Assembly (NCBI GenBank): GCA_964415175.1
Contig: CAYPYG010000003.1
Span: forward strand, 65,586 to 129,585
Source: an uncultured Elusimicrobiaceae bacterium
Lineage (GTDB): Bacteria > Elusimicrobiota > Elusimicrobia > Elusimicrobiales > UBA9959
Direction: 5' to 3'
DNA length: 64,000 bases
Under the pieces are notes generated by a model. It saw only the letters and a list, made by a program, of their open reading frames with translations. It made no database searches and had not been told where the DNA came from. Shown here piece after piece: positions 1-64,000 of this stretch (positions within the stretch are counted from its first letter, which is position 1; every line of letters starts with the position of its first letter). The position numbers were made by a program, and so were the translations under genes.

Positions 1-2
1 TG

Positions 3-791
3 CTGCCGGACCTGCCCAAGATAATAAAGCTGGCCGCGAAGATCGGCTATCCCTGGATACAGGTGATGAGCAACGGCCTGAGGCTGGCCGATAAGGCCTA
101 TACGCGCTCCCTGATAGGGGCCGGGGCCAACCTGTTCCGCCTTTCGCTGCACGGCCCCGGGCCGGAGATACACGACCGGCTCGTCGGGGTGGACGGCGCC
201 TTCGCGAAGCTGACGGCCGCTTTCGGCAATATCAGGGAAGGCGGCGCCGAGCTCTGCGTCAACATGGCGCTCAACGCCCCCAATTACAGGTCGCTGCCGG
301 AGATGCTCGGACTGATAACCGGGCGTTTCGGCGTGCGCGACTTCAACATCATCTTCCCTCATTACAGCGGCATGATGGCCAGGAACGCGGACCTGCTCAA
401 GGTCAGCGTCACCAGGGCCGTGCCGTACCTGAGGAAGGCATTGGCGCTTCTGAAGGAGACCGGCGTACGCCCGGAGAGCCGGATACTCATAAATTTCTGC
501 CCCTGCAATATACCCGAGGCGGCCCACCTGATGGCGGAATGGGACCGCCCGGAGCGGGCGGAGGACGACGAGCCGCTCTACTACGTGGAGGGGAAGACCG
601 ACGCCGTTTACTCGGTCAAGGAACGCATACGGGTAAAGAACAAGTCCTGTTCCCGCTGCGTCTACGACAAGGTCTGCATGGGTTTCGAGAAATGGTACGC
701 CGACGTTTTCGGCCGCCGCGAGTTCCGCCCCGTACTCCGCAAGCCGGCCCCTTTCCCGCTGCGGCCGCTGCCCCGCCGGAAAGTCGCCTGA
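3..791 (+). CDS. Radical SAM protein, C-terminal portion (5' end outside window)
   Basis: The frame is open from base 3 (LPDLPKIIKLAAKIGYPWIQVMSNGLRL), so the GTG at 63 is internal. It has barrel-like strands (VMSNG, RLSLHG). The C-terminal NFCPCN...CSRCVYDKVCMG (Cx2Cx5C) tail is shared with 6508-7434 and with the tail of 50095-51885. Confidence 0.6.
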   Translation: MPDLPKIIKLAAKIGYPWIQVMSNGLRLADKAYTRSLIGAGANLFRLSLHGPGPEIHDRLVGVDGAFAKLTAAFGNIREGGAELCVNMALNAPNYRSLPEMLGLITGRFGVRDFNIIFPHYSGMMARNADLLKVSVTRAVPYLRKALALLKETGVRPESRILINFCPCNIPEAAHLMAEWDRPERAEDDEPLYYVEGKTDAVYSVKERIRVKNKSCSRCVYDKVCMGFEKWYADVFGRREFRPVLRKPAPFPLRPLPRRKVA

Positions 792-835
792 CCTGTCCCG
801 GACCCCCCTTCCGGCCGGACGGCCGTTCCGGGGGT

Positions 836-853
836 TTATTATATAATTGTAGC
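836..853 (+). promoter_or_regulatory. AT-rich promoter-like element upstream of Nif-like pair 1
   Basis: Sequence tttattatataattgtagc has TATAAT at 842-847 overlapping ATTGTA at 846-851. It is an AT island in GC-rich DNA about 25 nt upstream of GAGGAGAG + GTG 877. This is sequence pattern only. Confidence 0.3.
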
Positions 854-876
854 GATAGCGGCCCGAGAGGAGAGAA

Positions 877-3378
877 GTGGAGAACATAGTATTTTTCGGC
901 AAAGGCGGCATCGGTAAAAGCACCATCGCCGCCAATGTTTCCGTCCTGCTGGCCGCCGCCGGCCGGAAGGTCCTGCATATCGGCTGCGACCCTAAGCGCG
1001 ATTCGACGCTCGCGCTGACCGGCCGCCGCATAAAGCCTTTCAGCGACGGCGGTTTCGCCGGCGCGGCCGCCCTGGCCGGCGCCGTTCACAAGGGCGCGAA
1101 GGGAATAGACTGCATAGAGGCCGGCGGTCCCCAGGCCGGCGTGGGGTGCGCGGGCGCAGGGATCGGGGCCATGCTCGACGCCGTGCGGGATTCCGGGCTG
1201 ATGGAGCGCAACGCCTACGATACCGTGATCTTCGACGTGCTGGGGGACGTGGTCTGCGGCGGTTTCGCCGCGCCGTTGCGGCGCGGTTTCACCAGCAAGG
1301 CCGTCATCGTAGTCTCCGAGGAGATCCTTTCCCTTTACGCCGCCAACAACCTGGTGGCGATGATAAACAACTACGCCAGGAACGGCGTGTACCTGGCCGG
1401 CCTGGCCGTCAACGCCAAGGATATTTCCGCCGTCCGCCGGACCGAGGAATTCGCAAGGGCCGTCGATACGCGGGTGCTGGGCGTGATACCGCGGGACCCG
1501 GCCGTCGGCAGGGCGGAGAAGGCCCGCAAGCCGGTCGTGCTGCTGGACCCGCGCAGCCCCGCCGCCGGCGCCCTGGCCGGGCTGACGAGGGGGATAATTT
1601 CCTCCGGGAAGCCGGCTTCACCGCCCCGCATGATGAGCGAGCGCGAATTCGAATCCTTTATAGGCGGCGCGGCGGCGGACGAGTCCCGGACCGGTCCCGC
1701 CCCGTCGGGGCGGCCGGCGCCGGTCCCGCCGCCGGCCCTGCTGGCCGCCGCCGGTTTCTCCGTGACGGGTCTCCTGGGCGGCCAGGTCGTATGCGCCTGG
1801 AAGAAGGGGGACGACGCCTGCAAGGTCTTCGTGGCCCCGCTCTCGGAGATCAGGCCCGGCATGACATCCGTCTCCGACTGGGCCTTCTGCTTCGCGCCGG
1901 GCGAAGAGCCGCGCGGCGACAGGGCTGCGTTCGAGTCCGCCGTGCGGGGGATCTCGGCGCTCCGCTTCGATGATTTCGTGGCGGCTTTCAGCGGAGGTCC
2001 GGATTTTTACGGCGACGCCGATTCCTTCGGCCGCACCGGTTACCATCCCCGCCTGCCGGAAGGCGACCGTCCCATAGACCAGCATACCGGCTTCGGCCAG
2101 TGGCACAGGTTCGTGTTCTCCGATAATTCAGGGGTCTGCGTCCCCCCGGGCACGGTCATAGTGGAGCACGGCGATATCGAGTGCCGCTTCAGCAGCTGTT
2201 CCAGCACCCTGCTCAATACTTTCCAGAAAATGGGGGGGCTCGCCAACGATCAGGCCCCGTCGATGGCGCCGTTCCTGCCCAAGGAAGGCTCGACCGTGAT
2301 GAACACGGATTTCGGTTACGGCGACGCCATACGGGGGGACGAGCGCAAGATGGCCGGGAGACTGGCCGCCGTCAAGACCAGGGGCAGCGCCGGGGGCCTG
2401 CTGGAGTTCTACAACGGCTGTTCGCCGCTGCTGCTCTCCAGCGACGTGAACAGTTTCCTGGAAAAGGCCTCGCGCGACCTCGGGATGGAAGTGCTGCGCG
2501 ACAATTTCAATAATTTCGAGGACGCCACTCCCGAGAAGGTCCGCGCGCGCGCGGCGCTGGTAGTCCGCCGGCTGGCCGCCCTGCGGAGGACGAAGCCGTC
2601 CTGCGATCTCAACCTCGTCAATTTCGCGTCATCCAAGGCGCTGCCGCTGGCGGACCTGCTCGCCGGGCGCGGTCTGTCGGCTGCCCCTCCCGAACGGGAC
2701 TTTTACGGTGATATCGCCGCCTCCCGCCTGCAGGTGCTGGCCTATCCGGACCCGGTGCTGACCACCGCCTTCGACGAGCTGAAGATAAAATGGACGGCGC
2801 CGCCGGCCCCCTACGGCTTCGCCGCCACCGAGGCCTGGCTGAGGGAACTCTTCGCCAGGCTCGGGCGCAAGGCGCCGCGCGGCGGCCTGGGGCCTTCCGC
2901 CGCGGAGGCCGCGGGCCGCTCCGCTCTTAAGAAGCGGCTTTCCCGCTTCGCGGCCGGATTCATCGCCTCTCCCGACGAGATCCCCACTCTGGAGGGGACC
3001 TGGGCGGTATCGGGAGTGCCGATGTTCTCGCTGCTGCGGGAAGCGGGCATGCCGGTGCGCCTTTTCGCCTATGCGCGGGACCGGGCGGCCCGGACGCTGG
3101 CCGTGAAAGAAGCGGGACTGCTCGGCAAGAGGACCGGCGCGAGGCCGAGGCTGCTCTTTTTCGATTCTCCCGCCGGTCTTCGCCGCGCGCTGTCGGCCGA
3201 CCGGACCATGCGCATAGTCTACTCCGACATCCCCGGCGACGCGCGGCTGGCCGAGGCGGGGAAGAACGATTTTTCGGCCGCCATGTGCGAACCGGGTTAC
3301 GAAGGGACCATAGAGACGATGCGCCGCCTGGCGAACCTTTGCGAATGGGAGTTCAATGAGCGATACGGCCGCCGATAA
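877..3378 (+). CDS. NifH-like Fe-protein/ATPase domain fused to NifD/NifE/BchN-like component-1 domain (copy 1)
   Basis: N-terminal ~255 aa carry P-loop GKGGIGKST, switch I CDPKRDST, and both Fe-protein cluster-Cys contexts (GGPQAGVGCAGAGIG and FDVLGDVVCGGFAAPLR). A P/A-rich linker follows. The C-terminal ~560 aa have component-1-like motifs VEHGDIECRF and FYNGCSPLLLSSD. GTG start with GAGGAGAG RBS. The same architecture recurs at 17215 and 21023. Confidence 0.85.
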   Translation: MENIVFFGKGGIGKSTIAANVSVLLAAAGRKVLHIGCDPKRDSTLALTGRRIKPFSDGGFAGAAALAGAVHKGAKGIDCIEAGGPQAGVGCAGAGIGAMLDAVRDSGLMERNAYDTVIFDVLGDVVCGGFAAPLRRGFTSKAVIVVSEEILSLYAANNLVAMINNYARNGVYLAGLAVNAKDISAVRRTEEFARAVDTRVLGVIPRDPAVGRAEKARKPVVLLDPRSPAAGALAGLTRGIISSGKPASPPRMMSEREFESFIGGAAADESRTGPAPSGRPAPVPPPALLAAAGFSVTGLLGGQVVCAWKKGDDACKVFVAPLSEIRPGMTSVSDWAFCFAPGEEPRGDRAAFESAVRGISALRFDDFVAAFSGGPDFYGDADSFGRTGYHPRLPEGDRPIDQHTGFGQWHRFVFSDNSGVCVPPGTVIVEHGDIECRFSSCSSTLLNTFQKMGGLANDQAPSMAPFLPKEGSTVMNTDFGYGDAIRGDERKMAGRLAAVKTRGSAGGLLEFYNGCSPLLLSSDVNSFLEKASRDLGMEVLRDNFNNFEDATPEKVRARAALVVRRLAALRRTKPSCDLNLVNFASSKALPLADLLAGRGLSAAPPERDFYGDIAASRLQVLAYPDPVLTTAFDELKIKWTAPPAPYGFAATEAWLRELFARLGRKAPRGGLGPSAAEAAGRSALKKRLSRFAAGFIASPDEIPTLEGTWAVSGVPMFSLLREAGMPVRLFAYARDRAARTLAVKEAGLLGKRTGARPRLLFFDSPAGLRRALSADRTMRIVYSDIPGDARLAEAGKNDFSAAMCEPGYEGTIETMRRLANLCEWEFNERYGRR

Positions 3379-4669
3379 AGTTTTCGAAAGGACTTACCAG
3401 CTGCCTTACCTGCTGGGGGTTTTCATGGCCGTCAACGCCGTGCGGGACGCCTGCCTGGTCGTGGACTCTCCCAACTGCGCTATGGTCAAGGCCGACCTGA
3501 TAGCCGGCAACCACGACCTCTTTTCCACGCTCCTCTCCCCCTCGGGCCGCCACCGCGTGGCCTGTACCATGGTGACCCCTTTCACCCCGCAGAAGAACCC
3601 GGAGAAAAGGGTGGCCGCCATACTGAACAGCATCGCCGGCTCCGGTGAATTCGGCGCCGTCCTGCTCACCGGCCTTCCTTTCGGCTGGCTGGCCGGGATG
3701 GATTACGACGGGATCGCGGCGGCCGTGCCGCCCGGTGTCCCGGCCGCCGCCGTTCCCGCAAAATCGATGGACCTGGACTGGTTGGAAGGCTACGACCTTT
3801 CGCTGGAGGCGCTGGCGCGCTCCCTGCGGTTCCCCGCCAGGCCCCGGCGCGCCGCCGGCAAGGTCGCCCTCGCGGGCTATATGCTGGACCGCAACGAGTT
3901 CGACCACGCGGCCAATCTGAAGGAACTTGAGAGGCTGCTGGCGCTCGCCGGCCTGGAACTCGTCTCCGTCTGGCCCTCCGGCGGCGGCGTGGCGGAACTC
4001 GCGAGGGCCGCCGAAGCTTCGCTGATCGTCTCGCTCCCCTACGGCCGACGGGCCGCCAGGACGCTGGCGGGGAGGACCGGGGCAAAGCTCCTGGAGACCG
4101 GGCTCCCCATGGGCCTGGGCGGCACTTCCGCCTGGCTGGCCGCCGTGAGAAAGGCCGCCGGGCTGAAAGGCGGACCTCCTCCCGCGCTGGCGGAGGCCGA
4201 ACGGGCCGCGGCGGCCGCGCTGGCCCCGGCGCTGCGGGTGCTCCGCAACCGGAACGTCCTCTTTGCCGGCGACCCCCATCTCTACTCCGCGTTCTCCTCG
4301 TTCGCGGCGGAACTCTGCGTCGGCGTGCCGGCGGCCCTGCTGGGCTCCTCCTCCAGAACGCTCGGCCCTTCCGCCGGACGGGCTGAGACCGTTCTCTTCG
4401 CCCCCTCCGCGTCCGAGGCGAGGTCCGCCCTGGCCGCCCTGCCGCGCTACCGCAAACCGGACCTGGCCGTGGCCAATTCTTTCGCCGTTACGGAGGGCTT
4501 CGCCGAAGGGCTGCCTTTCGTCGAGCTGGGTTTCCCGTCCTACGGGCATCACTGTCTTCTCGACGAACCTTATTTCGGCTATGCCGGCGCGCGCGTCCTG
4601 GCGGCGCGCATGCTGAACGCTCTGCAGGCGGGCCTGGCGGCGCCGTCTTTCAGGGAAAGAGGATTCTGA
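3356..4669 (+). CDS. NifK/NifN/BchB-like component-1 type subunit (copy 1)
   Basis: 437 aa with VVDSPNCAMVKADLIAGNHDLFSTLL, RVACTMV, LTGLPF and ELGFPSYGHHCL. It is clearly paralogous to 19661-20959 and 23644-24945. The ATG lies 23 nt inside the upstream gene. Confidence 0.7.
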   Translation: MSDTAADKVFERTYQLPYLLGVFMAVNAVRDACLVVDSPNCAMVKADLIAGNHDLFSTLLSPSGRHRVACTMVTPFTPQKNPEKRVAAILNSIAGSGEFGAVLLTGLPFGWLAGMDYDGIAAAVPPGVPAAAVPAKSMDLDWLEGYDLSLEALARSLRFPARPRRAAGKVALAGYMLDRNEFDHAANLKELERLLALAGLELVSVWPSGGGVAELARAAEASLIVSLPYGRRAARTLAGRTGAKLLETGLPMGLGGTSAWLAAVRKAAGLKGGPPPALAEAERAAAAALAPALRVLRNRNVLFAGDPHLYSAFSSFAAELCVGVPAALLGSSSRTLGPSAGRAETVLFAPSASEARSALAALPRYRKPDLAVANSFAVTEGFAEGLPFVELGFPSYGHHCLLDEPYFGYAGARVLAARMLNALQAGLAAPSFRERGF

Positions 4670-4724
4670 AATTTCTACGGTAAGCGGGGGGCTTCCCCGT
4701 TCTCCGCGGCGGTCCGGGGTCCGG

Positions 4725-5549
4725 TCAGGGGAAGGGCGAGTAGACCAGCCTGTCTATGTTCAGCGCGGCCAGCTGCCTTTCCGAAGAATAGAACCTCTCC
4801 GGGAATTCCAGGAACACGGCGTTCCCTCTTATCAGCAGCTTTTCCTTTATCATCGGATGCCTGAGCTCGAAATGGCCTATCAGGCACTCGCGCGAGCAGC
4901 CCGGAGCGCGCCGCGCGCCGCCGGGAGGGTCGTCGCGCAGGCCGACGGGGCAGGCCCGCGTCGCCGTCAGGTCCAGGTACGGGTAGTGGAGAGTGACGCG
5001 GAAAGAGCGCCGGTCGAAGCCGTAACGCCGGCCTTCGCGGAAATTGGAAAGAGGCAGGGTCCCTATGGCGGGTATCTCGAAGCGGGTTATCCCTATCGAG
5101 CGGAAGAACTCCAGCGCCGCGCCGTTGTGGACTTTCAGCGGCTTGCCGGTGGTGTCGAAAACGTTGTCGCGCAGCAGGCGCCCCGCGTTAAGCCGGAACG
5201 GCAGCCGGCGCTTCGCCGCGAGTTCGACGGCACCGAAATCATTGACCGTGATCTCGAGCCCGGCCGGGCGCAGGCGGCCTTTCGCGGCCAGGGCCGCCAA
5301 TTCCGCGAAGACGCGGTCCAGCTTCGCCGCCCCGCGCTCCCCCAGCATGGGCGTGAGCAGGCAGACCTTCTTGCCCAGTCCGGACAGCCGGACGGCCTCG
5401 CGGCAGAGCGACTCGTCCAGCAGTTCCTCGCAGAATTCCGGTCCGATGTAGACGCGGGAGAAGCCGCGCAGCGCGTCCTCCGGCGCCCCGGTCCCGAGAA
5501 GGGAGTCCAGGGAGACGGGGCCGAGCCTGATCCCCTTTTCGACGGCCAT
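4725..5549 (-). CDS. U32-family-like protein, putative small partner subunit (UbiV-like)
   Basis: Start chosen at ATG 5549 (MAVEKGIRLG), 3 nt after the upstream stop. Contains RVYIGPEFCEELL and a Cys group TRACP...GCSRECL. About 274 aa, directly downstream of a clearer U32 gene. The longer track ORF to 5900 is read-through in another frame. Confidence 0.5.
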   Translation of the reverse strand: MAVEKGIRLGPVSLDSLLGTGAPEDALRGFSRVYIGPEFCEELLDESLCREAVRLSGLGKKVCLLTPMLGERGAAKLDRVFAELAALAAKGRLRPAGLEITVNDFGAVELAAKRRLPFRLNAGRLLRDNVFDTTGKPLKVHNGAALEFFRSIGITRFEIPAIGTLPLSNFREGRRYGFDRRSFRVTLHYPYLDLTATRACPVGLRDDPPGGARRAPGCSRECLIGHFELRHPMIKEKLLIRGNAVFLEFPERFYSSERQLAALNIDRLVYSPFP

Positions 5550-5551
5550 CG

Positions 5552-6499
5552 TCAAAGCCCTCCCCCGTTCCAGCGGGACATCTCCGCTATGAATTCCCGC
5601 CTGGCCGCGGCCGCGGGAAGGCGCGCGCGCAGGCCTTCCGCCAGGGAGATCATCGCGCGCATGGCCCTCACCTTGGAGACCTTCGCCGCGGGCGCGTCGC
5701 GCCGCGTGCCGTATTTGAGGTAACCGACGCCCGCCGAGAGGAGATCGAAGAAGGCGGCGGCGTCCGAGAATCGCGGCGCTCCGCACGGCGTCAGCCGGCG
5801 CTCGAGGCGCGCGAGGAGGGCGGGGAGTTCCGCCGCCCGGCGGGGCAGCTCCGGGGGGAGCGGGCGCACGAGCCCGCCGGCGCCGGCCGAGACCCGGCAC
5901 ATGGCCCCTTCCGGCAGGCCGCGCCGGGTCGTGTAATGTCCCGGCTTGTGCAGCTGGCAGCGGCCGTTCACGTAGACGCAGCCGAAGAAACGGTAGTCGA
6001 AGATCTCGGTCTCTATCCCGCGCTCCCGGCAGAAAGCGAGCAGCGGCCCGGCTTCGCGGGGGTCCAGCTGGTTGGGCAGTATGAACCGGGAGACGCCGAA
6101 CCGGGAGAAGAAGGCCGCGGCGCGGCTGTTGAAGACCGGCTGCACGGAGCTCAGGTGCAGGGCGGCGCGCAGTTTCCGCCCCGGGGCCGAGAACATCCGC
6201 AGCAGGTAAGGACTGGCGAATATGAACGAGTCGGCCCCGGCCTCGTCGAGACGGCGCACGCTCTTTTCCACGGCGGCCAGCCGCCGTACCGTGGCGGTGG
6301 CCAGCAGGGCGTTGACGGCGACGGAGATCTTCCTGCCCAGGGAGTGCGCCAGCCTGATGGCCCCGGGCAGGCGGGCGAGCGGCAGCTCTCCGGAGTGGAA
6401 AGCCGGGAGCTCCCGGGCGGCCGTATAGAATTCGTCGGCACCCGCTTCGGCGAGCGGCCCGAGTTCCTTTATGTCCGAAAAACAGGAGACTATCTTCAT
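5552..6499 (-). CDS. Peptidase-U32-family protein (UbiU/RlhA/TrhP-like putative Fe-S enzyme)
   Basis: Start at ATG 6499 (MKIVSCFSDIKELGPLAEAGADEFYTA). Contains GRKISVAVNAL. EIFDYRFFGCVYVNGRCQLH is a near match to the U32 signature (C-x4-G-x-C-x-L). About 315 aa. The track ORF to 6925 overlaps the upstream gene out of frame. Confidence 0.75.
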   Translation of the reverse strand: MKIVSCFSDIKELGPLAEAGADEFYTAARELPAFHSGELPLARLPGAIRLAHSLGRKISVAVNALLATATVRRLAAVEKSVRRLDEAGADSFIFASPYLLRMFSAPGRKLRAALHLSSVQPVFNSRAAAFFSRFGVSRFILPNQLDPREAGPLLAFCRERGIETEIFDYRFFGCVYVNGRCQLHKPGHYTTRRGLPEGAMCRVSAGAGGLVRPLPPELPRRAAELPALLARLERRLTPCGAPRFSDAAAFFDLLSAGVGYLKYGTRRDAPAAKVSKVRAMRAMISLAEGLRARLPAAAARREFIAEMSRWNGGGL

Positions 6500-6507
6500 G
6501 CCGGGGC

Positions 6508-7434
6508 TCACTGGAAAGGCTCGGGTCTTATCGCCGCCGGGTCGAGGGAGGAAGCGGAGAGTTCCGACCTGCCGTGCACGCGCAGGTAATCCTTTCTGGC
6601 GCCGCAGCAGGCCGGCTCCAGGCGGCAGCGGGAGCAGGCGGCGCACGCGGCCTTGCCGGCCACCCCCGCCTCCAGGACCCGGTCGCCGCGTCTCCAGCGG
6701 TGGAACTCGAAGGAGAACCCTTCGAAGTTCCCGAGGCGGCAGAGCGGGAAGTTCTGGACCACGGCCCTGATCCCGGCGAGTTTCAGCCGGCCGAGCGCCA
6801 GTTTGAGGTACGGTTCGACCTCGGAGTAGCGGGGCACGAGTTCCGCGCTGTCCGCGACCCGTCCCGCGTTGCGCACGAAAGTGAAATTCACGAAGGCCAG
6901 GTCCGGCAGCGCGCCGGCCGTCCACTCCGCGAAGGCCGGCAGGCGGCGGTAATTGCCGCGGTAGATGATATGGAAGAGCCTGATCCTGTCCGCGGCCCCC
7001 ATGGCTTTAAGATTTTCGAGGCCTTTCATGGCCAGGGGGAACTTCACGCTCCGGGTGGCGTGCGCGTAGGTCCTCTCGTCGGCCCCGGGCAGGTTCACCG
7101 TGAAATAGTCTATCTCCTTAACTGCCTTCCGGCAGAATGCCGGGTCGGACAGCGCCACGCCGTTCGTCGAGAGCATGAAACGCCGCACCCCGGCCTTTTT
7201 CAGCGCGGCCACCCAGTCGAAGAAATCGTTCCCGGCGGTCGGCTCGCCTCCGCCCTCCAGGCTGACCGCTTCTATCCGCCGCCGCCGCACTTCGGCCAGG
7301 ACCTTGTTCAGCGGCGCCGCCGGTTCGCCCCTGGGCGGGCTCTGGCAGCAGCGGCAATAGAGGTTGCAGGTGCGGGCCATCGGCACGCACAACTGCTCGC
7401 TGATCCAGCTTTTGTCCCCGGTCTTCCGCTTCAC
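6508..7434 (-). CDS. Radical SAM protein (small, MoaA/PqqE-like core with Cx2Cx5C tail)
   Basis: CNLYCRCC (CxxxCxxC) near the N-terminus, plus SLEGGGEPT and LSTNG. The C-terminal NFPLCRLG...CAACSRCRLEPACCG resembles the tail of the 3-791 product. Its stop lies 9 nt upstream of the U32 start. Confidence 0.8.
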   Translation of the reverse strand: MKRKTGDKSWISEQLCVPMARTCNLYCRCCQSPPRGEPAAPLNKVLAEVRRRRIEAVSLEGGGEPTAGNDFFDWVAALKKAGVRRFMLSTNGVALSDPAFCRKAVKEIDYFTVNLPGADERTYAHATRSVKFPLAMKGLENLKAMGAADRIRLFHIIYRGNYRRLPAFAEWTAGALPDLAFVNFTFVRNAGRVADSAELVPRYSEVEPYLKLALGRLKLAGIRAVVQNFPLCRLGNFEGFSFEFHRWRRGDRVLEAGVAGKAACAACSRCRLEPACCGARKDYLRVHGRSELSASSLDPAAIRPEPFQ

Positions 7435-7474
7435 GAGCGTATTCTATCATTTCAGGCCGGCCCGGCAGGGGAGT

Positions 7475-7506
7475 AAAAAAAAGCCCCCGGGGAGCCGGGG
7501 GCTTTC
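7475..7506 (-). terminator. Rho-independent terminator (bidirectional hairpin) after ygeW-like gene
   Basis: GCCCCCGG (7483-7490) / loop GGAG / CCGGGGGC (7495-7502). On the minus strand it is followed by an 8-T run (A-run 7475-7482 on plus). It lies 25-55 nt downstream of the stop at 7530. Confidence 0.75.
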
Positions 7507-7529
7507 GCGGGGCGCGGCCGCCGTTCCGT

Positions 7530-8741
7530 TCAGCGCGCGCGCCTGCCGCCGGCCTTGAGGAGTTCCGCCAGCAGTTTCGCCGGGTCCTTCTTTGTGCAGG
7601 CGGTTATCATCGCGGCGATGATGAAAGGCTTGTAGCCGGCTTCCTTGTAGGTGCCGATGCGGGCCTTTTCGAAGACGCTCGCGCTCACCTCGCCCGCCTT
7701 GCAGCTGACGCCGGTGATATCGGCCGGCAGGCAGTGCATGTACACGGCCTTGCCTCCCTTCGTGAGCTTCATCTTCGCCTCGTCGCATTCCCAGCTCTTG
7801 AACTTCGCGTTGTTCTCCAGGCACTCCTTCTCCAGCGCCTTGAGACCGGCCTGGTCGCCATTCTCGAGCAGCTGCGTGCGGCGCTCCATCACCTTGAACG
7901 GGGCCCAGCTCTTTGGATAGACGATGTCGGCGTCCTTGAAGGCGCTCTCCATGCTGTTCGATACCTTGAAGCTGCCGCCGGACTTTTTAGCGTGCTTCTT
8001 CGCGACCTCGATGGTGTCGGGCAGCAGGTCGTAGCCCTCGGGGTAGGCCAGCTCCACCTCCATGCCGAAGCGGCTCATCAGCGTGATGACGCCCTGCGGC
8101 ACCGAGAGCGGCTTGCCGTAACTGGGCGAGTAGGCCCAGGTCATGGCTATTTTTTTGCCCTTGAGCTTGTCGAAGCCGCCGAAATGGTTCTTGATGAACA
8201 GCAGGTCGGACATGCTCTGCGTCGGGTGGTCGAGGTCGCACTGGAGGTTGACCACGGCCGGGCGCTGGTTGAGCACGCCCTGCTTATGGCCGTCGTCGAG
8301 GGCTTCGGCGACTTCCTTCATGTAGGTGTGGCCCTTGCCGATGAACATGTCGTCGCGGATGCCGACGGCCTCGGTCAGGAAGGAGATCATGTTGGCGGTC
8401 TCGCGCACGGTCTCGCCGTGGGCTATCTGCGACTTGCCCTCGTCGAGGTCCTGCACGGCCAGTCCGAGCAGGTTGCAAGCGCTGGCGAAGGAGAAGCGGG
8501 TGCGGGTGGAGTTGTCGCGGAAGTTGGAGACGGCCAGGCCGGTCTCGAACATGCGCGCGCTGATATTGCGGGCGTGCATCTCTTTCAGTATCTCGGCGAT
8601 CTTGAGCACCGAGTGTATCTCGGCGTCGTTCTTCTGCCAGGTCAGCAGGAAGTCCTTGTGGTAGAGGTCGGCGTCGAGTTTTTTCAGCTCGGCGATGGCC
8701 TTCTCGAGGTCGAATTTCTGCGTCTTGGTGGCGGTGGGCAT
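7530..8741 (-). CDS. ygeW: YgeW-type (knotted) carbamoyltransferase
   Basis: 403 aa. There is strong recognisable similarity to E. coli YgeW along the whole length: KDFLLTW, FRDNSTRTRFSFASA, LDEGKSQIAHGETVRETANMISF, NLQCDLDHPTQSM, KKIAMTWAYSPSYGKPLSVPQG, YMHCLPADI. Confidence 0.9.
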   Translation of the reverse strand: MPTATKTQKFDLEKAIAELKKLDADLYHKDFLLTWQKNDAEIHSVLKIAEILKEMHARNISARMFETGLAVSNFRDNSTRTRFSFASACNLLGLAVQDLDEGKSQIAHGETVRETANMISFLTEAVGIRDDMFIGKGHTYMKEVAEALDDGHKQGVLNQRPAVVNLQCDLDHPTQSMSDLLFIKNHFGGFDKLKGKKIAMTWAYSPSYGKPLSVPQGVITLMSRFGMEVELAYPEGYDLLPDTIEVAKKHAKKSGGSFKVSNSMESAFKDADIVYPKSWAPFKVMERRTQLLENGDQAGLKALEKECLENNAKFKSWECDEAKMKLTKGGKAVYMHCLPADITGVSCKAGEVSASVFEKARIGTYKEAGYKPFIIAAMITACTKKDPAKLLAELLKAGGRRAR

Positions 8742-8783
8742 GTTTTTTCTCCTGAATGATATCCTTAAAAAGGCTCCTCCGTC

Positions 8784-8797
8784 GGCGCCCGGGCGCC
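8784..8797. repeat. 14-bp perfect palindrome GGCGCCCGGGCGCC in divergent intergenic region
   Basis: Self-complementary by inspection. It lies between the divergent starts at 8741 (-) and 8845 (+). Its function (operator or 5'-UTR hairpin) is unknown. Confidence 0.3.
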
Positions 8798-8810
8798 CGG
8801 ATGCTTAATG

Positions 8811-8842
8811 GATTAAATATATTGTATCGTTTTATTGTCAAG
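8811..8842 (+). promoter_or_regulatory. AT-rich promoter-like element upstream of 8845
   Basis: Sequence gattaaatatattgtatcgttttattgtcaagg has ATTGTA at 8821-8826 and ATTGTC at 8834-8839, immediately upstream of ATG 8845. It is the same motif class as 846-851, 13004-13009 and 30705-30710. Confidence 0.3.
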
Positions 8843-8844
8843 GT

Positions 8845-9516
8845 ATGCGCTTTTTAATTCTCGCGTCCATAACCATTTTCTCCTTTTACGGCTGCTCCCC
8901 CGCGACCTACCGGCTGGGACCGGACGCCCACGCGGATTTCGCCGCCCTGACCTCTCCTCTCACGGAGGGGCGGGACTATTCCGTGGAGGTCTATGACCGC
9001 GGCGCGGAGGTGACTGTCCTGGCGCCTCACGGCGGCGACCTGGAGCGCGGCACCTCGCGCCTGGCCCGGTCCGTGGCCGGCGCCGACTGGAACCTCTATA
9101 TCTTCAACGCCTGGCTGGGGCGGGGCAGCGGCCGGCTGCACCTGACCTCGGCCAATTTCGACGACCCCCGGGCCCTGGACCTGGCGGGCCGCTCCCGGCT
9201 CGCCGTCTCGCTGCACGGCCAGGCCGAGAAGGGCAGATGGGTCTGCGTCGGCGGCGCCAACGCGGAGGCCGGCCGGCTGGTGTCGGAGGCGCTGGAAAAG
9301 GCCGGTTTCAGGACGCAGTTCCCCTGCCGGCGCCTGCCCGGCCGCTCGCCCCGGAACCTGACCAACCGGGCCGCCGCCGGCGGCGTACAGCTGGAAGTCA
9401 GCCTCTCCCTCCTGCGGGAACTTGATAAAGGGGGGGAGGATTTACCAGAATTTACGCTCGCCGTCAGGAAAGGCCTGTCGGCCGCTTTAAAGAGCATCAA
9501 GGAGACTCCCAGATGA
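8845..9516 (+). CDS. Lipoprotein, poly-gamma-glutamate hydrolase-like (DUF867/PghP-like) family
   Basis: Lipobox-like signal MRFLILASITIFSFYGCS. Contains VLAPHGGDLERGTS, LAVSLHG and GGVQLEVS, motifs typical of the DUF867/PghP zinc hydrolase fold. Confidence 0.65.
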   Translation: MRFLILASITIFSFYGCSPATYRLGPDAHADFAALTSPLTEGRDYSVEVYDRGAEVTVLAPHGGDLERGTSRLARSVAGADWNLYIFNAWLGRGSGRLHLTSANFDDPRALDLAGRSRLAVSLHGQAEKGRWVCVGGANAEAGRLVSEALEKAGFRTQFPCRRLPGRSPRNLTNRAAAGGVQLEVSLSLLRELDKGGEDLPEFTLAVRKGLSAALKSIKETPR

Positions 9517-10613
9517 AAAAGATAAGGATATTCGCTTTCGGCGGCAACGAGGTGGCCCCGGTCGGCCTCAAGGACAAGGACGGCAGGACCATCAATCCCG
9601 ATATCGCCATGCAGTGGCAGCGCACCGCCGAGACCGGCAAGCTGGTGGCCGACATCTTCGAGAAACACCCCGAAGACAGGTACGTCATCACTCACGGCAA
9701 CGGCCCGCAGGTCGGCAATATCCTGCAGCGCGCCGAGATGTGCCGCCCGACGCTCTTCCCGCTGCCGCTCGACGTCTGCGTGGCCGATACGCAGGGAGCC
9801 ATGTCCTTCATGATGGCCCAGCTCAACAATGAGCTCAATATCCGCGGCATCGACAATATCCTGGCCGGCGTCGTGACGCAGGTCGTGGTCAACAAGGACG
9901 ACCCGGATTTCAAGAACCCCTCCAAGTACGTCGGCCAGTCCTATACCGCCGAGGAGGCGAAGCGGCGCCAGGCCGAGGGCTGGGTCATGAAGATGTACAA
10001 GAAGGACGCCGCCGGCAACGAGATCTGGCGCCGCGTCGTGCCCTCCCCGGCCCCGGTGGACATCGTCGAGATAGACGCCATCGAGGCCCTGCTGGAGAAG
10101 GGCATAGTGCCGATAACCGTCGGCGGCGGCGGCATCCCCGTGCGCGAGGTGCCGGTCGAGATACAGGACGGCAAAGAGGTTTACTCCACCAATTACGGCG
10201 TGAAGTTCTCCCGCCCCCACAAGGGCGGCAAGCCGCTCAAGATGTACACCGGCGTGGAGGCCGTCATCGACAAGGACCTGGCCAGCGCCCTGCTGGGCTG
10301 CATGCTGATGAAGCGCGCCAAAGCCCGCGGCGAAAAGGTCGAGGTAAGCCTGACCATCTTCACCGGCGAGGACGGCGCCAAGCTCAATTACCAGAAACCC
10401 GACGAGAAGGCGCTGCGCGTCATAAAGGTCTCGGAGCTGGAGGAGATCTACAACCGGAAGCCGGCCCCGTTCCCGCCTGGCTCGATGGGCCCCAAGATCA
10501 AGGCCGTGATAGAGTTCATCAAGAACGGCGGTTCGGTGGCCTATATCTCCAAGACCGAGCTGTTCGAGGAGACGCTCGCGGGCAAGGCCGGCACCACCGT
10601 CCTGCCGGGCTGA
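9513..10613 (+). CDS. Carbamate kinase family protein (ArcC/YqeA-like)
   Basis: Contains IFAFGGNEV, VITHGNGPQVGNIL, ITVGGGGIPV and AVIDKDLASALL. The ATG overlaps the upstream stop (ATGA at 9513-9516). It neighbours ygeW as in the E. coli ygeW-yqeA region. Confidence 0.8.
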   Translation: MKKIRIFAFGGNEVAPVGLKDKDGRTINPDIAMQWQRTAETGKLVADIFEKHPEDRYVITHGNGPQVGNILQRAEMCRPTLFPLPLDVCVADTQGAMSFMMAQLNNELNIRGIDNILAGVVTQVVVNKDDPDFKNPSKYVGQSYTAEEAKRRQAEGWVMKMYKKDAAGNEIWRRVVPSPAPVDIVEIDAIEALLEKGIVPITVGGGGIPVREVPVEIQDGKEVYSTNYGVKFSRPHKGGKPLKMYTGVEAVIDKDLASALLGCMLMKRAKARGEKVEVSLTIFTGEDGAKLNYQKPDEKALRVIKVSELEEIYNRKPAPFPPGSMGPKIKAVIEFIKNGGSVAYISKTELFEETLAGKAGTTVLPG

Positions 10614-10623
10614 GGCGCGAACG

Positions 10624-11865
10624 ATGAAAAAAATAAAAACCCTGCAGTGCATACACTGCGGCAAGGACCATAAGCTTTCGGAGACCAGGTACAACTGCGT
10701 CGCCTGCGGCGGCAACCTGCAGGTGCTCTACGATTACAACCTGGTGAAGAAGCGGCTCAACTACGAGGTCCTCAAGGAGAACTGGGACCGCAGCATCTGG
10801 CGCTACGCGGAGCTGCTGCCGCTGCCCAACCTCAAGCATATCCCGCCGGTGCAGATAGGCTGGACGCCCCTCTACAGGGCCGAGAAGCTGGGCCAGACGA
10901 TAAACGTGCCCAACCTTTTCGTGAAGGACGACGGCCGCAACCCGTCGGCCTCGTTCAAGGACCGCGCCAACGCGGTGGTGGTGGCGCGCGCGATGGACCA
11001 GAAAGAGAAGGTCATTACGACCGCTTCCACCGGCAACGCCGCCTCCTCGCTGGCCTGCCTGACAGGGAGCCTGGACATCTCTACCGTCATTTTCATGCCC
11101 GAGAACGCGCCGCCGGCCAAGATCGCGCAGGTGCTGGTCTTCGGCGCGACGGTCATCCTGGTCAGGGGCAATTACGACGACGCCTTCGACCTCTGCCTCA
11201 AGGCCAGCCGCGAGTACGGCTGGTATAACCGCAGCACCGGCTACAACCCCTTCACGCGCGAGGGCAAGAAGACCTGCGCCTTCGAGATCTGCGAACAGCT
11301 CAAGTGGGAGGTGCCGGACAAGGTCGTAGTGCCCGTCGGGGACGGCAACATCATAAGCGGCGTCTGGAAGGGCTTCGTGGAGTTCCAGAACCTGGACATC
11401 ATCGAGAAGCTGCCGCAGCTGATAGCCGTGCAGGCCGAGGGCAGCGACGCCGTCAAGCGCGCCTTCGAGTCCGGCGCCGACATACAGGCCGTGAGCGGGA
11501 AAACGCTGGCCGACAGCATCTCCGTCTGCGTGCCGCGCGACGGGCAGGCCGCCGTAGGCGCGATAAAGGATTCCGGCGGCTTCGCGGTCTCGGTCACCGA
11601 CGACGAGATCCTGGCCGCCATACCCGAGCTGGCCCGCGGCTCCAACGTTTTCGCCGAGCCCGCCGGGGCCGCCTCCTGGGCGGGCCTCAAGAAGGCCGCC
11701 GCGCAGGGCCTGGTCAAAGAGAACGAGAGCGTGGTCCTGCTGGTCACGGGCAGCGGGCTCAAGGACGTCGGCGCCGCCATGAAGTCCGTCGGCAAGCCGC
11801 ACGTGATAAAGCCCGACCTCGGCGAGCTGAAGAAGCTGGTCTCCGGGCTGAAACTGCCGGCCTGA
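10624..11865 (+). CDS. Threonine-synthase-like PLP-dependent enzyme with N-terminal zinc ribbon
   Basis: CIHCG...CVACGG zinc ribbon followed by LQVLYDY. PLP-lysine motif NPSASFKDRA and glycine loop TASTGNAASSLA. The short ThrC-type layout. Confidence 0.75.
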   Translation: MKKIKTLQCIHCGKDHKLSETRYNCVACGGNLQVLYDYNLVKKRLNYEVLKENWDRSIWRYAELLPLPNLKHIPPVQIGWTPLYRAEKLGQTINVPNLFVKDDGRNPSASFKDRANAVVVARAMDQKEKVITTASTGNAASSLACLTGSLDISTVIFMPENAPPAKIAQVLVFGATVILVRGNYDDAFDLCLKASREYGWYNRSTGYNPFTREGKKTCAFEICEQLKWEVPDKVVVPVGDGNIISGVWKGFVEFQNLDIIEKLPQLIAVQAEGSDAVKRAFESGADIQAVSGKTLADSISVCVPRDGQAAVGAIKDSGGFAVSVTDDEILAAIPELARGSNVFAEPAGAASWAGLKKAAAQGLVKENESVVLLVTGSGLKDVGAAMKSVGKPHVIKPDLGELKKLVSGLKLPA

Positions 11866-11894
11866 GGGCCGGCCGCGCGGCGGCCGGACGGAGC

Positions 11895-12968
11895 ATGACG
11901 GGAAAGAAAGAGATCTCCAAGCTCAAGATCGCGGTCACCTCGGACTGCTGTCTCTCCTGCACGCACTGTTTCATAGATAAATCGGCCGGGCTGACCGTGA
12001 AGGAGCCCGACGCGCGGCGCGCCGTGGACGCGCTTCTGGGGTCCCCCGGGAACGCCAAGAAACTGGAACTCTACGGCGGGGAAGCCCTGCTGAAACTGCC
12101 GCTGCTGGAGCGTATAACGGACTATGCCCGCGCCGCGGCCGCGCGCCGCCGCAAGAAGCTCTCGGTCTGGCTGGCCTCCAACGGTCTCACCCTCGGCCCC
12201 GGAGAACTCGGGTTCGTCCGGTCCAGGGATATCGTGCTTTCGATAAGCCTCTACGGCTCCGCCGCCTCGCACGACCGGGTCCGCCGCTTTCCCGGCGGCC
12301 GGGGAAGTTTCGAAGCGCTGGAACGGCGGCTGCCGGCGGTGTTCGCCGCGCTCGACCCCATGCGCGTGACGGCGCTGCTCTGCGTTCATCCCTCGCGCGC
12401 GGGCCTGGCCGACAGGGACCTCGCCGGCATCCTGTCCCTCGGTTTCCGGATCGTCAACATAGAGTGCGTGCACGGCGCGCCGTGGGGGACCGCGCGGCTG
12501 GCGGCTTTTTCGCGCGCCCTGGCGCGGGCGCGCTCCTCCTTCCTCGGGACCGTGCGGGCCGGCGGTTTCTATGCCTTCGAGCCCTTCATGGAGAGGGCGT
12601 CGCCGGCGCGTGCGAAGGGACCGGATTCCTGCCCTTTCCTGCGCGACCTGGAGCTTTTCCCCGACGGGCATTACTCGCTTTACCCTTTCGGTTTCGTCGA
12701 TTATCCGCGTTACGCCGCCCAGGTCAGGATCGGGACGCCGGCGGAAGGGTTCCTGGGCCGCTTCAGAGACTGCCGCCCCGGCGGGCCGGACTGTCCCTCG
12801 TGCGTGAGCCGTTACTACCGGGTGCCCGGGCTTTCCGGCGGTTCCGAGGCATATTCCCTGCGCACGGCTTTCCTGGACGCCCTGCTGCGGGAGGTGCTCG
12901 CCTCCAAAGACCCCTCCCTCCGGCGCTATTCCGGCCGGCTCGTTTCCCTGGCCGCCTCGGTCTGGTAA
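11895..12968 (+). CDS. Radical SAM protein (distant relative of the paralog family, Cys-rich tail retained)
   Basis: Start at ATG 11895 (MTGKKEISKLKIAVTSDCCLSCTHC = CxxxCxxC). Contains YGGEALL, SISLYGSAASHDRVRRF and CRPGGPDCPSC. The track ORF from 11304 is out-of-frame overlap with the ThrC-like gene. Confidence 0.75.
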   Translation: MTGKKEISKLKIAVTSDCCLSCTHCFIDKSAGLTVKEPDARRAVDALLGSPGNAKKLELYGGEALLKLPLLERITDYARAAAARRRKKLSVWLASNGLTLGPGELGFVRSRDIVLSISLYGSAASHDRVRRFPGGRGSFEALERRLPAVFAALDPMRVTALLCVHPSRAGLADRDLAGILSLGFRIVNIECVHGAPWGTARLAAFSRALARARSSFLGTVRAGGFYAFEPFMERASPARAKGPDSCPFLRDLELFPDGHYSLYPFGFVDYPRYAAQVRIGTPAEGFLGRFRDCRPGGPDCPSCVSRYYRVPGLSGGSEAYSLRTAFLDALLREVLASKDPSLRRYSGRLVSLAASVW

Positions 12969-12993
12969 AGGCGGGGCGGCGGATTGTCGCCGC

Positions 12994-13010
12994 TTATAAT
13001 TTAATTGTAT
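12994..13010 (+). promoter_or_regulatory. AT-rich promoter-like element upstream of 13072
   Basis: Sequence ttataatttaattgtat has TATAAT at 12995-13000 and ATTGTA at 13004-13009, inside a 103-nt intergenic gap. Confidence 0.25.
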
Positions 13011-13071
13011 ACTGGGGGCCGGCGGAGCGTCCGCGCGGACCGCCGCCTGAGAGCGAGGACGGGGGACGATT

Positions 13072-14106
13072 ATGAGGAACTGGATAATCCTGCTGATAAT
13101 AGCGCTGATGGCGCTCATCCTGGGTCTTCAGTACGCGGAAAAGAAGAGAACGGCCGCCACGGCCGTCCCGGGCCCGACGCAGCAAGGCGGGCCCGAGGGC
13201 GTACCCCTGCCCTCCGACACCGGCCCGGACGGCACCTTCGTCAATACCGGCGCGTACGATCCGGATAAGTCCGCCTGCGTGGGCGGCTCGGTCGGGGAGA
13301 TCCTCGGGGCCTACAATATGACCTGGGGGCCGAAATCGGGCAACCAGCCCTATTCGCTGAAAACGGCCGCCACGGAAAAACTGCAGAAAGGCCTGGCCGA
13401 TTATTTTTACTGCCGGGCTTTCGCCGCGAGGGACTCCGCGTCCTGCGAGAACCTGAACAATCTGCCGAGCGACCGGCGGAGGGACTGCCGTCTCGACCTG
13501 GCCGAGATGTTCTCCATGGCCTATTCCGCCGGTGTGTACAGCGACAATTCGTTCTGTGTCGCGAGGCTCAAGGAATCCGAGGCGGATTTCCCCTTCCTCG
13601 CCGGCAAGGACCACGCCGCGTTATGCGCGGCGGCCGCCAGGGGCTGCGAGGGGCTGCCGGCGGACGAGAAGAAGCAGTGCCTGACGCTGTTCCCCAGGTC
13701 CAAGGAGGACTGCGCCGGCGCCCGCGCTTCCTGCCTCGAATATTACGCTCTTTACCGGGCGATAAAGTCCGGCGATCCCGCCGACTGCCCCTCCAGCCAC
13801 AGCGACTCCTGCCGGCCCTTCGTGGCCAAGGCGGAGGCCGAGTGCTCCCCCCTGGCCCTCAACGTAAGCCGGTACTACTGCGCGGAACTGGAAAAGGCCC
13901 GCGACGCCTCCCCGGCTGCCATGCTGATCAGGCAGGAGGAGGCCCGGCAGAAGGACGCCGAGCGGGAGAAGGCCAAGCAGGAGGCGGCCGCGCGGCTGGC
14001 GGCCGAGCACGAAGCGGCCAAACAGGCCGAACGGGAGCGGCTCGAGCGGGAGAAACTGCTCGAGGAGATAAACAAAGAGATCCGGAAGTCGATGGGGAAA
14101 AAATAG
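13072..14106 (+). CDS. Membrane-anchored Cys-rich protein with charged coiled-coil tail (hypothetical)
   Basis: N-terminal TM or signal anchor WIILLIIALMALILGL. The ectodomain has about 16 Cys. The tail is EEARQKDAEREKAKQEAAARLAAEHEAAKQAERERLEREKLLEE. No family was recognised. Confidence 0.6.
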   Translation: MRNWIILLIIALMALILGLQYAEKKRTAATAVPGPTQQGGPEGVPLPSDTGPDGTFVNTGAYDPDKSACVGGSVGEILGAYNMTWGPKSGNQPYSLKTAATEKLQKGLADYFYCRAFAARDSASCENLNNLPSDRRRDCRLDLAEMFSMAYSAGVYSDNSFCVARLKESEADFPFLAGKDHAALCAAAARGCEGLPADEKKQCLTLFPRSKEDCAGARASCLEYYALYRAIKSGDPADCPSSHSDSCRPFVAKAEAECSPLALNVSRYYCAELEKARDASPAAMLIRQEEARQKDAEREKAKQEAAARLAAEHEAAKQAERERLEREKLLEEINKEIRKSMGKK

Positions 14107-14111
14107 TCCGC

Positions 14112-14136
14112 CGGCCCGGCGGGCGGGGCCGGGCCG
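14112..14136 (+). other. GC-rich stem-loop between 13072-14106 and P1
   Basis: CGGCCCGGC (14112-14120) / 7-nt loop / GCCGGGCCG (14128-14136) forms a 9-bp perfect stem. It is followed by TCCTTCC, with no clear U tract, so the terminator call is weak. Confidence 0.35.
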
Positions 14137-14148
14137 TCCTTCCACCCT

Positions 14149-15666
14149 ATGAAACACCCGCGAACGATACCGGAACCTTTCCTGCTTGAGGTCTTCCTGA
14201 CCAACCGGTGCAATATGGACTGCTCCTATTGCGCCTCCCGGCACATGATAACGCAGAAGACCGGCCGCGCCCTGAGCTTCGGGCAGCTCAAGGCCGCGGT
14301 GGACGTTTACGCCGCCTACGGCCGCGACGGCGGCGGGCCCCGCCGCGTTTCCGTGACGGGCGGGGAGCCTCTGCTGGAATTCGATACTCTTAAGCGCTTC
14401 GTCCGCTACGTCAGGCGCCGGTATCCCGGTTTCGAGATCAAGGTCGTGACCAATGCCACGCTGCTGGACAGGGAGAAAGCGGAGTTCTTCTTCGAGAACG
14501 ATGTCTTCCTCGTGATAAGCCTCGACGGCTGCCGGGAGGAGCACGACAGGCACCGCGTCTTCGGGGACGGCGCCGGACGCTCCGCCTTCGACGCCGTCCT
14601 GCGCAATCTCCGGCGCCTGCCGGCCGGGATGCGCCGCTCCGGCAACTTCTGCGTCTCCACGGTCATAACCTCCGAGACCGTCGCCTCTCTGCCCAGGACG
14701 CTGCGCTTCTTCGAGGAACTGGGGTTCCGCCAGGTCGCGCTCGGCTTCGACGAGTACGAGATGTGGAAGCCGGACGGGATACGCCGCCTGGAGAGAGCGC
14801 TAGCGGAGATAAAGGAGCGCCATTTCCGCGGGATAGTCGAGAGCGGCGACCTCGACGACCTCATCTGCTTCTCTTTCGTCGCCAGCTACCGGCTGGAAAG
14901 CCAGCGCCTGCTCTCGGATTATTTCGACGTTTTCTGCCGCGAGGTCACGCTGATGTTCGACGGGTACTTCTATCCCGGCGAGGCGGTCTTCGGCATGTCG
15001 GGGGAGGAGAAGTACAGGATAGGGACCCCGCGGACCGGGATAGACTTCGGCCGGGTCCGGGAGATCTATTCCGAGGCTTTCCCGGTCATACGGCGCTACG
15101 GGGAGAACGTGGGCGTGATCTGGCCGGTCAGCAGGTACTTCCACGCCGCCAACCGCGGCGTCGATCCGGACGCGATGATCGGGAACGCCGTGAGCGTCAA
15201 CGCCGCTTTCGACCGGGTCTTCGGCCCCTATTGGCGCATACAGAAGGTGCTGCTGCTGCTTAAGTCCGACGCGGCTTTCGGCGATTTCGCGCATCGCCCG
15301 AAGTATCTGGCGGGCAGGGAGACCGGCAGGCTGCGGCTCGCCGTATCCGGGATATCCGGACTCGCGGGCCTGCGGGCCGCGACCGACTATTTCCTGTATT
15401 CGCCCGGGAAGAAAAAGTCGCTGGTCCTGGAGGCCGTTGATCCCTCCGCCAGGACCCTGGACGCGGCGGAGGGGATGATTCTCTATTCGGTCATGAAGGC
15501 CCGTTCCCTTGGAAAAAAACTGGAACTGACGCTGGAGGCCGATGCGTCCTGCCTCGATGCCGGACGTTGGCGTTACCTGACCGAGCACGGCGTCAGGATC
15601 GGTATCAAGACTTCGGTAAAGAGCGCGCCCCGGAGATCACAGAACCCGCGGTGCCGCGTCTTATGA
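14149..15666 (+). CDS. Radical SAM paralog P1 (anSME/SPASM-type core, novel C-terminal domain)
   Basis: LLEVFLTNRCNMDCSYCAS; TGGEPLLEF; SLDGCREEHDRHRVF; FGDFAHRPKY; FLYSPGKKKSLVL; MKARSLGKKLEL. Confidence 0.85.
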   Translation: MKHPRTIPEPFLLEVFLTNRCNMDCSYCASRHMITQKTGRALSFGQLKAAVDVYAAYGRDGGGPRRVSVTGGEPLLEFDTLKRFVRYVRRRYPGFEIKVVTNATLLDREKAEFFFENDVFLVISLDGCREEHDRHRVFGDGAGRSAFDAVLRNLRRLPAGMRRSGNFCVSTVITSETVASLPRTLRFFEELGFRQVALGFDEYEMWKPDGIRRLERALAEIKERHFRGIVESGDLDDLICFSFVASYRLESQRLLSDYFDVFCREVTLMFDGYFYPGEAVFGMSGEEKYRIGTPRTGIDFGRVREIYSEAFPVIRRYGENVGVIWPVSRYFHAANRGVDPDAMIGNAVSVNAAFDRVFGPYWRIQKVLLLLKSDAAFGDFAHRPKYLAGRETGRLRLAVSGISGLAGLRAATDYFLYSPGKKKSLVLEAVDPSARTLDAAEGMILYSVMKARSLGKKLELTLEADASCLDAGRWRYLTEHGVRIGIKTSVKSAPRRSQNPRCRVL

Positions 15667-17210
15667 TGAAACGCTTCGCCGCCGGCGCTGACCCTCTACA
15701 GTCGGCCATTCATTTAGCCCAGGATTTTCTGCGCTCTGGAGACGACGAAAAGGCCATTCCGCTGATCGATTGGGTCCTCGCGGCGAATCCGGGTTTGGCG
15801 CATGTCCATTATCTTAAAGCCATGGTCCACGCCCGCCGGGGGGAGCGCGGACGCGCGCTCTGCCGGCTCAGGAAATCCTTGTCCCTCGACCCCGGAAACG
15901 TGCCGGCAGAAAATCTTTTTTTCTTTCTCTCGAAACACGCGGATTGGCGGCCGTCCGAAGGCGACTCATTACATCTTTTTAAAGAGGCCGCCTCGGCCAG
16001 AGAGAGTCGGGACTGGCGGAAACTGCGCACGCGCCTTATCGATATTGCTTTCGCGCAGTCCCATAATAAAGCACCGGATCTTTTGACCGTGCAGATATTA
16101 TGCACGCTTTCTCACTATGAGAAGGCCTGTGAGGCCCTTTCGCTGATGACTTCATCCGTCGGCGGGAGAAGGATGTTCAACCCGGATCATCCCTGGGACC
16201 CGGTCGTCAAATGTGAACTGCCGGCGGGCTATTATGCCCGACATCTCCGGGCGCTTAAAAGAACCAGGGTGCGGCGGGAGCTCTCCGGGTTCCTTACATA
16301 TCTCCGGTGTTCTTTGGAGAGGAGTATCCCTTCGTTGGGAAGCCGGAGATGGATGCGCGCGCTGAATGGGCTGCTGCGCAGAGGCAAAGGGCGCTATGAT
16401 TTCGCGCGGTATATACCCGGCGAGATAATGCTCTTTTCCGGCTCATATGCCGGGGCTGTCCGGGAATTCCGGCGGATGCTTTCTTCCGGATACACCCACC
16501 CCCACGTGCATTGCTATATCGGCGAAGCGCTTTTATGTGAAGGCGACGTGGAGGGAGGGCTGAAAAAGTTCGAGGACGCTTGCGGGGTGGCGTTACCGGA
16601 AGAGAAAGAGGACGTGGTCGTCTGGGAGGGCGAGATGCGGCTGTTCCTGAAACAGTACAGGCGCGTCATCGCCCTTCTAAAGGACAGCGGCCACCGCTAT
16701 GCGGCCGGGTGGCTGGGGGCGGCCTATCTGGAGTTGGGTGATACGAAAAATGCTCTTGCCAGTCTCAGGAAAGCCGTGGTCAGCTCTCCTGAGGACGCGG
16801 AGGTGCGCACCTGGCTTGGGGAAGCTTACAGGCGTGTCGGCCGCAGCAGGGAAGCCTTCAAGGAACTGGAGACGGCCGGCCGTCTTTGGACCGATGATGT
16901 ATCCGTTTCCGGAGAGAGTGGCGGGGCCTGGGTTCGGTTGAATAAAGTGCTTCTGTTCTCTAAAACCGGGGCGGACGCGGCCATGGAGCGCGAGTTCTTC
17001 CTGGCCGAGCGGGAATGGCCTGAGCTTTTTTCCATCGCCCGCAAGGACCTCGGCATGTGCCTCCCGGCGCCGGCGGACCCGGCCGGCCGGCGCCGGATAA
17101 CGGAATACATTCTTGACATCTGCGGAGGCTACAGGCGGATGGAGAGACACTTTCTGCCCATGATAATGCGAAATCGCGGCGCGGCCGGGCCGCGGCCGAA
17201 GGGACGCTGA
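15663..17210 (+). CDS. TPR-repeat protein
   Basis: Start at ATG 15663 (MMKRFAAG) overlaps the P1 stop (ATGA). It has TPR-like helices throughout (AIHLAQDFLRSGDDEKAIPLIDWVL, YLELGDTKNALASLRKAVVSSPEDAEVRTWLGEAYRRVGRSREA). It is visibly less GC-rich than its neighbours. Confidence 0.75.
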   Translation: MMKRFAAGADPLQSAIHLAQDFLRSGDDEKAIPLIDWVLAANPGLAHVHYLKAMVHARRGERGRALCRLRKSLSLDPGNVPAENLFFFLSKHADWRPSEGDSLHLFKEAASARESRDWRKLRTRLIDIAFAQSHNKAPDLLTVQILCTLSHYEKACEALSLMTSSVGGRRMFNPDHPWDPVVKCELPAGYYARHLRALKRTRVRRELSGFLTYLRCSLERSIPSLGSRRWMRALNGLLRRGKGRYDFARYIPGEIMLFSGSYAGAVREFRRMLSSGYTHPHVHCYIGEALLCEGDVEGGLKKFEDACGVALPEEKEDVVVWEGEMRLFLKQYRRVIALLKDSGHRYAAGWLGAAYLELGDTKNALASLRKAVVSSPEDAEVRTWLGEAYRRVGRSREAFKELETAGRLWTDDVSVSGESGGAWVRLNKVLLFSKTGADAAMEREFFLAEREWPELFSIARKDLGMCLPAPADPAGRRRITEYILDICGGYRRMERHFLPMIMRNRGAAGPRPKGR

Positions 17211-17214
17211 ATAA

Positions 17215-19683
17215 ATGGAAAGCATAGTCTTCTTCGGAAAAGGAGGGGTGGGAAAGAGCACCATCGCCTCGAACGTGACGGTCGTCCTGGCCCGCGGCGG
17301 CCGGAAGGTCCTCCATGTGGGCTGCGACCCCAAAATGGATTCGACGCTGGCGCTGATGGGCCGGCATATCCCGCCGTACGCGGGGAAGGCGGGCGACGGA
17401 GACCGGCTGGTCGAGAGCGTCTTCGAATCGCCAGTCCCCGGCGTCCATTGCGTGGAGGCCGGCGGGCCCGAGCCCGGGGTCGGCTGCGCCGGGCTGGGGA
17501 TAGGCATAATGCTGGACGCGATGAAGGACGGCGGGCTCCTGGAGGACGCCGGCTACGGGGCCGCCGTCTTCGACGTTCTGGGCGACGTGGTCTGCGGCGG
17601 TTTCGCCGCCCCTCTGCGCCGCGGTTTCGCCAGGAAGGTCGTGATAGTCACCTCGGAGACGCCGCTCTCGCTTTACGCCGCCAACCGGCTGATAATGATG
17701 ACGGGGAATTATTCGCGCAACGGCGTCTACCTGGCCGGCCTGGCCGTCAACGCGCTGAGGCCGGAGGGTGTCGGTACCGCGGAGGCCTTCGCCGCCGCGG
17801 TCAATACGCGCGTTCTCGGGGTGACGCTCCGGGACCCCGCGGTGTCGGAGGCGGAGAACGCGCGGCTTCCGGCCGTGCTGTCGAGCCCGAAAAGCGACTT
17901 CGCCCGCCGCCTGGTGAAACTCTGTTCCGCCATACAGGCGGCCGGCAGGCCGTCCTCCCCTCCGCGCGCCCTGACCGAGGCCGAGTTCCGCTCTTTTATC
18001 GGGGGGGGCGCCGGCCCCGCCGCCCGCCCTTCCGGCGCGCGCCGGGGCGGCCGTTCCGCTCCCGCGGCGCCGGAGAAACTGATCGTCTCGGCGGGATTCC
18101 GTTTCGCGGGCATCGAGGGGGGGCAGCTCCTTTTCGACTGGACCTCCTCGCGCGGCGTCTTCAGGACCGTCATCGCCCCCGCGTCGGCTTCGAAGGGTGG
18201 CGCGACCGTGTTCTCCGACTGGACGGTCTGCTTCCATCCCTCCGCCGGCCGCGCCTCGGAGGCCTTCGGCGTGGAACTGATGGAGGCGGCGGGACGTCTC
18301 GCTTCGCTGCGTTTCGAGGAGCTGTCCGGGGCCCAGGCCGGACCCGGAGGGGAACCCGTTCCGGCGCTCCGCCACGCGGGCGCCCCGGCGGGGGAACGGC
18401 ATCACCTGGGTTTCGGCCGCTGGCCGCGGTTCATCTTCGCCGGTAGCGAGGTCGACGCCCTGGCGCCGCCGGACTCGGTCATGGCGATGCACGGGGACGA
18501 CGAGTGCCGTTTCTGCATCTGCGAGGGCGGCGCGCTGGGCGCTTTCAGCGAGAACGCCTGCGTCAGGCCGGGCGGCGCGGACATGCCGGGCCCGGTGCTG
18601 CCCAGGTCCGACGAACGGGAGCCTTCCACCGGTCTGCGCTCCATCGAGGCGGTCATGGGCGACGACGATAAGATGCTCGCGGCCATGCGCGCCGCCGCCG
18701 CCCAGGCCGGGCCGGGCGGGCTGGCCGAGTTCTACGTGGGCTGTTCCCCGCTGCTGCTGGCCAGCGACGCCGGGGCCGCGGCCCGTCGCGTCCGCGCTGA
18801 AACCGGCGTCGAGGTCTCCCTGGAGCGCTACTGTTCGCTGGGCAGACATTCCCCGGAGAAGGCGGAGCGCCGCGCCGCCTTCATGGCCGACAAACTTCGC
18901 CGCGCGGCCCGCTCCCCGTCGCGGGACGTGAACCTGGTCTATTACGGCGAATGCCCGCCCGGACTGCGCGCGCTGCTCAACGACAGGGGGATATCCGCGG
19001 AGGAGCCGGGCGAGGATTTTTACGCCGGTTCGGCGGCCGCCAGGCTGCAGGTCCTCTCCGCGCCCGACCCGGTGCTGCAGAACGCCCTCGACCGGGCGGG
19101 TCTGCGCTGGCTGCTGCCGCCGGCGCCCTACGGCCTCGCCGGCACCTCCGCCTGGCTGGAGGCCATAGCCGGCGCCCTGGGCCGCCGGGGTTTCGACGCC
19201 GCTCCTCCGCCCGCGACGCTCGCCGTCCACGCCCGACTGCGCCGCCGCGCCGCCGGAGTTTCCGCCGCTTTCGTACTGCCCGCCGGGGACGCGGCGCTGC
19301 TCTCCGGCGGCGGGGCTTTCAGGCGCGTCCCCGTCCCGGCCGTGCTGGCCGAGGGAGGCTTCGGCCTGCGCTTTTTCGTGCTGGCGCGCCCGGCCGACGG
19401 ACGGAAGGCCGCCGCCGGGCTGAAGGCCGCGCTGCCGGGGTTCAGGTTCCCGGCGCCGGTCCTTTTCTCCTCCCCGCAGGGCCTGGCCCGCCCGCTGAAA
19501 GCCGACCGGTCCGTGCGCCTGGTCTACTCCGACGTGCGTTCGGACGGGCGGGTGACGGCGGCCGGGAAGACCCCTTTCTCCTCCGGTATATTCGAGCCCG
19601 GCTTCGACGGCGCGGCGGAGACGCTGCGCCGCCTGCTGGAACTGTGCGACTGGGATTTCAATGAACGCTACTTCGCGCGCTGA
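17215..19683 (+). CDS. NifH-like domain fused to NifD/E/BchN-like domain (copy 2)
   Basis: GKGGVGKST, CDPKMDST, GGPEPGVGCAGLGIG and FDVLGDVVCGGFAAPLR, then MAMHGDDECRF and FYVGCSPLLLASD. 822 aa. Starts 4 nt after the TPR gene stop. Confidence 0.85.
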   Translation: MESIVFFGKGGVGKSTIASNVTVVLARGGRKVLHVGCDPKMDSTLALMGRHIPPYAGKAGDGDRLVESVFESPVPGVHCVEAGGPEPGVGCAGLGIGIMLDAMKDGGLLEDAGYGAAVFDVLGDVVCGGFAAPLRRGFARKVVIVTSETPLSLYAANRLIMMTGNYSRNGVYLAGLAVNALRPEGVGTAEAFAAAVNTRVLGVTLRDPAVSEAENARLPAVLSSPKSDFARRLVKLCSAIQAAGRPSSPPRALTEAEFRSFIGGGAGPAARPSGARRGGRSAPAAPEKLIVSAGFRFAGIEGGQLLFDWTSSRGVFRTVIAPASASKGGATVFSDWTVCFHPSAGRASEAFGVELMEAAGRLASLRFEELSGAQAGPGGEPVPALRHAGAPAGERHHLGFGRWPRFIFAGSEVDALAPPDSVMAMHGDDECRFCICEGGALGAFSENACVRPGGADMPGPVLPRSDEREPSTGLRSIEAVMGDDDKMLAAMRAAAAQAGPGGLAEFYVGCSPLLLASDAGAAARRVRAETGVEVSLERYCSLGRHSPEKAERRAAFMADKLRRAARSPSRDVNLVYYGECPPGLRALLNDRGISAEEPGEDFYAGSAAARLQVLSAPDPVLQNALDRAGLRWLLPPAPYGLAGTSAWLEAIAGALGRRGFDAAPPPATLAVHARLRRRAAGVSAAFVLPAGDAALLSGGGAFRRVPVPAVLAEGGFGLRFFVLARPADGRKAAAGLKAALPGFRFPAPVLFSSPQGLARPLKADRSVRLVYSDVRSDGRVTAAGKTPFSSGIFEPGFDGAAETLRRLLELCDWDFNERYFAR

Positions 19684-20959
19684 GCGCTTCCCTAAACTTT
19701 TCAGCCTGCCCTACCAGCTGGGGGTCTACCTCGCGGTGAACGCCGTGAGCGACGCCGGGCTGGTAGTGGACGGCGGGGATTGCGTCATGCCCAAGGCCGA
19801 TTTCATCGCCGGGAACCACGATCTCCGGTCCACGCTGCTTTCCCCCGACGGAAAGCACCGTATCGTCTGCACCATGACCGCCCCCCTGCCCCAGGACTCC
19901 AACCACGAGAGGAAGATCTCTTCGCTGCTGGCCGAGGTCGCCTCGGACGGGGGTTTTTCCGCGGTGCTGGTCACCGGCCTGCCTTTCTTCAAGCTGGCCG
20001 GGGTGGATTACGAGGGCGTCGCCGCGGGGATCACGAAAGGGGCGCCGGTCGCCGATGTGCCGGCCCTTTCGCTGGAGGCCGGCTGGCTGGAGGGCTACGA
20101 CCTGGCGCTGGAAGCGCTGGTCCGGCTGCTGCCGGCCCCGCGCCGCCGCGTCCGCCGTCCCGGTAAGCGGCCCCGCGTGGCCGTCGCCGGTTACCTTTTC
20201 GACCGCGGGGAACGCGATCATGCCGCCAATCTCGCGGAACTGGGCCGCCTGCTGCAACTGAGCGGCCTGGAGCTCGTCTCGGTGCTGCCGTCGGGCGTTC
20301 CCTTCCTGGAACTGGCCCGGGGTCTGGAGGCGGACCTCGTAGTCTCCCTTCCCTACGGCCGCCGTGCCGCCGCGCGGCTGGCCGCCCGCTCCGGCGCCGT
20401 CCTGCTGGAGACGGGGCTGCCGATGGGCCTGAAAGGCACTTCGGCCTGGCTGGCCGCGCTGCGCCGCGCCGCCGGACTCCGGGGAGGGCCGCCGGCCGCC
20501 GTCGCCGCGGAGGAAGTCCTGGCCGCCGGGGAGATGGCCCCGCTGCTGGACGTGCTGGCCCACCGCGGCGCCGTATTCGCCGGAGACCCGCATCTGTTCG
20601 GGGCTTTCGCCTCCTTCGCCGGGGAATTGAAGCTCCGCGTGCCGGCCGCGGTGCTGGATTCCGGCACGCGGGAGAAACTGCCGGTCCGTCCGCCTGAACT
20701 CCTGCTCCTGTGCCCGGACATGGCCGGGGCCGCCGGAGCGGTCGCAGCGCTGGCGGGCTATGACAGGCCTCATCTGCTGGTGGGCAATTCTTTCGCGGCG
20801 ACCGAAGGGCTGGCCCCCGGGCTGCCGTTCGTCGAGCTCGGGTTCCCTTCCTACGGACATCACTGCCTCAACGACGAGCCCTTCCTCGGCTTCGCCGGGG
20901 CCAGGACGCTCGCCGGCAGGATGGCGAACGCCTTAAGGGGCGGCAACGGGCCCCGCTGA
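19661..20959 (+). CDS. NifK/N/BchB-like subunit (copy 2)
   Basis: 432 aa with LVVDGGDCVMPKADFIAGNHDLRSTLL, IVCTMT and ELGFPSYGHHCL. It has the same 23-nt overlap with its upstream fusion gene as copy 1. Confidence 0.7.
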   Translation: MNATSRAERFPKLFSLPYQLGVYLAVNAVSDAGLVVDGGDCVMPKADFIAGNHDLRSTLLSPDGKHRIVCTMTAPLPQDSNHERKISSLLAEVASDGGFSAVLVTGLPFFKLAGVDYEGVAAGITKGAPVADVPALSLEAGWLEGYDLALEALVRLLPAPRRRVRRPGKRPRVAVAGYLFDRGERDHAANLAELGRLLQLSGLELVSVLPSGVPFLELARGLEADLVVSLPYGRRAAARLAARSGAVLLETGLPMGLKGTSAWLAALRRAAGLRGGPPAAVAAEEVLAAGEMAPLLDVLAHRGAVFAGDPHLFGAFASFAGELKLRVPAAVLDSGTREKLPVRPPELLLLCPDMAGAAGAVAALAGYDRPHLLVGNSFAATEGLAPGLPFVELGFPSYGHHCLNDEPFLGFAGARTLAGRMANALRGGNGPR

Positions 20960-21022
20960 GCTTTCGCCGGAAACGCCTCCCGTTTTTAGGTAAAATAAAG
21001 CGCGCGCGGAACGGCGTATAAT

Positions 21023-23644
21023 ATGGAAAGCATCGTATTCTTCGGGAAAGGCGGGATAGGCAAGAGCACGCTGGCCTCCAACGTGTCGGCGCTGCTGGCG
21101 GCCGGCGGCGGCCGCGTCCTGCACATCGGCTGCGACCCCAAGATGGATTCCACGCTGGCGCTGATGGGCCGCCATATCCAGCCTTTTTCCGATTCCCCCG
21201 GCCCCGACCCGGAGGCGCGCCTGCGCGAGTTCATCTTCGACGCTCCGGTGAAGGGCGTGCGCTGTATAGAGGTCGGCGGCCCCCGGCCCGGCCTGGGCTG
21301 CGCCGGCACCGGGATAGGCGTCATGCTGGACGCCGTAAGGGATTCGGGACTCCTCGAGAAGGACGGCTACACGGCGGCGGTCTTCGACGTGCTGGGCGAC
21401 GTGGTCTGCGGAGGTTTCGCCGCGCCGCTCCGGCGGGGCTTCGCGAAAAAGGTCGTTATCGTGGTGTCGGAAGAGCTCCTTTCGCTCTATTCCGCCAACA
21501 AACTGATAAAGATGGTCGAGAACTACGCCCGCAACGGCGTCTACCTGGCCGGGCTGGCGGTCAACGCCAAGAACGCGGCCGGCGCGAGAACGGCGGCGGA
21601 TTTCGCTGCCGCCGTGAATACGCGCGTACTGGCCGTCATCCCGCGCGACCCGGCCGTGGCGGCCGCGGAGCGCGGACGGGTGCCGGCGGTACTGGCCTCG
21701 CCGAAGAGCCCTTTCGCCGGGGCTCTGCGCGGTCTTTGCGCCGCCATACGCGCGGCGCGGCCGGGTTCTTCGCCGCCCAGGGCCATGAGCGACCAGGAGT
21801 TCTCGGATTTTATAGAGGGCCGCCCCCCCGCCGCCCGGCCGCCCGCCCCGCGGAGCGTTCTTCCGGCCGGCCGTTCCGGGGCTTCCCGCGGCCTGGCCGC
21901 GGCCTTTACGCGGGCCCGCATGAAACCCATAGGCCTGGAGGGCGGCCAGATCGTCTGCGAGTGGACCGTGCCGTCCTCCTTTGACTGGGGAGAGAGGGGG
22001 CAGGGTCCGGCGAACGGGCGGACCTCGCCGCGCGGGACGCTGAAGATCCTCATCGCCCCCGCCGCCGGCTCCCGGGACGGGCCGATAAGGCTCTCCGACT
22101 GGGCGGTCTGTTTCTACCCCGGCCGGGCGGAGCCCCAGGTACGCGGTCTGGGCGAGGAACTCGCGGCGGCCGCCGCCGGCCTCGCCGGTTTTAAATACGC
22201 GGAGTTGACGGATTATTTCGGCCGCGGCGGGGATCATTACGCCAGGATAAGTTCGTTTTCCGAACACGGGGAACAAACCGGGCCTTTCGGCACGCTCATC
22301 CTCCCGCACATGAGACTGGGGCAGTGGCAGCGGTTTATCTTTCCGCCGGGCACTGTGGACCTGCATATACCGCAGGGCGCGGTCATGGTGGAGCACGGCG
22401 ACATCGAGTGCCGTTTCAGCTGCTGCGACAACGGGGCGTTGAACCTGTTCCGCGAACAAGCCGGTCTCGCCGGTTCCAGCGGCCCCTCGCGCTGCCCGCT
22501 GCTGCCGAAGGAAGAAGCGCACGTGATGAACACCGATTTCGGGGCGCTGGACGCCGCCCGCGGCGACGAAGCGCTGATAAAAGATTCGCTCGACCGCGCC
22601 GCGCGCCTGGCCGGGCCGGGAGGATTGGTGGAATTCTACCTCAGCTGCGCGCCGATGCTGCTGGCCGGCGACACCGCCAGGCTGCTGGAGGGGGTCGAAG
22701 AAGAGCGCGCTGTGACGGCGGTGCAGCTGGGCAGCGACAGCGCCGGGCTGTCGGAGAGGGTCGAGGAAAAGCGCGGCGCGACGGTGGTGGTGGAGAACTG
22801 CAACGGTATTCTTTCCGGCTACGCGTCGGCCAAAACCAAAGCGCGCGCCGCTTTCATGGCCCGCAGGCTGGCGGCGTTCAGGGGCGTGAAACCCTCCGTG
22901 GACGTCAACCTCATCGGTTTCGGGGCTTGCCGGGAAGAGCTCGCCGCCCTGCTGGAGCGGACGGGGCTCACGAGCGCTTCGCCCTCGGAGGATTTTTACG
23001 CGTCGGTCTCGCGCGGCAGGCTGGCCGTGCTGCCCGCCCCCGACGCCGCGCTGTGCGCCGCTTTCGACGAGGCCGGGCTCAAATGGCTCGTCCCGCCCGC
23101 GCCTTACGGCTTCGCCGGAGTCCGCGCCTGGCTGGAAGGCATCCGCGCGGCCCTCGGCCGCCGGACCCCGGCCGCCGGGCCGGCTCCAGGAGCGGAAAAA
23201 GAGCGGCGCGCGCTGGCGCTGGCCGCCGGGCGCTACCGCGCCTGTTTCGTCGCCGCGCCGGAGGAGCTGGAGCCGCTCGCCGGCGGCATCCTCACGGGCG
23301 GCGTGCCGGTGCTGCCGGTAGTGCTCGAGGGCGGCTTCAGGGCGGACCTGCTGGTATACGCGCCGGACCCCGCGGCCAGAACCAGGGCGGCCGCGGCGGC
23401 GCTCGCTCTCGGGCGGAAGCTCGGGGCGCCGCTGCGGCCGCGCTTCTTCTCCACGCCCGCGCGGCTCGACGCGCTGCTCAGGCGGCCCCGCGCCATGAAG
23501 CTCGTCTATTCCGACGCCAGGCTGGACCCCCGCGTGACCGGCGCCGGCCGGAGACCTTTTTCCGCGGCGCTGTTCGAGCCGGGTTATGACGGGGCGCTGG
23601 AGACGGTCCGCCGGCTGCTGGAACTCTGCGAGTGTGACTTTTAA
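21023..23644 (+). CDS. NifH-like domain fused to NifD/E/BchN-like domain (copy 3)
   Basis: GKGGIGKST, CDPKMDST, GGPRPGLGCAGTGIG and FDVLGDVVCGGFAAPLR, then MVEHGDIECRF and FYLSCAPMLLAGD. 873 aa, with an insertion relative to copies 1 and 2. Confidence 0.85.
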   Translation: MESIVFFGKGGIGKSTLASNVSALLAAGGGRVLHIGCDPKMDSTLALMGRHIQPFSDSPGPDPEARLREFIFDAPVKGVRCIEVGGPRPGLGCAGTGIGVMLDAVRDSGLLEKDGYTAAVFDVLGDVVCGGFAAPLRRGFAKKVVIVVSEELLSLYSANKLIKMVENYARNGVYLAGLAVNAKNAAGARTAADFAAAVNTRVLAVIPRDPAVAAAERGRVPAVLASPKSPFAGALRGLCAAIRAARPGSSPPRAMSDQEFSDFIEGRPPAARPPAPRSVLPAGRSGASRGLAAAFTRARMKPIGLEGGQIVCEWTVPSSFDWGERGQGPANGRTSPRGTLKILIAPAAGSRDGPIRLSDWAVCFYPGRAEPQVRGLGEELAAAAAGLAGFKYAELTDYFGRGGDHYARISSFSEHGEQTGPFGTLILPHMRLGQWQRFIFPPGTVDLHIPQGAVMVEHGDIECRFSCCDNGALNLFREQAGLAGSSGPSRCPLLPKEEAHVMNTDFGALDAARGDEALIKDSLDRAARLAGPGGLVEFYLSCAPMLLAGDTARLLEGVEEERAVTAVQLGSDSAGLSERVEEKRGATVVVENCNGILSGYASAKTKARAAFMARRLAAFRGVKPSVDVNLIGFGACREELAALLERTGLTSASPSEDFYASVSRGRLAVLPAPDAALCAAFDEAGLKWLVPPAPYGFAGVRAWLEGIRAALGRRTPAAGPAPGAEKERRALALAAGRYRACFVAAPEELEPLAGGILTGGVPVLPVVLEGGFRADLLVYAPDPAARTRAAAAALALGRKLGAPLRPRFFSTPARLDALLRRPRAMKLVYSDARLDPRVTGAGRRPFSAALFEPGYDGALETVRRLLELCECDF

Positions 23645-24945
23645 TGAAGAACGCCGCGGCTCCCGAAAAATTCCGGAAGACCTACGACCCGCCCTACCTG
23701 CTGGGAGTCTATCTCGCGGTCAACGCCGTTCCCGACGCGGCCGTCATGGTGGACGGGCCCAGCTGCGTCATAACGAAAGCGGATTATATCGCCGGCAACC
23801 ACGATCTTCATTCCACGCTTCTCTCCTGCGACGGGCGGCACAGGGTGATGTGCACCGTGACCAGCACGATGCCGCAGCCGCCCAACCCCGAGGATAAACT
23901 GTCCGCGCTGCTGGAAAGCGCGGCCGGTTCCGGCCTCTACGGCGTGGTGCTGCTTACCGGGCTGCCTTTCATGAGGCTTATCGGCATGGATTACGAGGGG
24001 ATAGCCTCCCGCGTCCGTTCCGGCGCGCCGGTAGCCGTCGTGCCCCCGCTTTCCCTGGAGGGCGACTGGCTGGACGGTTACGCGAAGGCGCTGGACGCGC
24101 TGGTCTCCGCGCTGCCCGTCCGCCGGGTACGCAAGAGGCGCCGTTCGGCGGTGATAGCGGGTTATCTTTTCGACAGGAACGAGCGCGACCACTCCGCCAA
24201 CATTTCCGGTCTGAAGCGCCTGCTCGCGGCCGCGGGCGTGGACCTGCTGGCCGTGCTGCCCGGGGGGAAGGAATTCAAAAGCTGGGAGCGCGCCCGGGAG
24301 GCGGAACTGGTCATTTCGATGCCGTACGGCAGGCAGGCCGCCGCGCGGCTGGCCGCCATGACAGGCGCGCGCCTCGTGGAAACTGGTCTTCCCGTCGGGA
24401 TCGGGGGAACGTCCGCCTGGCTGGCCTCCGTAAGGGCCGCCGCGGGACTCAAAGGTCCTCTGCCTCCGGTCCTCGCGGAACTGGAACGGGCGACCAGGCG
24501 TGAACTCGCTCCGGCGCAGGCCGCGCTCGCGCATCATAACATCGTTTTCGCGGGGGACCCTTACCTTTATTCCGCGCTCCGCGGCTTCGCGCTCGAGCTG
24601 TGCATGCGGGTGCCTGCCGCTTTTATCGGCTCTTTAAGCCGCCCGTTGTCCGCACCGGGTCCCGCCGCCAAGCTCGTTATGTTCGCCCCGGAGGTCGCGG
24701 AGGCGGCGGAGGCGCTGGCCGCGCTGGGCCGTTACGACAGGCCGCACCTGGGCGTATGCGATTCGCTGGCCATCACCGCGGGGCTGACCGGCGGTGTTCC
24801 CGCGGTGGAGCTGGGGTTCCCGTCCTACGCCCATCATTGTCTGAGCGACGAGCCTTTTATGGGTTATGAAGGCGCCAGGTCCCTGGCAGGCCGGCTGCTG
24901 AACGCCCTTCAGTCCGCGGAGCCGGCGGCCGACCGCGGGCGATGA
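23644..24945 (+). CDS. NifK/N/BchB-like subunit (copy 3)
   Basis: 433 aa with VMVDGPSCVITKADYIAGNHDLHSTLL, VMCTVT and ELGFPSYAHHCL. The ATG shares one base with the upstream TAA (TAATG). Confidence 0.7.
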   Translation: MKNAAAPEKFRKTYDPPYLLGVYLAVNAVPDAAVMVDGPSCVITKADYIAGNHDLHSTLLSCDGRHRVMCTVTSTMPQPPNPEDKLSALLESAAGSGLYGVVLLTGLPFMRLIGMDYEGIASRVRSGAPVAVVPPLSLEGDWLDGYAKALDALVSALPVRRVRKRRRSAVIAGYLFDRNERDHSANISGLKRLLAAAGVDLLAVLPGGKEFKSWERAREAELVISMPYGRQAAARLAAMTGARLVETGLPVGIGGTSAWLASVRAAAGLKGPLPPVLAELERATRRELAPAQAALAHHNIVFAGDPYLYSALRGFALELCMRVPAAFIGSLSRPLSAPGPAAKLVMFAPEVAEAAEALAALGRYDRPHLGVCDSLAITAGLTGGVPAVELGFPSYAHHCLSDEPFMGYEGARSLAGRLLNALQSAEPAADRGR

Positions 24946-26403
24946 CTATCCCTGGTCCGGGAGCGGCCCAGGCCGGGATGTCCCCGCGAGCCTGAGTTTC
25001 TTGCCAAGGTAGCGCGCCTTCATGGCGGCGTAGAGCGCCATCCCGTCCGCCAGTTCCCGGCAGGACGCGGGTTCCCCGGCGCATTCCAGCGCCAGTTCCT
25101 TGCGCTCGCCCGGAGAGTAAAGGAAGGGGTCGAGCCTCTCCCGCAGTTTTACCGTCGAACAATCTGGACGGACCGCGAGGCGGAGGGAGCGTATCTCCTT
25201 GTCCCCCCGGTGGCGCGGCAGGTGAGTGAAGTCCCCGAAACCGGGGGTCATGTAGAGGCTTTTGTAGATGGCGAAGATGGAGAGATAATAGCGGGACTCC
25301 TCCTGGAAGGCCCGGTTCAGCTCGGAGGTGCTTTCCAGGATACGGTCTATTTTTTTCTCCGGGTAGCCGTTCACGAGCCCCCAGTAGTAGCCTTCCACCG
25401 GATTGCGCGGACCGGAGCGGTAGCGGCATTTCCTGGAAACCTCGTCGAGCATGGGGGCGAGTATGTCCCTGAGCCGCCCGAGGTCTATGCCGCTCTCCAG
25501 GTCCCCTATGCGGTATTTCGGGTCGATGGGCGGCGGCGCGGTCACGAAATCCGGCGAAGGGTAGAAGAAGCCGTCGTAGTGCAGGGCGAGCGTGCCCGAA
25601 GTGCATTCCCTGCCGTCGTCCTCCGATTTCAGCTCCCGCCTCAGCGGGAATTCCGCGAACGCGGCCTCGGTGCGTTTCACGTCCGAGCCCGGGTTCAGCG
25701 CTCCGAGGAACCCGTCTATCATGCGTCGTAAAGCCAGCCGGAAGCGTTCGATATCGGCCCTCTCCCATATTCCGTAAGCCTCCAGGCCTACCGGGATGGT
25801 CCTCGCCCCGAGGTCGTGCCTGAAAAAATCGACTATCTCCGGCAGCGCGTCCACGGTCCCGGGCGTCAGCGTGGGGGTGATGCAGCAGCGGTCCATGCGC
25901 TCCGGCGTCGGGTAGCCCTTCCTGAGATTTGCCGTCACGGCCTCGAAGACCGAGCCGCGCCCGCCGTCCGCGAATTTCCTGTGCAGATCGTTGACCGGTT
26001 TTATCCCGTCGAGGCTTACGCGCGCGAGAACCCCGTTCCGGAAGAAATAATCCGCCCGGTCCTTCGTCAGGAGGGTCCCGTTGGTGGCCACGGCCAGCTC
26101 GAAGTCCAGCCCCTCGGAGCGTATGTAATCGATGGTCCTTTTGACCAGGTCGAACTCCAGCAGGGGCTCCCCGCCGGAGAACTCCAGCTTGACGGACCCG
26201 GTGAACGTGCGGCGCATCCTGGGGCCCCTGGACACCAGGTCCACGAAGCGCTTCAACTGGGCGAAGGTCAGCGTCCTGTTCTCCGCGCCCCCCCGGAGAT
26301 GCCTGGTGTAGCAGTAGGAGCAGGCCTGGTTGCAGCGGTTCGTCATGATGATCTCGAGGTCGAGCATGGGCGGCTTGGCCGGTTTTGACGGTCCTGTCTT
26401 CAT
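24946..26403 (-). CDS. Radical SAM paralog P2
   Basis: Start at ATG 26403 (MKTGPSKPAKPPMLDLEIIMTNRCNQACSYCYT). SGGEPLLEF; SLDGIKPVNDLHRKF; GFGDFTHLPRH; FLYSPGERKEL; MKARYLGKKLRL. The track ORF to 26871 is read-through of P3. Confidence 0.85.
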   Translation of the reverse strand: MKTGPSKPAKPPMLDLEIIMTNRCNQACSYCYTRHLRGGAENRTLTFAQLKRFVDLVSRGPRMRRTFTGSVKLEFSGGEPLLEFDLVKRTIDYIRSEGLDFELAVATNGTLLTKDRADYFFRNGVLARVSLDGIKPVNDLHRKFADGGRGSVFEAVTANLRKGYPTPERMDRCCITPTLTPGTVDALPEIVDFFRHDLGARTIPVGLEAYGIWERADIERFRLALRRMIDGFLGALNPGSDVKRTEAAFAEFPLRRELKSEDDGRECTSGTLALHYDGFFYPSPDFVTAPPPIDPKYRIGDLESGIDLGRLRDILAPMLDEVSRKCRYRSGPRNPVEGYYWGLVNGYPEKKIDRILESTSELNRAFQEESRYYLSIFAIYKSLYMTPGFGDFTHLPRHRGDKEIRSLRLAVRPDCSTVKLRERLDPFLYSPGERKELALECAGEPASCRELADGMALYAAMKARYLGKKLRLAGTSRPGPLPDQG

Positions 26404-26405
26404 CG

Positions 26406-27905
26406 TCACCTCGTTCTCCCCGGAAAGTGCTCCAGTTCCACGCGCAGCTTTTTCCCCAGCCAGGCGGCCTTCATGGCCGAATACATGAGGACGGCTTCGG
26501 TCTTTTCTTCCGCCGCCCCGGCGGACCCCAGCACAAGGGTCTTCCGCCCGCCGGGAGAATAAAGGAAGTGGTCCACCTCGCCGCGCAGCCGGGCAAGGGA
26601 GGACTCTTCGCCGGCCTCCAGCCGCAGGCGGCGGACCTCCGCGCCCGCCGCGTGTTTCGGCGCGTGGGGGAAATCCCCGAAACCGGCTTCGCGGGAGAGC
26701 CCGCCGTAAAGCCGGTGCAGTCTGAGGAACCCTCCGGCCTCTTCGCGGAAGACCCTGTTGACCTCGGAGGTGCTCTCCAGGATCCGCTCTATCCGCGCGC
26801 GGGAGTAGCGGTTCACCAGGCCCCAGTAATAGCCCTCCACGGGAGAGCGCGGCCCGGACCGGAACCGGCACTTGCGGTCTATGGCGCGCAGCATCGGCGC
26901 GAAAGCGCGGCGCACCGCCGCGAAGTCTATCCCGCTTTCCAGGTCCCCGACGCGGTACTTTTCCTCCGGCGGGGGCGGGGCGACCACGAAGTCCGGCGAG
27001 GGATAAAAGTGTCCGTCGTAGAGAAGGGCGAGCGTCACGGTGGCCTGTTCCGGCCCCTCGCGGTAGCAGCGGATGTCCTGGCGTACGGGGAAATCGGCGA
27101 AAGCGGCCTCTATCTCCTTAGGGTCGCCCCCGGGAGCGAGGGGGGACAGGAAACCGCGGACGGAGCGCCGCAGGGCCAGGCGCAGACGCCGCAGGCCGGC
27201 GGCGTCCCATTCGCCGAAGGCCTCCAGTCCTATCCTGAGCTTGCGCACCCCCATTTCCCCGCGGAAAAAACGGATCGTGTCCGGCAGGGTAGGGATGGTC
27301 TCCGGGTCCAGGGTCGGGGATATGTTGCAATAGGCCCTGTGGCGCTCCGTGGGGAAGCAGGCGGAGATGTTCTTCATGACGGCGTCGAAGACGGATTTGT
27401 CCCTGTCGTGGGCGAAGACCCGGTGCCTGTCGTTGACCGCCTTCAGTCCGTCCAGGCTTATCCTTATGTCGACTCCGTTGGCGACCAGCCAGTCCGCGCG
27501 CTCCGGGGTCAGCAGCGTGCCGTTCGTGGCGATGGCGAGCTCGAAATCCAGACCGCGCCCGCGGATATACTCCACCGCGCGTTTGAGCGACGAATACTCC
27601 ATGAGCGGCTCGCCCCCGGCGAACTCCAGGCGCACCGGGCCGGCGAACTCCGTCCTTATCGCGCGGTCGGAGGCCAGGAGGTCCACGAAGCGTTCGAGCT
27701 GTTCCGGTGTCAGCTTTCTGGCGGAGCTGTCGTCGCGGAGATGGCGCGAGGAGCAGTAGGAACAGGCCAGGTTGCAGCGGTTGGTCAGGAATACTTCGAC
27801 CTCGAAGGCCGGCCGCGGGACCGGTGAGGCCGCCTTTTTCATTCCGGCGGCCGCCCCGCGGCGGGCGGGAACGGGGCTGTTTGCGCGTGACGTCGTTCTG
27901 CTCAT
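26406..27905 (-). CDS. Radical SAM paralog P3
   Basis: FEVEVFLTNRCNLACSYCSS; GGEPLMEY; SLDGLKAVNDRHRVF; GFGDFPHAPKH; FLYSPGGRKTL; MKAAWLGKKLRV. The start could alternatively be the internal MKKAAS, 21 codons downstream. Confidence 0.8.
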   Translation of the reverse strand: MSRTTSRANSPVPARRGAAAGMKKAASPVPRPAFEVEVFLTNRCNLACSYCSSRHLRDDSSARKLTPEQLERFVDLLASDRAIRTEFAGPVRLEFAGGEPLMEYSSLKRAVEYIRGRGLDFELAIATNGTLLTPERADWLVANGVDIRISLDGLKAVNDRHRVFAHDRDKSVFDAVMKNISACFPTERHRAYCNISPTLDPETIPTLPDTIRFFRGEMGVRKLRIGLEAFGEWDAAGLRRLRLALRRSVRGFLSPLAPGGDPKEIEAAFADFPVRQDIRCYREGPEQATVTLALLYDGHFYPSPDFVVAPPPPEEKYRVGDLESGIDFAAVRRAFAPMLRAIDRKCRFRSGPRSPVEGYYWGLVNRYSRARIERILESTSEVNRVFREEAGGFLRLHRLYGGLSREAGFGDFPHAPKHAAGAEVRRLRLEAGEESSLARLRGEVDHFLYSPGGRKTLVLGSAGAAEEKTEAVLMYSAMKAAWLGKKLRVELEHFPGRTR

Positions 27906-27977
27906 CTTCGGGCCGGGCGCGGGCGGCCGCGGCGCCTTATGATTTTAACACTTTTCCGCGCCGGGTAAGGCCCGCCT

Positions 27978-27990
27978 ATTTAATATAATC
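27978..27990. promoter_or_regulatory. AT-rich element in divergent intergenic region between P3 (-) and P4 (+)
   Basis: Sequence atttaatataatc has TATAAT at 27984-27989, about 50 nt upstream of ATG 28039, which has a GGAGGAAGGAG RBS. It is the only AT island in the 133-nt gap. Confidence 0.3.
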
Positions 27991-28038
27991 TACGCCAGGA
28001 GCGCCGCGCCGCGCGCGGGGAGGAAGGAGCCGCCGGGA

Positions 28039-29427
28039 ATGAAAAAAAAGAGCGTGAAGCCGCAGCACCCCCGTTCGCCTTTCCTGCTGGAACTGGTGCT
28101 CTCCAACCGCTGCAACCTGGCCTGCGACTATTGTTCCTCCTCTTTCCTTCTGAAAGATAAGACCAGGAAGGTCCTTCCGTTCGGAACTCTCCGGCGCGCC
28201 GTCGACCTTTACGCGGTCTGTCTGCAGAAGAACGGCCTCGCCGGTGAGGGGCTCGTCTCCTTCACGGGCAACGAGCCGCTCCTGGATTTCCCGCTGCTGC
28301 GCCGGGTCGTCCGCTATATACGCCGCGCGTACCCCCGGATGAGGATGCGGCTGGATACGAACGGCACACTGCTGGACGCGGGGAAGGCCTCCTTCCTTTC
28401 CCGCAACGGCGTGCGTATCTTCGTCAGCCTGGACGGCTGCCGCGCGGCCCACGACAGGCACCGGACCTTTCCCGGCGGACGCGGGTCCTTCGACGCCGTC
28501 GTCGGGGCGCTCCGCGCTCTGCCGGAAGAGCTGCGCTCGGGCGGGGGACTCTGCGTCTGGTCGGTCGTCACGCCGGAGACCATCGGCCTGCTGCCGGAGT
28601 CCCTGGACCTCTTCCGCGGGCTCGGGGTCGGCACGGTGGTGCTCGGCCTCGAGACCTACGCCAGGTGGGACGCCGCGGCCCTTCGCCGGCTGAAGGCCGC
28701 TTTCCGGCTGTTCAGATCGCGGCCGCTCGAAGCGCTCGGCGGCTCCCCCCCGCCCCGCTTCCTCTTCGGCCTTTCGGGCGCCTCCGATTTCCGCGGGATG
28801 ATCGGGCAGGCCGTCTCGCTGGCGCTGGACGGCCGGTTCTATCCCTGCGATTTCGCCCTCATACCTCCGGGCGGGCGGGACCTCAGCGTGGGGGACCTGG
28901 AGAGCGGCATAGACATGCGGAAGCTGGACCGGATGATCTCGTCGCCCATGTTCCGCCGCATCGAACGCGGCTGCGAGCGCATGTCGGGCCTGCGCGCGCC
29001 GGTGGAGAGATATTACCGCGGGCTTTCCCTGGGGCTTTCCGGGCGGGAACTCTCCCGCGACCTGCGGGACACTTCCAGGGTCAACCTGCTTTTCGCGCGG
29101 GAGATGTCCGGTTATCTCGGACTGCTGGAGACCGGCGAGCGGCTGGCGACCGCTCCCGGTTTCGGCGACCTGGCCCACTCTCCCAAGTATTCCGCGGACA
29201 AGACCGCGGCCGCGTTCAGGCTGCGTCCGGGCGGCGCGCCGCTTTCCGCGCAGCGCGCCGGCCTGGACCTTTTCCTGTACGCGCCCGGCCGGAGAAAATC
29301 CCTGACCCTCGGGTTCGCGGCCGGGGACGACGCGGCCCGCGGGCCGGCCGCCGACCTCTGCGCTTATTCACTGGCCAAGGCCGGCCTGCTGGGCCTGAAA
29401 CTCGCCGTCAGCCTGGAGCCGGAGTGA
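28039..29427 (+). CDS. Radical SAM paralog P4
   Basis: LLELVLSNRCNLACDYCSS; TGNEPLLDF; SLDGCRAAHDRHRTF; GFGDLAHSPKY; FLYAPGRRKSL. Confidence 0.85.
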   Translation: MKKKSVKPQHPRSPFLLELVLSNRCNLACDYCSSSFLLKDKTRKVLPFGTLRRAVDLYAVCLQKNGLAGEGLVSFTGNEPLLDFPLLRRVVRYIRRAYPRMRMRLDTNGTLLDAGKASFLSRNGVRIFVSLDGCRAAHDRHRTFPGGRGSFDAVVGALRALPEELRSGGGLCVWSVVTPETIGLLPESLDLFRGLGVGTVVLGLETYARWDAAALRRLKAAFRLFRSRPLEALGGSPPPRFLFGLSGASDFRGMIGQAVSLALDGRFYPCDFALIPPGGRDLSVGDLESGIDMRKLDRMISSPMFRRIERGCERMSGLRAPVERYYRGLSLGLSGRELSRDLRDTSRVNLLFAREMSGYLGLLETGERLATAPGFGDLAHSPKYSADKTAAAFRLRPGGAPLSAQRAGLDLFLYAPGRRKSLTLGFAAGDDAARGPAADLCAYSLAKAGLLGLKLAVSLEPE

Positions 29428-30692
29428 GAGGGGATTTCCTGCTGGAGGTCTTCATCGGATGGCCCGGCTGCGGGAACGGGACCTCCGGGATCGCGCCGGA
29501 ACTCCTGCGCCGGGCGCTGGTCCGCGCGCGGCGCTTCGCCGGCCGGGGCGGGCGTTTCAAGATCGTTTTCACCGGCGGAGAGCCGCTCGGGGACCCCGGC
29601 CCGCTGTTCCGGCTGCTCCGGGCGGCGCGCCGCGCGGTCCCTTCGGCGGAACTGGAGGTCGTCTCCTCCGCGGAACTGCTGACCCCGCGGACCGTCCGGG
29701 ACCTGGTCTCCGCCGGCGCGGAGATAAGCGCCCGTTTCGACCTGCGCGGCGGCCGCCGCGCCCGCGCGGTCGTCCCCGCCCCTCTGGCCGCGACGATGTC
29801 CGACGGACGTCTCGCCGCGAGGGTGCACGCCGCCGCCGTTCTCGATTCGCGTTCGATAGGACGCCTGCCGGAGATCGCCCGCCTCCTCGGAGCACGCTCC
29901 GGGTTCAAGCAGCTGGAGATAGCGCTGGACGCCGGGGTAACATGGACCCCCGCCGCTCTGGACCGGCTGCGCCTGGAGCTGAAAGGCCTGAAAAGGTCCG
30001 CGGCCGCGGCGCTCGCCGCCGGCGGCCCGCCCGCCGGTTTTATTTTCAGCGGTTTCTCCGGGGCGCCCGCCGAGGAGGACCCGGGCCGGGCCCTCACGCT
30101 GTTCCCCGACGGGAGTTTCTTCCCGTCCGACCTGGCGACCCTGCCGCCGCTGCGGCGCTTCGCGGCCGGGGACGCCGCGGGGGGCATAGACGCTTCCCGG
30201 CTGCGCCGCCTGGCGGCCTTTCAGTCCGGGCTGGCCCGGAAGTACGGTGCGGGGCCCGTTTCGCCGGCCGAGAGTTACGCCCTGGGCGCCGCGCGCGGGC
30301 TTTCAGGGCGCGCGCTCGAGGGTTTCCTGGAGGGCGCCGCCCGCGTCAACCGGGTCTTCGCGGAGGAGGCCGGACCGCTGTTCTTCCTGGCCGGTATTTT
30401 CGCCCGCCTGCGCCGCGAACCCGGTTTCGGCGACCTGGTCCATCCGCCCAAATACGCCGCCCCGGTGCTCATGAGGGAGATGGCCATCGCCTGCGACGGT
30501 CCCGCGCCGGCCTCCCTGCGGGCCTGCGCCGACCTTTTCCTGCGGTCCCCCGGCGCGGCCAAGAGACTCTCGCTGGGAGGCCGGCCGGGTTCCCCGGCGG
30601 TCCCCCTCGCGGCCTACCTGCTGGCCGCCTCGCTGCTGCTCGGAAGGAAGTCCGCTCTTTCGATGATCCCTCCCGCCGGCCGTTCTCGCTAG
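29424..30692 (+). CDS. Degenerate paralog P5 lacking the CxxxCxxC radical-SAM cluster motif
   Basis: GTG start overlaps the P4 stop (GTGA 29424-29427). FLLEVFIGWPGCGNGTSG replaces TNRCNxxCxYC. It keeps TGGEPLG, GFGDLVHPPKY and FLRSPGAAKRL. The track ORF from 28665 is out-of-frame overlap with P4. Confidence 0.7.
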   Translation: MRGDFLLEVFIGWPGCGNGTSGIAPELLRRALVRARRFAGRGGRFKIVFTGGEPLGDPGPLFRLLRAARRAVPSAELEVVSSAELLTPRTVRDLVSAGAEISARFDLRGGRRARAVVPAPLAATMSDGRLAARVHAAAVLDSRSIGRLPEIARLLGARSGFKQLEIALDAGVTWTPAALDRLRLELKGLKRSAAAALAAGGPPAGFIFSGFSGAPAEEDPGRALTLFPDGSFFPSDLATLPPLRRFAAGDAAGGIDASRLRRLAAFQSGLARKYGAGPVSPAESYALGAARGLSGRALEGFLEGAARVNRVFAEEAGPLFFLAGIFARLRREPGFGDLVHPPKYAAPVLMREMAIACDGPAPASLRACADLFLRSPGAAKRLSLGGRPGSPAVPLAAYLLAASLLLGRKSALSMIPPAGRSR

Positions 30693-30697
30693 CTTTC

Positions 30698-30712
30698 TTA
30701 TTTTATTGTATC
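30698..30712 (+). promoter_or_regulatory. AT-rich promoter-like element upstream of AKR gene
   Basis: Sequence cttattttattgtatca has ATTGTA at 30705-30710, within the 102-nt gap after P5. Confidence 0.25.
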
Positions 30713-30723
30713 ATTGGCATAAG

Positions 30724-30766
30724 AGCCGCTGTGATGCATTCCGTAACCGCATTCGGCGGCTTTTTT
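30724..30766 (+). terminator. Terminator-like hairpin plus T-run (terminator or leader attenuator)
   Basis: AGCCGC (30724-30729) pairs with GCGGCT (30756-30761), with partial inner pairing (GATGC/GCATT). It is followed by TTTTTT (30761-30766). It lies downstream of the AT-rich element and 29 nt upstream of ATG 30795. Confidence 0.45.
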
Positions 30767-30794
30767 CAAGCCCCGGCGGCGGGGAGCTCCGGTC

Positions 30795-32090
30795 ATGAAA
30801 AAAAGGAAACTGGGAAATACAGGGCTCCGCGTCTCCGTGCTGGGTTACGGTTCGGGGGTGCTGAGTTCCGTTCCTCCGGGGGAGCCTTCGGCGGCGCGTC
30901 TCCTCAACCGGCTTCTCGACTCCGGCGTCAACTATATCGACACCTCGCCCGACTACGGCAGCAGCGAAGAGCTCATCGGCCGGGCCCTGTCCGGGAGGAG
31001 GAGCGAGTTCTTCCTGGCCACCAAGTGCGGCTGCCCGGACAGGGGCTGGAGCCGCGGACATGTCTGGACCGCCGCCAGACTGCTGCACAATATCGAGAAC
31101 AGTCTGCGCCGCCTGAAGACCTCCTGCGTCGACGTGTGGCAGCTCCATAATCCGCCCCCGGAACTGGTCCGGCGCGGCGGCCTGCTGGAGGTCATGGAGA
31201 AGGTGCGGCGGCAGGGGAAGGCCCGTTTCGTTTCCGTCAGCACTTTTCTGCCCGACGCGGAGGAGTACATCGGCTGGGGGGCTTTCGACGTGTTCCAGCT
31301 GCCCTACGGCGCGCTGGACCGGCGCAACGAGTCCGCGGTCGCCGCGGCCTCCTGTTCAGGGGCCGGCGTGGTGGTCCGAGGGAGCATAGCGGAGGGCGAG
31401 CCGAAAGGCGCGCTTTCGCGCGACAGGCTCTGGAAGTTCTGGGCGGCGGCCGGCCTCGACGGCCTGCGCCCGGAGGACGAGAGCCGGACGGCTTTCCTGC
31501 TGCGCTTCGCTCTTTCCAACCCGGACGTGGACACCGCCGTCCTCGGTACCCGTTCTTCCGCGCATCTGGACGAGGCCGTGCGGGCGGCCGAAGCCGGTCC
31601 TCTGCCCGCGGAACTGGTCCGGGAGGTCCGCCGCAGGCTGGACGCCGCGGGCTGCCCGTCCGCGCCTCCCCGCGGGCGCAGGAAAGCCGGCGGCGGGCCG
31701 GGCAGCGTCGAAGTCGAGGTGAAGCCGGCGGAGGCCGCCTGCCTGCCGGCGCTCGTCGAGTCCGCCGCCGCGGGCGGCGCGCGGATCAGGCTGCGCCCAG
31801 GGACCGGCCCCTGGGACAGGTCGTCCCTGGCGGCCCTAAGGCGCGGTCTGGCCGGCCTCGGCAAGACCATTATCTCGGGCGTCGCCAGGGGGCGCCGCCT
31901 GCACCTGGACGGCGCCGGCGGCCGCGCGGCTTCGGGGACGGGCCCGGCGGCGGAGGAACTTCGCCGGGGGCTGGACAGGATAGCGGAAGGAGTGGAGTCG
32001 CTGGCGGACAGAAGCAAGGCGTTCAGGGAGTACCTCGACGAAGCCGCGGGCGGCCGCGGCGTGCGGGGGCGCGGACGCGGCAAGAGGTAA
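30795..32090 (+). CDS. Aldo/keto reductase with ~140-aa C-terminal extension related to the locus-specific module
   Basis: AKR N-terminus KLGNTGLRVSVLGYG, then NYIDTSPDYG and VDVWQLHN. The extension (~31665-32090) has LRRGLAGLGKTII and KAFREYLDEA, matching LRAGLAGLGQLLL / PAFKAYLAAL of 42353-43135. Confidence 0.8.
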   Translation: MKKRKLGNTGLRVSVLGYGSGVLSSVPPGEPSAARLLNRLLDSGVNYIDTSPDYGSSEELIGRALSGRRSEFFLATKCGCPDRGWSRGHVWTAARLLHNIENSLRRLKTSCVDVWQLHNPPPELVRRGGLLEVMEKVRRQGKARFVSVSTFLPDAEEYIGWGAFDVFQLPYGALDRRNESAVAAASCSGAGVVVRGSIAEGEPKGALSRDRLWKFWAAAGLDGLRPEDESRTAFLLRFALSNPDVDTAVLGTRSSAHLDEAVRAAEAGPLPAELVREVRRRLDAAGCPSAPPRGRRKAGGGPGSVEVEVKPAEAACLPALVESAAAGGARIRLRPGTGPWDRSSLAALRRGLAGLGKTIISGVARGRRLHLDGAGGRAASGTGPAAEELRRGLDRIAEGVESLADRSKAFREYLDEAAGGRGVRGRGRGKR

Positions 32091-32099
32091 GGAGAGGCC

Positions 32100-34283
32100 A
32101 TGAAAAGCACTTATACCGAACAGGTCGGCATGACCAACGCTCTTTCGATAGAGATCTTCATCACCAACCGCTGCAGCATGGACTGTTCCTACTGCTCGTC
32201 GCGGTACATGATACACGAGAAGGACGCCAGGCGCCTGAGCTTCGAGCAGCTCAAGGTCGCCTTCGACGCGCTGGACCGCGATCCCTACATCAAAAAGCAT
32301 TTCGGCGGCAAGGTGCACGTGGACCTGACCGGCGGCGAGCCGCTGATAGAGTACGAGACCATAAAACAGATCGTGGCCTACGTGCGGGCCAACCTGAAGC
32401 TCGAATACGAGTTCGAGCTGGAGACCAACGGCACGCTGCTCACCGAGGAGCGGATAAAGTACCTCATCGACAACAAGATAGAGATACGGCTCAGCCTCGA
32501 CGGCTACAAGGCCCAGAACGACAAGCACCGCCGGTTCCGCAACGCCAGCGACGCCTCCGCCTACGAGGCCATCATCCGCAAGATGAAAATGGGCCTTATC
32601 GGGACCAGGCACATGGACCTGGTCTATGTCGGGGCCATACTGGACGCGGAGGACTTCCAGAACCTGCCCAAGGTGATGGACTATTTCAAGAACGAACTGG
32701 GCTTCAGGCGCATGGAGATAGGTCCGTCGGCCTACGAGCTCTGGGACGAGGCGGCCATCGCCCGTCTCCGCAAGGCCCTGCGCAGCATGACGCCCGAGCT
32801 GATGGCCACGCTGGAGCACCAGATGGGCATCAATAAGCGCGAGTCCGTCTTCCACGAATTCCTCTTCACCCAGTCGAAGACCATCGGCACGGCCTACGAG
32901 GACCTGGCCAAGAAGACCATAACCCTGTTCTACGACGGCTGCTGGTACATGTGCGACTTCGTGGTCAAGCCGCCGCTCGACCCGAAGTTCCGCGTCGGGG
33001 AGCTGAAGAAAGGGATAGATTTCGGCCGCATCCGGACGATAAGCCGCTACCCGATGTTCAAGGAGATCTACTCCAAGTGCGAGCACCGCTCCGGGTTCTT
33101 CTCCCCCGTAGAGGGTTATTACTGGGGAGTGGTCCATAAGTTCACGCCGAAACAGCTCGACGACATGATGTGGAACACCTCCAACATGAACAAGGTCCTG
33201 GGCGAGGAGGTCGGCTGGTACACCAAGCTGCAGAAGACCTATTACGACCTTTACATGAAGCCCGGCTTCGGCGACTTCGGCCACGACCCCAAGCATAAGG
33301 CCGGCAAGGAGATGCGCACGCTCCGCCTGTCGGTCAGCGACTCGTCCGATATCGTCAGGCTGAGGGCCGCGGTGGACTTCTTCCTCTACTCGCCCGGCGA
33401 CCGCAAGCGCCTGGTCATGGACGCCACCGACAACGGCGCGGAGACCGCGCGGATAGTCGAAGGCATGGTCCTCTACTCGCTGGTCAAGACCGGCAAGGGC
33501 TACCTGGACAAGAAGCTCCGCCTGATGCTGGAGACCGACGCGAAGGGTTTCGACGACGACAACTGGCGCTTCCTCGACGACCACGGCGTGCAGGTCGGCA
33601 TCAAGGCGGCCTCCCGCTACAGCGCCGCCACGGCCTACCGCCGCAGCTACCAGATGGACGCCGCCCTGAACACGGTCGACAGCACCTACGCCGTGCCCGG
33701 CGTCACGCGGCGCAACGCGCGGAACCTGCCGACCCTGGTGGAGGCGGCCGTGCGCAACGGCTGCCGCTGGGTGCGGCTGGAACTGTCGGGCCGCGAGGAC
33801 TGGCGCGACGCCGACATCGCGGGGCTGCGCTCCGGGATGGAGAAGCTCGGCCAGGCGCTCGTGGCCGGCATCGCCAAAGGAGAGCCGGTTTACCTGCTTA
33901 ACTTCGAGGAGGCCGAAACCCCCGCCGGCTGCCCCGTCTTCGCCGATTCCTTCCTGGCCGACGGCGGCGGCGACTACAGGCTTGTCCCGCCGCAATGGCG
34001 CTATGACGGCCGCGGCGTGAAGGTCGGCGATTTCGACCGCGGCGTCGGGGAGCTCGCCGGCTGCGCCTGGTCCGCCGCTTCGGGGACCTGCGCGGCCTGC
34101 GCGCGCCGGCCGGCCGCCGCCGGTTACGACGCCTGGGCGGAGCGGGAATTCTCCGCGGGGCTGCGCAGGGCGCTGGAAGGCATCAGATACCTGGCCGCCA
34201 AAAAGAAGCCCTTCGCCGCCTACCTGGAGGCCCTGCGCTCCGACAGGGAGAGGGTCTCGGGGCTGCTCATAAACAAGAAATGA
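32100..34283 (+). CDS. Radical SAM paralog P6 fused to C-terminal Cys4 module
   Basis: SIEIFITNRCSMDCSYCSS; TGGEPLIEY; SLDGYKAQNDKHRRF; GFGDFGHDPKH; FLYSPGDRKRL. Then a ~220-aa extension carries AGCPVF...YRLVPPQWRYDGRGVKVG...GCAWSAASGTCAAC...FAAYLEAL. AAGGAGAGG RBS. Confidence 0.85.
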   Translation: MKSTYTEQVGMTNALSIEIFITNRCSMDCSYCSSRYMIHEKDARRLSFEQLKVAFDALDRDPYIKKHFGGKVHVDLTGGEPLIEYETIKQIVAYVRANLKLEYEFELETNGTLLTEERIKYLIDNKIEIRLSLDGYKAQNDKHRRFRNASDASAYEAIIRKMKMGLIGTRHMDLVYVGAILDAEDFQNLPKVMDYFKNELGFRRMEIGPSAYELWDEAAIARLRKALRSMTPELMATLEHQMGINKRESVFHEFLFTQSKTIGTAYEDLAKKTITLFYDGCWYMCDFVVKPPLDPKFRVGELKKGIDFGRIRTISRYPMFKEIYSKCEHRSGFFSPVEGYYWGVVHKFTPKQLDDMMWNTSNMNKVLGEEVGWYTKLQKTYYDLYMKPGFGDFGHDPKHKAGKEMRTLRLSVSDSSDIVRLRAAVDFFLYSPGDRKRLVMDATDNGAETARIVEGMVLYSLVKTGKGYLDKKLRLMLETDAKGFDDDNWRFLDDHGVQVGIKAASRYSAATAYRRSYQMDAALNTVDSTYAVPGVTRRNARNLPTLVEAAVRNGCRWVRLELSGREDWRDADIAGLRSGMEKLGQALVAGIAKGEPVYLLNFEEAETPAGCPVFADSFLADGGGDYRLVPPQWRYDGRGVKVGDFDRGVGELAGCAWSAASGTCAACARRPAAAGYDAWAEREFSAGLRRALEGIRYLAAKKKPFAAYLEALRSDRERVSGLLINKK

Positions 34284-35845
34284 CGGCCAGGACCCTGTCT
34301 CGCGGCAAAGGCGGCGGGCCCGCCGGCGGAAGCGCCGGCCGGGCCATCGCCCCGACGCTGCTCGAGGTGGAGGTCTATCTTACCAACCGCTGCAACCTCG
34401 CCTGCTCCTACTGTTCCGCCAGGCACATCATACGCGAGCGCGACGTCTCGCGGCTCACCGGCGCGCAGCTCGTGCGGGCGGTCGACCTGCTGGCCGGCGA
34501 CCCCGGGGTGCGCCGGCGCTACGGCGGGCGCGTCAGGCTGACCTTCAAGGGAGGGGAGCCTCTCCTGGAGTACGGCGCGATGAAGGCGGCGATAGACCGC
34601 GTCAGGGAGCGCCGCCTCGGCTTCGAGCTGGCGCTGACCACCAACGGCACGCTGCTGACCCCGGAGCGGATGGACTACCTGGCGGCGAACGGCGTGGAGG
34701 TCTGCGTCAGCATAGACGGCTACAAGGAGGTCAACGACCTCCACCGCAAGTTCAAAGGGGCGGGCGGGCGTTCCGTCTACGACGCGGTGATGGGGAACCT
34801 GCGGCGGCTGATGGGGGACGAACGCTACCGCCGGCGCATACACATAGGGACCACTTTCACCGCCGACACCATCGCCAGCGCGCCGGAAGTGGCCGAGTTC
34901 TTCAGCCGCCGCCTCGGCTTCCGCCAGCTCAAGATAGGCATAGAGGTCTACGGGATCTGGGGACGGGCCGGCATCGCCGCGCTCCGCCGGGCTTTGCGGG
35001 CTTTCAAGTCGAGGTTCCTCGCTTCCCTGCCCGCGGCGGCGGCCGCCGGCCGCGTGGAGGAGCTCCTCTCCGAGATACAGTTCTCCCAGTACATGCGCAA
35101 CCTGCCCAATGTGTGGGACGGGGAGGCCCCGCTCAACGAGCTGGCCGCCAATCCCCTCGCCCTTTTCTACGACGGCGCCTTCTATCCCTGCGACCTGGCC
35201 CTGAAACCGCCCCTGGAGGCCGGGTACCGCGTGGGCGACCTCCGCAGCGGCCTCGATCTCCGGCGCTTCGACGAGATATGCGCCCTGCCGCGCTTCGCCG
35301 GGCTGTCCCGGAAATGCGCCCATCCTTCCGGCCTGCTCTCCCCCGTCGAGCGCTGCTGCTGGGGGATAGTCAACGGCTACGGCCCCGCCAGGCTGGCGCG
35401 CCTGCTGGAGAACACCTCCGAGGTCAACGAGGTATTCGGGCGGGAGATGGGCCCGTATGCCAGGATGCAGAGGGTCTGCGAACAGCTTTTCATGACGCCG
35501 GGCTTCGGCGATTTCGCGCATGAGCCGAAGTACCGCGCCCCGCGCGAAGTCCGCTCGCTGCGGGTCCGGGCCGCGCCGGGCGGGGATATCGTGCGGCTCC
35601 GGGCGGCCGCCGACTACGCGCTCTGCTCCCCGGGTCCGCGCAAGAAGCTCGTTATAGAGACGCCCCGCGGCGGCGGGGCGCTGGACCTCGCCGAGGCCCT
35701 CTCGCTGTACGCCGCGGTGAAGGCCCGGTGCCTCGGCAAGAGGCTGCTGCTCGCGGTGCGCTCCCCGGCGGGCGCCGCCGACGCCGCGAGAAAAAGGTCC
35801 TTCGCGGAGCTGGGCGTGCGGCTGGAGGAAACATGGGGGGAGTGA
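34280..35845 (+). CDS. Radical SAM paralog P7
   Basis: LLEVEVYLTNRCNLACSYCSA; KGGEPLLEY; SIDGYKEVNDLHRKF; GFGDFAHEPKY; VKARCLGKRLLL. ATGA overlap at 34280-34283. Confidence 0.85.
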   Translation: MTARTLSRGKGGGPAGGSAGRAIAPTLLEVEVYLTNRCNLACSYCSARHIIRERDVSRLTGAQLVRAVDLLAGDPGVRRRYGGRVRLTFKGGEPLLEYGAMKAAIDRVRERRLGFELALTTNGTLLTPERMDYLAANGVEVCVSIDGYKEVNDLHRKFKGAGGRSVYDAVMGNLRRLMGDERYRRRIHIGTTFTADTIASAPEVAEFFSRRLGFRQLKIGIEVYGIWGRAGIAALRRALRAFKSRFLASLPAAAAAGRVEELLSEIQFSQYMRNLPNVWDGEAPLNELAANPLALFYDGAFYPCDLALKPPLEAGYRVGDLRSGLDLRRFDEICALPRFAGLSRKCAHPSGLLSPVERCCWGIVNGYGPARLARLLENTSEVNEVFGREMGPYARMQRVCEQLFMTPGFGDFAHEPKYRAPREVRSLRVRAAPGGDIVRLRAAADYALCSPGPRKKLVIETPRGGGALDLAEALSLYAAVKARCLGKRLLLAVRSPAGAADAARKRSFAELGVRLEETWGE

Positions 35846-37251
35846 AGCGCCCCGCCGGGCCGGAGCCGTTCCTGGTCGAAATATTCCTGACCGGCCGCTG
35901 CAACATGGACTGTACCTACTGCGCGGCGCGTTACATGATCCATGCGAAGGAGCCCGGCCTGCTGACTTTCGAACAGCTGAAGCGGGCGGCGGAAGTGATA
36001 GCCGCCGACCGCGTGGTGAGGCGGAAGCACGGGGGGAGGGTCAGGATCTCCTTCACCGGCGGCGAGCCGATGCTCGAGTTCGCTCTTATCGAGAAGGCGG
36101 TGCGCCATATGCGGGCGCGGTACCCGGACTGGGAATTCGACGTCTCCACCAACGGCACGCTCCTGACACCGGAGAGGCTCGAGTTCTTCCTGCGCAACGA
36201 CGTGGGGCTCAGCGTCAGCCTGGACGGTTTCGGCCGCGTCAACGATTCCCACCGCCGCTTCGTCTCGGGAAAGGCTTCCGCTTTCGGCGTGGTCGAGCGG
36301 AGCCTGCGCGCCGGCCTGGACGATCCGCGCTACCGCGACCTGTTCCACGTCGCCGCGACGCTGACCTCCCGCACCATCGGGGACCTGCCCGGCGTCGTGA
36401 GTTTCTTCAGGGAACGGACGGGGCTCAGGGAGCTCGAGATAGCGCTGGAGGCCTACGAGGACTGGGGACCGCCGGCGCGCGCCGGGCTGCGCCGCGTCCT
36501 GCGCGGGCTGGGGAGGAGATGCGCGGCGGCCCTGGAGCGCGGCGAAGGGGCCGAGGAGGCTTTCAGGGAATTCATCTTCACGCAGGCGAAGGGGGCCGAG
36601 GGACGGGAACTGACCCAAAAAGCGCTGACGCTCTTTTACGACGGCCGTTTCTACCCGTGCGACTTCGTGGTCAAGCCGCCGCTGGAGGAGGAATACTGCG
36701 TGGGGGACCTGGAGCGGGGACTGGACCACGGCCGCCTGGAAGCCCTGGAGCGGCTGCCTCTTTTCAGGGAGATAGAGAGGAAATGCGAGTTCAAGTCCGG
36801 CCTGCTCTCCCCCGTCGAGCGCTACTACTGGGGGATGGTGCACGGCTATTCGAGGGCCGGACTGGACGCCGTCCTTCTCAATACTTCCGAGGTCAACAGA
36901 ATCTTCCACGAGGAACTGGGACCTTACCTGCGCCTCCAGCGCGCCTACGCCAGGCTGTTCATGTCCCCCGGCTTCGGCGATTTCGTCCACGCCCCTAAAT
37001 TCGCCGGGAGCTCCGCCGCCGGCCTGCTCCGGCTGGCCGTTCCGGCCGGAGCCCCGCCCGCGCGGCTGCGGGCCGCGGCCGACTGGCAGCTCCACTCTCC
37101 CGGCGCCGGCGCGCTCAGGCTGGCCGCGGCGGACGGCCGTCCGGCGCGGGCCGCCGCCGGGGACATCGCTTTCTACGCCATGGTCAAATCGCGCATGCTG
37201 GGGAAGAGGTCGCGCGTGGAGCTGGAAGCGGACGGCGGGGGGCGGGCATGA
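35833..37251 (+). CDS. Radical SAM paralog P8
   Basis: Start at ATG 35833 (MGGVKRPAGPEPFLVEIFLTGRCNMDCTYCAA), a 13-nt overlap with P7. TGGEPMLEF; SLDGFGRVNDSHRRF; GFGDFVHAPKF; VKSRMLGKRSRV. Confidence 0.85.
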   Translation: MGGVKRPAGPEPFLVEIFLTGRCNMDCTYCAARYMIHAKEPGLLTFEQLKRAAEVIAADRVVRRKHGGRVRISFTGGEPMLEFALIEKAVRHMRARYPDWEFDVSTNGTLLTPERLEFFLRNDVGLSVSLDGFGRVNDSHRRFVSGKASAFGVVERSLRAGLDDPRYRDLFHVAATLTSRTIGDLPGVVSFFRERTGLRELEIALEAYEDWGPPARAGLRRVLRGLGRRCAAALERGEGAEEAFREFIFTQAKGAEGRELTQKALTLFYDGRFYPCDFVVKPPLEEEYCVGDLERGLDHGRLEALERLPLFREIERKCEFKSGLLSPVERYYWGMVHGYSRAGLDAVLLNTSEVNRIFHEELGPYLRLQRAYARLFMSPGFGDFVHAPKFAGSSAAGLLRLAVPAGAPPARLRAAADWQLHSPGAGALRLAAADGRPARAAAGDIAFYAMVKSRMLGKRSRVELEADGGGRA

Positions 37252-38648
37252 TAGTCAACCCTCTGCGCGCCGACCACCGCCCGCGGGAGGAGTTCCTGCT
37301 CGAGGTCTTCCTTACCAACCGCTGCAACCTGGACTGCTCGTACTGCTCCTCGCGGCGGATGATAGACGAGCCGGCGCGGCGCGCCCTTTCTTTCGGGCAG
37401 GTGCGGCGCGCGGTGGACGTCTTCGCCGCCTACGGGCGCCGCCGCGGCGCGCGCCAGGAGCGCACCGTCTTTTTCACCGGCGGCGAGCCTTTCCTGGAAT
37501 ACGACGTTCTCCGGCGCTCCGTGGAGTACATCGACTCCCTGCCGGGCGGGTTCCGCGTCAGGATAGCCACCAACGCGACGATGCTGGACCCGGCGAGGGT
37601 GAAGTTCCTGCTGGACCATGACGTCCGGATATTCGTCAGTCTCGACGGCTGCCGGAAAGCGCACGACCGCCACCGGGTCTCCCGCGGCGGCCGCGGCTCC
37701 TTCACGGAGATAGACCGGGCGTTGCGCCGGCTGCCGCGCTCCGTGCGCGGCGGGCCCAATTTCTGCGTTTCCGCCACCTTCACCTCCGAGACCGCGAAGT
37801 GGCTTCCCGAGAGCCTGGATTACTTCCGGGACCTGGGCATAAGAGTGGTCGAGATCTGCCCCGAGGCCTACGAGGTCTGGCGGCCGGCGGACATAGCCCG
37901 CGCGGCCGCGGTGCTGGCCCGCGTGGCGAGGGAGCGCCTCTACCGCCGCTTCGAAGGGGAGGCCGGCGGGCCGCAGTTCGTGTTCTCCAATAGTTCGGCC
38001 CCCGACAACTCGAAATGGGCCGTCGCCGACTACAGGGATACCCTGCTGCACAGCGTCAGTTTCATGTACGACGGCTTTTTCTATCCCTGCGAGGCGGTCT
38101 TCGGCGGCGGGACGGAGGCCGCCTACCGCATCGGCGACGCGGAGCGCGGCATAGACCGGCGGCGGGCGGAGAAAGTGTACGCGGCCGCGCTCGCGCGCAT
38201 ACGCCGCTGCGCCCCCTCGGTCGGCACGCTGCTGACGGCAGGGCGCTATTATTACGCCGTGAACGCCGGGCTCGACCCGGCGGAATATTTCGACAACGCC
38301 CGCCGGGTTAACGAGGCCTTCGACTCGGCGTTGGGAGGCTGCCTGCGCGCCCAGCTGCTGCATGACCGCGTCACGGCGCTGCCCGATTTCGGCGATTTCG
38401 CTCACGCTCCCCGCCTCGCCTCCCGGCGGGAGCTCCCCGCCCTAAGGCTGGAAGCTGCGCCCGGCTCCGACCCGGCCCGCCTGCGGGCCTGCGTCGACCA
38501 TTTCCTGTACTCTCCCGGCGCGCGAAAGGCGCTGGCCATCCGCCGCGCCGCCGGCGCGGAGGAAGTATCCTCGGCCCTGGCGCTGTACGCCCTTTCCAAG
38601 GCGGGCCGCCTGCGCAAAAGACTTTCCGTCAGGACGGAGGCGGCGTGA
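37248..38648 (+). CDS. Radical SAM paralog P9
   Basis: FLLEVFLTNRCNLDCSYCSS; TGGEPFLEY; SLDGCRKAHDRHRVS; DFGDFAHAPRL; FLYSPGARKAL. ATGA overlap at 37248-37251. Confidence 0.85.
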   Translation: MIVNPLRADHRPREEFLLEVFLTNRCNLDCSYCSSRRMIDEPARRALSFGQVRRAVDVFAAYGRRRGARQERTVFFTGGEPFLEYDVLRRSVEYIDSLPGGFRVRIATNATMLDPARVKFLLDHDVRIFVSLDGCRKAHDRHRVSRGGRGSFTEIDRALRRLPRSVRGGPNFCVSATFTSETAKWLPESLDYFRDLGIRVVEICPEAYEVWRPADIARAAAVLARVARERLYRRFEGEAGGPQFVFSNSSAPDNSKWAVADYRDTLLHSVSFMYDGFFYPCEAVFGGGTEAAYRIGDAERGIDRRRAEKVYAAALARIRRCAPSVGTLLTAGRYYYAVNAGLDPAEYFDNARRVNEAFDSALGGCLRAQLLHDRVTALPDFGDFAHAPRLASRRELPALRLEAAPGSDPARLRACVDHFLYSPGARKALAIRRAAGAEEVSSALALYALSKAGRLRKRLSVRTEAA

Positions 38649-40942
38649 AGGATGCCGCCGTCAGACCGCCGGAGCGGGAGGTCGAGGTCCACGGGCCTTC
38701 GCTGACCCCGGCGAAGGCCGCCCCGCTGCTGCGTACGGGCGCCGAGGTCTGGGCCGTTTTCGAAGGCGCGGCCGGCGCGCGCGCTACGGCGGCCGCGCTC
38801 GCCGCCCTTCCCCCGGACCTGCTCCGGCGGGTATGCGTGTCCGGCGTTTTCGGCCCCGCCGACGCCGGCTCGCTGCTGCGCTCCGCCCGGCTCTTCCGCA
38901 AGACGGACATAAAAGAACTGGTCTTCGAACTGGACGCGCGCGCCGCGTGGAGGGGAAAGGGGCTGGCGCGGCTGCGCGCGGAGCTGAAGCGGATAGCCCT
39001 GGACTTCGCCCGCGAACTGCGGTCGGGTTCGTTCCCGTGGCCGCAGCCGAGCCGCCTCTACGGCATCGACCTGGCCGGAGGTTCCTTCGCCCCGCCCGGC
39101 GCAGCCGCCGCGGTAAGGAAGGAGATCGGGCCTTTCGCCGCCATAGAGAGGAAGCTCCGCCGCCTGGCCGCCGGGGACGCGGCCGGGGCCCTGGAATTCT
39201 TCCAGCCCCTCACGGCCCGCGGCTTCCGCGGCCGTATCGGGCGCAAGGCGGAGACTCTCAGGCGGCTGGCCGCGTCCGGCAGGGCCGTGCCGCCGTCCTA
39301 CGTGCTTTCGGCGGGAACGCTGCGGCGCCTGTCGCCGGCGCTCGGCGCGGACCGGCGGGGGCCGTCCCCGCGCGGCGCCGGCCTCCGGTTCCTGGCCGAA
39401 CTGCGCGGGCTTTTCCCGGCGGGCCGCCGCTTCATCGTCAGGAGTTCCTCCGCCGAAGAGGACGGGCCGGGCGCTTCCTTCGCCGGGGTCTTCCGCTCGG
39501 AAGTGGTCGCTTCGCCGGGCGCCGCTCCCGCCGCGATACGGCGCTGCCTGGTCTCCGGGCGGGACGCGGGAGCGGCCGCCTACAGGCGTCTCGCCGGCCG
39601 CGGCCGGCGGCCCGCCGGAGGCATGGCGCTGCTGTTCCAGCCTTTCGTAGAGACCGGGCTCGGGGGCGTCGCCGTCTTCGACGGGCAGGGCCGGGCCGTC
39701 ATGGAACTTTCCCGCGGCGGCAACGACGGCATAACGGGCGGCCGTTCCGCCGACTGGCGTTATACTCTCGACGCGCGCGCCCGCCGCCTGGACTGCCCGC
39801 CGCGCTCCCCGCTGTCCCGTTCCGCGGCCGCGCGGCTGCTCTCGGCGCTGGCCTCCGCGAAGAGCGCTCTGTTCCCGTCGGGCGCCGCCTCGTTCGAATT
39901 CCTGGCCGGGGAAGGAGAACCCCTTTTCCTGCAGGCGCGCCCCCTGCCGCGCGCGCCCGAAGAGCCGCGCGCGGACATGCCGGCCGTCTACGCGCGCATA
40001 GCGGCGGCCATGGCCGGCCTCGGCCTCGGGCCGCGCGGCTGGAGCCTGGCCGAGACGGCGGACGTGGCGGCCTTCAATTTCCTCGGCCTCGCGCGGCCGG
40101 CGGGAGAACGCCTGGAACATTTCCGCGTCAGGATAAGCCGCGCGGCCAGGGAGAAGATCTCCCCGCGCGGCTGGGTCAGCGTCAAGTACGACGACGACGA
40201 CGACACTCTTTTTCCCTCCGGGCTCCCGCCGCTCCGCCGCGCCGCGCTGGAACGCCTGGCCGAAGAGGGGATATTCGTCATTTTCGTGCTGCCGAAAGAA
40301 GGCGAGACGGTCCTGCGGAGGACGCTCTCTTTCCCCGCGCCGGGCGGCCGGCTGCGCGTCCCGTTCTCCTATTCCCCCGAAGGGCTGGAGAAGGAGGAGG
40401 AACGCGACCTGCTCCGGCGCGGCCCGGCGGAGGCGGCCGCCTGGCTGAGGCGCCTGGCCCGCGAACGGGAGATCTGGCTGGGCGTGCGCCGCGTCGTCCG
40501 GGCCGGAAAGACCGGGGCCTACGGCCGGGCGCTGGCCCGCTTCCTCCCGGGGGAACTGGCGCTCATAGCGCGCAAGGAGCGGCTGGCGCGCCGCGCGGCC
40601 GCGCGCGCTCCCGGGGACGGCGCCGCGGTAAAAGGGCTGCCTTTCCGCCCGTCCGACGCGGTAGTCTCCGGCGTGGCCGTGACGGCCGCCCGGGCCGCCG
40701 CCTGGAAAGGCGGACCCTTCGTCTATTTCGGCCACGACCTGGAGCCCTGTTTCCTGCCGCTGATGGGCCGCATAAAGGCGGTCGTCGTCTCGCGGGGGGC
40801 CTTCGGTTCCCACGCGGCGCAGATCTGCTCGGAACTCGGCGTCCCGCTGATACTCGAAACGTCCAACCTGGGCCTGGTCAGGGACGGCGACCGGGTCGCG
40901 CTGGACCTGCGCACCGGGGAAGTGAGGAGGAAGCCGGAATGA
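38645..40942 (+). CDS. PEP-utilising-enzyme-like phosphotransferase (ATP-grasp PPDK_N-type domain + C-terminal swivel-His domain, no TIM-barrel domain)
   Basis: GTG start with GTGA overlap at 38645-38648. The central region has RIGRKAETLRRLAASGRAVPPSYVL and FIVRSSSAEEDGPGASFAGVF (PpsA/PPDK nucleotide-binding domain). The C-terminal end has VVVSRGAFGSHAAQICSELGVPLIL (phospho-His mobile domain). The N-terminal ~190 aa are unassigned. Confidence 0.75.
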   Translation: MKDAAVRPPEREVEVHGPSLTPAKAAPLLRTGAEVWAVFEGAAGARATAAALAALPPDLLRRVCVSGVFGPADAGSLLRSARLFRKTDIKELVFELDARAAWRGKGLARLRAELKRIALDFARELRSGSFPWPQPSRLYGIDLAGGSFAPPGAAAAVRKEIGPFAAIERKLRRLAAGDAAGALEFFQPLTARGFRGRIGRKAETLRRLAASGRAVPPSYVLSAGTLRRLSPALGADRRGPSPRGAGLRFLAELRGLFPAGRRFIVRSSSAEEDGPGASFAGVFRSEVVASPGAAPAAIRRCLVSGRDAGAAAYRRLAGRGRRPAGGMALLFQPFVETGLGGVAVFDGQGRAVMELSRGGNDGITGGRSADWRYTLDARARRLDCPPRSPLSRSAAARLLSALASAKSALFPSGAASFEFLAGEGEPLFLQARPLPRAPEEPRADMPAVYARIAAAMAGLGLGPRGWSLAETADVAAFNFLGLARPAGERLEHFRVRISRAAREKISPRGWVSVKYDDDDDTLFPSGLPPLRRAALERLAEEGIFVIFVLPKEGETVLRRTLSFPAPGGRLRVPFSYSPEGLEKEEERDLLRRGPAEAAAWLRRLAREREIWLGVRRVVRAGKTGAYGRALARFLPGELALIARKERLARRAAARAPGDGAAVKGLPFRPSDAVVSGVAVTAARAAAWKGGPFVYFGHDLEPCFLPLMGRIKAVVVSRGAFGSHAAQICSELGVPLILETSNLGLVRDGDRVALDLRTGEVRRKPE

Positions 40943-42315
40943 AGTCCGTCCTCCCGCCGCCCACGCTGGAACTTTATTTCACCAACCGGTGCAACCTGGA
41001 CTGCGCGTATTGTTCCAGCCGCGCCGTCAAAGCGGGCGGGACCAGGACGATGAGCCTGGAGGAGATAGTCCGCGGAACGGACCTGGCCCTGGACTATGTC
41101 CGCCGGGCCGGCGGCGGCCCGCTTACCGTGGGACTTACCGGCGGAGAGCCGCTCACGGAATTCCCGCTGCTGCGGCGCGCGGTGGAGACGCTGCGCCGCA
41201 GGCGCGGCCTGAACCTGCACGTCTGCACCAACGGGACCCTGCTGGACCGGGAGAAGGCCGGCTTCCTGCTCGACAGCGGCGTGGAACTGGACATAAGTCT
41301 CGACGGGCCGGCGGCGCTGCACGACCGCAACAGGCGGGCGGGGCCGGGCGGGCCGCGCTCCGTCTTCGCCGCGGTACTGCGGAACCTGGAGCGTCTGCCG
41401 CCCTCCTGGACGGGGCGGATGCGCGCCGTCTCCACCTTCGATTCCCGCACCATCGGCGGCGCCGCCGGCGCGCTGGAATTCCTGCGGGACCTGGGTTTCC
41501 GGCAGGCCGGCTTCGGCATCGACATATACGAGAACTGGTCCCGGCGGGACCTCGTACGGCTGGCCGGGACGCTCGCCCTGTTCCGGCGCCGGTATACCGG
41601 CGCCTGGCTCTCGGCGCTGCGGTCCCGGCGGCCCGACCCGCCCCCCTTCCCGTTCGAGGACGGCCTGGTCGGAAGCCTGCGGCCGGAGGACTCCCGCGAG
41701 CTCTCGCTTTCGGTGGACGGCTATTTCTTCCCCTCGGACACGGTCCGCCGCGGTCCCGGCCGGCCGGGCTGGACGGTGGGCGACCTGCGGACGGGTATCG
41801 ACGCCTCCCTGCTGTCGAAAGCCCGGGCCAGGGTCTCGCGCGCCGCGTCCGGTCTCGGTTTCTCCAACTGGATAATACCTCCCGCCGACCGCTACTGGCA
41901 CGCGGTGTTCCGCGGCGCCGACCCCGTCCCTTCGCTGGCCAACGCGGCGGAGGTCTCGGCCGTGTTCGGACGGGAACTGGGCGGCCTGCTGGAGGCCCGG
42001 CGGGCGCTGGACGCGCTGGCGGTCGAGCCCGGTTTCGGGGACCTCGTCCACCGTCCCAGGCACGCCGCCCCGCGCGGCGTGGGCTCTTTCGCCTCCGCCG
42101 CGGGACGGCTGGCGGCGGCCAGGAGGGGAGTGGACTATTTCCTGCATTCCCCGGCGCGCGGCGGCCGGCTGACCCTGGAAGGCGCGGACGGGGAACGCTC
42201 CCGGCGCCTGGCGTTCTACGCGCTGCTGAAGGCGGCGCGGCTGGGGGGCTCGCTGAAGATCGCGCTCCGCCGGCAGGGCCCCGGCGGCCCCCGTTATGGT
42301 AAAATTGGAAGATAA
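40939..42315 (+). CDS. Radical SAM paralog P10
   Basis: TLELYFTNRCNLDCAYCSS; TGGEPLTEF; SLDGPAALHDRNRRA; GFGDLVHRPRH; FLHSPARGGRL; LKAARLGGSLKI. ATGA overlap at 40939-40942. The track ORF 38833-42315 is a composite. Confidence 0.85.
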   Translation: MKSVLPPPTLELYFTNRCNLDCAYCSSRAVKAGGTRTMSLEEIVRGTDLALDYVRRAGGGPLTVGLTGGEPLTEFPLLRRAVETLRRRRGLNLHVCTNGTLLDREKAGFLLDSGVELDISLDGPAALHDRNRRAGPGGPRSVFAAVLRNLERLPPSWTGRMRAVSTFDSRTIGGAAGALEFLRDLGFRQAGFGIDIYENWSRRDLVRLAGTLALFRRRYTGAWLSALRSRRPDPPPFPFEDGLVGSLRPEDSRELSLSVDGYFFPSDTVRRGPGRPGWTVGDLRTGIDASLLSKARARVSRAASGLGFSNWIIPPADRYWHAVFRGADPVPSLANAAEVSAVFGRELGGLLEARRALDALAVEPGFGDLVHRPRHAAPRGVGSFASAAGRLAAARRGVDYFLHSPARGGRLTLEGADGERSRRLAFYALLKAARLGGSLKIALRRQGPGGPRYGKIGR

Positions 42316-42352
42316 ATACTCGGAGGCGGGGCGACCGCCACGGAGGCGGACA

Positions 42353-43135
42353 ATGAAAGGTTTCGATCAGGACGAGATAAGGTTCATCAAGGAACACGGT
42401 ATTTTCCTCGGCTTGCGCGACACGGGCGGCGGGAAGCCTTCGCCCGACCTGGCCGGCTATGACAGGCTCTACGGCATAATCGGGCTCGACCGCCGCAACG
42501 CTTCGAGGGCCGCGGCCCTGGCCGGGACCGCGCTGAAGAACGGGTACACGCGGCTGCGTTTCGAACTCTGCGGCAAGGGCCGCTGGACCGCCAGGGAGCT
42601 CGACGGCCTGCGCGCCGGCCTGGCCGGGCTGGGCCAGCTGCTGCTCAAAAGCGTCATCGCGAAAAAACCTTTCATCCTCCTGAACCTGGAGGACCTGCTG
42701 GACCCCGAAGAGGGCTGCCGCATCTTCTCCGATATGCTGATGGCCGACGCTAAAGGGAACTACGTGCTGGTGCCCCCGCAGTGGCGCTACGACGGCCGCG
42801 GGGTCAAGGTCGGCCACGCCGACACCGGCATAAAGGAGTACCAGGGCTGCGTCCACGACGCCAAGTCGGCCCGCTGCGTCGAATGCGAGAAGAAGAATTT
42901 CGCGCTGCTGGCCAAGATCTACGACGGCAACGCCACCGCCGGTTTCCGCGCCGGCATAGGGAAGATCTTCGAGAGCGTCCGCTACCTGGCCGGCGCCAAG
43001 CCCGCCTTCAAGGCCTACCTGGCCGCCCTCCGGGAGGACAGGGACCTGGAGTCGGGCCTGTTCATAAACGAGGCCGGCAAGAAGGCGGAGAAGACGAAGA
43101 GGGCGAAAACGGCGGCCAGGGCGAAGACGCGTTAA
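42353..43135 (+). CDS. Free-standing Cys4 module protein (cluster-motif-less relative of the paralog C-terminal half)
   Basis: Start at ATG 42353 (MKGFDQDEIRF), preceded by GGAGGCGG. EGCRIF...YVLVPPQWRYDGRGVKVG...GCVHDAKSARCVEC...PAFKAYLAAL is collinear with the C-terminal extension of P6. It has a Lys-rich tail. Confidence 0.7.
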   Translation: MKGFDQDEIRFIKEHGIFLGLRDTGGGKPSPDLAGYDRLYGIIGLDRRNASRAAALAGTALKNGYTRLRFELCGKGRWTARELDGLRAGLAGLGQLLLKSVIAKKPFILLNLEDLLDPEEGCRIFSDMLMADAKGNYVLVPPQWRYDGRGVKVGHADTGIKEYQGCVHDAKSARCVECEKKNFALLAKIYDGNATAGFRAGIGKIFESVRYLAGAKPAFKAYLAALREDRDLESGLFINEAGKKAEKTKRAKTAARAKTR

Positions 43136-43187
43136 CGGTCCGCCCGCCGCCGGCTTCCCGCTCCCGTTCCCAGCGGTCCGCCACATT

Positions 43188-44546
43188 ATGTCCGTTTTCC
43201 GACCCACGAGGCTGGAGATCTTCCTCACCAACAAGTGCAACCTCAGGTGCACCTACTGCTCCTCCAGGCATCTCCTGGCCGGCGCGGCCAGGACGCTGTC
43301 CGCCCCCGCGCTTAAAAGAGCCGTCTCCGTCTTCGCCGCCTACGGCCCGGGGCCCGGCGGCCCGCGCACCATCTGCTTCACCGGCGGCGAGCCGCTGCTG
43401 GAGTTCCCCCTGCTGAAGGAGGCCGTGCTCCACATCCGCTCTCTGCGCGAGCGCTTCGATATCACCGTCAACACCAACGCCACCCTGCTCGACCGGAGCA
43501 AGGCCGCCTTCCTGGCCCGCAGCGGCGTCTACCTGGCCGTCAGCCTGGACGGGGGGAAGGAAGTCCACGACGCCCACCGCGTCTTCGCGGGAGGGGGGAA
43601 GGCCTCGGTCTACGACGCGCTGCTGCGCAACCTGCGCGCGCTGCCGCCGGATTCCCTGTCCGGCGTGCGGGCCTCCGTGACCGTCACCTCGCGCACGATG
43701 CCGTCGCTGCCGGACACCATAGAGACCCTGCAGGACATGGGTTTCCGTTTCGTCGAACTGGGGCTGGACGCCTACGAGCGCTGGACGCCGGCCGGGCTCC
43801 GCGCCCTGGGGCGGACGCTGGACGCCCTGCGGGGCCGCTACGCCGCCGCGCTGGCCTCGGGCGACCCCGCCAGGATCGCCCGCGTCTTTTCCTTCTCTCT
43901 CGAGAACAAGCGGCAGAAGGCCGGCTTCTACACCCCGCTGGGGGATGTTTCGCTTTCGCCGGAGGGGATCTTCTACCCGTCGGATACGCTGGCCACGGCC
44001 GCCGAGGGCGGCGCGGATTTCGCCGTGGGGGACCTGGAGAAGGGGATAGACGAGTCGAAGCTGCGCGCCGTCTACCGCCGGGCGGCCGCGATCATACCGC
44101 CCGGCGCGCGCGCGGAAGGAGCCTTCTCCCCCGTGGACAGGTGCCTCTACTGCCTCGTCCACGGCCTGGACCCGCGCGCCCTGCTCGCCGACGCCGCGGC
44201 CGCCAACCGCCTTTTCTCGGAGAAGATAGGCGGCCTGCTGGAAGTGCAGCGGGTCTGGCGCGAGCTGGCCAGGGACAGGGAGTTCGGCGACCTCGCCCAC
44301 GCGCCGAGGCAGGCCGCCTCCAAACCCGTGCGGCGGCTGGCCGTCGCGGCCGGAGGACTTTCGCCGGCCGCCCTGCGCGCCGCCGCCGACTTCGCCCTTT
44401 ATTCGCCCTCCCCGTCGGTGCGGCTGCGGCTGGCCGCCGGCCGCGGCGGCGGGCCCGCCCTGGGGACGGCGGCGGTCTACTCCTCGCTCAAGGCCAGGCT
44501 GCTGGGCAAAAAGCTGCGCCTGGCGGCGGAGGCGGACCTCTTATGA
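43188..44546 (+). CDS. Radical SAM paralog P11
   Basis: RLEIFLTNKCNLRCTYCSS; TGGEPLLEF; SLDGGKEVHDAHRVF; EFGDLAHAPRQ; LKARLLGKKLRL. Confidence 0.85.
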   Translation: MSVFRPTRLEIFLTNKCNLRCTYCSSRHLLAGAARTLSAPALKRAVSVFAAYGPGPGGPRTICFTGGEPLLEFPLLKEAVLHIRSLRERFDITVNTNATLLDRSKAAFLARSGVYLAVSLDGGKEVHDAHRVFAGGGKASVYDALLRNLRALPPDSLSGVRASVTVTSRTMPSLPDTIETLQDMGFRFVELGLDAYERWTPAGLRALGRTLDALRGRYAAALASGDPARIARVFSFSLENKRQKAGFYTPLGDVSLSPEGIFYPSDTLATAAEGGADFAVGDLEKGIDESKLRAVYRRAAAIIPPGARAEGAFSPVDRCLYCLVHGLDPRALLADAAAANRLFSEKIGGLLEVQRVWRELARDREFGDLAHAPRQAASKPVRRLAVAAGGLSPAALRAAADFALYSPSPSVRLRLAAGRGGGPALGTAAVYSSLKARLLGKKLRLAAEADLL

Positions 44547-45865
44547 GCGCGGGACTTTTCTCGAGGCGGCTGGACATCTTCGTCACCAACAGGTGCAACC
44601 TGGACTGCGACTACTGTTCCTCCAGGGGGATGCTCGGCCCCTCCGCCGCCCGCTCCCTGTCCGCCGCGGAACTGCGCCGGGCCGTGGACCTTTTCGCGGC
44701 TTGCGGGCCGGGGGGCGGGGAGCCGCGCACCATCGCTTTCAGCGGCGGGGAGCCTTTCCTCGAGTTCGACGCGGTCGCCGCCGCGGCGCGCTATATCCGT
44801 TCCCGCCGGGAGAAGTTCCTCGTCAGCGTGACCACCAACGGCACGCTGCTGACCCGCGACAGGGCCCTGCGCCTGCTGGACGAAGGGGTCTGCCTGGTGC
44901 TGAGCGTGGACGGCGGCCGCGCCGCCACCGACCGCCACCGCCGGTTCCGCTCCGGCGGCGCTTCCGTCTTCGGCGCCGTGAAGAGGAACCTCGGGCGGCT
45001 GCCGGCCAGCGCGCTGAACCGGCTGCACGTGACGCTGACGCTCACCTCCCGCACGATAGCGTCCGTGGCGGAGAGCGCGCGCCTGCTGGAGGAGATGGGC
45101 TTCGCTTCCGTCGAGATAGGCCTGGACGTCTACGAGACCTGGACCCCGGAGAAGCTGGCCCTGCTCGGCCGGGCCCTGGCGTCCTTCCGGGACCGCGCGC
45201 TGCGCTCCGCCGACGCCGGCGTCCTGCGGCGCGGCGGCGGACTGGTCTTCCGCTCCTTCTTCCAGGACTACGACGCCGGCGAGAAAGTGCTGCCTTTCGA
45301 TACGCTCTGCCTTTCCCCCGAAGGCGTCTTCTTCCCCTGCGACGCGCTCTGCGCCGCCTGGCCGCGGCAGGACCGCTACTCGGTCGGCGACCTGCGCCGC
45401 GGAGTGGACCTGCGCCGCCTCCGGCGGATATACGCCGGCGCCCTGTCCTTCATCCGCCGCCGCGGCCGGGCCGACGGCGTGCTCTCGCCCGTCGACAGGT
45501 ACTTCTTCGCCCTGGCCAGGGGGACCGACCCGGCCGCGCTGCTGCGCAACGGGGCCGAGGTGGACCGGATCTTCGACAGGGAACTGGGAGGCCTGGCCGG
45601 GGTGGAGAAATGCGCCGCCTCGGCGCGCTTCGCCCCGGCCGCGCCCGCGCCCTTCCGCTCGGCCCGGGCGGCCCTTCCCGGCGGGCCGGCGGCCTGCGGC
45701 GCCGTCCGCTCGCTTCTCTCCGGCGCCGGCGACAAAACCCTTTCGCTGCGGTTGCCCGGCGGCAGCGGCCGGCCGGCGGCCTCCGGCCCGCTCGCGCTCT
45801 ATTCGCTGCTGGCCGCCCGCGGCCGCCGCGGCAGGTTCGCCCTTTCGCTGGAGGCCGGCGCATGA
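44543..45865 (+). CDS. Radical SAM paralog P12 (C-terminal motifs degenerate)
   Basis: RLDIFVTNRCNLDCDYCSS; SGGEPFLEF; SVDGGRAATDRHRRF. The GFGDF and LYSPG motifs are not recognisable. ATGA overlap at 44543-44546. Confidence 0.8.
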   Translation: MSAGLFSRRLDIFVTNRCNLDCDYCSSRGMLGPSAARSLSAAELRRAVDLFAACGPGGGEPRTIAFSGGEPFLEFDAVAAAARYIRSRREKFLVSVTTNGTLLTRDRALRLLDEGVCLVLSVDGGRAATDRHRRFRSGGASVFGAVKRNLGRLPASALNRLHVTLTLTSRTIASVAESARLLEEMGFASVEIGLDVYETWTPEKLALLGRALASFRDRALRSADAGVLRRGGGLVFRSFFQDYDAGEKVLPFDTLCLSPEGVFFPCDALCAAWPRQDRYSVGDLRRGVDLRRLRRIYAGALSFIRRRGRADGVLSPVDRYFFALARGTDPAALLRNGAEVDRIFDRELGGLAGVEKCAASARFAPAAPAPFRSARAALPGGPAACGAVRSLLSGAGDKTLSLRLPGGSGRPAASGPLALYSLLAARGRRGRFALSLEAGA

Positions 45866-47283
45866 ACCGCTCCTCCGCCCTCCGCGCGCTTCAGCTGCTG
45901 CCGGCCAGCCTTGAGATCTACCTGACCTCCGCCTGCAATATGCGCTGCGGCTATTGCTCCAGTTCCGCCATCGTGAACGGCCCGGCCCGGCGCCTGACGG
46001 CGGGGCAGGTGAAGCGCGGCATAGATATTTTCGCCGCCCTCTGTTCGCCCCGGACCGCGGCGGCCGCCGGCGGGGACCCCAAGTTCCGGGTCGTCGGCCT
46101 GACCGGCGGGGAGCCGCTGCTCGAGTTCGGCGCCGTCGCAGCCGCCGTCGAGCACGTGCGCAAGAACCACAAGCGGCTCTCGGTGACGGTCTCGACCAAC
46201 GGCCTGCTGCTGGACCGGGAGAAGGCGCGGTTCCTGCTGGACCGGGACGTGGACCTCACGGTCAGCCTGGACGGGCCGCGCCGGGCCACGGATTCCCAGC
46301 GGCGCTTCGCGGCCGGCGGGGGCTCCGTATCCGCCGCGGTGCTGCGCCGCCTCGCGCGGCTGCCCGCCTCCTATCTCCGCCGCATGCGCGTGATGGCCAC
46401 CTTCACCCCGGATACCGCGCCGGACATCGCCGGCAGCGTGCGCTTCCTGCGGAGGCTCGGTTTCGCCGCCGTGGAGGCCGACCTCGACATGTACGCCGAC
46501 TGGACCGCCCGCGACCTGGCCCGCCTGCGCGCCGGCCTGGCCCGCCTGCGCGGCCTCTACATGCGGGGTTTCCGCGACGGGGACTGGACCTCCGACTGGG
46601 GGGATATCTTCGGCGGCGCGCTGCAGAACAAAGTGCGCGGCGCCGGCCCCTACGAGGCCTTCCACGAATTCTCCCTCTCCTGCGACGGCTGGTTCTACCC
46701 GGCCGACGTGCCCGCCCTGTTCGGGCCCGGGCCGGGTCCCGGCGCTTTCGCCGTGGGCGGCCTGGAAAAAGGCGTCGACCTCCGGCGGCTTAAAGGATAT
46801 TTCGACGGGGCCGCCGCCTTCCTGGGGCGCCGCTCCGGTACCGGCGAGGCGGTGCCGCCCGCCTGCCGCTATTTCAACGCCCTGGCCAGGGGGCTCGACC
46901 CCGCCGCCGCGATGGCGGGTTTCGGCCGCCTCTGCGCCGCGTTCGACGAAGAGCTCGGCGGCCTGCTGCGCCTGGAGCGCGTCTTCCGCCGGCTGGCCCG
47001 CGCCCGCGATTTCGGGGACTTCTCCCATCGGCCGAGAACCCTGCCCCGCCACCGGGCGGCTTCGCTCGCCGTGCATCCGTCCGCAGGACTCGGCGCGGCG
47101 CGCCGCGCCGCCGACGGGGCGCTCTATGCCCCCGGCCGCCGCAAGGTCCTGCGCTTCGCCGATCCGGGACCGGCCGGGCGCGGCGACGCGCTGGGGCTGG
47201 CCCTCTATTCCGCCCTCAAGGGCGCCTGGCTGGGCGGGAAGCCGCGCGTCGCCCTGGAATCCGGCGGCGGGAGGTCCTCGTGA
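45862..47283 (+). CDS. Radical SAM paralog P13
   Basis: SLEIYLTSACNMRCGYCSS; TGGEPLLEF; SLDGPRRATDSQRRF; DFGDFSHRPRT; ALYAPGRRKVL; LKGAWLGGKPRV. ATGA overlap at 45862-45865. Confidence 0.85.
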   Translation: MNRSSALRALQLLPASLEIYLTSACNMRCGYCSSSAIVNGPARRLTAGQVKRGIDIFAALCSPRTAAAAGGDPKFRVVGLTGGEPLLEFGAVAAAVEHVRKNHKRLSVTVSTNGLLLDREKARFLLDRDVDLTVSLDGPRRATDSQRRFAAGGGSVSAAVLRRLARLPASYLRRMRVMATFTPDTAPDIAGSVRFLRRLGFAAVEADLDMYADWTARDLARLRAGLARLRGLYMRGFRDGDWTSDWGDIFGGALQNKVRGAGPYEAFHEFSLSCDGWFYPADVPALFGPGPGPGAFAVGGLEKGVDLRRLKGYFDGAAAFLGRRSGTGEAVPPACRYFNALARGLDPAAAMAGFGRLCAAFDEELGGLLRLERVFRRLARARDFGDFSHRPRTLPRHRAASLAVHPSAGLGAARRAADGALYAPGRRKVLRFADPGPAGRGDALGLALYSALKGAWLGGKPRVALESGGGRSS

Positions 47284-48689
47284 GCCGCGCTGTCCCTCTC
47301 CCGGCCGCGCGCCGGCTGCGCGCCGTCCCCTCTTCCCTGGACATATACATGACGGACGCCTGCAATATGCGCTGCGGCTACTGCGCCAGCGCCAGGTTCA
47401 TAGAGGGCGGCGGGGCCAGGACGCTGCCGCCGCGGCTCCTGCTGAGGGGAGTGGACGCCTTCGCGGCGCTGGTCGCCCCCCGCCGCGGCGCGGCCGATCC
47501 TGCCGCGGTGAGGGAGATCTCCTTCACCGGCGGCGAGCCGCTGCTCCGCTGGGACCTGCTGAGGGATTCGGTCCGGGCGATAAAGCGCGAATACCCCTGG
47601 CTCAAGCAGACCGTCTTCACCAACGGCACTCTGCTCACGCCGGAAAAGGCGGACACGCTGCTGCGCGCGGGCGTCAGGATAGTGGTGAGCCTCGACGGCG
47701 GCCGCGCCGTCAACGACCGGCACCGCCGGCTGGCCGACGGCCGCCCCGGCTTCGCGGCCGTGGCCGCGAACCTGCGCCGCCTCGGCGCCGCCCGCCGCGC
47801 GGAGCTGCACCTGATGGCCACCTTTACCTCCGCTACCGCCGGGAAACTGGTCGATACCGTGCGGCTGTTCAGGACCTTCGGCTGCCGCGACATACATCTC
47901 GGCCTGGACCTTTACGAGGACTGGTCCCCCGCGGCCCTGGCCCGCCTGCGGGCCGCCCTGGCGGAACTGCGCGGCTACTGCCTGCGCGGCGGCGCCGCCG
48001 TCCGGGGGCCGGGCGGGGACTGGGATTTCAACTTCTATTTCAAGGACCGCGTGTCCGCCTGCCTCGACCTGACGCCGTCGAACTCCTTCACCCTCTCGCC
48101 CGACGGCTTCTTCTATCCCTGCGACGAGCTCTGCATCTCGGCCGCGGACCCGGCGAAGTACGCCGTCGGGTCGGCGGAGAGCGGCCTGGACCTGCGCCGG
48201 CTGGAACGGGTCTACTCCGCCGTGGAGCGGCGCGTGAGGGGGCTGGACCTGGTCAACGGCGTGCTTTCGCCCATAGACAGGTATTTCCGCGCGGTACTGG
48301 ACGGGCGCGACCCGTCCGCCTCCCTGCGGGCCGGCGGGCGGGTGACGCGCGTCTTCCTGGAGGAGCTCGGCGGGCTGGTGGAAGTGGAGCGGCTTTTCAA
48401 ACTGCTGGTGCGCGCGCCCGGTTTCGGCGATCTCATGCACCGGCCCCGCCACGCCCTGCGCGCCGGGGCCCGCCGCGCGCGGCTGTCCGCGCCGGCTTCG
48501 CCCGCCGCGCTGGCGGCTTCGCGGGCCGCCGCGGACCTGCTGCTTTACTCCCCGGGGAAGCGCAAGGAACTGGTCCTGCGGAGCGAAGGGGCTTTCGGCG
48601 AGGCGGCCCGCGGCCTCGCCCTCTACGCGGCGCTCAAGGGCGCGCGGCTCGGCGGGCGGACCCGGGTGGGCCTGGAGGCGGGCCGGTGA
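47280..48689 (+). CDS. Radical SAM paralog P14
   Basis: SLDIYMTDACNMRCGYCAS; TGGEPLLRW; SLDGGRAVNDRHRRL; GFGDLMHRPRH; LLYSPGKRKEL; LKGARLGGRTRV. GTGA overlap at 47280-47283. Confidence 0.85.
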   Translation: MSRAVPLPAARRLRAVPSSLDIYMTDACNMRCGYCASARFIEGGGARTLPPRLLLRGVDAFAALVAPRRGAADPAAVREISFTGGEPLLRWDLLRDSVRAIKREYPWLKQTVFTNGTLLTPEKADTLLRAGVRIVVSLDGGRAVNDRHRRLADGRPGFAAVAANLRRLGAARRAELHLMATFTSATAGKLVDTVRLFRTFGCRDIHLGLDLYEDWSPAALARLRAALAELRGYCLRGGAAVRGPGGDWDFNFYFKDRVSACLDLTPSNSFTLSPDGFFYPCDELCISAADPAKYAVGSAESGLDLRRLERVYSAVERRVRGLDLVNGVLSPIDRYFRAVLDGRDPSASLRAGGRVTRVFLEELGGLVEVERLFKLLVRAPGFGDLMHRPRHALRAGARRARLSAPASPAALAASRAAADLLLYSPGKRKELVLRSEGAFGEAARGLALYAALKGARLGGRTRVGLEAGR

Positions 48690-50077
48690 AAAAGAACCCC
48701 GCCCTTCCGCTCTATCCGCGGGCCGAATTCCCCCGGGAGCTGGACGTCTGCCTGACCGACGCCTGCAACCTCGACTGCCGCTACTGCTATTTCACCGCCA
48801 AGGCCAGGACCGCGCCGTCCTCCCTCTCGCCGGCGCAGGTTGAGCGGGCGCTGGACCTTTACCTCGAGCGCCTGCCGGCCCGGCGCGTGCAGAAGTTCAG
48901 CTTTTCCGGCGGCGAGCCGCTGCTGCGCTGGGACTCGCTCATAAGCGGCGTGGCCTCCGCCCGCCGCCGGCTGGGCCCGCGGCCCAATATCGAAGTTTTC
49001 ACCAACGGCACCCTGCTCGACCGGCGTAAGGCGGAGGCCCTGCTGGCGCACGACCCCGAGCTGGTCATAAGCCTGGACGGGCCGCGCGCGGTCTGCGACG
49101 CGGGCCGCCGCTTCTACGGCCGCGGCGGCTCGGTATTCGACGCCGTCGACCGCAATCTCCGCGCGCTCGGGCGGGGACTGGTCTCGCGCTGCTTCGCCGG
49201 CTCCACTTTCAGCGCCGCGACGGTCTCCAGGATGCGCGAGAGCGTGGAGTACCTGCTGGAGCGCGGCTTTAAATGCGTGATAGTGGACCTGGACGTCCTG
49301 GCGCGCTGGGACCGGCGCGCGCTGGACGTCCTGCGCCGGCAGGCGGAGGGCCTCAAGAAACTTTACTCCTCTTCCATGAACCTGGGTTTCGGCGAGGTGC
49401 AGCAGCGGCTGCGCTTCGACTTCCTGATCTCGCGGGAGGAGCTGCGGCAGGTGGCGCGCCCCGCGGGGCTCAGGGAACTTTCCCTGGCGCCCGACGGGAA
49501 GTTCTACCCCAGCGGGCTGGTCTCCGGGCGCGGCGCGGAGAAGGCGCGCTACGCCGTCGGCAGCCTCGCGGAAGGTTTCGACACGGACAGGATGAACGCC
49601 GTGCTGGGCGAGCTGCGCGGCTATTTCGGCCGGCACGCCAGGAGCGGCTACAACGGCTGCCCCACCCACGTCTATTTCGCCTGCCGCCTGGAGGGGCGCT
49701 CCGCGGAGGAGGTCTTCGATTCGGGCGAACGCCTGTTCGGGGCGCTGGACCCGGTAGTGGGCCCCGTCATAGATTTCGAGCTGCTGCAGAACTCCCTGGC
49801 CTCGGCGAAGGACCTCGGGGATTTCGATCACCCGCCGCGGCTGGCGCCCGCCGCGGGCCCGGCGGAGCTGAGGCTCTCCCTTTCTCCCGGGGCGGGCCGG
49901 GCCAGGGACGCCGCGGACGCGGCGCTTTATTCGCCCGGCCCCTGCAAGCGCCTGGAACTGGCGGCCGCGGAGAACGACCCGCCCGACGCGCTGCGCCGCC
50001 TCGCGGCCTATTCCCTGATGAAGGCGCGGCTGCTGGGGAAGAAAGTCAGGCTCGCGGTCGCGGCGGGGGCCGATTAA
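48686..50077 (+). CDS. Radical SAM paralog P15
   Basis: GTG start with GTGA overlap at 48686-48689. ELDVCLTDACNLDCRYCYF; SGGEPLLRW; SLDGPRAVCDAGRRF; DLGDFDHPPRL; ALYSPGPCKRL; MKARLLGKKVRL. Confidence 0.85.
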   Translation: MKKNPALPLYPRAEFPRELDVCLTDACNLDCRYCYFTAKARTAPSSLSPAQVERALDLYLERLPARRVQKFSFSGGEPLLRWDSLISGVASARRRLGPRPNIEVFTNGTLLDRRKAEALLAHDPELVISLDGPRAVCDAGRRFYGRGGSVFDAVDRNLRALGRGLVSRCFAGSTFSAATVSRMRESVEYLLERGFKCVIVDLDVLARWDRRALDVLRRQAEGLKKLYSSSMNLGFGEVQQRLRFDFLISREELRQVARPAGLRELSLAPDGKFYPSGLVSGRGAEKARYAVGSLAEGFDTDRMNAVLGELRGYFGRHARSGYNGCPTHVYFACRLEGRSAEEVFDSGERLFGALDPVVGPVIDFELLQNSLASAKDLGDFDHPPRLAPAAGPAELRLSLSPGAGRARDAADAALYSPGPCKRLELAAAENDPPDALRRLAAYSLMKARLLGKKVRLAVAAGAD

Positions 50078-50094
50078 AGTATCATATTCACGGC

Positions 50095-51885
50095 ATGGCC
50101 ATGGACGATACGCAACTCAGGGCGCTTTTCGGGCTGATGGACGCGGAGAACCCGCCCGAATACCCGCCCCATTACCCGCCGCCCGCGCTCTGGAAAAAGA
50201 CCTTCTCCGGCGCGGACGCCGCCGCCGCCTGGCGGCGCGCGCTGGCTCGCCGCGGCGACCTGGTCCTCTACGTCCACCTGCCTTTCTGCCGAGAGGTCTG
50301 CGCTTTCTGCGGCTTCTACGCCCGCCCCTGCCCCGGTCCCGGCGCCGTCGACGATTATCTCTCCGCGCTGGAGAGGGAGGCGGCCCTGCTCTCGCCCCTT
50401 TTCGCGGGCCGCCGCTTCAAATGGCTCTGTTTCGGCGGCGGCACGCCGTCGCTGCTCTCCGGCCCGCAGCTGGAGCGCCTCTTCGACGCGGTGAAAGGGA
50501 ACTTCCGGCCCGCGCGGGGGGCCCGCACCGCCTTCGAATCGCACCCGGACAGCCTGGACCCGGCCAAGCTGCGGCTGCTCAAGAAGCTCGGCGTGGACTG
50601 GCTTTCCATCGGCGTGCAGACCTTCGACGACGGGGTGCTGAAAAAGAACGGCCGCCGGCAGGACAATTCCAGGGTGCCGGGCCTGGTGCGCGCCGCCCGG
50701 GCCGCGGGCATAAAGAACGTCCAGCTCGACCTCATCGCCGGCCTGCCCTTCCAGTCCCGGGAGGCTTTCGAGGCCGACGTGGAGAAGGCCGCGCGGCTGG
50801 ACCCCGAGCGCATCTACCTCTTCCCGTTCCAGGCCAAGGAACGCGTGCGGCTGAAGGCGCGGCAGGCGCCCTGGCTGTGGGAGGCCTACCGCCGCGCGGT
50901 GGAGTCGCTCTCCCGGCGGGGCTACGAGCTCAGCTGCGGCCGCTGGCTTTATAAAAGGAGCGGCGGCGACTGGCCTTACAGCTACGACCAGGGCGAGCGC
51001 ATGTCCCGCGATTTCTACTCGGTGCTGGGTCTCGGCGCCGGCGCCATCTCCTACGCCAGGTACGGCGCGCGTTACCAGAACCTGGCGGACCCCGCCGACT
51101 ACGCGCGGGCGCTGTCCGGCGGCCGCCTGCCCGCGGCCAGGGGCTGCCGGCTGGGCGAAAAGGAGGAGGCGCTCAATTTCCTCCTGCTCAATTTCCTCCA
51201 GCGCGGCGCGCTGGACCGGCGGGAATTCCGCTCCGTCTTCGGCCGCGGCCCGCGCGGCGCCTTCGGCCGGGTCCTGGACTCGCTGGCCGCCGACGGTACG
51301 CTGGTCGCCTCCCGGGACGGCTGGCTCCTGGACGACAGGGAGAACGGCCTGTTCCGTCTCAGGAAGGCCTTTTACCCGGCGCGGCCGCTGACCGCCGCCG
51401 CGCGCGGCTGCGGCCGGCGCCTGGTCTCCGCGGCGCGCGCCGCGCGCCGGCCTTCCGCCGCGACGGCAGGGAGCGGCCGCGACGGCGCCCCCGGCACGCT
51501 CGTTTTCGAAGCGGGGCGCGCCCCTTTCGCCGCGCTCGCGCCCGCGCTGCTGCGGGAGATAAAAGCGCGCCGTCCCGTGACGGTCCTTCTCTACTGCGCC
51601 GGGCCCGGGCCGGGCCCCGCGCTGCCGCGCCTGGCGGAGCTGGTCGGCCGCGCGGGGCTGAAGGCGGCCGTCAACCTGCCGCCCTGCCTGCTGCCCGGCC
51701 TGCCGCGGCTGCCACAGGCCGCGCCGGCCGGGAGCGGCGATCCCGGCGTCTTCCGGCCGGAAGGCTGGGTCAAGCCGGCGCGCTGCGCCGACTGCGCGCT
51801 GCAGCTGGAATGCCCGGGCCTGGACGCCGCCTACGCCGCGCGCCACGGCGCGCGGGCGGTGAAGCCGCTGAGGAGGCGCCCGTGA
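50095..51885 (+). CDS. HemN/HemW-family radical SAM protein with ~130-aa Cys-containing C-terminal extension
   Basis: Start at ATG 50095 (MAMDDTQ). LYVHLPFCREVCAFCGFY matches the HemN-type cluster motif. Also GGGTPSLL and SIGVQTFDD. The tail (~51493-51882) has NLPPCLLPG...CADCALQLECPG (Cx2Cx5C), as in 3-791 and 6508-7434. Confidence 0.85.
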   Translation: MAMDDTQLRALFGLMDAENPPEYPPHYPPPALWKKTFSGADAAAAWRRALARRGDLVLYVHLPFCREVCAFCGFYARPCPGPGAVDDYLSALEREAALLSPLFAGRRFKWLCFGGGTPSLLSGPQLERLFDAVKGNFRPARGARTAFESHPDSLDPAKLRLLKKLGVDWLSIGVQTFDDGVLKKNGRRQDNSRVPGLVRAARAAGIKNVQLDLIAGLPFQSREAFEADVEKAARLDPERIYLFPFQAKERVRLKARQAPWLWEAYRRAVESLSRRGYELSCGRWLYKRSGGDWPYSYDQGERMSRDFYSVLGLGAGAISYARYGARYQNLADPADYARALSGGRLPAARGCRLGEKEEALNFLLLNFLQRGALDRREFRSVFGRGPRGAFGRVLDSLAADGTLVASRDGWLLDDRENGLFRLRKAFYPARPLTAAARGCGRRLVSAARAARRPSAATAGSGRDGAPGTLVFEAGRAPFAALAPALLREIKARRPVTVLLYCAGPGPGPALPRLAELVGRAGLKAAVNLPPCLLPGLPRLPQAAPAGSGDPGVFRPEGWVKPARCADCALQLECPGLDAAYAARHGARAVKPLRRRP

Positions 51886-53351
51886 AGAAAAAGGAGACGC
51901 TGCCGATAGGCTCCTTCGACATCTGCCTGTCCAACCGCTGCAACCTGGCGTGCCGGTACTGCTATTTCGATTCCATAAACCGGGGCGCGCCGCGGTTCCT
52001 GGACTTCGCGGCCGTGAAGAAGGCCGTCGACGCCTATGTCTCCCTCGTTTCCGTCAGGGGCATAGACAAGATCAGCGTCGCGGGCGGCGAGCCGTTCCTG
52101 GATTTCCCGCTGCTGCTGAAGATAGCGAAGTACATACGGCGTTCCTGCGGGCCGCGGACGGAGATAGAGGTCTTCACCAACGGCACGCTGGCGACGCCGG
52201 AGAAAGTGCGGCGCCTGCTTCCCTACACCGGCAAGATAGTGGTGAGCCTGGACGGCGGAAAGGGGAGCAACGATCTCAACCGGGTCTTCCTGAAAGGCGG
52301 AGGTTCGGTCTTCGAGGCCGTGATGAACAATCTCCGCGGCCTCACCGCGGCGGAGCGGCTGAAGGTGTGCGCCAGCATGACGGTGACGGCCGCCACCGCC
52401 GGCGGCCTCTGTTCCAATGTGCGGTTCCTGCGCGGGCTGGGCCTGGGCGAGGTGCAGATAAACCTGAACCTGCTCGAGCGGTGGTCCGCCCCGTCGCTGG
52501 AGCGTCTGCGCGCCTCGGTCCGGGAACTGAAGTCCTATTACGGCGCGCTGGCGGCCGCGCGGCTGCGCTCCTTCGAGGGTTTCCGCTTCGGCCTGGAGTA
52601 CATCCTGCTCAAATGGGACGAGACTCTCAGCGAGAGCGGGGTCTTCAAGGAGATCTCCGTCGCGCCGGACGGTCGTTTCTATCCCTGCGGCATAGTCTCC
52701 ACTTACGGCCCGCAGAAAGAGGTTTTCGCCGTCGGTTCGCTGGAAAAGGGGTTCGACCGCCGCCGTCTTCGTTCGCTGCGCGGCAAGGCCGTCCGCGCCA
52801 TGCTGCCCGCGGACCGCGGGATAGGGCTGCTGGAATACATCCCCAACCCGATGCTGCTCTATTTCGAGACCCGGCTCAAAGGCGAGGACCTGCGGGAGGT
52901 CTTCGCCAACGCGCGCCGCGTCTTCAAGGTCTTCTACGACGAGCTTTCCGTCTTCCTGCGGCTGGAGAGGTTCTTCGACATCCTCTCCAGCGACCCGCTG
53001 GTGGGCGACTTCTCCCACGAGCCGCCCTTCAGGTCCGGAAAGGGACTGCGGTCCCTGGCCGTCGCCATGGGCGAGCCCGGCCGACCGGCCGCCAAGGCCT
53101 GCGCCTGCGGCAAGGGCTGGGTCGGTTTCCCGGGCCTGGCGCAGCGGCGGCGCGCGGCCGACCTGCTGCTCTATTCCCCCGGCGGGAACAAGGAGCTGCG
53201 GCTGCGCTCGGAGCGTCCGTCGGAGGAGTTCGAACTGACCGGCTCCGCGGCCGTCTACGCGGCCCTCAAGGCCCGCGCGCTGGGAGGAAAGCTGAAGGTG
53301 AAAGTGGAACTCCCGCCGGGCGGCGTCACTTCTTCTTCTTCACGTACTTGA
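51882..53351 (+). CDS. Radical SAM paralog P16
   Basis: GTG start with GTGA overlap at 51882-51885. SFDICLSNRCNLACRYCYF; AGGEPFLDF; SLDGGKGSNDLNRVF; LVGDFSHEPPF; LLYSPGGNKEL; LKARALGGKLKV. Confidence 0.85.
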   Translation: MKKKETLPIGSFDICLSNRCNLACRYCYFDSINRGAPRFLDFAAVKKAVDAYVSLVSVRGIDKISVAGGEPFLDFPLLLKIAKYIRRSCGPRTEIEVFTNGTLATPEKVRRLLPYTGKIVVSLDGGKGSNDLNRVFLKGGGSVFEAVMNNLRGLTAAERLKVCASMTVTAATAGGLCSNVRFLRGLGLGEVQINLNLLERWSAPSLERLRASVRELKSYYGALAAARLRSFEGFRFGLEYILLKWDETLSESGVFKEISVAPDGRFYPCGIVSTYGPQKEVFAVGSLEKGFDRRRLRSLRGKAVRAMLPADRGIGLLEYIPNPMLLYFETRLKGEDLREVFANARRVFKVFYDELSVFLRLERFFDILSSDPLVGDFSHEPPFRSGKGLRSLAVAMGEPGRPAAKACACGKGWVGFPGLAQRRRAADLLLYSPGGNKELRLRSERPSEEFELTGSAAVYAALKARALGGKLKVKVELPPGGVTSSSSRT

Positions 53352-55395
53352 GCCGGCTTATGCCGGTGCCGGGGAAGTAGAAGTCCAGTATCTCCCTGTA
53401 TTTCTTCCCGTGCCTGCCCGCCATGCCCGCCGCCCCCGACTGGCACAGCCCTATGCCGTGCCCCCAGCCGCCGCCGTAGAGCCAGTAGTTGCGCACTCTG
53501 CCGTCGGGGAACCTGTTGGTCTCCATGAAGAAAAGCGTGCTCTTGAGCGAGCCGAACCCCAGGATATTGCGTATCAGGTGCTCGCGGTCCACGTCCACGG
53601 TCTTCCTGGAGCCGACGAAGCGTATGGAGTTGACGTTGCCGGAGACGGCCCGGCGCAGCGGGACCACTTCTTTCAGCGAGCCGGTGCCGTAACTCCTGTT
53701 CACCCTGAACTCGATGTCCTTGTGCTTGAGTATGCGCAGCCAGCGGTATTCGGAAGGGCGCACGGCTTCCGGGTAATTGCAGCTGGCCGGCGGGTTCCCG
53801 GTCATCCAGAGATGGAAATCCCAGGGCCCGCGCGGCGCCGCGGGCGCTTCCTCTTCGGGCATGTCCGGGCGCCCCTTAAGATAGGCCAGCGGGCTCCAGC
53901 CGGTGACCTCGCCCGAGGACTGGGTGTGGCCGCCGCAGTTGGAGTGGTAGAAGGTCCAGGCGGGCTTGCCCTTGTAGGTCAGTATCTCGGACTCCGTCTC
54001 CAGCACGGCTTTATTGGTGGAGTTCGCCTCGTGGCCCACGCCGCGGTAGACCTGGCAGTGCTGGCTGTCGCAGATGTGGTAGCCGTCGGCTTTGTGCGGT
54101 CCGCCGCGGGAACGCAGCACGGCCTGCGTGCGGGCTATGACGGCCTGCGCCTTGAGCGATTCGTAGGGCCATTGCGGGGAGACCTCGGCCGGCACTACCC
54201 CGAGCAGGTAGAGCTCCATGTCGATGTGATTGCGCACGCCGATGCCGCGGCCGGGCAGGGGGTAGAGTTCCAGCGCGCCGCGGTACTGGCGGTCGGAATA
54301 CCTGAAGTACGGGTTGCCGCAGTTCCTGACGGCCTCTATTATCACGGAGCCGGTCCTCTTGTCGAGCGATTCGAGCATTATGGCCCCCTGGAAACGGCCG
54401 TAGACCGCGCCCTCCGCGTTCTTCAGCACTATCCTGCCGTTCTCGAAAAGGGCGGTCCAGCTCTCGCCCGCCGGGACCGTCGCGTAGAGTTTGCCGCTGG
54501 ACCGGCCCGTTATCGTGAAGCCCTCGAAGGAGCGCAGCCGCAGTATATTGTTGCGGCCCTGTTTGCCGGTATTATCGGTGCCGACGCCCACTTTCAGCCT
54601 CACCGACTTCTCCAGAGCCTGCACGGCGTCGACGTGCTCCACGCGCGTGGGAGAGGTGATGCGGAAAGGCGGCCTGATGTCCTCGGGCTGCTTCGTCAGC
54701 TTCCCTTCGAGGACCTTTATGTTCTCCGCGGCTATCGGGTGCTCCGGCGCGTAGTCCAGGACCCTGTAGTACTGGTTCCAGGCCTCGTCGAACTTCTTCT
54801 GCCGCGCGTAGATGCCGGCCAGCGGCAGCCGGGCCTCCACGAAGGAAGGGTCCTGCCGGAGCACTTCGATGAGCTTTTCCTCGGCCTCGGCGTACATGCG
54901 GAAGTTCACGTAGTTCCAGGCGATGATATAATCCACGCCGGAGAAATCGGGCCGCAGTTCCTTGTAGCGCGACAGCAGGCGCATCGTGCCCGCCCTGTCC
55001 CCCAGATGGGAGCGCACGCTGGCCATGCCGAGCACCGATCTCGAATGGCCCGGCCTCAGCTTCAGCGCCCTTTCGAAGAAATAGACGGCCTTGTCGTAGG
55101 AAGCCTCGTGGAAATATAGCCAGCCAGCCTCGCACAGGATGTCCGGGTCCCCGGGCTTCTCCGCCGCGGCTTTTTCCAGCAGTTCCGCCGCGCGGCGGCC
55201 CCTGCCCAGCTGTTTCAGGACCATCGCGGCGTCCAGCAGCGGCTTCACCGAAGAAGGGTCGGCCTCGAAAGCGTCCTGGTAGGCCCTGGCCGAGTCGGTC
55301 AGGCGGCCGGACAGGTAGAGGTTGTAAGCATCGGCCGAGGCGCCGGCCGGGGCGGCCGTGAAAAGGAGCAACAGGGGGAAAAAATAAATATTCAT
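53326..55395 (-). CDS. Secreted TPR-repeat protein with C-terminal SpoIID/LytB domain
   Basis: Signal peptide MNIYFFPLLLLFTAAPAGASA, then N-terminal TPR helices. SpoIID-type motifs are YLLGVVPAEV, LKAQAVIARTQ, HICDSQHCQVYRG and TFYHSNCGGHTQS. The 3' end overlaps P16 by 26 nt (convergent). Confidence 0.85.
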   Translation of the reverse strand: MNIYFFPLLLLFTAAPAGASADAYNLYLSGRLTDSARAYQDAFEADPSSVKPLLDAAMVLKQLGRGRRAAELLEKAAAEKPGDPDILCEAGWLYFHEASYDKAVYFFERALKLRPGHSRSVLGMASVRSHLGDRAGTMRLLSRYKELRPDFSGVDYIIAWNYVNFRMYAEAEEKLIEVLRQDPSFVEARLPLAGIYARQKKFDEAWNQYYRVLDYAPEHPIAAENIKVLEGKLTKQPEDIRPPFRITSPTRVEHVDAVQALEKSVRLKVGVGTDNTGKQGRNNILRLRSFEGFTITGRSSGKLYATVPAGESWTALFENGRIVLKNAEGAVYGRFQGAIMLESLDKRTGSVIIEAVRNCGNPYFRYSDRQYRGALELYPLPGRGIGVRNHIDMELYLLGVVPAEVSPQWPYESLKAQAVIARTQAVLRSRGGPHKADGYHICDSQHCQVYRGVGHEANSTNKAVLETESEILTYKGKPAWTFYHSNCGGHTQSSGEVTGWSPLAYLKGRPDMPEEEAPAAPRGPWDFHLWMTGNPPASCNYPEAVRPSEYRWLRILKHKDIEFRVNRSYGTGSLKEVVPLRRAVSGNVNSIRFVGSRKTVDVDREHLIRNILGFGSLKSTLFFMETNRFPDGRVRNYWLYGGGWGHGIGLCQSGAAGMAGRHGKKYREILDFYFPGTGISRLKYVKKKK

Positions 55396-55518
55396 CGCCA
55401 GCGCAGCGCCAAATCCTATAATATCTTATGAAATTAGGGGGAACCCTCAAAAAAGCCGGACTTGCGGCGCAATAAAAAATGGACCTGGAACGTTATATAT
55501 GCGAGGAGGCCGGGCGAC

Positions 55519-56112
55519 ATGCTGAGCGACGCTGAACTGGTCCGGTCCTTCAGGGGCGGCGACGAGGCCGCTCTGGGAGAGCTGATAGAGCGGCACAGGA
55601 ACGGGCTTTACGCCTACCTGCGCCGGCTGGCCGGGGACGCGGCGAGGGCGGAGGATATGTTCCAGGACACCTGGGTCAAGGTCGCGCGCAACATAGGCGC
55701 CTACAGGGAGGAAAGCAAATTCTCCGCCTGGCTTTTTTCGGTCGCCCACAACACCGCCATGGACGCGCTCAGGCGACGCCGGCCCGATAACGTATCTCTG
55801 GACGCGGCATCGGCGGGGGACACCATGCGGCATGGCGTCCCGGTTCCGTTCGGCCGCCCGCTGTCCGAGGTCATAGCCTCCGCCGAGCCCGGCCCCGAGG
55901 CTTCTTACGCGGCTTCGGAGTCCCGCCGGACCATAGACGCGGCGCTGGCGGCGCTTTCGCCGGAGCAGAGGGAAGTCTTCCTGCTCAGGCATTATTCGGG
56001 GATGTCGTTCAGGGAGATCGCGGAGGCGCTGGGCGTGCCGATCGGCACCGTTCTCGCGCGGGCTTCCAGGGCGGCGGCGAAACTCAGGGAGAAACTGGCG
56101 GGGGAAATATGA
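55519..56112 (+). CDS. ECF-type RNA polymerase sigma factor (sigma-70 family, group 4)
   Basis: Start at ATG 55519, with GAGGAGG 9 nt upstream. Region 2 is DMFQDTWVKVARNIGAY...FSAWLFSVAHNTAMDALRRR. Region 4 is LSPEQREVFLLRHYSGMSFREIAEALGVPIGTVLARASRA. Confidence 0.85.
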   Translation: MLSDAELVRSFRGGDEAALGELIERHRNGLYAYLRRLAGDAARAEDMFQDTWVKVARNIGAYREESKFSAWLFSVAHNTAMDALRRRRPDNVSLDAASAGDTMRHGVPVPFGRPLSEVIASAEPGPEASYAASESRRTIDAALAALSPEQREVFLLRHYSGMSFREIAEALGVPIGTVLARASRAAAKLREKLAGEI

Positions 56113-56582
56113 GCTGTGATAAAGAAGGAAAGACTTTGCTGCTGTATTACGGCGAACTGCCGCCTGGCGAGGCGGCCGCCGCGCGCGCCCACGCCGACTC
56201 CTGCGCGGATTGCCGCCGCCTGCTGGCCGGTCTGGGGAAGGCCGCAGCCATGCTGGCCGCCTCCGACCCCGCCGCGCCCGCCGGCCTGTCCGCCCTGACG
56301 CTGGAGCGCGCCGTGGCCGGAGGCCAGGGCCTGCTTTCCTGGATTTTCCTCGACTGGCGGCGGGCGGCCGTTTCGGCCGCGGCCGCGGTCATGATGGTCG
56401 CCGTTTTCCGCGGCGCCGCGCCCGAGCCCGTTCCGCAGGCGGTCTCGCTGGCGACGATAGAGGAGGGGCTCGAGGACCTGGAATATTCCATCTACCAGGC
56501 GCGGGTGGACTTCTCCTCGCGCGACACGCAGGATTTCGACTATAAGTACGCGGACATGGAGTCGAGAAAAGAAAGCGTTTAA
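56109..56582 (+). CDS. Anti-sigma factor (zf-HC2-like) with one TM segment
   Basis: ATGA overlap with the sigma gene. Contains HADSCADCRRLL (H-x3-C-x2-C) and a hydrophobic segment AAVSAAAAVMMVAVF. Confidence 0.7.
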   Translation: MSCDKEGKTLLLYYGELPPGEAAAARAHADSCADCRRLLAGLGKAAAMLAASDPAAPAGLSALTLERAVAGGQGLLSWIFLDWRRAAVSAAAAVMMVAVFRGAAPEPVPQAVSLATIEEGLEDLEYSIYQARVDFSSRDTQDFDYKYADMESRKESV

Positions 56583-56598
56583 GATGACCGGAGGGTAT

Positions 56599-57315
56599 AT
56601 GAAAAGGACTGTGGCGGTGTTATTCGGTTCGATGCTGGCTTTCGCGGCGTCGGCGCCTTTCGCGGCGGCCCTGGACGACGGGCCGGACGGGGAGGAGATC
56701 GAGATAGAGGAGGTTTTCGAGGGAGGCCCGGGTATGGGAATGGGCCCCGGCGGCCGGCAGGGCGGCGGTCCCGGCATGATGCAGCGCGGCCCGCAGGAGC
56801 GGCAGATGAACGTCAAGTTCCGCAAGACCATGCGCCAGGGGGAGGGCCGCTTCGGCTGGGAGGAGGAGGGAGGCGAGGACAGGGTGCTGGAGATCGTGAA
56901 GAAGCACGATCCCGCCTTCCACGGCAAGTTGCTCGGACTGCGCGAGTCCGCCCCGGCCAAGTACAAGATGGCGACCCGGATGGCCGGCAAGGCCTTCATG
57001 ATGTCCAGGATGGAACAGGACCCGTCGCTGGAGAAGGACGCGGTGCGCATGATGGCGCTGGAGTACGAGACCCGCGAACTCGGCCTCTCCTATGAGAAGG
57101 CCAAGGACTCCGAGAAGGCGAAGCTAAAGGCCGAGCTGAAGAAAGGCCTCTCCGAACTGTTCGACCTGCGCCTCAAGGGGCAGGAACTGCGCGTGAAGCG
57201 CATGGAGAAGGACCTCGCCAAGCTCAAGGGCCAGCTCGAGAAGCGAAAGGGCTCCAAGGCCAGGCTCGTGGAGAGCCGCCTGGAGCAGATGACCGGCGAA
57301 GCCGAGACCTGGTAA
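56599..57315 (+). CDS. Secreted Gly/Met-rich, coiled-coil protein (hypothetical periplasmic)
   Basis: Start at ATG 56599 (MKRTVAVLFGSMLAFAASAPFAAA signal). GGPGMGMGPGGRQGGGPGMMQRGP is followed by a K/E-rich helical region. It is third in the sigma/anti-sigma operon. Confidence 0.6.
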   Translation: MKRTVAVLFGSMLAFAASAPFAAALDDGPDGEEIEIEEVFEGGPGMGMGPGGRQGGGPGMMQRGPQERQMNVKFRKTMRQGEGRFGWEEEGGEDRVLEIVKKHDPAFHGKLLGLRESAPAKYKMATRMAGKAFMMSRMEQDPSLEKDAVRMMALEYETRELGLSYEKAKDSEKAKLKAELKKGLSELFDLRLKGQELRVKRMEKDLAKLKGQLEKRKGSKARLVESRLEQMTGEAETW

Positions 57316-57335
57316 GCCGCCGTCGCCGGGAAATA

Positions 57336-57369
57336 AAGAACCCCCGCGGGCCCGCCCGCGGGGGTTCTT
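57336..57369. terminator. Bidirectional rho-independent terminator between convergent genes
   Basis: AAGAACCCCCGCGGG (57336-57350) / loop CCCG / CCCGCGGGGGTTCTT (57355-57369) forms a perfect 15-bp stem. It is flanked by A/T runs on both sides (gaaataa ... atttgg). Confidence 0.85.
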
Positions 57370-57385
57370 ATTTGGACCGCGGCCC

Positions 57386-58588
57386 TTACTTCACCAGCTT
57401 GGCCGCGTCGACCATGCCGGCGCCCTGGTGGCCGGGATCGACGGCCGGGAGCAGCGTCGCCGCGCCCTTGAGCGCCGCGCGCACGGCTTCCGCGCCCTTA
57501 TGGCCGGCTTCCACCGCCAGCGCCGCCAGGCCCGCCGCGTGGGGGCTGGCCATCGAGGTGCCGGACATCGTGGTGTAGCCGCCGCCCTTCTTGGTCGAGT
57601 AGACGCTGACGCCGGGGGCTATAACGGAGAGTTCCGGGCCCTTGGACGAGAAGTAGGCCAGCTTGTCGGAGGAGTCCGACGCCGAGACCGCGATGGCCTC
57701 CGGGTACTTGGCGGGGTAGTTGACCGCGCCGGAGTCGTTGCCCGCGGCGCAGACTATCGCTATGCCGGCCTTGTGCGCCTCGGTCATCGCCTCCGCGAGG
57801 GCCGCGGTGCCGCTGCGGCCGCCCAGGCTCATATTGATGACCTGCATCCCGTTCTCGACGGCCCACTGTATGCCGGCGACGATCCAGGAATACTGGCCGG
57901 AGCCGTTCTTATCGAGGACCTTCACGCCGTAGAGACTGGCGCGGGGGGCCACGCCGGCCACGCCGGCGCCGTCGCGCACCGCGGCGACCGTGCCGGACAC
58001 GTGGGTGCCGTGGCCCTGGTCGTCCATCGGGTCGGGGCCCTGGGTCACCGCGTTCCAGCCGCCCTTATAATTGGGGGCCAGCTCGGGGTGGGTATAGTCT
58101 ATGCCGGTGTCTATCACGGCGACCTTGACGCCGTCGCCGGTCACATCGGTCCAGGCTCCGGCGGCGTTGACGCGCTTTATGCCCCAGGGCAGCTCGGCGT
58201 CCTCTTCCTTAGTGAAGGAGACGGAGGGCGCGGCGGCCGGGGTAGCCAGTTCGCCGGCGGAGGTCAGCGCGGACTCCATGGTCGGCAGCGGGCTGGTCCT
58301 CAGCGAGGCTTCGTTGAGCCAGGGCAGGTAGAGGTCGTCCTCCACGTTGGTCACGCCTTTGAGCGACCAGATCTTGAAATCCTTGACGTCCTCGGGGAAG
58401 ACGGCCGCGACCGCGCCGATGAGCCGCAGGTCGCGCTCCACGGTGCCGCCGATGCTGTTTATCTGGACGAACCTCTCCGACGACTTCATGTGCCTGTCGA
58501 ACGTCACTATCTTGCTCCCGCCGGCGAAGGCCGAGGCCGCGAAGGACGCGGTCAGCGCCAGGGACAACATTATTTTGAGCTGCTTCAT
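57386..58588 (-). CDS. Secreted subtilisin-like serine protease (peptidase S8) with N-terminal propeptide
   Basis: Signal MKQLKIMLSLALTASFAASAFA. The catalytic triad contexts are VAVIDTGIDYTHPEL, HGTHVSGTVAA and GTSMASPHAAGLAAL. Confidence 0.9.
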   Translation of the reverse strand: MKQLKIMLSLALTASFAASAFAGGSKIVTFDRHMKSSERFVQINSIGGTVERDLRLIGAVAAVFPEDVKDFKIWSLKGVTNVEDDLYLPWLNEASLRTSPLPTMESALTSAGELATPAAAPSVSFTKEEDAELPWGIKRVNAAGAWTDVTGDGVKVAVIDTGIDYTHPELAPNYKGGWNAVTQGPDPMDDQGHGTHVSGTVAAVRDGAGVAGVAPRASLYGVKVLDKNGSGQYSWIVAGIQWAVENGMQVINMSLGGRSGTAALAEAMTEAHKAGIAIVCAAGNDSGAVNYPAKYPEAIAVSASDSSDKLAYFSSKGPELSVIAPGVSVYSTKKGGGYTTMSGTSMASPHAAGLAALAVEAGHKGAEAVRAALKGAATLLPAVDPGHQGAGMVDAAKLVK

Positions 58589-58638
58589 GAAGAACCTCCG
58601 TTGGGTCAGGCCGGAGCCTACCCTTTGTACCTACAGCA

Positions 58639-58668
58639 TTTATAGGACTTTTGATTGACAGGTGTCAA
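58639..58668 (-). promoter_or_regulatory. Sigma-70-like promoter for the S8 protease gene
   Basis: On the minus strand, TTGACA (58663-58668), an 18-nt spacer, then TATAAA (58639-58644). GGAGG RBS at ~58596-58600 before ATG 58588. TTGACA is also part of the inverted repeat TTGACAggTGTCAA (58655-58668). Confidence 0.5.
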
Positions 58669-58710
58669 GCGCCGTATTGACCGGGGACAAGGCGGCGGGC
58701 GGAGGACGGG

Positions 58711-59634
58711 TCAGAAAGGGGTCTTGACCTTGCTGGTATCGAACTTGTCCACGACGCCGCTCACTTCCGGGTTGGACATGAGCATGGCGAGGGTCTGCGG
58801 GTTCTGCATGGCCAGCTGCACCAGCTGGGGGTTCTCCTGCACCAGGGCGGCGATCGCGTTCGGATCGTTCATCAGCGCCTTGGCCGCCGGCGTCTCCAGC
58901 ATGGCCGCGACCATGCCGCTGGAGGCCACGGCGCTTACCACGGCCGGATTGTTCATGGCCGCCTTGACCACGGGGTTGTTGAGGAAACTGACCGGGCCGG
59001 AGCCCTTGAGGTACTGTTTGAGCGCTTCGGGGCTCGAAGTCGCCTGCTTGACCGTGCCGCGGGCCATGAAGCCTTCGACCACGTACTTGTTGTTGAGCAG
59101 CGCCCTCACCGCCTTGGGGTTCTTCATCGCGGCGCCGACGGCCTTGGTCAGATAGCCTTTCTGGTGCCCGACGCTCATCTGCTCCCGCTTGTTCACGTCG
59201 GCCATGTCCGGCTTCTTTATCCCGGCGGCCAGCGCTTTGGACGCGGACATGCGCTCGTCGCCGCCGCCGGTCCCGCCGTCCCGGCCCTCCGCCGGCTTGG
59301 CGCCCCGCTTTTTCTCCCCGTCGGAAGAGGCGGAGCCGGACCTCACCAGGGGCTGTTCCGGCTCCTCGCCTCCCGTCCGGTACCTGACGCGCAGGACGCC
59401 GTCCACGAATTCAGGCTCCTCCAGCTCTCCCCAATCCTTGAGCTCCCCTTCGTCGGAAGCGAAGGCGCTGTAATCCTCCTTCGAGAGGCTGATCTCGCTG
59501 GAGTCTATCTTCATGCTCCAGCGGACCAGCGGCCAGAGCAGCAGCAGGTAGACCGGCGTCAGGTAGAGCCAGATGCGCCAGCCGGATCGTTTTTCGCCTG
59601 TCTCCATAAAGGGGTAAATATGATATAACACCAA
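58711..59634 (-). CDS. Membrane-anchored protein with C-terminal STI1/ubiquilin-like NP-repeat helices (hypothetical)
   Basis: TM segment WRIWLYLTPVYLLLLWPLV. The C-terminal repeats are NNPVVKAAMNNPAVVSAV...LMNDPNAIAALVQENPQLVQLAMQNPQTLAMLMSNPEV. The start may be the internal METGEK (59607). Confidence 0.6.
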   Translation of the reverse strand: MVLYHIYPFMETGEKRSGWRIWLYLTPVYLLLLWPLVRWSMKIDSSEISLSKEDYSAFASDEGELKDWGELEEPEFVDGVLRVRYRTGGEEPEQPLVRSGSASSDGEKKRGAKPAEGRDGGTGGGDERMSASKALAAGIKKPDMADVNKREQMSVGHQKGYLTKAVGAAMKNPKAVRALLNNKYVVEGFMARGTVKQATSSPEALKQYLKGSGPVSFLNNPVVKAAMNNPAVVSAVASSGMVAAMLETPAAKALMNDPNAIAALVQENPQLVQLAMQNPQTLAMLMSNPEVSGVVDKFDTSKVKTPF

Positions 59635-59669
59635 ATATAGCCCGCTGTCAATGATATCTTTCTGAATAC

Positions 59670-60929
59670 ATGACCAAATACCTGTTATACTACCCCGCGC
59701 TGTTCGCGGCCAACCTGCTGCAGGCCTTCCTTTTTTTTACCGGGCTCTACTACCTTTTTCTCAGTTTCAGGGGCCTGGCCCGTCCGCCCGCGGCGCCGCG
59801 CGACCCGGGAACGAGGGCCGTCTTCGCCGTCATGCTGCCGGCCTATAACGAGGAGAAGGTCGTGAAGTATTCCCTCGAAAGCCTACTGGGTATGGATTAC
59901 CCGCGCGAGGCTTTCGACGTCTGGCTGGTGGCCGACCACTGCACCGACGCGACGGCGGAGATAGGCGAGGCGGCCGGCGCGCGGGTGCTGCGCTACGGCC
60001 CCGCCGACGGTCCCGCCGGCAAGGCGCGGGCGCTGAACTGGGGCACGGACCGCGCGCTGGCGCACCGGCGCTACGACGCCTTCTGTTATTTCGACGCCGA
60101 TTCCCTGGCCCATCCCGGCTTCCTGAAGGCGATGAACGCGAGACTGGCCGCGGGGGAGACGGCGATACAGGGGCGGCAGCTCGCCAAGAACAAGCGCGAA
60201 GGGCTCATCCCGCGGATCCTGGCGGCCGGCCACTGCATCACGAACCGCTTCTTCCAGCAGCCCAAGGAGGCCTGGGGACTTTCCGCCACGTTCCACGGCA
60301 AAGGGATCTGCCTGACGGCTTCCGTCGCCGCCGCCTTCCGCTGGGACCAGCACTGCCTGACCGAGGACCTGGAACTCCAGATGCGCCTGGCCCGGCACGG
60401 GGTGCGCATCGCCTGGGCGGCCGACGCCGTAGTGTACGACGAGGAGCCGGTGACGCTGGCGCAGTACGTCAAACGCTCCATACGCTGGACGCGCGGTTCA
60501 CTGGACACGGCGCGCAGGCATCTGCGGGGGCTGTGGGCGCGCGCCGTCCTGAAGGGCGATTTGCGCGCGCTGGAGGCCGGCGTCTACTGCGCCCAGGCCT
60601 ACAAGTTCGCGGTCGTTTTGCTTGCGGCCGCCCTTATTTATTACACTAGGGACGGCTTCAACCTCGTGCTGTGGTTCTACGAGGTGCTGCCGGGTTCGCG
60701 GGCGGCCCTGAAAGCGCTGTCCCTCGCGCCCCTGTTGCTCTACCCCTCGACCGCGATACTGCTGGCGGGGGAAGGAGCGGACGTTTTCGCGGCTTACTTC
60801 CTGCATCCCGTGCTGCTCTCGCTGAGGATGCCGGTCTTCGTTGCGGGGCTTTTCCGCAGCCGGGACTACTGGGGCAGGACGGAACACGCCAGCCGGGTCG
60901 CCATTTCCGAACTGGCCGACCAGGAATAG
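59670..60929 (+). CDS. Membrane glycosyltransferase family 2 (processive-type)
   Basis: N- and C-terminal TM segments. Contains AVMLPAYNEEKVV, YFDADS and a QxxRW-like KRSIRWTRG. Confidence 0.8.
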   Translation: MTKYLLYYPALFAANLLQAFLFFTGLYYLFLSFRGLARPPAAPRDPGTRAVFAVMLPAYNEEKVVKYSLESLLGMDYPREAFDVWLVADHCTDATAEIGEAAGARVLRYGPADGPAGKARALNWGTDRALAHRRYDAFCYFDADSLAHPGFLKAMNARLAAGETAIQGRQLAKNKREGLIPRILAAGHCITNRFFQQPKEAWGLSATFHGKGICLTASVAAAFRWDQHCLTEDLELQMRLARHGVRIAWAADAVVYDEEPVTLAQYVKRSIRWTRGSLDTARRHLRGLWARAVLKGDLRALEAGVYCAQAYKFAVVLLAAALIYYTRDGFNLVLWFYEVLPGSRAALKALSLAPLLLYPSTAILLAGEGADVFAAYFLHPVLLSLRMPVFVAGLFRSRDYWGRTEHASRVAISELADQE

Positions 60930-60950
60930 GCCGCCGCACGGAGGATGAAA

Positions 60951-61556
60951 ATGAACAGGATGATCCTACTGCCGGCCTGCCTGGCCGCGGCCGCGCTGCT
61001 GGCCCCGGTCTCGTTCGCCGCCGACCTCGAAGTGCCCCCGGAACCGGGCGCCCTCAGCGTCTCCAGGCCGGAGGCCGGGGCCGTGATCACCGATCTGGGC
61101 GGGCGGCTGAAGCTGAGCGCCCGCCAGGAAGAGCGCATCTCGGGCGCGATACAGAAGCAGACGCGCGACTTCGACACGATCTTCAAGGAATACGAGGCGG
61201 CGGCCGCCGAGGAGAAGAAATGGCGGTACCGCATGAACGAGACCCGGTACCGGCTTTCCCTGATAAGCAGGGGGATACCCGACCTCGTCAGGGAATACCT
61301 GGACGAGGAGCAGCGGGAGGCCTTCGACGAACTCCTGGAGGAGCGGCGCAGGACCCTGGCCGAGATGAAGCAGTCCGCCCAGCCGCCGGAGAAACCGGCC
61401 GAGGCGAAGCCCAGGCCCAAGAAGAAGGTCCTGGTGCGGAAAAAGAAGGCCCCGTCCAAGGCCAAACCCGCCCCGGCCGCGCCGGCCGCCCCGGCTCCGG
61501 CCGAAGAGCCGCCGGCCCCCGAAGAAGAGTACGACGACCTGGGTTCTTATCCCTGA
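60951..61556 (+). CDS. Secreted protein with K/P/A-rich tail (hypothetical)
   Basis: Signal MNRMILLPACLAAAALLAPVSFA. ATG 60951 is preferred (GGAGG at 60940-60944), and ATG 60945 is an alternative. The tail is PEKPAEAKPRPKKKVLVRKKKAPSKAKPAPAAPAAPAPAEEPPAPEEE. Confidence 0.6.
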   Translation: MNRMILLPACLAAAALLAPVSFAADLEVPPEPGALSVSRPEAGAVITDLGGRLKLSARQEERISGAIQKQTRDFDTIFKEYEAAAAEEKKWRYRMNETRYRLSLISRGIPDLVREYLDEEQREAFDELLEERRRTLAEMKQSAQPPEKPAEAKPRPKKKVLVRKKKAPSKAKPAPAAPAAPAPAEEPPAPEEEYDDLGSYP

Positions 61557-61630
61557 ACTCCCGGTCCGGGACCGGCGCGGGGCCGCGCCCGTCCCGCGGG
61601 GCGGGGGGACGGGCTGAAGGCCCCGCCGAT

Positions 61631-64000
61631 ATGCTGAGAAGGAGATTTTCCGGGGGGGAGCCTCCCGCGGGTATTGCGATGCCGGAATTCATCCCACCAC
61701 GCGCTCCGGGCCGACGCCGGGGCGTAACCCTTACCGAACTGATGATAGCGATGTCCGTCATCACCATAGGCGTGGTGGGAGGGATGGGCGCTTTCAAGTA
61801 CATCAACGTCGCCCTGGCGCAGTCGAGGCTGAAGACCATCGCCACCAACCTCGCGCAGGAGCGGATGGAAGTGCTCAAGAACATGTCGTACTTCCAGATC
61901 AAGGTCACCACCGCCCCGGCCGTCAGTTCCGGCTATTCGCCTGATTTCATCTACGACACCGGCAGTTACCCCCCGGAACTGATAACCCTCTGGGGCATGC
62001 CGCCTTTCACCCGTTCCGTGAACGTGGACTACGCCTACGTGTCCGGCAACACGGTCTCCACCGTCACGTATACGGCCAGCGATACCGGGATGAAAAGGAT
62101 CACGGTCTACGTCACCTGGACCGACCGCGGCGAAGGCCGGAAGGTCCAGATCGACAGCTATTACCAGAACCCGGACGCCGCCACGCTGAGCGCCGGTTTC
62201 AGCGGCACGGTGAGCGAAGCGGGAGTGCCGGCGCAGGGCGTCCTGGTCCAGGTGGTAGGCACCCCGAAGTGGAGAGGTTACACCGACGCGGCCGGGGAAT
62301 ACCGGTTCCAGGTGGCGCCGGGGACCTATACGCTCAGCTGTTCGTCGGCCGGGTTCTTCTCCCAGACGACCCCCCAGAGCCTCAGCGTGCCGCAGGGCTC
62401 CTATGTGCCGAAGGATTTCTCCATCGTCCGCATCGGGACCGGCACCATCGCCTCCGACAGCGTCTACGCGGTCAATCCGGGCCTGGTCATAAGCCAGGTC
62501 GTGGCCTCGACGGTGCAGGCCGGGGGTTTCGACGCGCAGTACGTGGAACTTTTCAATCCGACGTCCGCCCCGGTAGATATCGGCCTGAACGCTTTCAGCC
62601 ATTCCATAAGGCTCAATTACGGCAGCAAGTACATGAACCAGCTCTGCTCCGACATCCCGCTGGTCTATGTCTCCACTTTCGTCCCCGCCGGAAGCTATTA
62701 CCTGATCGCCAACGCGCCCTCCCTTACCGTCGGGGGGGTCGCGCTGACGGCCGACGCGTATTACACCGATTCGGCCAACTCGGCCTGTTCCGTCGGCAGC
62801 CCGCCGGGTTTCGCCTGGGCGCCGCCGGGCGCGAAACCGATCCTGATGTACGACCACAGCGGCGCGGTCTGGCTCACGGACGCTTCGGGTCCCGTCATCG
62901 ACTCCGTCGGTTGGCGGCATACGGCCAGCGTGCCGGCCGAATGCGAAACTTCCTGCATCCCCCTGCCGGCCGGCCTCAAGCGGGATGACCAGCTCGTCCG
63001 GTTCTCCCTGCCCTGCGCGCCGGGGACGGTCTACGGCCGCGCCTACGACAGCGGGAACAACGCGAACGATTTTTATTACAACCCCGGCGGCGCGGCCGCC
63101 GGCCTGCCCTACCGCCCCTTCAACAAGGCCGCCGGCGCGCAGACCGTGCTTTCGGGCGTCCCGGCGACCGGGGCTTACGTGCTTTCCGACGACGGCAATT
63201 CCCCGGCCGTCCGCTCGTCGGTCAGTTCCGTCTCCGGCGCGCAGGGGCAGACCTGCCCGGTCTCCTCCTTCACGCTGGTCGGGGTGGCCACCGGCACCTG
63301 GAGCCTGACGGCGGCGTACGGCTCCTATATGGCGGTGATCGCGGGCGTGACGGTCTCGCAGAACGCGACGACCATGGTCCCCGGCGCCTCCACCTCTCCG
63401 CCCTGGCCCGTCGCCGGCCTCAATTATTCGGTCCTGACCTCCACTTATACTGGCGGGCTGGTCTCCGGCCACGTTTACGGCGCGGGGCCGGATCACTGGA
63501 CGCCGCTCCAGGGCAAGGCGGTCTGCTCCTCCGACGGCAATTCCATAACGACCGACGCCCAGGGCTGGTACTTCCTCGCCGTTTCGACGGGCACGGCCGT
63601 GATCACGGCCAACTGCGGTTCCGACGACGGCAATTACGGGACGGAGAACGCGGTGGTGAGCGTGAACCAGGGCGAGGTGACCACGGCGCCGGACCTGCAC
63701 CTCTCCCGCGGCGGCTATATCCGGGGTTACGTCACTTCCGGGACGGGGGCCCTGCCCAATATCCCGGTGCGGGCCTCCAACGGAGGGCCCGTCTACGAGG
63801 ATGTCAGCGACATCACGGGCTATTTCTACATCTTCGCCGCCACTTCCTCCGCCACCTACCAGATAGAACCCGACCTGGACCCGCTGCAGACCTATACCTC
63901 GGTGCCCGACATGCCGCTGGCCGCCGACGTGACCGTCGCGGGGGCCGTCGTCTTCGCCGGCACCATCACGGTGGTGGGGGCCATGGGGACCATCAACGGC
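61631..64000 (+). CDS. Large prepilin-type N-terminal-motif protein with CarboxypepD_reg-like and lamin-tail-like (LTD) regions; 3' end outside window
   Basis: It is not in the ORF track because no stop occurs. I translated 61631-64000 and found it open throughout. Contains RRGVTLTELMIAMSVITIGVVGG (pilin-like cleavage/methylation segment), GYTDAAGEYRFQVAPGTYTL and VISQVV...AQYVELFNPTSAPVDI (LTD-like). An alternative start is ATG 61679 (MPEFIPP). Confidence 0.7.
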   Translation, partial: MLRRRFSGGEPPAGIAMPEFIPPRAPGRRRGVTLTELMIAMSVITIGVVGGMGAFKYINVALAQSRLKTIATNLAQERMEVLKNMSYFQIKVTTAPAVSSGYSPDFIYDTGSYPPELITLWGMPPFTRSVNVDYAYVSGNTVSTVTYTASDTGMKRITVYVTWTDRGEGRKVQIDSYYQNPDAATLSAGFSGTVSEAGVPAQGVLVQVVGTPKWRGYTDAAGEYRFQVAPGTYTLSCSSAGFFSQTTPQSLSVPQGSYVPKDFSIVRIGTGTIASDSVYAVNPGLVISQVVASTVQAGGFDAQYVELFNPTSAPVDIGLNAFSHSIRLNYGSKYMNQLCSDIPLVYVSTFVPAGSYYLIANAPSLTVGGVALTADAYYTDSANSACSVGSPPGFAWAPPGAKPILMYDHSGAVWLTDASGPVIDSVGWRHTASVPAECETSCIPLPAGLKRDDQLVRFSLPCAPGTVYGRAYDSGNNANDFYYNPGGAAAGLPYRPFNKAAGAQTVLSGVPATGAYVLSDDGNSPAVRSSVSSVSGAQGQTCPVSSFTLVGVATGTWSLTAAYGSYMAVIAGVTVSQNATTMVPGASTSPPWPVAGLNYSVLTSTYTGGLVSGHVYGAGPDHWTPLQGKAVCSSDGNSITTDAQGWYFLAVSTGTAVITANCGSDDGNYGTENAVVSVNQGEVTTAPDLHLSRGGYIRGYVTSGTGALPNIPVRASNGGPVYEDVSDITGYFYIFAATSSATYQIEPDLDPLQTYTSVPDMPLAADVTVAGAVVFAGTITVVGAMGTING

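What the first reader, a model, noticed from the sequence alone, without database searches (positions are those of the whole stretch)
4725..7434. Opposite-strand sub-operon: small rSAM plus a two-gene U32 pair sized like UbiU/UbiV
Three tightly spaced minus-strand genes (7434-6508, 6499-5552, 5549-4725) converge on Nif-like pair 1. The middle gene nearly matches the U32 signature (C-x4-G-x-C-x-L), and the last is a smaller, more divergent U32-like protein with clustered Cys. U32 proteins are now known as Fe-S enzymes for O2-independent hydroxylation: UbiU/UbiV in ubiquinone synthesis, RlhA on rRNA, and TrhP on tRNA. A heteromeric pair here suggests an anaerobic hydroxylation step on the locus product.
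Basis: partly seen in the sequence, partly recalled or inferred. Interest (0 to 1): 0.65.

Follow-up and report, generated by a model that had tools for sequence, protein, structure and literature searches.

The report
rSAM plus UbiU/UbiV-like U32 pair operon
Three tightly packed genes in an uncultured Elusimicrobia genome encode a radical-SAM enzyme and a two-protein iron-sulfur pair resembling the oxygen-free hydroxylase UbiU/UbiV, and this trio repeatedly sits beside the uncharacterised 'group VI' nitrogenase-like genes, which gives a new clue to what that pathway makes.

Summary
Window 7434-6508, 6499-5552 and 5549-4725 (minus strand) are three real genes with 8-nt and 2-nt spacers. They converge on a NifK-like gene.

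- **Gene 1** is a radical-SAM enzyme with an auxiliary Cys cluster.
- **Gene 2** is a genuine U32 protein. It passes the Pfam threshold, its best named model is UbiU, and its predicted fold has the U32 structure 5D88 as top hit.
- **Gene 3** has no Pfam family. Several weak tests link it to UbiV (E about 1e-6). It carries four invariant Cys in the UbiV-type pattern (CXnCX17CX3C) and lies next to a U32 gene in 32 of 33 species loci (the other is cut by its contig end).

The trio is conserved across Elusimicrobia: 29 of 31 assessable species loci. It lies next to group VI Nif-like genes in six different gene arrangements, including a relative with only about 30% identity. That link is not universal: Nif-like genes are within 10 kb in 5 of 33 species loci, and the trio is adjacent in 8 of 28 Nif-centred contigs. 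The more constant neighbour is an HxsC/HxsD-like rSAM cluster (23 of 33). Some relatives carry the trio among housekeeping genes.

Verdict: a new subfamily of UbiU/UbiV-like heteromeric U32 enzymes with a dedicated rSAM partner. Anaerobic hydroxylation of a pathway intermediate is plausible but inferred. The association is not mentioned in the papers I could check.

The parts
6508..7434 (-). Gene 1: small radical-SAM enzyme (308 aa, GTG start). It has the CX3CX2C motif (C23/C27/C30) and a C-terminal auxiliary Cys set (C232, C267, C270, C276; twitch/SPASM-like).
   Evidence: Pfam Radical_SAM, 48.4 bits. Best NCBIfam model is HxsC at 62.7 bits, far below its 267.9 cutoff. The seven Cys are invariant in 31 orthologues. 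An orthologue (52-91% identity) lies directly upstream of the pair in 29 of 31 assessable loci.
5552..6499 (-). Gene 2: UbiU-type U32 Fe-S protein (315 aa). Family-invariant residues are E165, C157, C174, C181 and C201. C239 is present here but variable in the family.
   Evidence: Pfam Peptidase_U32, 46.8 bits against a 22.4 cutoff, covering profile positions 2-106 of 233. NCBIfam UbiU 49 bits, TrhP 29.7 bits. BLASTP to E. coli UbiU: E 2e-9, with C174 and C181 aligned to C169 and C176. hhalign: 97% probability. AF2 model top PDB hit is 5D88, a U32 peptidase, E 4.7e-8. Cys conservation.
4725..5549 (-). Gene 3: UbiV-like partner (274 aa) with no Pfam family. It has four invariant Cys, C40...C200-x17-C218-x3-C222. 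The predicted fold is a (beta-alpha)8 barrel, a Cys loop and a small C-terminal beta domain.
   Evidence: No Pfam hit. NCBIfam PRK15447 (U32 type) E 0.004, matched by 12 of 42 family members. BLASTP to UbiV: E 3e-6. hhalign A1 against UbiV: 84% probability, E 7e-6, 201 columns, with C40 aligned to C39 and C200 to C180. Superfamily HMM hits only UbiV among 45 targets. AF2 model pLDDT 80. Foldseek against PDB gives only generic TIM barrels.
7479..7506 (-). Strong terminator-like hairpin with a T-run, downstream of ygeW and upstream of gene 1. It marks the 5' boundary of the trio as its own transcription unit.
   Evidence: Terminator scan: 12-pair stem, 8 GC pairs, T8 tail. Sequence shown.
7441..7449 (-). 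Possible extended -10 element, TGATAGAAT, 6 nt upstream of the GTG start of gene 1. This is tentative. It would imply a leaderless or very short-leader transcript.
   Evidence: Read directly from the sequence. The sigma-70 consensus scan did not call it.
877..3378 (+). Context: NifH-NifD-like fusion (833 aa; group VI Nfl pair 1). With the next gene it forms the operon on which the trio converges.
   Evidence: Pfam Fer4_NifH (220 bits, residues 3-260) plus Oxidored_nitro (residues 425-739). Best NCBIfam model is CfbC.
3356..4669 (+). Context: NifK/BchN-like subunit (437 aa). Its stop lies 55 nt from the stop of gene 3 (convergent).
   Evidence: Pfam Oxidored_nitro, 120 bits. Orthologues lie next to the trio in L008, L019, L043, L055 and L024.

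Best explanation
**Shown**
- The three genes form one translationally coupled operon.
- They encode a small radical-SAM enzyme with an auxiliary Fe-S site, a UbiU-type U32 protein, and a UbiV-type partner.
- Each of the last two proteins has four invariant Cys.

**Inferred by analogy with E. coli UbiU-UbiV**
- Proteins 2 and 3 form a heterodimer carrying two [4Fe-4S] clusters.
- The heterodimer catalyses an O2-independent hydroxylation of an sp2 carbon, probably with prephenate as the oxygen donor.
- The clusters carry the two electrons away.
- The rSAM enzyme performs a neighbouring radical step on the same substrate.

**Inferred from gene neighbourhoods**
- The module is a mobile but recurrent part of the Elusimicrobia super-cluster. 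That super-cluster combines group VI nitrogenase-like reductases (NflHD-NflK), many paralogous rSAM enzymes and HxsD-like proteins.
- The substrate is therefore most likely an intermediate of that pathway. Others have proposed that the pathway builds a modified tetrapyrrole-type cofactor.
- The trio's most constant neighbour is the rSAM/HxsD part. The Nif-like genes are a frequent but dispensable addition.
For: **Operon anatomy:**

**U32 identity of gene 2:**

**UbiV-likeness of gene 3:**. As a calibration, genuine UbiV aligns to the gene-2 family only at E 5.8e-6.

**Cys motifs:**. The reference motifs are UbiU CX6CX16CX38C and UbiV CXnCX12CX3C, with the first UbiV Cys outside the U32 domain, each protein binding one [4Fe-4S] in a heterodimer (PMC6747719).

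**Link from U32 Fe-S proteins to O2-independent, prephenate-dependent hydroxylation:** PMC10990095 and PMC6599085.

**Conservation in 33 species loci:** pair 32, trio 29.

**Trio next to Nfl genes, six arrangements:**
- Convergent on NflK_1: window, L008, L019, L043, L055.
- Convergent on NflK_2, with or without an rSAM: L024 twice, L061, L072.
- Divergent from NflHD_2: L021, L057/58, L071.
- Co-directional, NflK_2-AKR-rSAM-trio: L016, L066, L070.
- Co-directional, trio-NflHD-NflK: P0039 locus.
- A distant lineage, L074, with 26-35% identities.

**Statistics and genome level:** 5 of 33 loci with Nfl in reach, against about 2% expected by chance, binomial p about 5e-4. GWF2_62_30 has two trios, each facing its own Nfl operon. 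Five of 7 trio-bearing genomes listed in Meheust Table S3 have group VI Nfl.

**Other cluster genes:** cluster-type rSAM and related genes lie within 10 kb in 23 of 33 loci.

**Distant superfamily members:** they also sit with a U32 gene in rSAM-rich clusters.
Against: - No biochemical evidence exists. Hydroxylation, heterodimer formation and prephenate use all rest on analogy.
- Gene 3 fails Pfam U32, and its model does not retrieve 5D88.
- Scores are far below the UbiU and UbiV equivalog cutoffs.
- The fourth UbiU-type Cys is not conserved in the gene-2 family.
- Nfl is absent within 10 kb in 28 of 33 species loci. Long Nfl loci L052, L054 and L059 lack the trio.
- GWA2_61_42 and GWB2_63_16 carry the trio but were scored as lacking group VI Nfl.
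- L041, L042 and L004 show the trio or pair among housekeeping genes.
- L006 has the pair without the rSAM, directly upstream of a Pfa-type polyketide/fatty-acid synthase.
- No UbiT-like, chorismate or prephenate gene is seen nearby.
Confidence: 0.5

Rival explanations
1. The trio is a self-contained module with its own substrate, for example an RNA base as for TrhP, RlhA and the Bacillus YrrN/YrrO pair, or a lipid or quinone. It is unrelated to the Nif-like pathway. Its proximity to Nfl genes in some lineages would reflect only the local clustering of anaerobic Fe-S enzyme genes.
For: - Housekeeping or unrelated neighbours in L041, L042, L004/L028, L025, L026 and L030.
- The trio is present in genomes scored as lacking group VI Nfl.
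- B. subtilis yrrN-yrrO is a precedent for a tandem U32 pair acting on tRNA (PMC6599085).
- In L006/L007 the pair directly precedes a Pfa-like synthase.
- The carrier lineages IV and V are the respiring Elusimicrobia, so a quinone role is conceivable.
Against: - Six different arrangements keep the trio within a few kb of Nfl genes, including a co-directional operon, a duplicated module and a relative at about 30% identity.
- 23 of 33 loci have cluster-type rSAM genes in the flank.
- There is no Peptidase_U32_C domain, and the TrhP score (29.7 bits) is lower than the UbiU score (49 bits).
- No methyltransferase like yrrM is in the operon.
- No ubi, men or UbiT genes are adjacent.
- A dedicated rSAM partner is not part of any known RNA or quinone U32 system.
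Confidence: 0.3
2. The rSAM and the U32 pair act on a protein or peptide substrate in a RiPP-like or effector-maturation system. The cluster rSAMs resemble HxsC, and HxsD-like genes recur nearby. The pair would hydroxylate an aromatic or imidazole side chain.
For: - The best named model for the trio rSAM and for the 63-791 rSAM fragment is HxsC.
- HxsD (PF27806) genes lie near the trio in L002, L071 and the P0039 locus.
- HxsB and HxsC are now known to mature a protein effector (PMC13128918).
- The trio rSAM has a SPASM/twitch-like auxiliary Cys set.
- Distant pair-containing loci look like peptide or natural-product clusters, with ATP-grasp, GNAT, B12-rSAM and FGE-sulfatase genes.
Against: - HxsC scores are far below cutoff (62.7 against 267.9).
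- PADLOC gives no defence-system match beyond generic rSAM similarity.
- I did not find a precursor or HxS-repeat gene, but I did not search for one systematically.
- CfbC-like NflH, and a tetrapyrrole methylase next to Nfl in L072, point to a small-molecule substrate.
Confidence: 0.12
3. The U32 pair is a true peptidase (a collagenase-type PrtC protease), as the family name suggests, and has nothing to do with hydroxylation.
For: Only the historical family annotation ('U32 family peptidase', 'collagenase-like PrtC'), as in the names given by sources.
Against: - Both proteins have invariant 4-Cys sets typical of the Fe-S U32 enzymes.
- E165 is invariant and matches the essential Glu of TrhP and RlhA.
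- There is no signal peptide or protease context.
- The pair is obligately associated with an rSAM enzyme.
- All mechanistically studied U32 proteins with this motif are linked to hydroxylation.
Confidence: 0.03

Closest known systems
E. coli UbiU-UbiV (YhbU-YhbV), the O2-independent ubiquinone hydroxylase
   Same: - Two adjacent, translationally coupled genes of similar size (315 and 274 aa, against 331 and 292 aa).
- The first is a Pfam U32 protein with the E...C-x6-C core aligned to UbiU C169 and C176.
- The second has the UbiV-specific layout: one Cys far upstream in a Y-x-G-x-x-x-C motif, then C...C-x3-C.
- UbiU and UbiV are the best-scoring named relatives of each protein.
   Different: - Identity is only about 25%, and scores are far below the equivalog cutoffs.
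- Spacings differ: CX6CX19 against CX6CX16, and CX17CX3C against CX12CX3C.
- The fourth UbiU Cys is not conserved, while an upstream C157 is invariant.
- Gene 3 has no detectable Pfam U32 domain.
- A dedicated rSAM gene precedes the pair, and no UbiT (SCP2) gene is present.
- The host is Elusimicrobia, not Proteobacteria.
- The neighbours are Nif-like and rSAM genes rather than ubi genes.
B. subtilis TrhP1/TrhP2 (YrrO/YrrN) and E. coli TrhP and RlhA, the U32 RNA hydroxylases
   Same: U32 Fe-S proteins with an essential Glu and two Cys in the motif. YrrN and YrrO are also a tandem pair, and both are required.
   Different: - No Peptidase_U32_C domain.
- Lower similarity (TrhP model 29.7 bits).
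- In Bacillus both partners carry the Pfam U32 motif. Here only one does.
- No co-operonic O-methyltransferase.
- An rSAM partner is present instead.
Group VI nitrogenase-like (Nfl) / radical-SAM loci of groundwater Elusimicrobia (Meheust et al. 2020)
   Same: The window is such a locus. It has three NifH-NifD fusions, each with a NifK-like gene, and well over a dozen rSAM genes, in a high-GC Elusimicrobia genome 91-96% identical at the protein level to MAG WAS_Bin_5.
   Different: The published description and the 2026 review mention rSAM, B12-binding and HemN_C domains, but no U32 proteins. The trio and its recurrent linkage are therefore not mentioned in the papers I could check.
HXS antiphage system (HxsA-D)
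   Same: The trio rSAM and several cluster rSAMs are most similar to HxsC. HxsD-domain genes recur near trios.
   Different: Scores are far below the HxsC cutoff. No HxsA-type effector was identified, and PADLOC gives no hit. The HXS system contains no U32 or Nif-like genes.

Membership tests
Radical SAM superfamily (gene 1) | Pfam PF04055 above the gathering score, and a CX3CX2C cluster motif | tested here: met
   48.4 bits against 29.5. C23, C27 and C30 are invariant in 31 orthologues.
HxsC (TIGR03977), His-Xaa-Ser system rSAM maturase (gene 1) | Score at or above the curated cutoff of 267.9 bits | tested here: not met
   62.7 bits. No PADLOC defence hit beyond generic rSAM similarity.
Peptidase_U32 (PF01136), gene 2 | Pfam score at or above the 22.4-bit gathering score | tested here: met
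   46.8 bits, although only profile positions 2-106 of 233 are matched. The AF2 model's top PDB hit is 5D88, a U32 peptidase, E 4.7e-8.
Peptidase_U32 (PF01136), gene 3 | Pfam score at or above the gathering score | tested here: not met
   No Pfam hit at E <= 0.1. None of 9 sampled distant relatives has one. Remote homology to UbiV and U32 is supported only at E 1e-4 to 1e-6.
UbiU equivalog (NF047963), gene 2 | Score at or above 440 bits | tested here: not met
   49 bits, the best named model.
UbiV equivalog (NF047965), gene 3 | Score at or above 275 bits | tested here: not met
   No hit for the window protein. Two of 42 family members hit weakly. PRK15447 (U32 type) hits 12 of 42, best E 9e-4.
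UbiU/UbiV-type heteromeric U32 system | Two adjacent genes that co-occur | tested here: met
   The pair is adjacent in 32 of 33 species loci, and the remaining locus is truncated. It is also adjacent or near in three distant members.
UbiU/UbiV-type heteromeric U32 system | U subunit with four conserved Cys in the pattern CX6CX16CX38C | tested here: inconclusive
   C174-x6-C181-x19-C201 is invariant. The C232 equivalent (window C239) is present in about 45% of the family. An upstream C157 is invariant and could be the fourth ligand.
UbiU/UbiV-type heteromeric U32 system | V subunit with the pattern CXnCX12CX3C, the first Cys lying far upstream | tested here: met
   C40...C200-x17-C218-x3-C222 are all invariant in 42 sequences. 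C40 aligns with C39 and C200 with C180. The spacing is x17 rather than x12.
UbiU/UbiV-type heteromeric U32 system | Associated UbiT (SCP2) factor and ubiquinone pathway context | tested here: not met
   No SCP2 or ubi genes appear in any annotated neighbourhood.
UbiU/UbiV-type heteromeric U32 system | Physical heterodimer with one [4Fe-4S] per subunit, and prephenate-dependent hydroxylation | not testable with these tools
   Needs co-purification, spectroscopy and 18O labelling.
TrhP / RlhA RNA hydroxylases | U32 domain plus the C-terminal Peptidase_U32_C domain, and score at or above the cutoff (534 bits for TrhP) | tested here: not met
   TrhP model 29.7 bits. No PF16325 in either protein.
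Group VI Nfl / rSAM locus component | Conserved genomic linkage to NflHD/NflK | tested here: inconclusive
   Six arrangements were found, with significant enrichment (5 of 33, p about 5e-4) and 8 of 28 Nfl-centred contigs. However, most trio loci have no Nfl within 10 kb, and 2 of 7 genomes were scored Nfl-negative.

The most novel reading that the evidence does not exclude
The trio defines a previously unrecognised class of heteromeric U32-type, O2-independent hydroxylases with a dedicated radical-SAM partner. This class would tailor the still-unknown product of the group VI nitrogenase-like/rSAM pathway. That would be the first U32 hydroxylase acting in cofactor or natural-product biosynthesis rather than on ubiquinone or RNA.

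The family of gene 3 would then be the hidden 'V subunit' of such hydroxylases. It has about 1,100 clusters at 50% identity, no Pfam or NCBIfam model, and a U32 gene beside it in every context examined. It would mark anaerobic rSAM-rich biosynthetic clusters across bacteria and some archaea.
Probability: 0.3. Interest if true: 0.75.

Novelty: new variant of a known kind. Interest (0 to 1): 0.55.

Why it matters
- A 2026 review states that group VI nitrogenase-like systems have no characterised member and that gene context has so far helped little. A recurrent UbiU/UbiV-like module with its own rSAM partner gives a concrete chemical hypothesis. It suggests an oxygen-free hydroxylation of an unsaturated or aromatic intermediate, perhaps fed by prephenate.
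- It also gives a small, expressible three-gene unit to test.
- Only ubiquinone and two RNA bases are known substrates of U32 Fe-S enzymes, and most U32 subfamilies are unassigned. The UbiV-like partner family found here is large and unannotated. It could be used to locate heteromeric U32 enzymes in anaerobic biosynthetic clusters.
- If the rival reading is right and the module is housekeeping, the finding is still a new U32 subfamily, but of modest interest.

Tried and rejected
- **PDB sequence searches** with both family profiles found nothing.
- **UbiV family profile.** The search used to build it returned only sequences at least 85% identical apart from one 73% hit. The profile-profile test therefore did not improve on the single-sequence result (44% against 84% probability).
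- **Defence-system reading.** PADLOC gave no specific hit.
- **Supplementary text of Meheust et al.** It contains no mention of U32. The figure with the neighbourhoods is an image and could not be read.
- **Chromosome walking beyond 10 kb** was not possible, so 'no Nfl within 10 kb' does not mean none on the contig.
- **A sigma-70 promoter for the trio** was not found by the consensus scan. Only a hand-read extended -10-like element is offered.
- **Peptidase function** was considered and rejected on the basis of the Fe-S motifs.


Full report
**1. The observation**

The window is high-GC (63-74%), so mechanical ORF lists are crowded with spurious frames. They have the codon-position GC signature of real genes: GC3 is 0.85-0.88, against 0.54-0.73 for their 5' extensions and the overlapping plus-strand ORFs.

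They are packed as an operon.
- The rSAM stop is followed by 8 nt and then the next ATG.
- The U32 stop is followed by 2 nt and then the next ATG.
- Upstream lies a strong hairpin with a T8 tail at 7506-7479. It ends the preceding ygeW gene.
- Downstream, the stop of the last gene is 55 nt from the stop of a convergent NifK-like gene at 3356-4669.

The anatomy is as described.

**2. What the three proteins are**

*Gene 1 (308 aa)* is a radical-SAM enzyme (Pfam 48.4 bits).
- Across 31 orthologues the CX3CX2C motif (C23, C27, C30) is invariant.
- A C-terminal set (C232, C267, C270, C276) is also invariant. This is a twitch/SPASM-like auxiliary site.
- Its best named relative is HxsC, but far below the cutoff (62.7 against 267.9 bits).

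*Gene 2 (315 aa)* is a genuine U32 protein.
- Pfam Peptidase_U32 scores 46.8 bits against a 22.4 cutoff, although only the first half of the model is matched.
- Its best named model is UbiU (49 bits, against 29.7 for TrhP).
- BLASTP to E. coli UbiU gives E 2e-9, with C174 and C181 aligned to the UbiU ligands C169 and C176.
- The family profile aligns to UbiU at 97% probability.
- Its AlphaFold model retrieves the only solved U32 structure, 5D88, as top hit (E 4.7e-8).
It also has an invariant E165 that corresponds to the essential Glu of TrhP and RlhA.

- It has no Pfam family, and only a faint NCBIfam hit to a U32-type model (PRK15447, E 0.004).
- Several independent weak tests agree on UbiV:
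  - BLASTP to E. coli UbiV gives E 3e-6 over 161 residues.
  - The 42-sequence family profile against UbiV gives 84% probability, E 7e-6, over 201 columns.
  - Twelve of 42 family members hit PRK15447, and two hit the UbiV model.
  - A 154-sequence superfamily HMM finds UbiV as the only hit among 45 targets, about p = 2e-6.
  - The superfamily profile aligns collinearly with the partner U32 family at E 2e-4.
- As a calibration, genuine UbiV aligns to that same U32 family only at E 5.8e-6. This degree of divergence is therefore normal in the superfamily.
- The AlphaFold model (pLDDT 80) is an eight-fold beta/alpha barrel with a low-confidence Cys loop and a small C-terminal domain. That fits the predicted U32 TIM-barrel fold.
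- Foldseek against PDB gave only generic TIM barrels, and the more informative libraries were unavailable.
- I rate UbiV-type membership of the U32 superfamily at about 0.8. Formal Pfam membership was tested and not met.

**3. The cysteines**

Pelosi et al. showed the following.
- UbiU binds a [4Fe-4S] cluster through C169, C176, C193 and C232 (CX6CX16CX38C).
- UbiV binds one through C39, C180, C193 and C197 (CXnCX12CX3C).
- UbiV is unusual in having its first Cys far upstream, outside the U32 domain.

The gene-3 family has exactly four invariant Cys: C40, C200, C218 and C222 (CXnCX17CX3C).
- C40 sits in a Y-x-G-x-E-F-C motif that aligns with UbiV Y-L-G-E-A-V-C39.
- C200 aligns with C180.

The gene-2 family has invariant C174-x6-C181-x19-C201.
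- The UbiU C232 equivalent is C239 in the window protein. It is present in only about 45% of members.
- An upstream C157 is invariant and may be the fourth ligand.

The pair therefore reproduces the U-type and V-type division of labour, with family-specific differences.

**4. Where it occurs**

- Both proteins belong to families whose named members are all Elusimicrobia MAGs.
- A scan of one genome per species found 33 loci. All the named ones are Elusimicrobia. The closest is MAG WAS_Bin_5, at 91-96% protein identity and fully syntenic with the window.
- The pair is adjacent in 32 of 33 loci, and the remaining locus is cut by a contig end.
- The rSAM orthologue (52-91% identity) lies directly upstream in 29 of 31 assessable loci.

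The trio is a real, conserved module.

**5. Is it linked to the Nif-like genes?**

The window is one of the 'group VI' nitrogenase-like plus rSAM loci described by Meheust et al. 2020.
- It has three NifH-NifD fusions, each with a NifK-like gene, and well over a dozen rSAM genes.
- Neither that paper, its held supplements, nor a 2026 review mentions U32 proteins.
- The review states that group VI has no characterised member.

*Trio-centred view.* Nfl genes lie within 10 kb in 5 of 33 species loci. Roughly 2% is expected by chance, giving p about 5e-4.

*Nfl-centred view.* A metagenome scan with NflK found the trio adjacent in 8 of 28 contigs, most of them short.

*Annotated contexts.* These added three more adjacent cases.

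The linkage survives rearrangement. Six arrangements were found.
- Convergent on NflK_1: window clade.
- Convergent on NflK_2: L024 twice, L061, L072.
- Divergent from NflHD_2: L021, L057/58, L071.
- Co-directional downstream of NflK_2-AKR-rSAM: L016, L066, L070.
- Co-directional immediately upstream of NflHD-NflK in one long operon: P0039 locus.
- A distant lineage, L074. Its pair shares only 26-30% identity and its NflK only 35%, yet the pair still converges on an rSAM-NflK-NflD operon.

GWF2_62_30 has two trios, each facing its own Nfl operon.

Against a strict dependence:
- Most trio loci have no Nfl within 10 kb.
- Long Nfl loci L052, L054 and L059 lack the trio.
- Two of seven trio-bearing genomes in Meheust's Table S3 are scored group VI-negative, although these MAGs are 84-92% complete.
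- L071 and L013 share the same chromosomal site, with and without the Nfl genes.
- More distant relatives carry the trio or pair among housekeeping genes (L041, L042). L006 has the pair next to a Pfa-type synthase.

The more constant neighbour is the rSAM part of the super-cluster. HxsC-like rSAMs, HxsD-domain genes and other homologues of window genes lie within 10 kb in 23 of 33 loci. In L036, L038 and L039 the trio is embedded on the same strand inside such a cluster.

**6. A wider family**

An exhaustive profile search with the gene-3 family found 1,141 cluster representatives at E <= 0.001.
- Most are proteins of 250-270 aa sharing the motifs YFGxEFCE, VNDFG, TTRxC, CxxxC and KGNT.F.
- None of the nine single-domain proteins sampled has a Pfam or NCBIfam family.
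- Three distant members whose contexts could be read all sit with a U32 gene in rSAM-rich clusters. One of these clusters includes Nif D/K-like genes.

Heteromeric U32 pairs therefore appear to be a recurrent component of anaerobic rSAM-rich biosynthetic clusters.

**7. Most likely mechanism**

Shown:
- a coupled three-gene operon;
- a U32 protein and a UbiV-like partner, each with four invariant Cys;
- an rSAM enzyme with an auxiliary site;
- recurrent linkage to rSAM and Nfl genes.

Inferred from UbiU-UbiV, TrhP and RlhA:
- The pair forms a heterodimer with two [4Fe-4S] clusters.
- It hydroxylates an sp2 carbon without O2, probably using prephenate as oxygen donor.
- The rSAM enzyme carries out an adjacent radical step.

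Inferred from context:
- The substrate is an intermediate of the rSAM/Nfl pathway.
- That pathway may act on a tetrapyrrole. NflH is most similar to CfbC, and a tetrapyrrole methylase lies beside Nfl in L072.
- It may instead act on a peptide or protein, given the HxsC/HxsD-like genes and the finding that HxsB and HxsC mature a protein.

I put about 0.5 on this overall reading, about 0.3 on an autonomous module with its own substrate (RNA, lipid or quinone), about 0.12 on a peptide-directed variant, and very little on a true peptidase.

**8. Verdict**

The UbiU/UbiV-like nature of the pair holds, with caveats for gene 3 and for the fourth Cys of gene 2.
- The link to the Nif-like locus is real but facultative.
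- The hydroxylation step is an analogy, not a result.
- This is a new variant of a known kind: a U32 heteropair with a dedicated rSAM partner and an unannotated V-type subunit family.
- It is not mentioned in the papers I could check on these loci.
- It offers a testable handle on an enzyme group that still has no characterised member.

Noticed in passing
window 14149-53351 (both strands): At least 16 paralogous rSAM genes of about 440-730 aa. Most share an N-terminal motif like LEVFLTNRCNLDCSYCSSR. Many overlap start-to-stop by 4 nt (for example 34280, 35833, 37248, 44543, 47280, 48686). This is an unusually large tandem paralogue array.
   Followed up: partly
window 877-3378, 17215-19683, 21023-23644: Three NifH-like domains are each fused to a NifD-like (Oxidored_nitro) domain in one polypeptide of 822-873 aa. 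Each is followed by a NifK-like gene: two overlap the fusion gene by 23 nt, and the third starts on its last base. NflH is most similar to CfbC of F430 synthesis.
   Followed up: partly
window 7530-11865; also L045, L059, L008, L019, L055: An island of ygeW (knotted carbamoyltransferase), a poly-gamma-glutamate hydrolase-like gene, a carbamate-kinase-like gene and a PLP enzyme separates the trio from the rest of the cluster. A ygeW homologue also lies within a few kb of Nfl genes in other contigs (L045, L059).
   Followed up: no
L071 versus L013/L002: The same chromosomal site (HxsD-rSAM-HxsD-hydrolase ... trio-PhoH-BamA-OmpH-LpxD) carries NflHD-NflK in L071. In L013 it carries a barstar/RNase pair in their place, plus a PEP-utilising enzyme downstream of the trio. 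This is an apparent Nfl gain or loss inside an otherwise conserved cluster.
   Followed up: partly
L041 9081-13661: In a lower-GC relative (GC 0.49), one rSAM gene is followed by two tandem U32 plus UbiV-like pairs. The flanking genes are housekeeping (PBP1, HPr kinase, LepA, CysS).
   Followed up: no
L006/L007 9063-20837: The U32 plus UbiV-like pair, without the rSAM, lies directly upstream of a Pfa-type polyunsaturated fatty-acid/polyketide synthase (PfaD-like NMO, KS-AT-ACP-KR, KS-CLF-AT-FabA).
   Followed up: no
L072 8531-9262: A tetrapyrrole methylase (PF00590) and an aminotransferase sit next to NflHD in a locus that also has the trio. This is the only direct tetrapyrrole-related domain seen in any neighbourhood.
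   Followed up: no
P0318 (Nanoarchaeota archaeon, 489 aa): A member of the UbiV-like superfamily is fused to a class I SAM methyltransferase whose best match is the DVU_1556 family. This suggests a hydroxylation-then-methylation logic in some lineages.
   Followed up: no
window 7441-7449 (-): TGATAGAAT, an extended -10-like element, lies only 6 nt upstream of the GTG start of the rSAM gene and just after the ygeW terminator. If it is used, the trio mRNA would be leaderless or nearly so.
   Followed up: no
window 63-791 (+): The HxsC-like rSAM at the left edge lacks its N-terminal CX3CX2C region, and the alignment starts at profile position 104. No in-frame stop lies upstream, so the gene may continue beyond the window's left end. 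If so, the listed GTG is not its start. L008 shows more rSAM genes beyond it.
   Followed up: partly
window 38366-40942 (+) and L013 11360-13021: A PEP-utilising/PPDK_N-type enzyme is part of the window's cluster. A homologue (37% identity) lies directly downstream of the trio in L013. It could phosphorylate a hydroxyl group, but this is speculation.
   Followed up: no

What the first reader, a model, noticed from the sequence alone, without database searches (positions are those of the whole stretch)
15277..15540. Unrecognised conserved C-terminal domain defines the paralog family; SPASM cysteines are missing
After an anSME/SPASM-type core (TNRCNxxCxYC, GGEPLLEF, SLDG..HD.HR.F, FYPCD...YRVGDL..GID), nearly every paralog carries an extra ~100-aa region. 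That region has GFGDF-x-H-x-P-K/R, then RLRL, FLYSPG-x-RK-x-L-x-L, and finally LY-x3-KA-x2-LGKKL-x-L. Examples are P1 15277-15540, P2, P3, P4, P6, P7, P9, P11 and P13-P16. The region where SPASM or twitch enzymes carry their auxiliary-cluster cysteines has at most one or two Cys. I do not recognise this tail from any described rSAM subfamily. It could be a substrate/carrier-binding or oligomerisation domain.
Basis: seen in the sequence. Interest (0 to 1): 0.7.

Follow-up and report, generated by a model that had tools for sequence, protein, structure and literature searches.

The report
Degenerate second radical-SAM half-barrel tail
The conserved tail shared by 16 neighbouring radical-SAM genes in this Elusimicrobiota gene cluster is a cut-down, cofactor-less copy of the radical-SAM fold itself, not a new fold, and it most likely serves as a docking handle in an unsolved nitrogenase-like biosynthetic pathway.

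Summary
Sixteen paralogs in the window carry a positionally conserved ~95-125-aa C-terminal tail (FGDFxHxP … RxxxDxxLYSPGxxKxL … YxxxKAxxLGK). It has no Pfam, NCBIfam or PDB sequence match. None of the 75 family members examined has the SPASM CX2CX5CX3C motif.

The tail is not a new fold. It is the first three to four β/α units of a second radical-SAM-type barrel. In that copy the CX3CX2C cluster loop is deleted and the GGE SAM motif is lost. Four lines of evidence support this:
- In-register profile-profile alignments to the family's own core.
- HMM hits to a bona fide rSAM at 11895-12968.
- "Long forms" such as 32130-34283, where the second barrel is complete.
- AlphaFold2 models whose best PDB matches are CteB, anSME and ChlB.

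The distal half of this pseudo-module also occurs as a free-standing gene (42350-43135) and fused to an aldo-keto reductase. The tail is as conserved among paralogs as the catalytic core and is under purifying selection. It is confined to Elusimicrobiota, in the published "group VI nitrogenase-paralog + radical SAM" clusters.

A docking or assembly role is inferred, not shown.

The parts
14149..15666 (+). P1. A 505-aa rSAM paralog made of a catalytic module (res ~1-372) and the tail (res ~373-490).
   Evidence: Translation. PF04055 scores 70.9 bits against a cutoff of 29.5. AF2 gives pLDDT 84.9 and pTM 0.83. Foldseek top hits are CteB, anSME and ChlB. It is 100% identical to an NCBI 'radical SAM protein [Elusimicrobiales bacterium]'.
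14209..14232 (+). CNMDCSYC, the CX3CX2C radical-SAM cluster motif of P1.
   Evidence: Motif scan and alignment.
15277..15540 (+). The flagged tail segment of P1 (F377-A464): the FGDFxHxP linker, then β1'-α1'-β2'-α2'-β3'.
   Evidence: strands 394-399, 422-429, 457-463; helices 405-417, 434-453.
15265..15627 (+). Full extent of the P1 tail, including α3'-β4' ('RWRYLTEHGVRIGIK').
   Evidence: Tail HMM E 4.5e-45 over positions 2-121 of 125. AF2 places a helix at 471-479 and a strand at 483-485.
24946..26403 (-). Paralog with tail at 24958-25251.
   Evidence: E 4.8e-38.
26406..27842 (-). Paralog with tail at 26415-26693.
   Evidence: E 1.4e-35.
28054..29427 (+). Paralog with tail at 29146-29421.
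   Evidence: E 7e-27.
29424..30692 (+). Cluster-less paralog. It has no CX3CX2C but keeps GGEP, the β-hairpin and the tail (30414-30680). Its GTG start overlaps the upstream stop codon (GTGA).
   Evidence: (tail E 8e-17; core HMM positions 55-208). Pfam Radical_SAM gives only E 0.006, below the cutoff.
32130..34283 (+). Long form (717 aa): a catalytic module followed by a complete pseudo-rSAM module (33252-34283). The second module has a twitch-like hairpin and four Cys.
   Evidence: AF2 of residues 375-717 gives pLDDT 84.3 and pTM 0.86. The top 16 Foldseek PDB hits are all rSAM SPASM/twitch enzymes.
34280..35845 (+). Paralog with tail at 35492-35833 (includes α3'-β4').
   Evidence: E 2.5e-40.
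35842..37251 (+). Paralog with tail at 36961-37242.
37248..38648 (+). Paralog with tail at 38382-38642.
40939..42315 (+). Paralog whose tail (42025-42279) ends just after β3'. It is the upstream half of a split long form.
   Evidence: Long-module HMM positions 3-95 match here and positions 97-268 match the next gene.
42350..43135 (+). Free-standing distal half of the pseudo-module (α3'/β4' to the end, with a C…Cx8CxxC motif). It has its own GGAGG ribosome-binding site after an AT-rich spacer. The longest ORF starts at 42296.
   Evidence: 55% identity to P0132; E 9.6e-36. No Pfam or NCBIfam hit.
43188..44546 (+). Paralog with tail at 44268-44537.
44543..45865 (+). Paralog with a degenerate tail at 45644-45859 (no GFGDF).
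   Evidence: E 1e-7.
45862..47283 (+). Paralog with tail at 46996-47274.
47280..48689 (+). Paralog with tail at 48411-48683.
48686..50077 (+). Paralog with tail at 49799-50071.
51882..53351 (+). Paralog with tail at 52989-53342, carrying a 17-aa insert.
11895..12968 (+). A bona fide 357-aa rSAM (CCLSCTHC, GGEALL, twitch-like Cys). It is the closest active relative of the pseudo-module. Its 'RRAVDALLGSPGNAKKLELYGGE' bridges the tail motif and the rSAM α1-β2-GGE.
   Evidence: Tail HMM E 4.4e-12 and long-module HMM E 1.6e-16 over positions 18-256 of 270. In the alignment, the cluster loop appears as a 17-aa insertion relative to the tail. Its NCBIfam hits are to peptide maturases, all below cutoff.
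31710..32048 (+). Distal pseudo-module piece fused to the C-terminus of an aldo-keto reductase (gene 30795-32090).
   Evidence: PF00248 covers residues 16-279. Distal HMM E 1.1e-13 and long HMM E 2.4e-12. See also the alignment.
38783..39031 (+). A piece resembling β5-α6 of the family's catalytic core, at the N-terminus of a PPDK/PEP-utilizer-like protein (gene 38645-40942).
   Evidence: N-terminal-module HMM E 5.6e-12 over positions 147-229. Pfam PPDK_N and PEP-utilizers hits.

Best explanation
What it is (well supported). Each paralog has two parts. The first is a probably active radical-SAM catalytic module of the anSME/CteB/PapB lineage. It keeps the post-barrel β-hairpin but has lost the SPASM auxiliary-cluster ligands. 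The second is a C-terminal pseudo-module descended from another radical-SAM barrel. In that module the CX3CX2C loop between β1 and α1 has been deleted and the GGE SAM-binding motif replaced, so it cannot bind the radical-SAM cluster or SAM in the canonical way.

The 'tail' is β1-α1-β2-α2-β3(-α3-β4) of this pseudo-barrel, preceded by a family-specific FGDFxHxP linker. Long forms carry the whole pseudo-barrel. Most paralogs carry only the first half.

How it most likely works (inferred). The tail is a non-catalytic docking or assembly half-barrel. All paralogs keep the same conserved αβ-loop motifs: FGDFxHxP, LYSPGxxK and YxxxKAxxLGK. The complementary distal half is found in three arrangements: in cis (long form), as a separate adjacent gene (42350-43135; P0132 elsewhere), and fused to other pathway enzymes (the AKR). 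The tail therefore probably pairs with a distal half, or with another tail. That would tether the many rSAM paralogs to common partners in the group VI nitrogenase-like (NflHDK) pathway, so that successive radical modifications are made on one bound substrate.

The confidence value is a blend: about 0.85 for the structural and evolutionary identity, and about 0.4 for the docking function.
For: Identity:
- hhalign of the tail against the family core gives score 42.7, P 2.6e-6 and 79 columns in register. Controls score lower: 8 for the reversed tail, 8-13 for nine of ten column shuffles (the tenth gave a spurious 133-bit, 10-column match) and at most 25 for block shuffles.
- The long-form C-terminal module against the N-terminal module gives probability 97% and E 9.6e-11, with 164 collinear columns.
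- The tail and long-module HMMs hit the genuine rSAM at 11895-12968 at E 4.4e-12 and 1.6e-16. That enzyme's cluster loop aligns as an insertion relative to the tail.
- In the AF2 model of P1, the tail secondary structure mirrors the N-terminal β1-α1…β4 order.
- The AF2 model of the long-form module has rSAM/SPASM-twitch enzymes as its top 16 Foldseek PDB hits: CteB 4.9e-10, anSME ~5e-8, ChlB, TigE and SkfB. Generic TIM barrels come only after these.

Constraint:
- Mean paralog identity is 37.7% in the tail and 38.7% in the core.
- dN/dS of the tail is 0.28-0.32 against orthologs.
- The tail is retained in paralogs that lost the cluster motif (29424-30692; the 318-aa gene in L001). It is also retained in a 199-aa truncated protein that is the first gene of an operon in three samples.

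Docking:
- The pseudo-module occurs fused and split. The long-module HMM covers positions 3-95 in 40939-42315 and positions 97-268 in the next gene, which has its own RBS.
- P0132 is a free-standing distal half in L001-L003.
- A distal piece is fused to the AKR, and a piece of the catalytic core (β5-α6) sits at the N-terminus of the PPDK-like protein.
- Domain-fusion ('Rosetta stone') logic then predicts that the halves interact. This rests on established knowledge and was not tested here.
Against: - No interaction was tested. Model coordinates and PAE were not available, so I could not see what the tail packs against or whether its conserved residues are exposed.
- The monomer pTM of 0.83 suggests the tail may simply pack on its own catalytic domain.
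- There are 14 or more short tails but only about three distal pieces in the window.
- Many invariant polar residues (D379, H382, K423, Y446, K450) could equally mark a ligand site.
- Pairwise BLASTP between the long module and rSAM 11895 is not significant on its own (E 0.05). The homology rests on profiles and predicted structures.
Confidence: 0.6

Rival explanations
1. The tail is a substrate- or carrier-binding domain. The conserved polar residues (D379, H382, S418, K423, Y446, K450) would form a site that holds a common part of the pathway substrate, such as carboxylates of a tetrapyrrole or a segment of a peptide or protein. Each paralog would then modify a different position of the same molecule.
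For: - Fifteen positions are at least 90% conserved over 75 members, and many are polar.
- All paralogs share the tail while their cores diverge. The core-versus-tail identity correlation is only r = 0.24 within the window.
- The paralogs have no N-terminal RRE, since the rSAM motif starts at residue ~20.
- The nearest characterised relatives modify peptides or proteins.
- A Cys-rich exported 344-aa protein is encoded immediately upstream of P1.
Against: - No ligand-binding family matches the tail.
- R409 and D413 are inherited α1 residues also present in the catalytic core ('RAVD').
- By predicted topology, the conserved motifs lie on αβ loops at the barrel bottom, not on the usual ligand-binding βα side (inference).
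- The tail persists in catalytically dead paralogs.
Confidence: 0.25
2. The tail is a decaying remnant of an old gene fusion and has no function of its own.
For: - It has lost every catalytic motif.
- One copy (45644-45859) is degenerate.
- Its dN/dS is higher than that of the core.
Against: - It is as conserved between paralogs as the catalytic core, 37.7% versus 38.7%.
- dN/dS is 0.28-0.32.
- Invariant motifs persist across 75 representatives taken at the 50%-identity level.
- It is retained where the catalytic part has decayed.
Confidence: 0.05
3. The tail is an independent Rossmann/flavodoxin-like or RRE-like domain that resembles the rSAM half-barrel only by convergence.
For: - β-α-β repeats are common.
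- Short-tail hhalign probability is only 88.7%.
- Pairwise BLASTP is weak.
Against: - HMM-to-sequence hits to a real rSAM at E 1e-12 to 1e-16, collinear over 240 positions.
- Long forms continue into a full barrel with a twitch-like hairpin and Cys motif.
- Foldseek ranks rSAM/SPASM enzymes above all generic barrels.
- An RRE is a winged helix, not a parallel β-α-β fold (own knowledge, set).
- No PqqD/RRE Pfam hit.
Confidence: 0.05

Closest known systems
anSME / CteB / PapB-type radical SAM-SPASM maturases (PDB 4K36-4K39, 5WGG/5WHY; NCBIfam NF047865)
   Same: The catalytic module has CX3CX2C, GGE, a partial TIM barrel and the post-barrel β-hairpin 'DGxFYPxD…YRVGDL'. These are the best sequence matches (CteB E 5e-37 with the family profile) and the best structural matches.
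   Different: - No auxiliary-cluster Cys motif (0 of 75 have CX2CX5CX3C).
- No PF13186 hit.
- Scores far below every NCBIfam cutoff, for example PapB 101-115 bits against 340.
- No RRE.
- An extra C-terminal pseudo-rSAM module that none of these enzymes has.
Group VI nitrogenase-paralog (NflHDK) gene clusters of Elusimicrobia (Méheust et al. 2020, bioRxiv 10.1101/765248 / ISME J; reviewed in PMC13474568, section 7)
   Same: This window is such a cluster. It holds three NifH-NifD-like fusions with NifK-like partners, a suite of rSAM genes and a HemN-like rSAM, and it comes from an Elusimicrobiales MAG.
   Different: The papers describe the rSAM suite only at Pfam level (B12-binding and HemN_C fusions). 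A term search of the preprint found 'SPASM' nowhere in its text, and none of the passages read in either paper describes the SPASM-derived but cysteine-less paralog family, its tail or the pseudo-module.
Pseudo-radical-SAM proteins, e.g. the NCBIfam TIGR04347 'pseudo-SAM/SPASM protein' family
   Same: An rSAM-type fold that lacks the canonical cluster motif. This is judged from the family name only.
   Different: TIGR04347 matches only the catalytic cores here, weakly (about 45-52 bits against a cutoff of 525). In this locus the pseudo-module is appended to an active rSAM, usually truncated to a half-barrel, and also occurs split.
Two-rSAM-domain fusions such as FbiC (CofG-CofH), and half-barrel association as in HisF-N/HisF-C (own knowledge, not tested here)
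   Same: These show a tandem rSAM-type barrel in one polypeptide, and half (βα)4 units that can associate to rebuild a barrel.
   Different: In FbiC both domains are catalytic. Here the second has lost its cluster and SAM motifs. Association of the tail with a complementary half is only inferred.

Membership tests
Radical SAM superfamily (catalytic module) | CX3CX2C motif that ligates the [4Fe-4S] cluster | tested here: met
   CN[LM]xCxYC lies at residues ~15-38 in 15 of the 16 tail-bearing paralogs. It is absent in 29424-30692.
Radical SAM superfamily (catalytic module) | GGE SAM-binding motif and a PF04055 score above the gathering threshold | tested here: met
   G71, E73 and P74 are invariant in A2. 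PF04055 scores 58-71 bits against a threshold of 29.5.
Radical SAM superfamily (catalytic module) | Partial (β/α)6 TIM-barrel fold | tested here: met
   AF2 pLDDT 84.9. Foldseek finds CteB, anSME, ChlB, viperin and MoaA.
Radical SAM superfamily (catalytic module) | Reductive cleavage of SAM | not testable with these tools
   Needs biochemistry.
SPASM/twitch subfamily | Auxiliary-cluster cysteines (CX9-15GX4C … CX2CX5CX3C … C) | tested here: not met
   0 of 75 members have CX2CX5CX3C. The region holds 0-6 non-conserved Cys, and the hairpin Cys is kept in 37 of 75.
SPASM/twitch subfamily | β-hairpin after the barrel, homologous to the start of the SPASM domain | tested here: met
   The family profile aligns 'DGyFYPsd…YrvGdlekG' to CteB 'PEGDIYPCHQFVG…FKMGNVKEG'. 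The model has strands at 265-268 and 274-276.
SPASM/twitch subfamily | Pfam PF13186 (SPASM) match | tested here: not met
   No PF13186 hit at E <= 0.1 for the six tail-bearing paralogs scanned. No precomputed hit on family homologs P0002-P0031.
PapB / CcpM / HxsB and other named rSAM maturase equivalogs (NCBIfam) | Score at or above the curated cutoff | tested here: not met
   The best hit is PapB at 101-115 bits against 340. All other families are also below cutoff.
RiPP recognition element (PqqD-like) as the identity of the tail | Winged-helix (three helices plus a three-stranded antiparallel sheet) and a PqqD-family profile match | tested here: not met
   The predicted tail is a parallel β-α-β-α-β-α-β. 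There are no Pfam or NCBIfam hits.
Radical-SAM-type barrel (pseudo-module) as the identity of the tail | Collinear sequence-profile homology to rSAM cores | tested here: met
   hhalign P 2.6e-6 and E 9.6e-11, with shuffle controls. HMM hits to rSAM 11895-12968 at E 4.4e-12 and 1.6e-16.
Radical-SAM-type barrel (pseudo-module) as the identity of the tail | The fold of the complete module matches rSAM/SPASM structures | tested here: met
   AF2 pLDDT 84.3 and pTM 0.86. The top 16 Foldseek PDB hits are rSAM enzymes.
Radical-SAM-type barrel (pseudo-module) as the identity of the tail | CX3CX2C and GGE motifs, i.e. a functional rSAM | tested here: not met
   The cluster loop is deleted (a 17-aa gap relative to rSAM 11895). 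GGE is replaced by 'raadga', or LVLEA in P1. It is therefore a pseudo-module, not a second active rSAM.
Group VI NFL (NflHDK)-associated cluster | Adjacent NifH-like, NifD-like and NifK-like genes in Elusimicrobia | tested here: met
   Three Fer4_NifH+Oxidored_nitro fusions, each followed by an Oxidored_nitro gene. Elusimicrobiales origin. Phylogenetic placement of NifH in group VI was not tested.

The most novel reading that the evidence does not exclude
The paralogs have all lost their own SPASM clusters. The tail could be the docking half of a split pseudo-barrel whose other half is a shared, trans-acting twitch-like Fe-S subunit. That subunit would be the free-standing 42350-43135 protein, which has a C…Cx8CxxC motif, or the distal half supplied in cis in long forms. 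It would visit or bridge 14 or more radical-SAM enzymes and supply the auxiliary cluster, or hold the substrate, for a multi-step radical assembly line coupled to nitrogenase-like reductases.
Probability: 0.12. Interest if true: 0.8.

Novelty: new variant of a known kind. Interest (0 to 1): 0.55.

Why it matters
The group VI nitrogenase-like clusters of Elusimicrobia are still listed as an unsolved system in a 2026 review (PMC13474568), and their rSAM suite has been described only as 'radical SAM proteins'.

This analysis changes the picture in three ways:
- Most of the suite is one lineage-specific family derived from SPASM peptide or protein maturases. It is not an obvious tetrapyrrole enzyme family.
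- The family has dispensed with auxiliary clusters.
- Each member carries a conserved pseudo-rSAM half-barrel, and the complementary half is split off or fused to other pathway enzymes.

This gives concrete handles for reconstitution. It suggests which proteins to co-express, which constructs are likely pseudo-enzymes, and where the domain boundaries lie.

It also adds an unusual case to rSAM evolution, in which a tandem duplicate is turned into a non-catalytic module. The tail HMM is a specific marker as well, with only 64 clusters among 1.84 billion representatives, so it can be used to find these loci.

Tried and rejected
- Word-indexed homolog search with the tail profile found only one fragment, P0001. 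The same search with the long-form C-terminus found only P0132. The exhaustive HMM search was needed instead.
- The search for related loci with the tail alignment failed because no stretch was conserved enough.
- The PDB sequence profile of the tail gave only Ssr1698 at E 0.6-1.1, which is not significant. Single-member Pfam hits (Cupin_6, FAD_binding_2) were dismissed as chance.
- Pairwise BLASTP of the long module against rSAM 11895 gave only E 0.05 for the LYSPG stretch. The homology is visible only with profiles.
- The ORF 29459-31150 is a spurious Arg/Pro-rich frame. The real gene is 29424-30692, in another frame.
- The RRE, vestigial-remnant and unrelated-Rossmann readings were considered and rejected (see the rival explanations).
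- I could not obtain model coordinates or PAE, so the tail-core interface and the surface positions of conserved residues remain untested.
Full report
**Observation**

Positions 15277-15540 encode residues F377-A464 of a 505-aa protein (14149-15666, +). A motif scan and MAFFT alignment show 15 paralogous genes. Each has CN[LM]xCxYC at residues ~15-38, a GGEP motif and no N-terminal extension. Each also has a positionally conserved C-terminal tail: FGDFxHxP(K/R), RLRL, DxFLYSPGxRKxLxL and LYxxxKAxxLGKKL (alignment A1, mean column identity 44%).

A family tail HMM hits 16 places in the window at E 1e-7 to 4.5e-45. The 16th is a paralog without the cluster motif, 29424-30692. Its GTG start overlaps the upstream stop codon. 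One copy, 45644-45859, is degenerate.

The SPASM-equivalent region holds 0-6 cysteines (median 2). None of 75 family members has CX2CX5CX3C, and the hairpin Cys survives in 37 of 75. So the cysteines are indeed missing, but 'at most one or two' is too strict. In P1 the conserved domain also extends about 60 nt beyond the flagged end.

**Database status**

- Whole proteins match only PF04055 and Fer4_12 in Pfam.
- In NCBIfam the best partial match is the PapB ranthipeptide maturase, at 101-115 bits against a cutoff of 340. The match covers the barrel and the start of the SPASM region.
- The tails alone match nothing in Pfam, NCBIfam or PDB sequences.

An exhaustive HMM search of 1.84 billion cluster representatives finds only 64 proteins with the tail, 53 of them at E <= 1e-10. 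The tail almost always sits at residues ~370-480 of 440-717-aa rSAM proteins. Every named member comes from Elusimicrobiales or Elusimicrobiota MAGs and is called 'radical SAM protein' or 'hypothetical'. In a scan of species-representative genomes, only Elusimicrobia match through the tail. All other matches stop near residue 310.

**Context**

The window is one of the published group VI nitrogenase-paralog clusters. Its contents:

| Feature | Coordinates |
|---|---|
| Three NifH-NifD-like fusions, each followed by a NifK-like gene | 877-4669, 17215-20959, 21023-24945 |
| HemN-like rSAM | 50074-51885 |
| HxsC-like rSAMs | 6508-7434, 63-791 |
| U32-family gene | 5552-6499 |
| Aldo-keto reductase | 30795-32090 |
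| PPDK-like protein | 38645-40942 |

Méheust et al. 2020 described the 'extensive suite of radical SAM proteins' only at Pfam level and proposed a tetrapyrrole cofactor. A 2026 review still lists the system as unknown. In the passages I searched and read, neither paper describes this paralog family or its tail.

**What the tail is**

The key clue was a motif, 'FLxxHGV', that recurs both in the core (α3-β4) and after the tail. Five results then agree.

1. Profile-profile comparison of the tail (75 sequences) with the family's own core gives an in-register alignment: α1, β2, α2, β3, α3 and β4 over 79 columns, score 42.7, P 2.6e-6. Controls score 8 (reversed), 8-13 (nine of ten column shuffles; the tenth gave a spurious 133-bit, 10-column match) and at most 25 (block-shuffled).
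2. About 18 representative clusters, plus window gene 32130-34283, are 'long forms' of 575-717 aa. Their C-terminal region aligns collinearly to the N-terminal module over 164 columns, at probability 97% and E 9.6e-11.
3. Plain HMM searches with the tail and long-module profiles hit a genuine rSAM in the window, 11895-12968 (CCLSCTHC, GGEALL), at E 4.4e-12 and 1.6e-16. In that alignment the enzyme's cluster loop is a 17-residue insertion relative to the tail. Its 'RRAVDALLGSPGNAKKLELYGGE' links the tail's LYSPGxxKxLxL to α1-β2-GGE of rSAM enzymes.
4. The AF2 model of P1 (pLDDT 84.9, pTM 0.83) gives the tail as β394-399, α405-417, β422-429, α434-453, β457-463, α471-479, β483-485. This mirrors β12-16, α44-56, β66-70, α74-91, β96-101, α108-116, β120-124 of the catalytic module.
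5. The AF2 model of the long-form C-terminal module alone (pLDDT 84.3, pTM 0.86) has rSAM SPASM/twitch enzymes as its 16 best PDB matches: CteB 4.9e-10, anSME ~5e-8, ChlB, TigE and SkfB. Generic TIM barrels come only after these. The same enzymes are the best matches of the catalytic module.

The tail is therefore the first three to four β/α units of a second rSAM-type barrel that has no cluster and no SAM motif.

**Modularity**

The distal half of the pseudo-module occurs in several arrangements:

- It is present in cis in long forms.
- It is a separate gene right after paralog 40939-42315. The long-module HMM covers positions 3-95 in that paralog and positions 97-268 in the next gene. That gene follows an AT-rich spacer and has a GGAGG site before an ATG at 42350.
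- It is a free-standing first gene of an operon in related loci (P0132, L001-L003).
- It is fused to the C-terminus of the aldo-keto reductase (E 1e-13).

A related piece of the catalytic core, β5-α6, lies at the N-terminus of the PPDK-like protein (E 5.6e-12). A subset of distal halves keeps a twitch-like four-Cys pattern, C…Cx5-8CxxC, which rSAM 11895 shares.

The tail itself persists where catalysis is lost. Examples are the cluster-less 422-aa paralog here, a 318-aa cluster-less gene, and a 199-aa remnant-plus-tail gene in L001-L003.

**Constraint**

| Measure | Tail | Core | Other |
|---|---|---|---|
| Mean pairwise identity among the 15 paralogs | 37.7% | 38.7% | linker between them 16.6% |
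| dN/dS against orthologs at 92% and 71% identity | 0.28-0.32 | 0.07-0.19 | – |

The tail is therefore maintained by selection.

**Mechanism**

What is shown: the tail cannot be a canonical rSAM site, because both motifs are gone. It is not an RRE. It is conserved independently of catalytic competence.

What is inferred: it is a docking or assembly half-barrel. The invariant motifs FGDFxHxP, LYSPG and YxxxKAxxLGK lie on αβ loops, on one face by topology. The fused and split distribution of the complementary half suggests that the two halves associate. That association would tether many paralogs to shared partners, acting on one substrate in the NflHDK pathway.

I put about 0.85 on the structural identity and about 0.4 on docking. 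The main rival, at about 0.25, is a common substrate- or carrier-binding site built from the conserved polar residues. The vestigial and convergent-fold readings are unlikely.

**Novelty**

The cluster is known. The family-level description is new, although it is a variant of a known fold. It covers a SPASM-derived but cysteine-less enzyme, the pseudo-rSAM half-barrel tail, and its long, split and fused forms.

Noticed in passing
877-3378 / 3356-4669; 17215-19683 / 19661-20959; 21023-23644 / 23644-24945 (+): Three tandem sets, each a NifH-like domain fused to a NifD-like domain (822-873 aa) and followed by a NifK-like gene. The fusion of the Fe-protein homolog to the D subunit is unusual. The window matches the published group VI NFL clusters.
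   Followed up: partly
29424-30692 (+): A family paralog that lacks the CX3CX2C motif but keeps GGEP, the hairpin and the tail, so it is probably a pseudo-enzyme. It is translationally coupled to the upstream paralog (GTGA overlap). The ORF lister's 29459-31150 is a spurious frame.
   Followed up: yes
42296/42350-43135 (+): A free-standing distal half of the pseudo-module with four Cys (C…Cx8CxxC) and no Pfam or NCBIfam match. It sits directly after a short-tail paralog, so the pair looks like a split long form.
   Followed up: yes
30795-32090 (+): An aldo-keto reductase whose C-terminal ~130 aa (31710-32048) is homologous to the distal pseudo-module, without the hairpin or Cys.
   Followed up: partly
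38645-40942 (+): A PPDK_N / PEP-utilizer-like 765-aa protein. Its N-terminus (38783-39031) matches β5-α6 of the family's rSAM core at E 5.6e-12. The role of a dikinase-like enzyme in the cluster is unknown.
   Followed up: partly
13072-14106 (+): A 344-aa protein immediately upstream of P1 with no family match. It has an N-terminal membrane anchor or signal, a Cys-rich middle part (~16 Cys) and a Glu/Lys/Ala-rich C-terminus. It is a conceivable substrate or scaffold for Cys-modifying rSAM relatives.
   Followed up: no
11895-12968 (+): A stand-alone 357-aa rSAM with CCLSCTHC and twitch-like cysteines. It is the closest active relative of the pseudo-module and may resemble its ancestor.
   Followed up: partly
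50074-51885 (+): A HemN/HemZ/ChuW-like rSAM (603 aa; STM4012-family hit at 198 bits, below cutoff). It is the only gene in the locus with an evident tetrapyrrole-enzyme affinity.
   Followed up: no
5552-6499 (-) and 4725-5549 (-): A peptidase-U32-family gene (Pfam E 3e-12) followed by a second ORF that looks similar by eye but has no Pfam hit. They lie between the NifK-like gene and the HxsC-like rSAM.
   Followed up: partly
7530-11865: A block of amino-acid-type enzymes inside the cluster: OTCase-like (-), poly-γ-glutamate-hydrolase-like, amino-acid-kinase-like and a PLP-dependent (PALP) enzyme. Its relation to the rSAM suite is unknown.
   Followed up: no
P0072 (964 aa, metagenomic); P0021 and P0028: P0072 is two complete tail-bearing paralogs fused in one ORF. 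P0021 and P0028, on one 7-kb contig, have damaged or deleted CX3CX2C motifs and internal duplications. They may be pseudogenes or assembly errors.
   Followed up: no
L001 5196-5795 (-) = P0075; L001 8095-9051 (+): In a related locus, a 199-aa gene (core remnant plus intact tail) is the first gene of an operon. A 318-aa cluster-less paralog there also keeps the tail. Both recur in three samples.
   Followed up: partly
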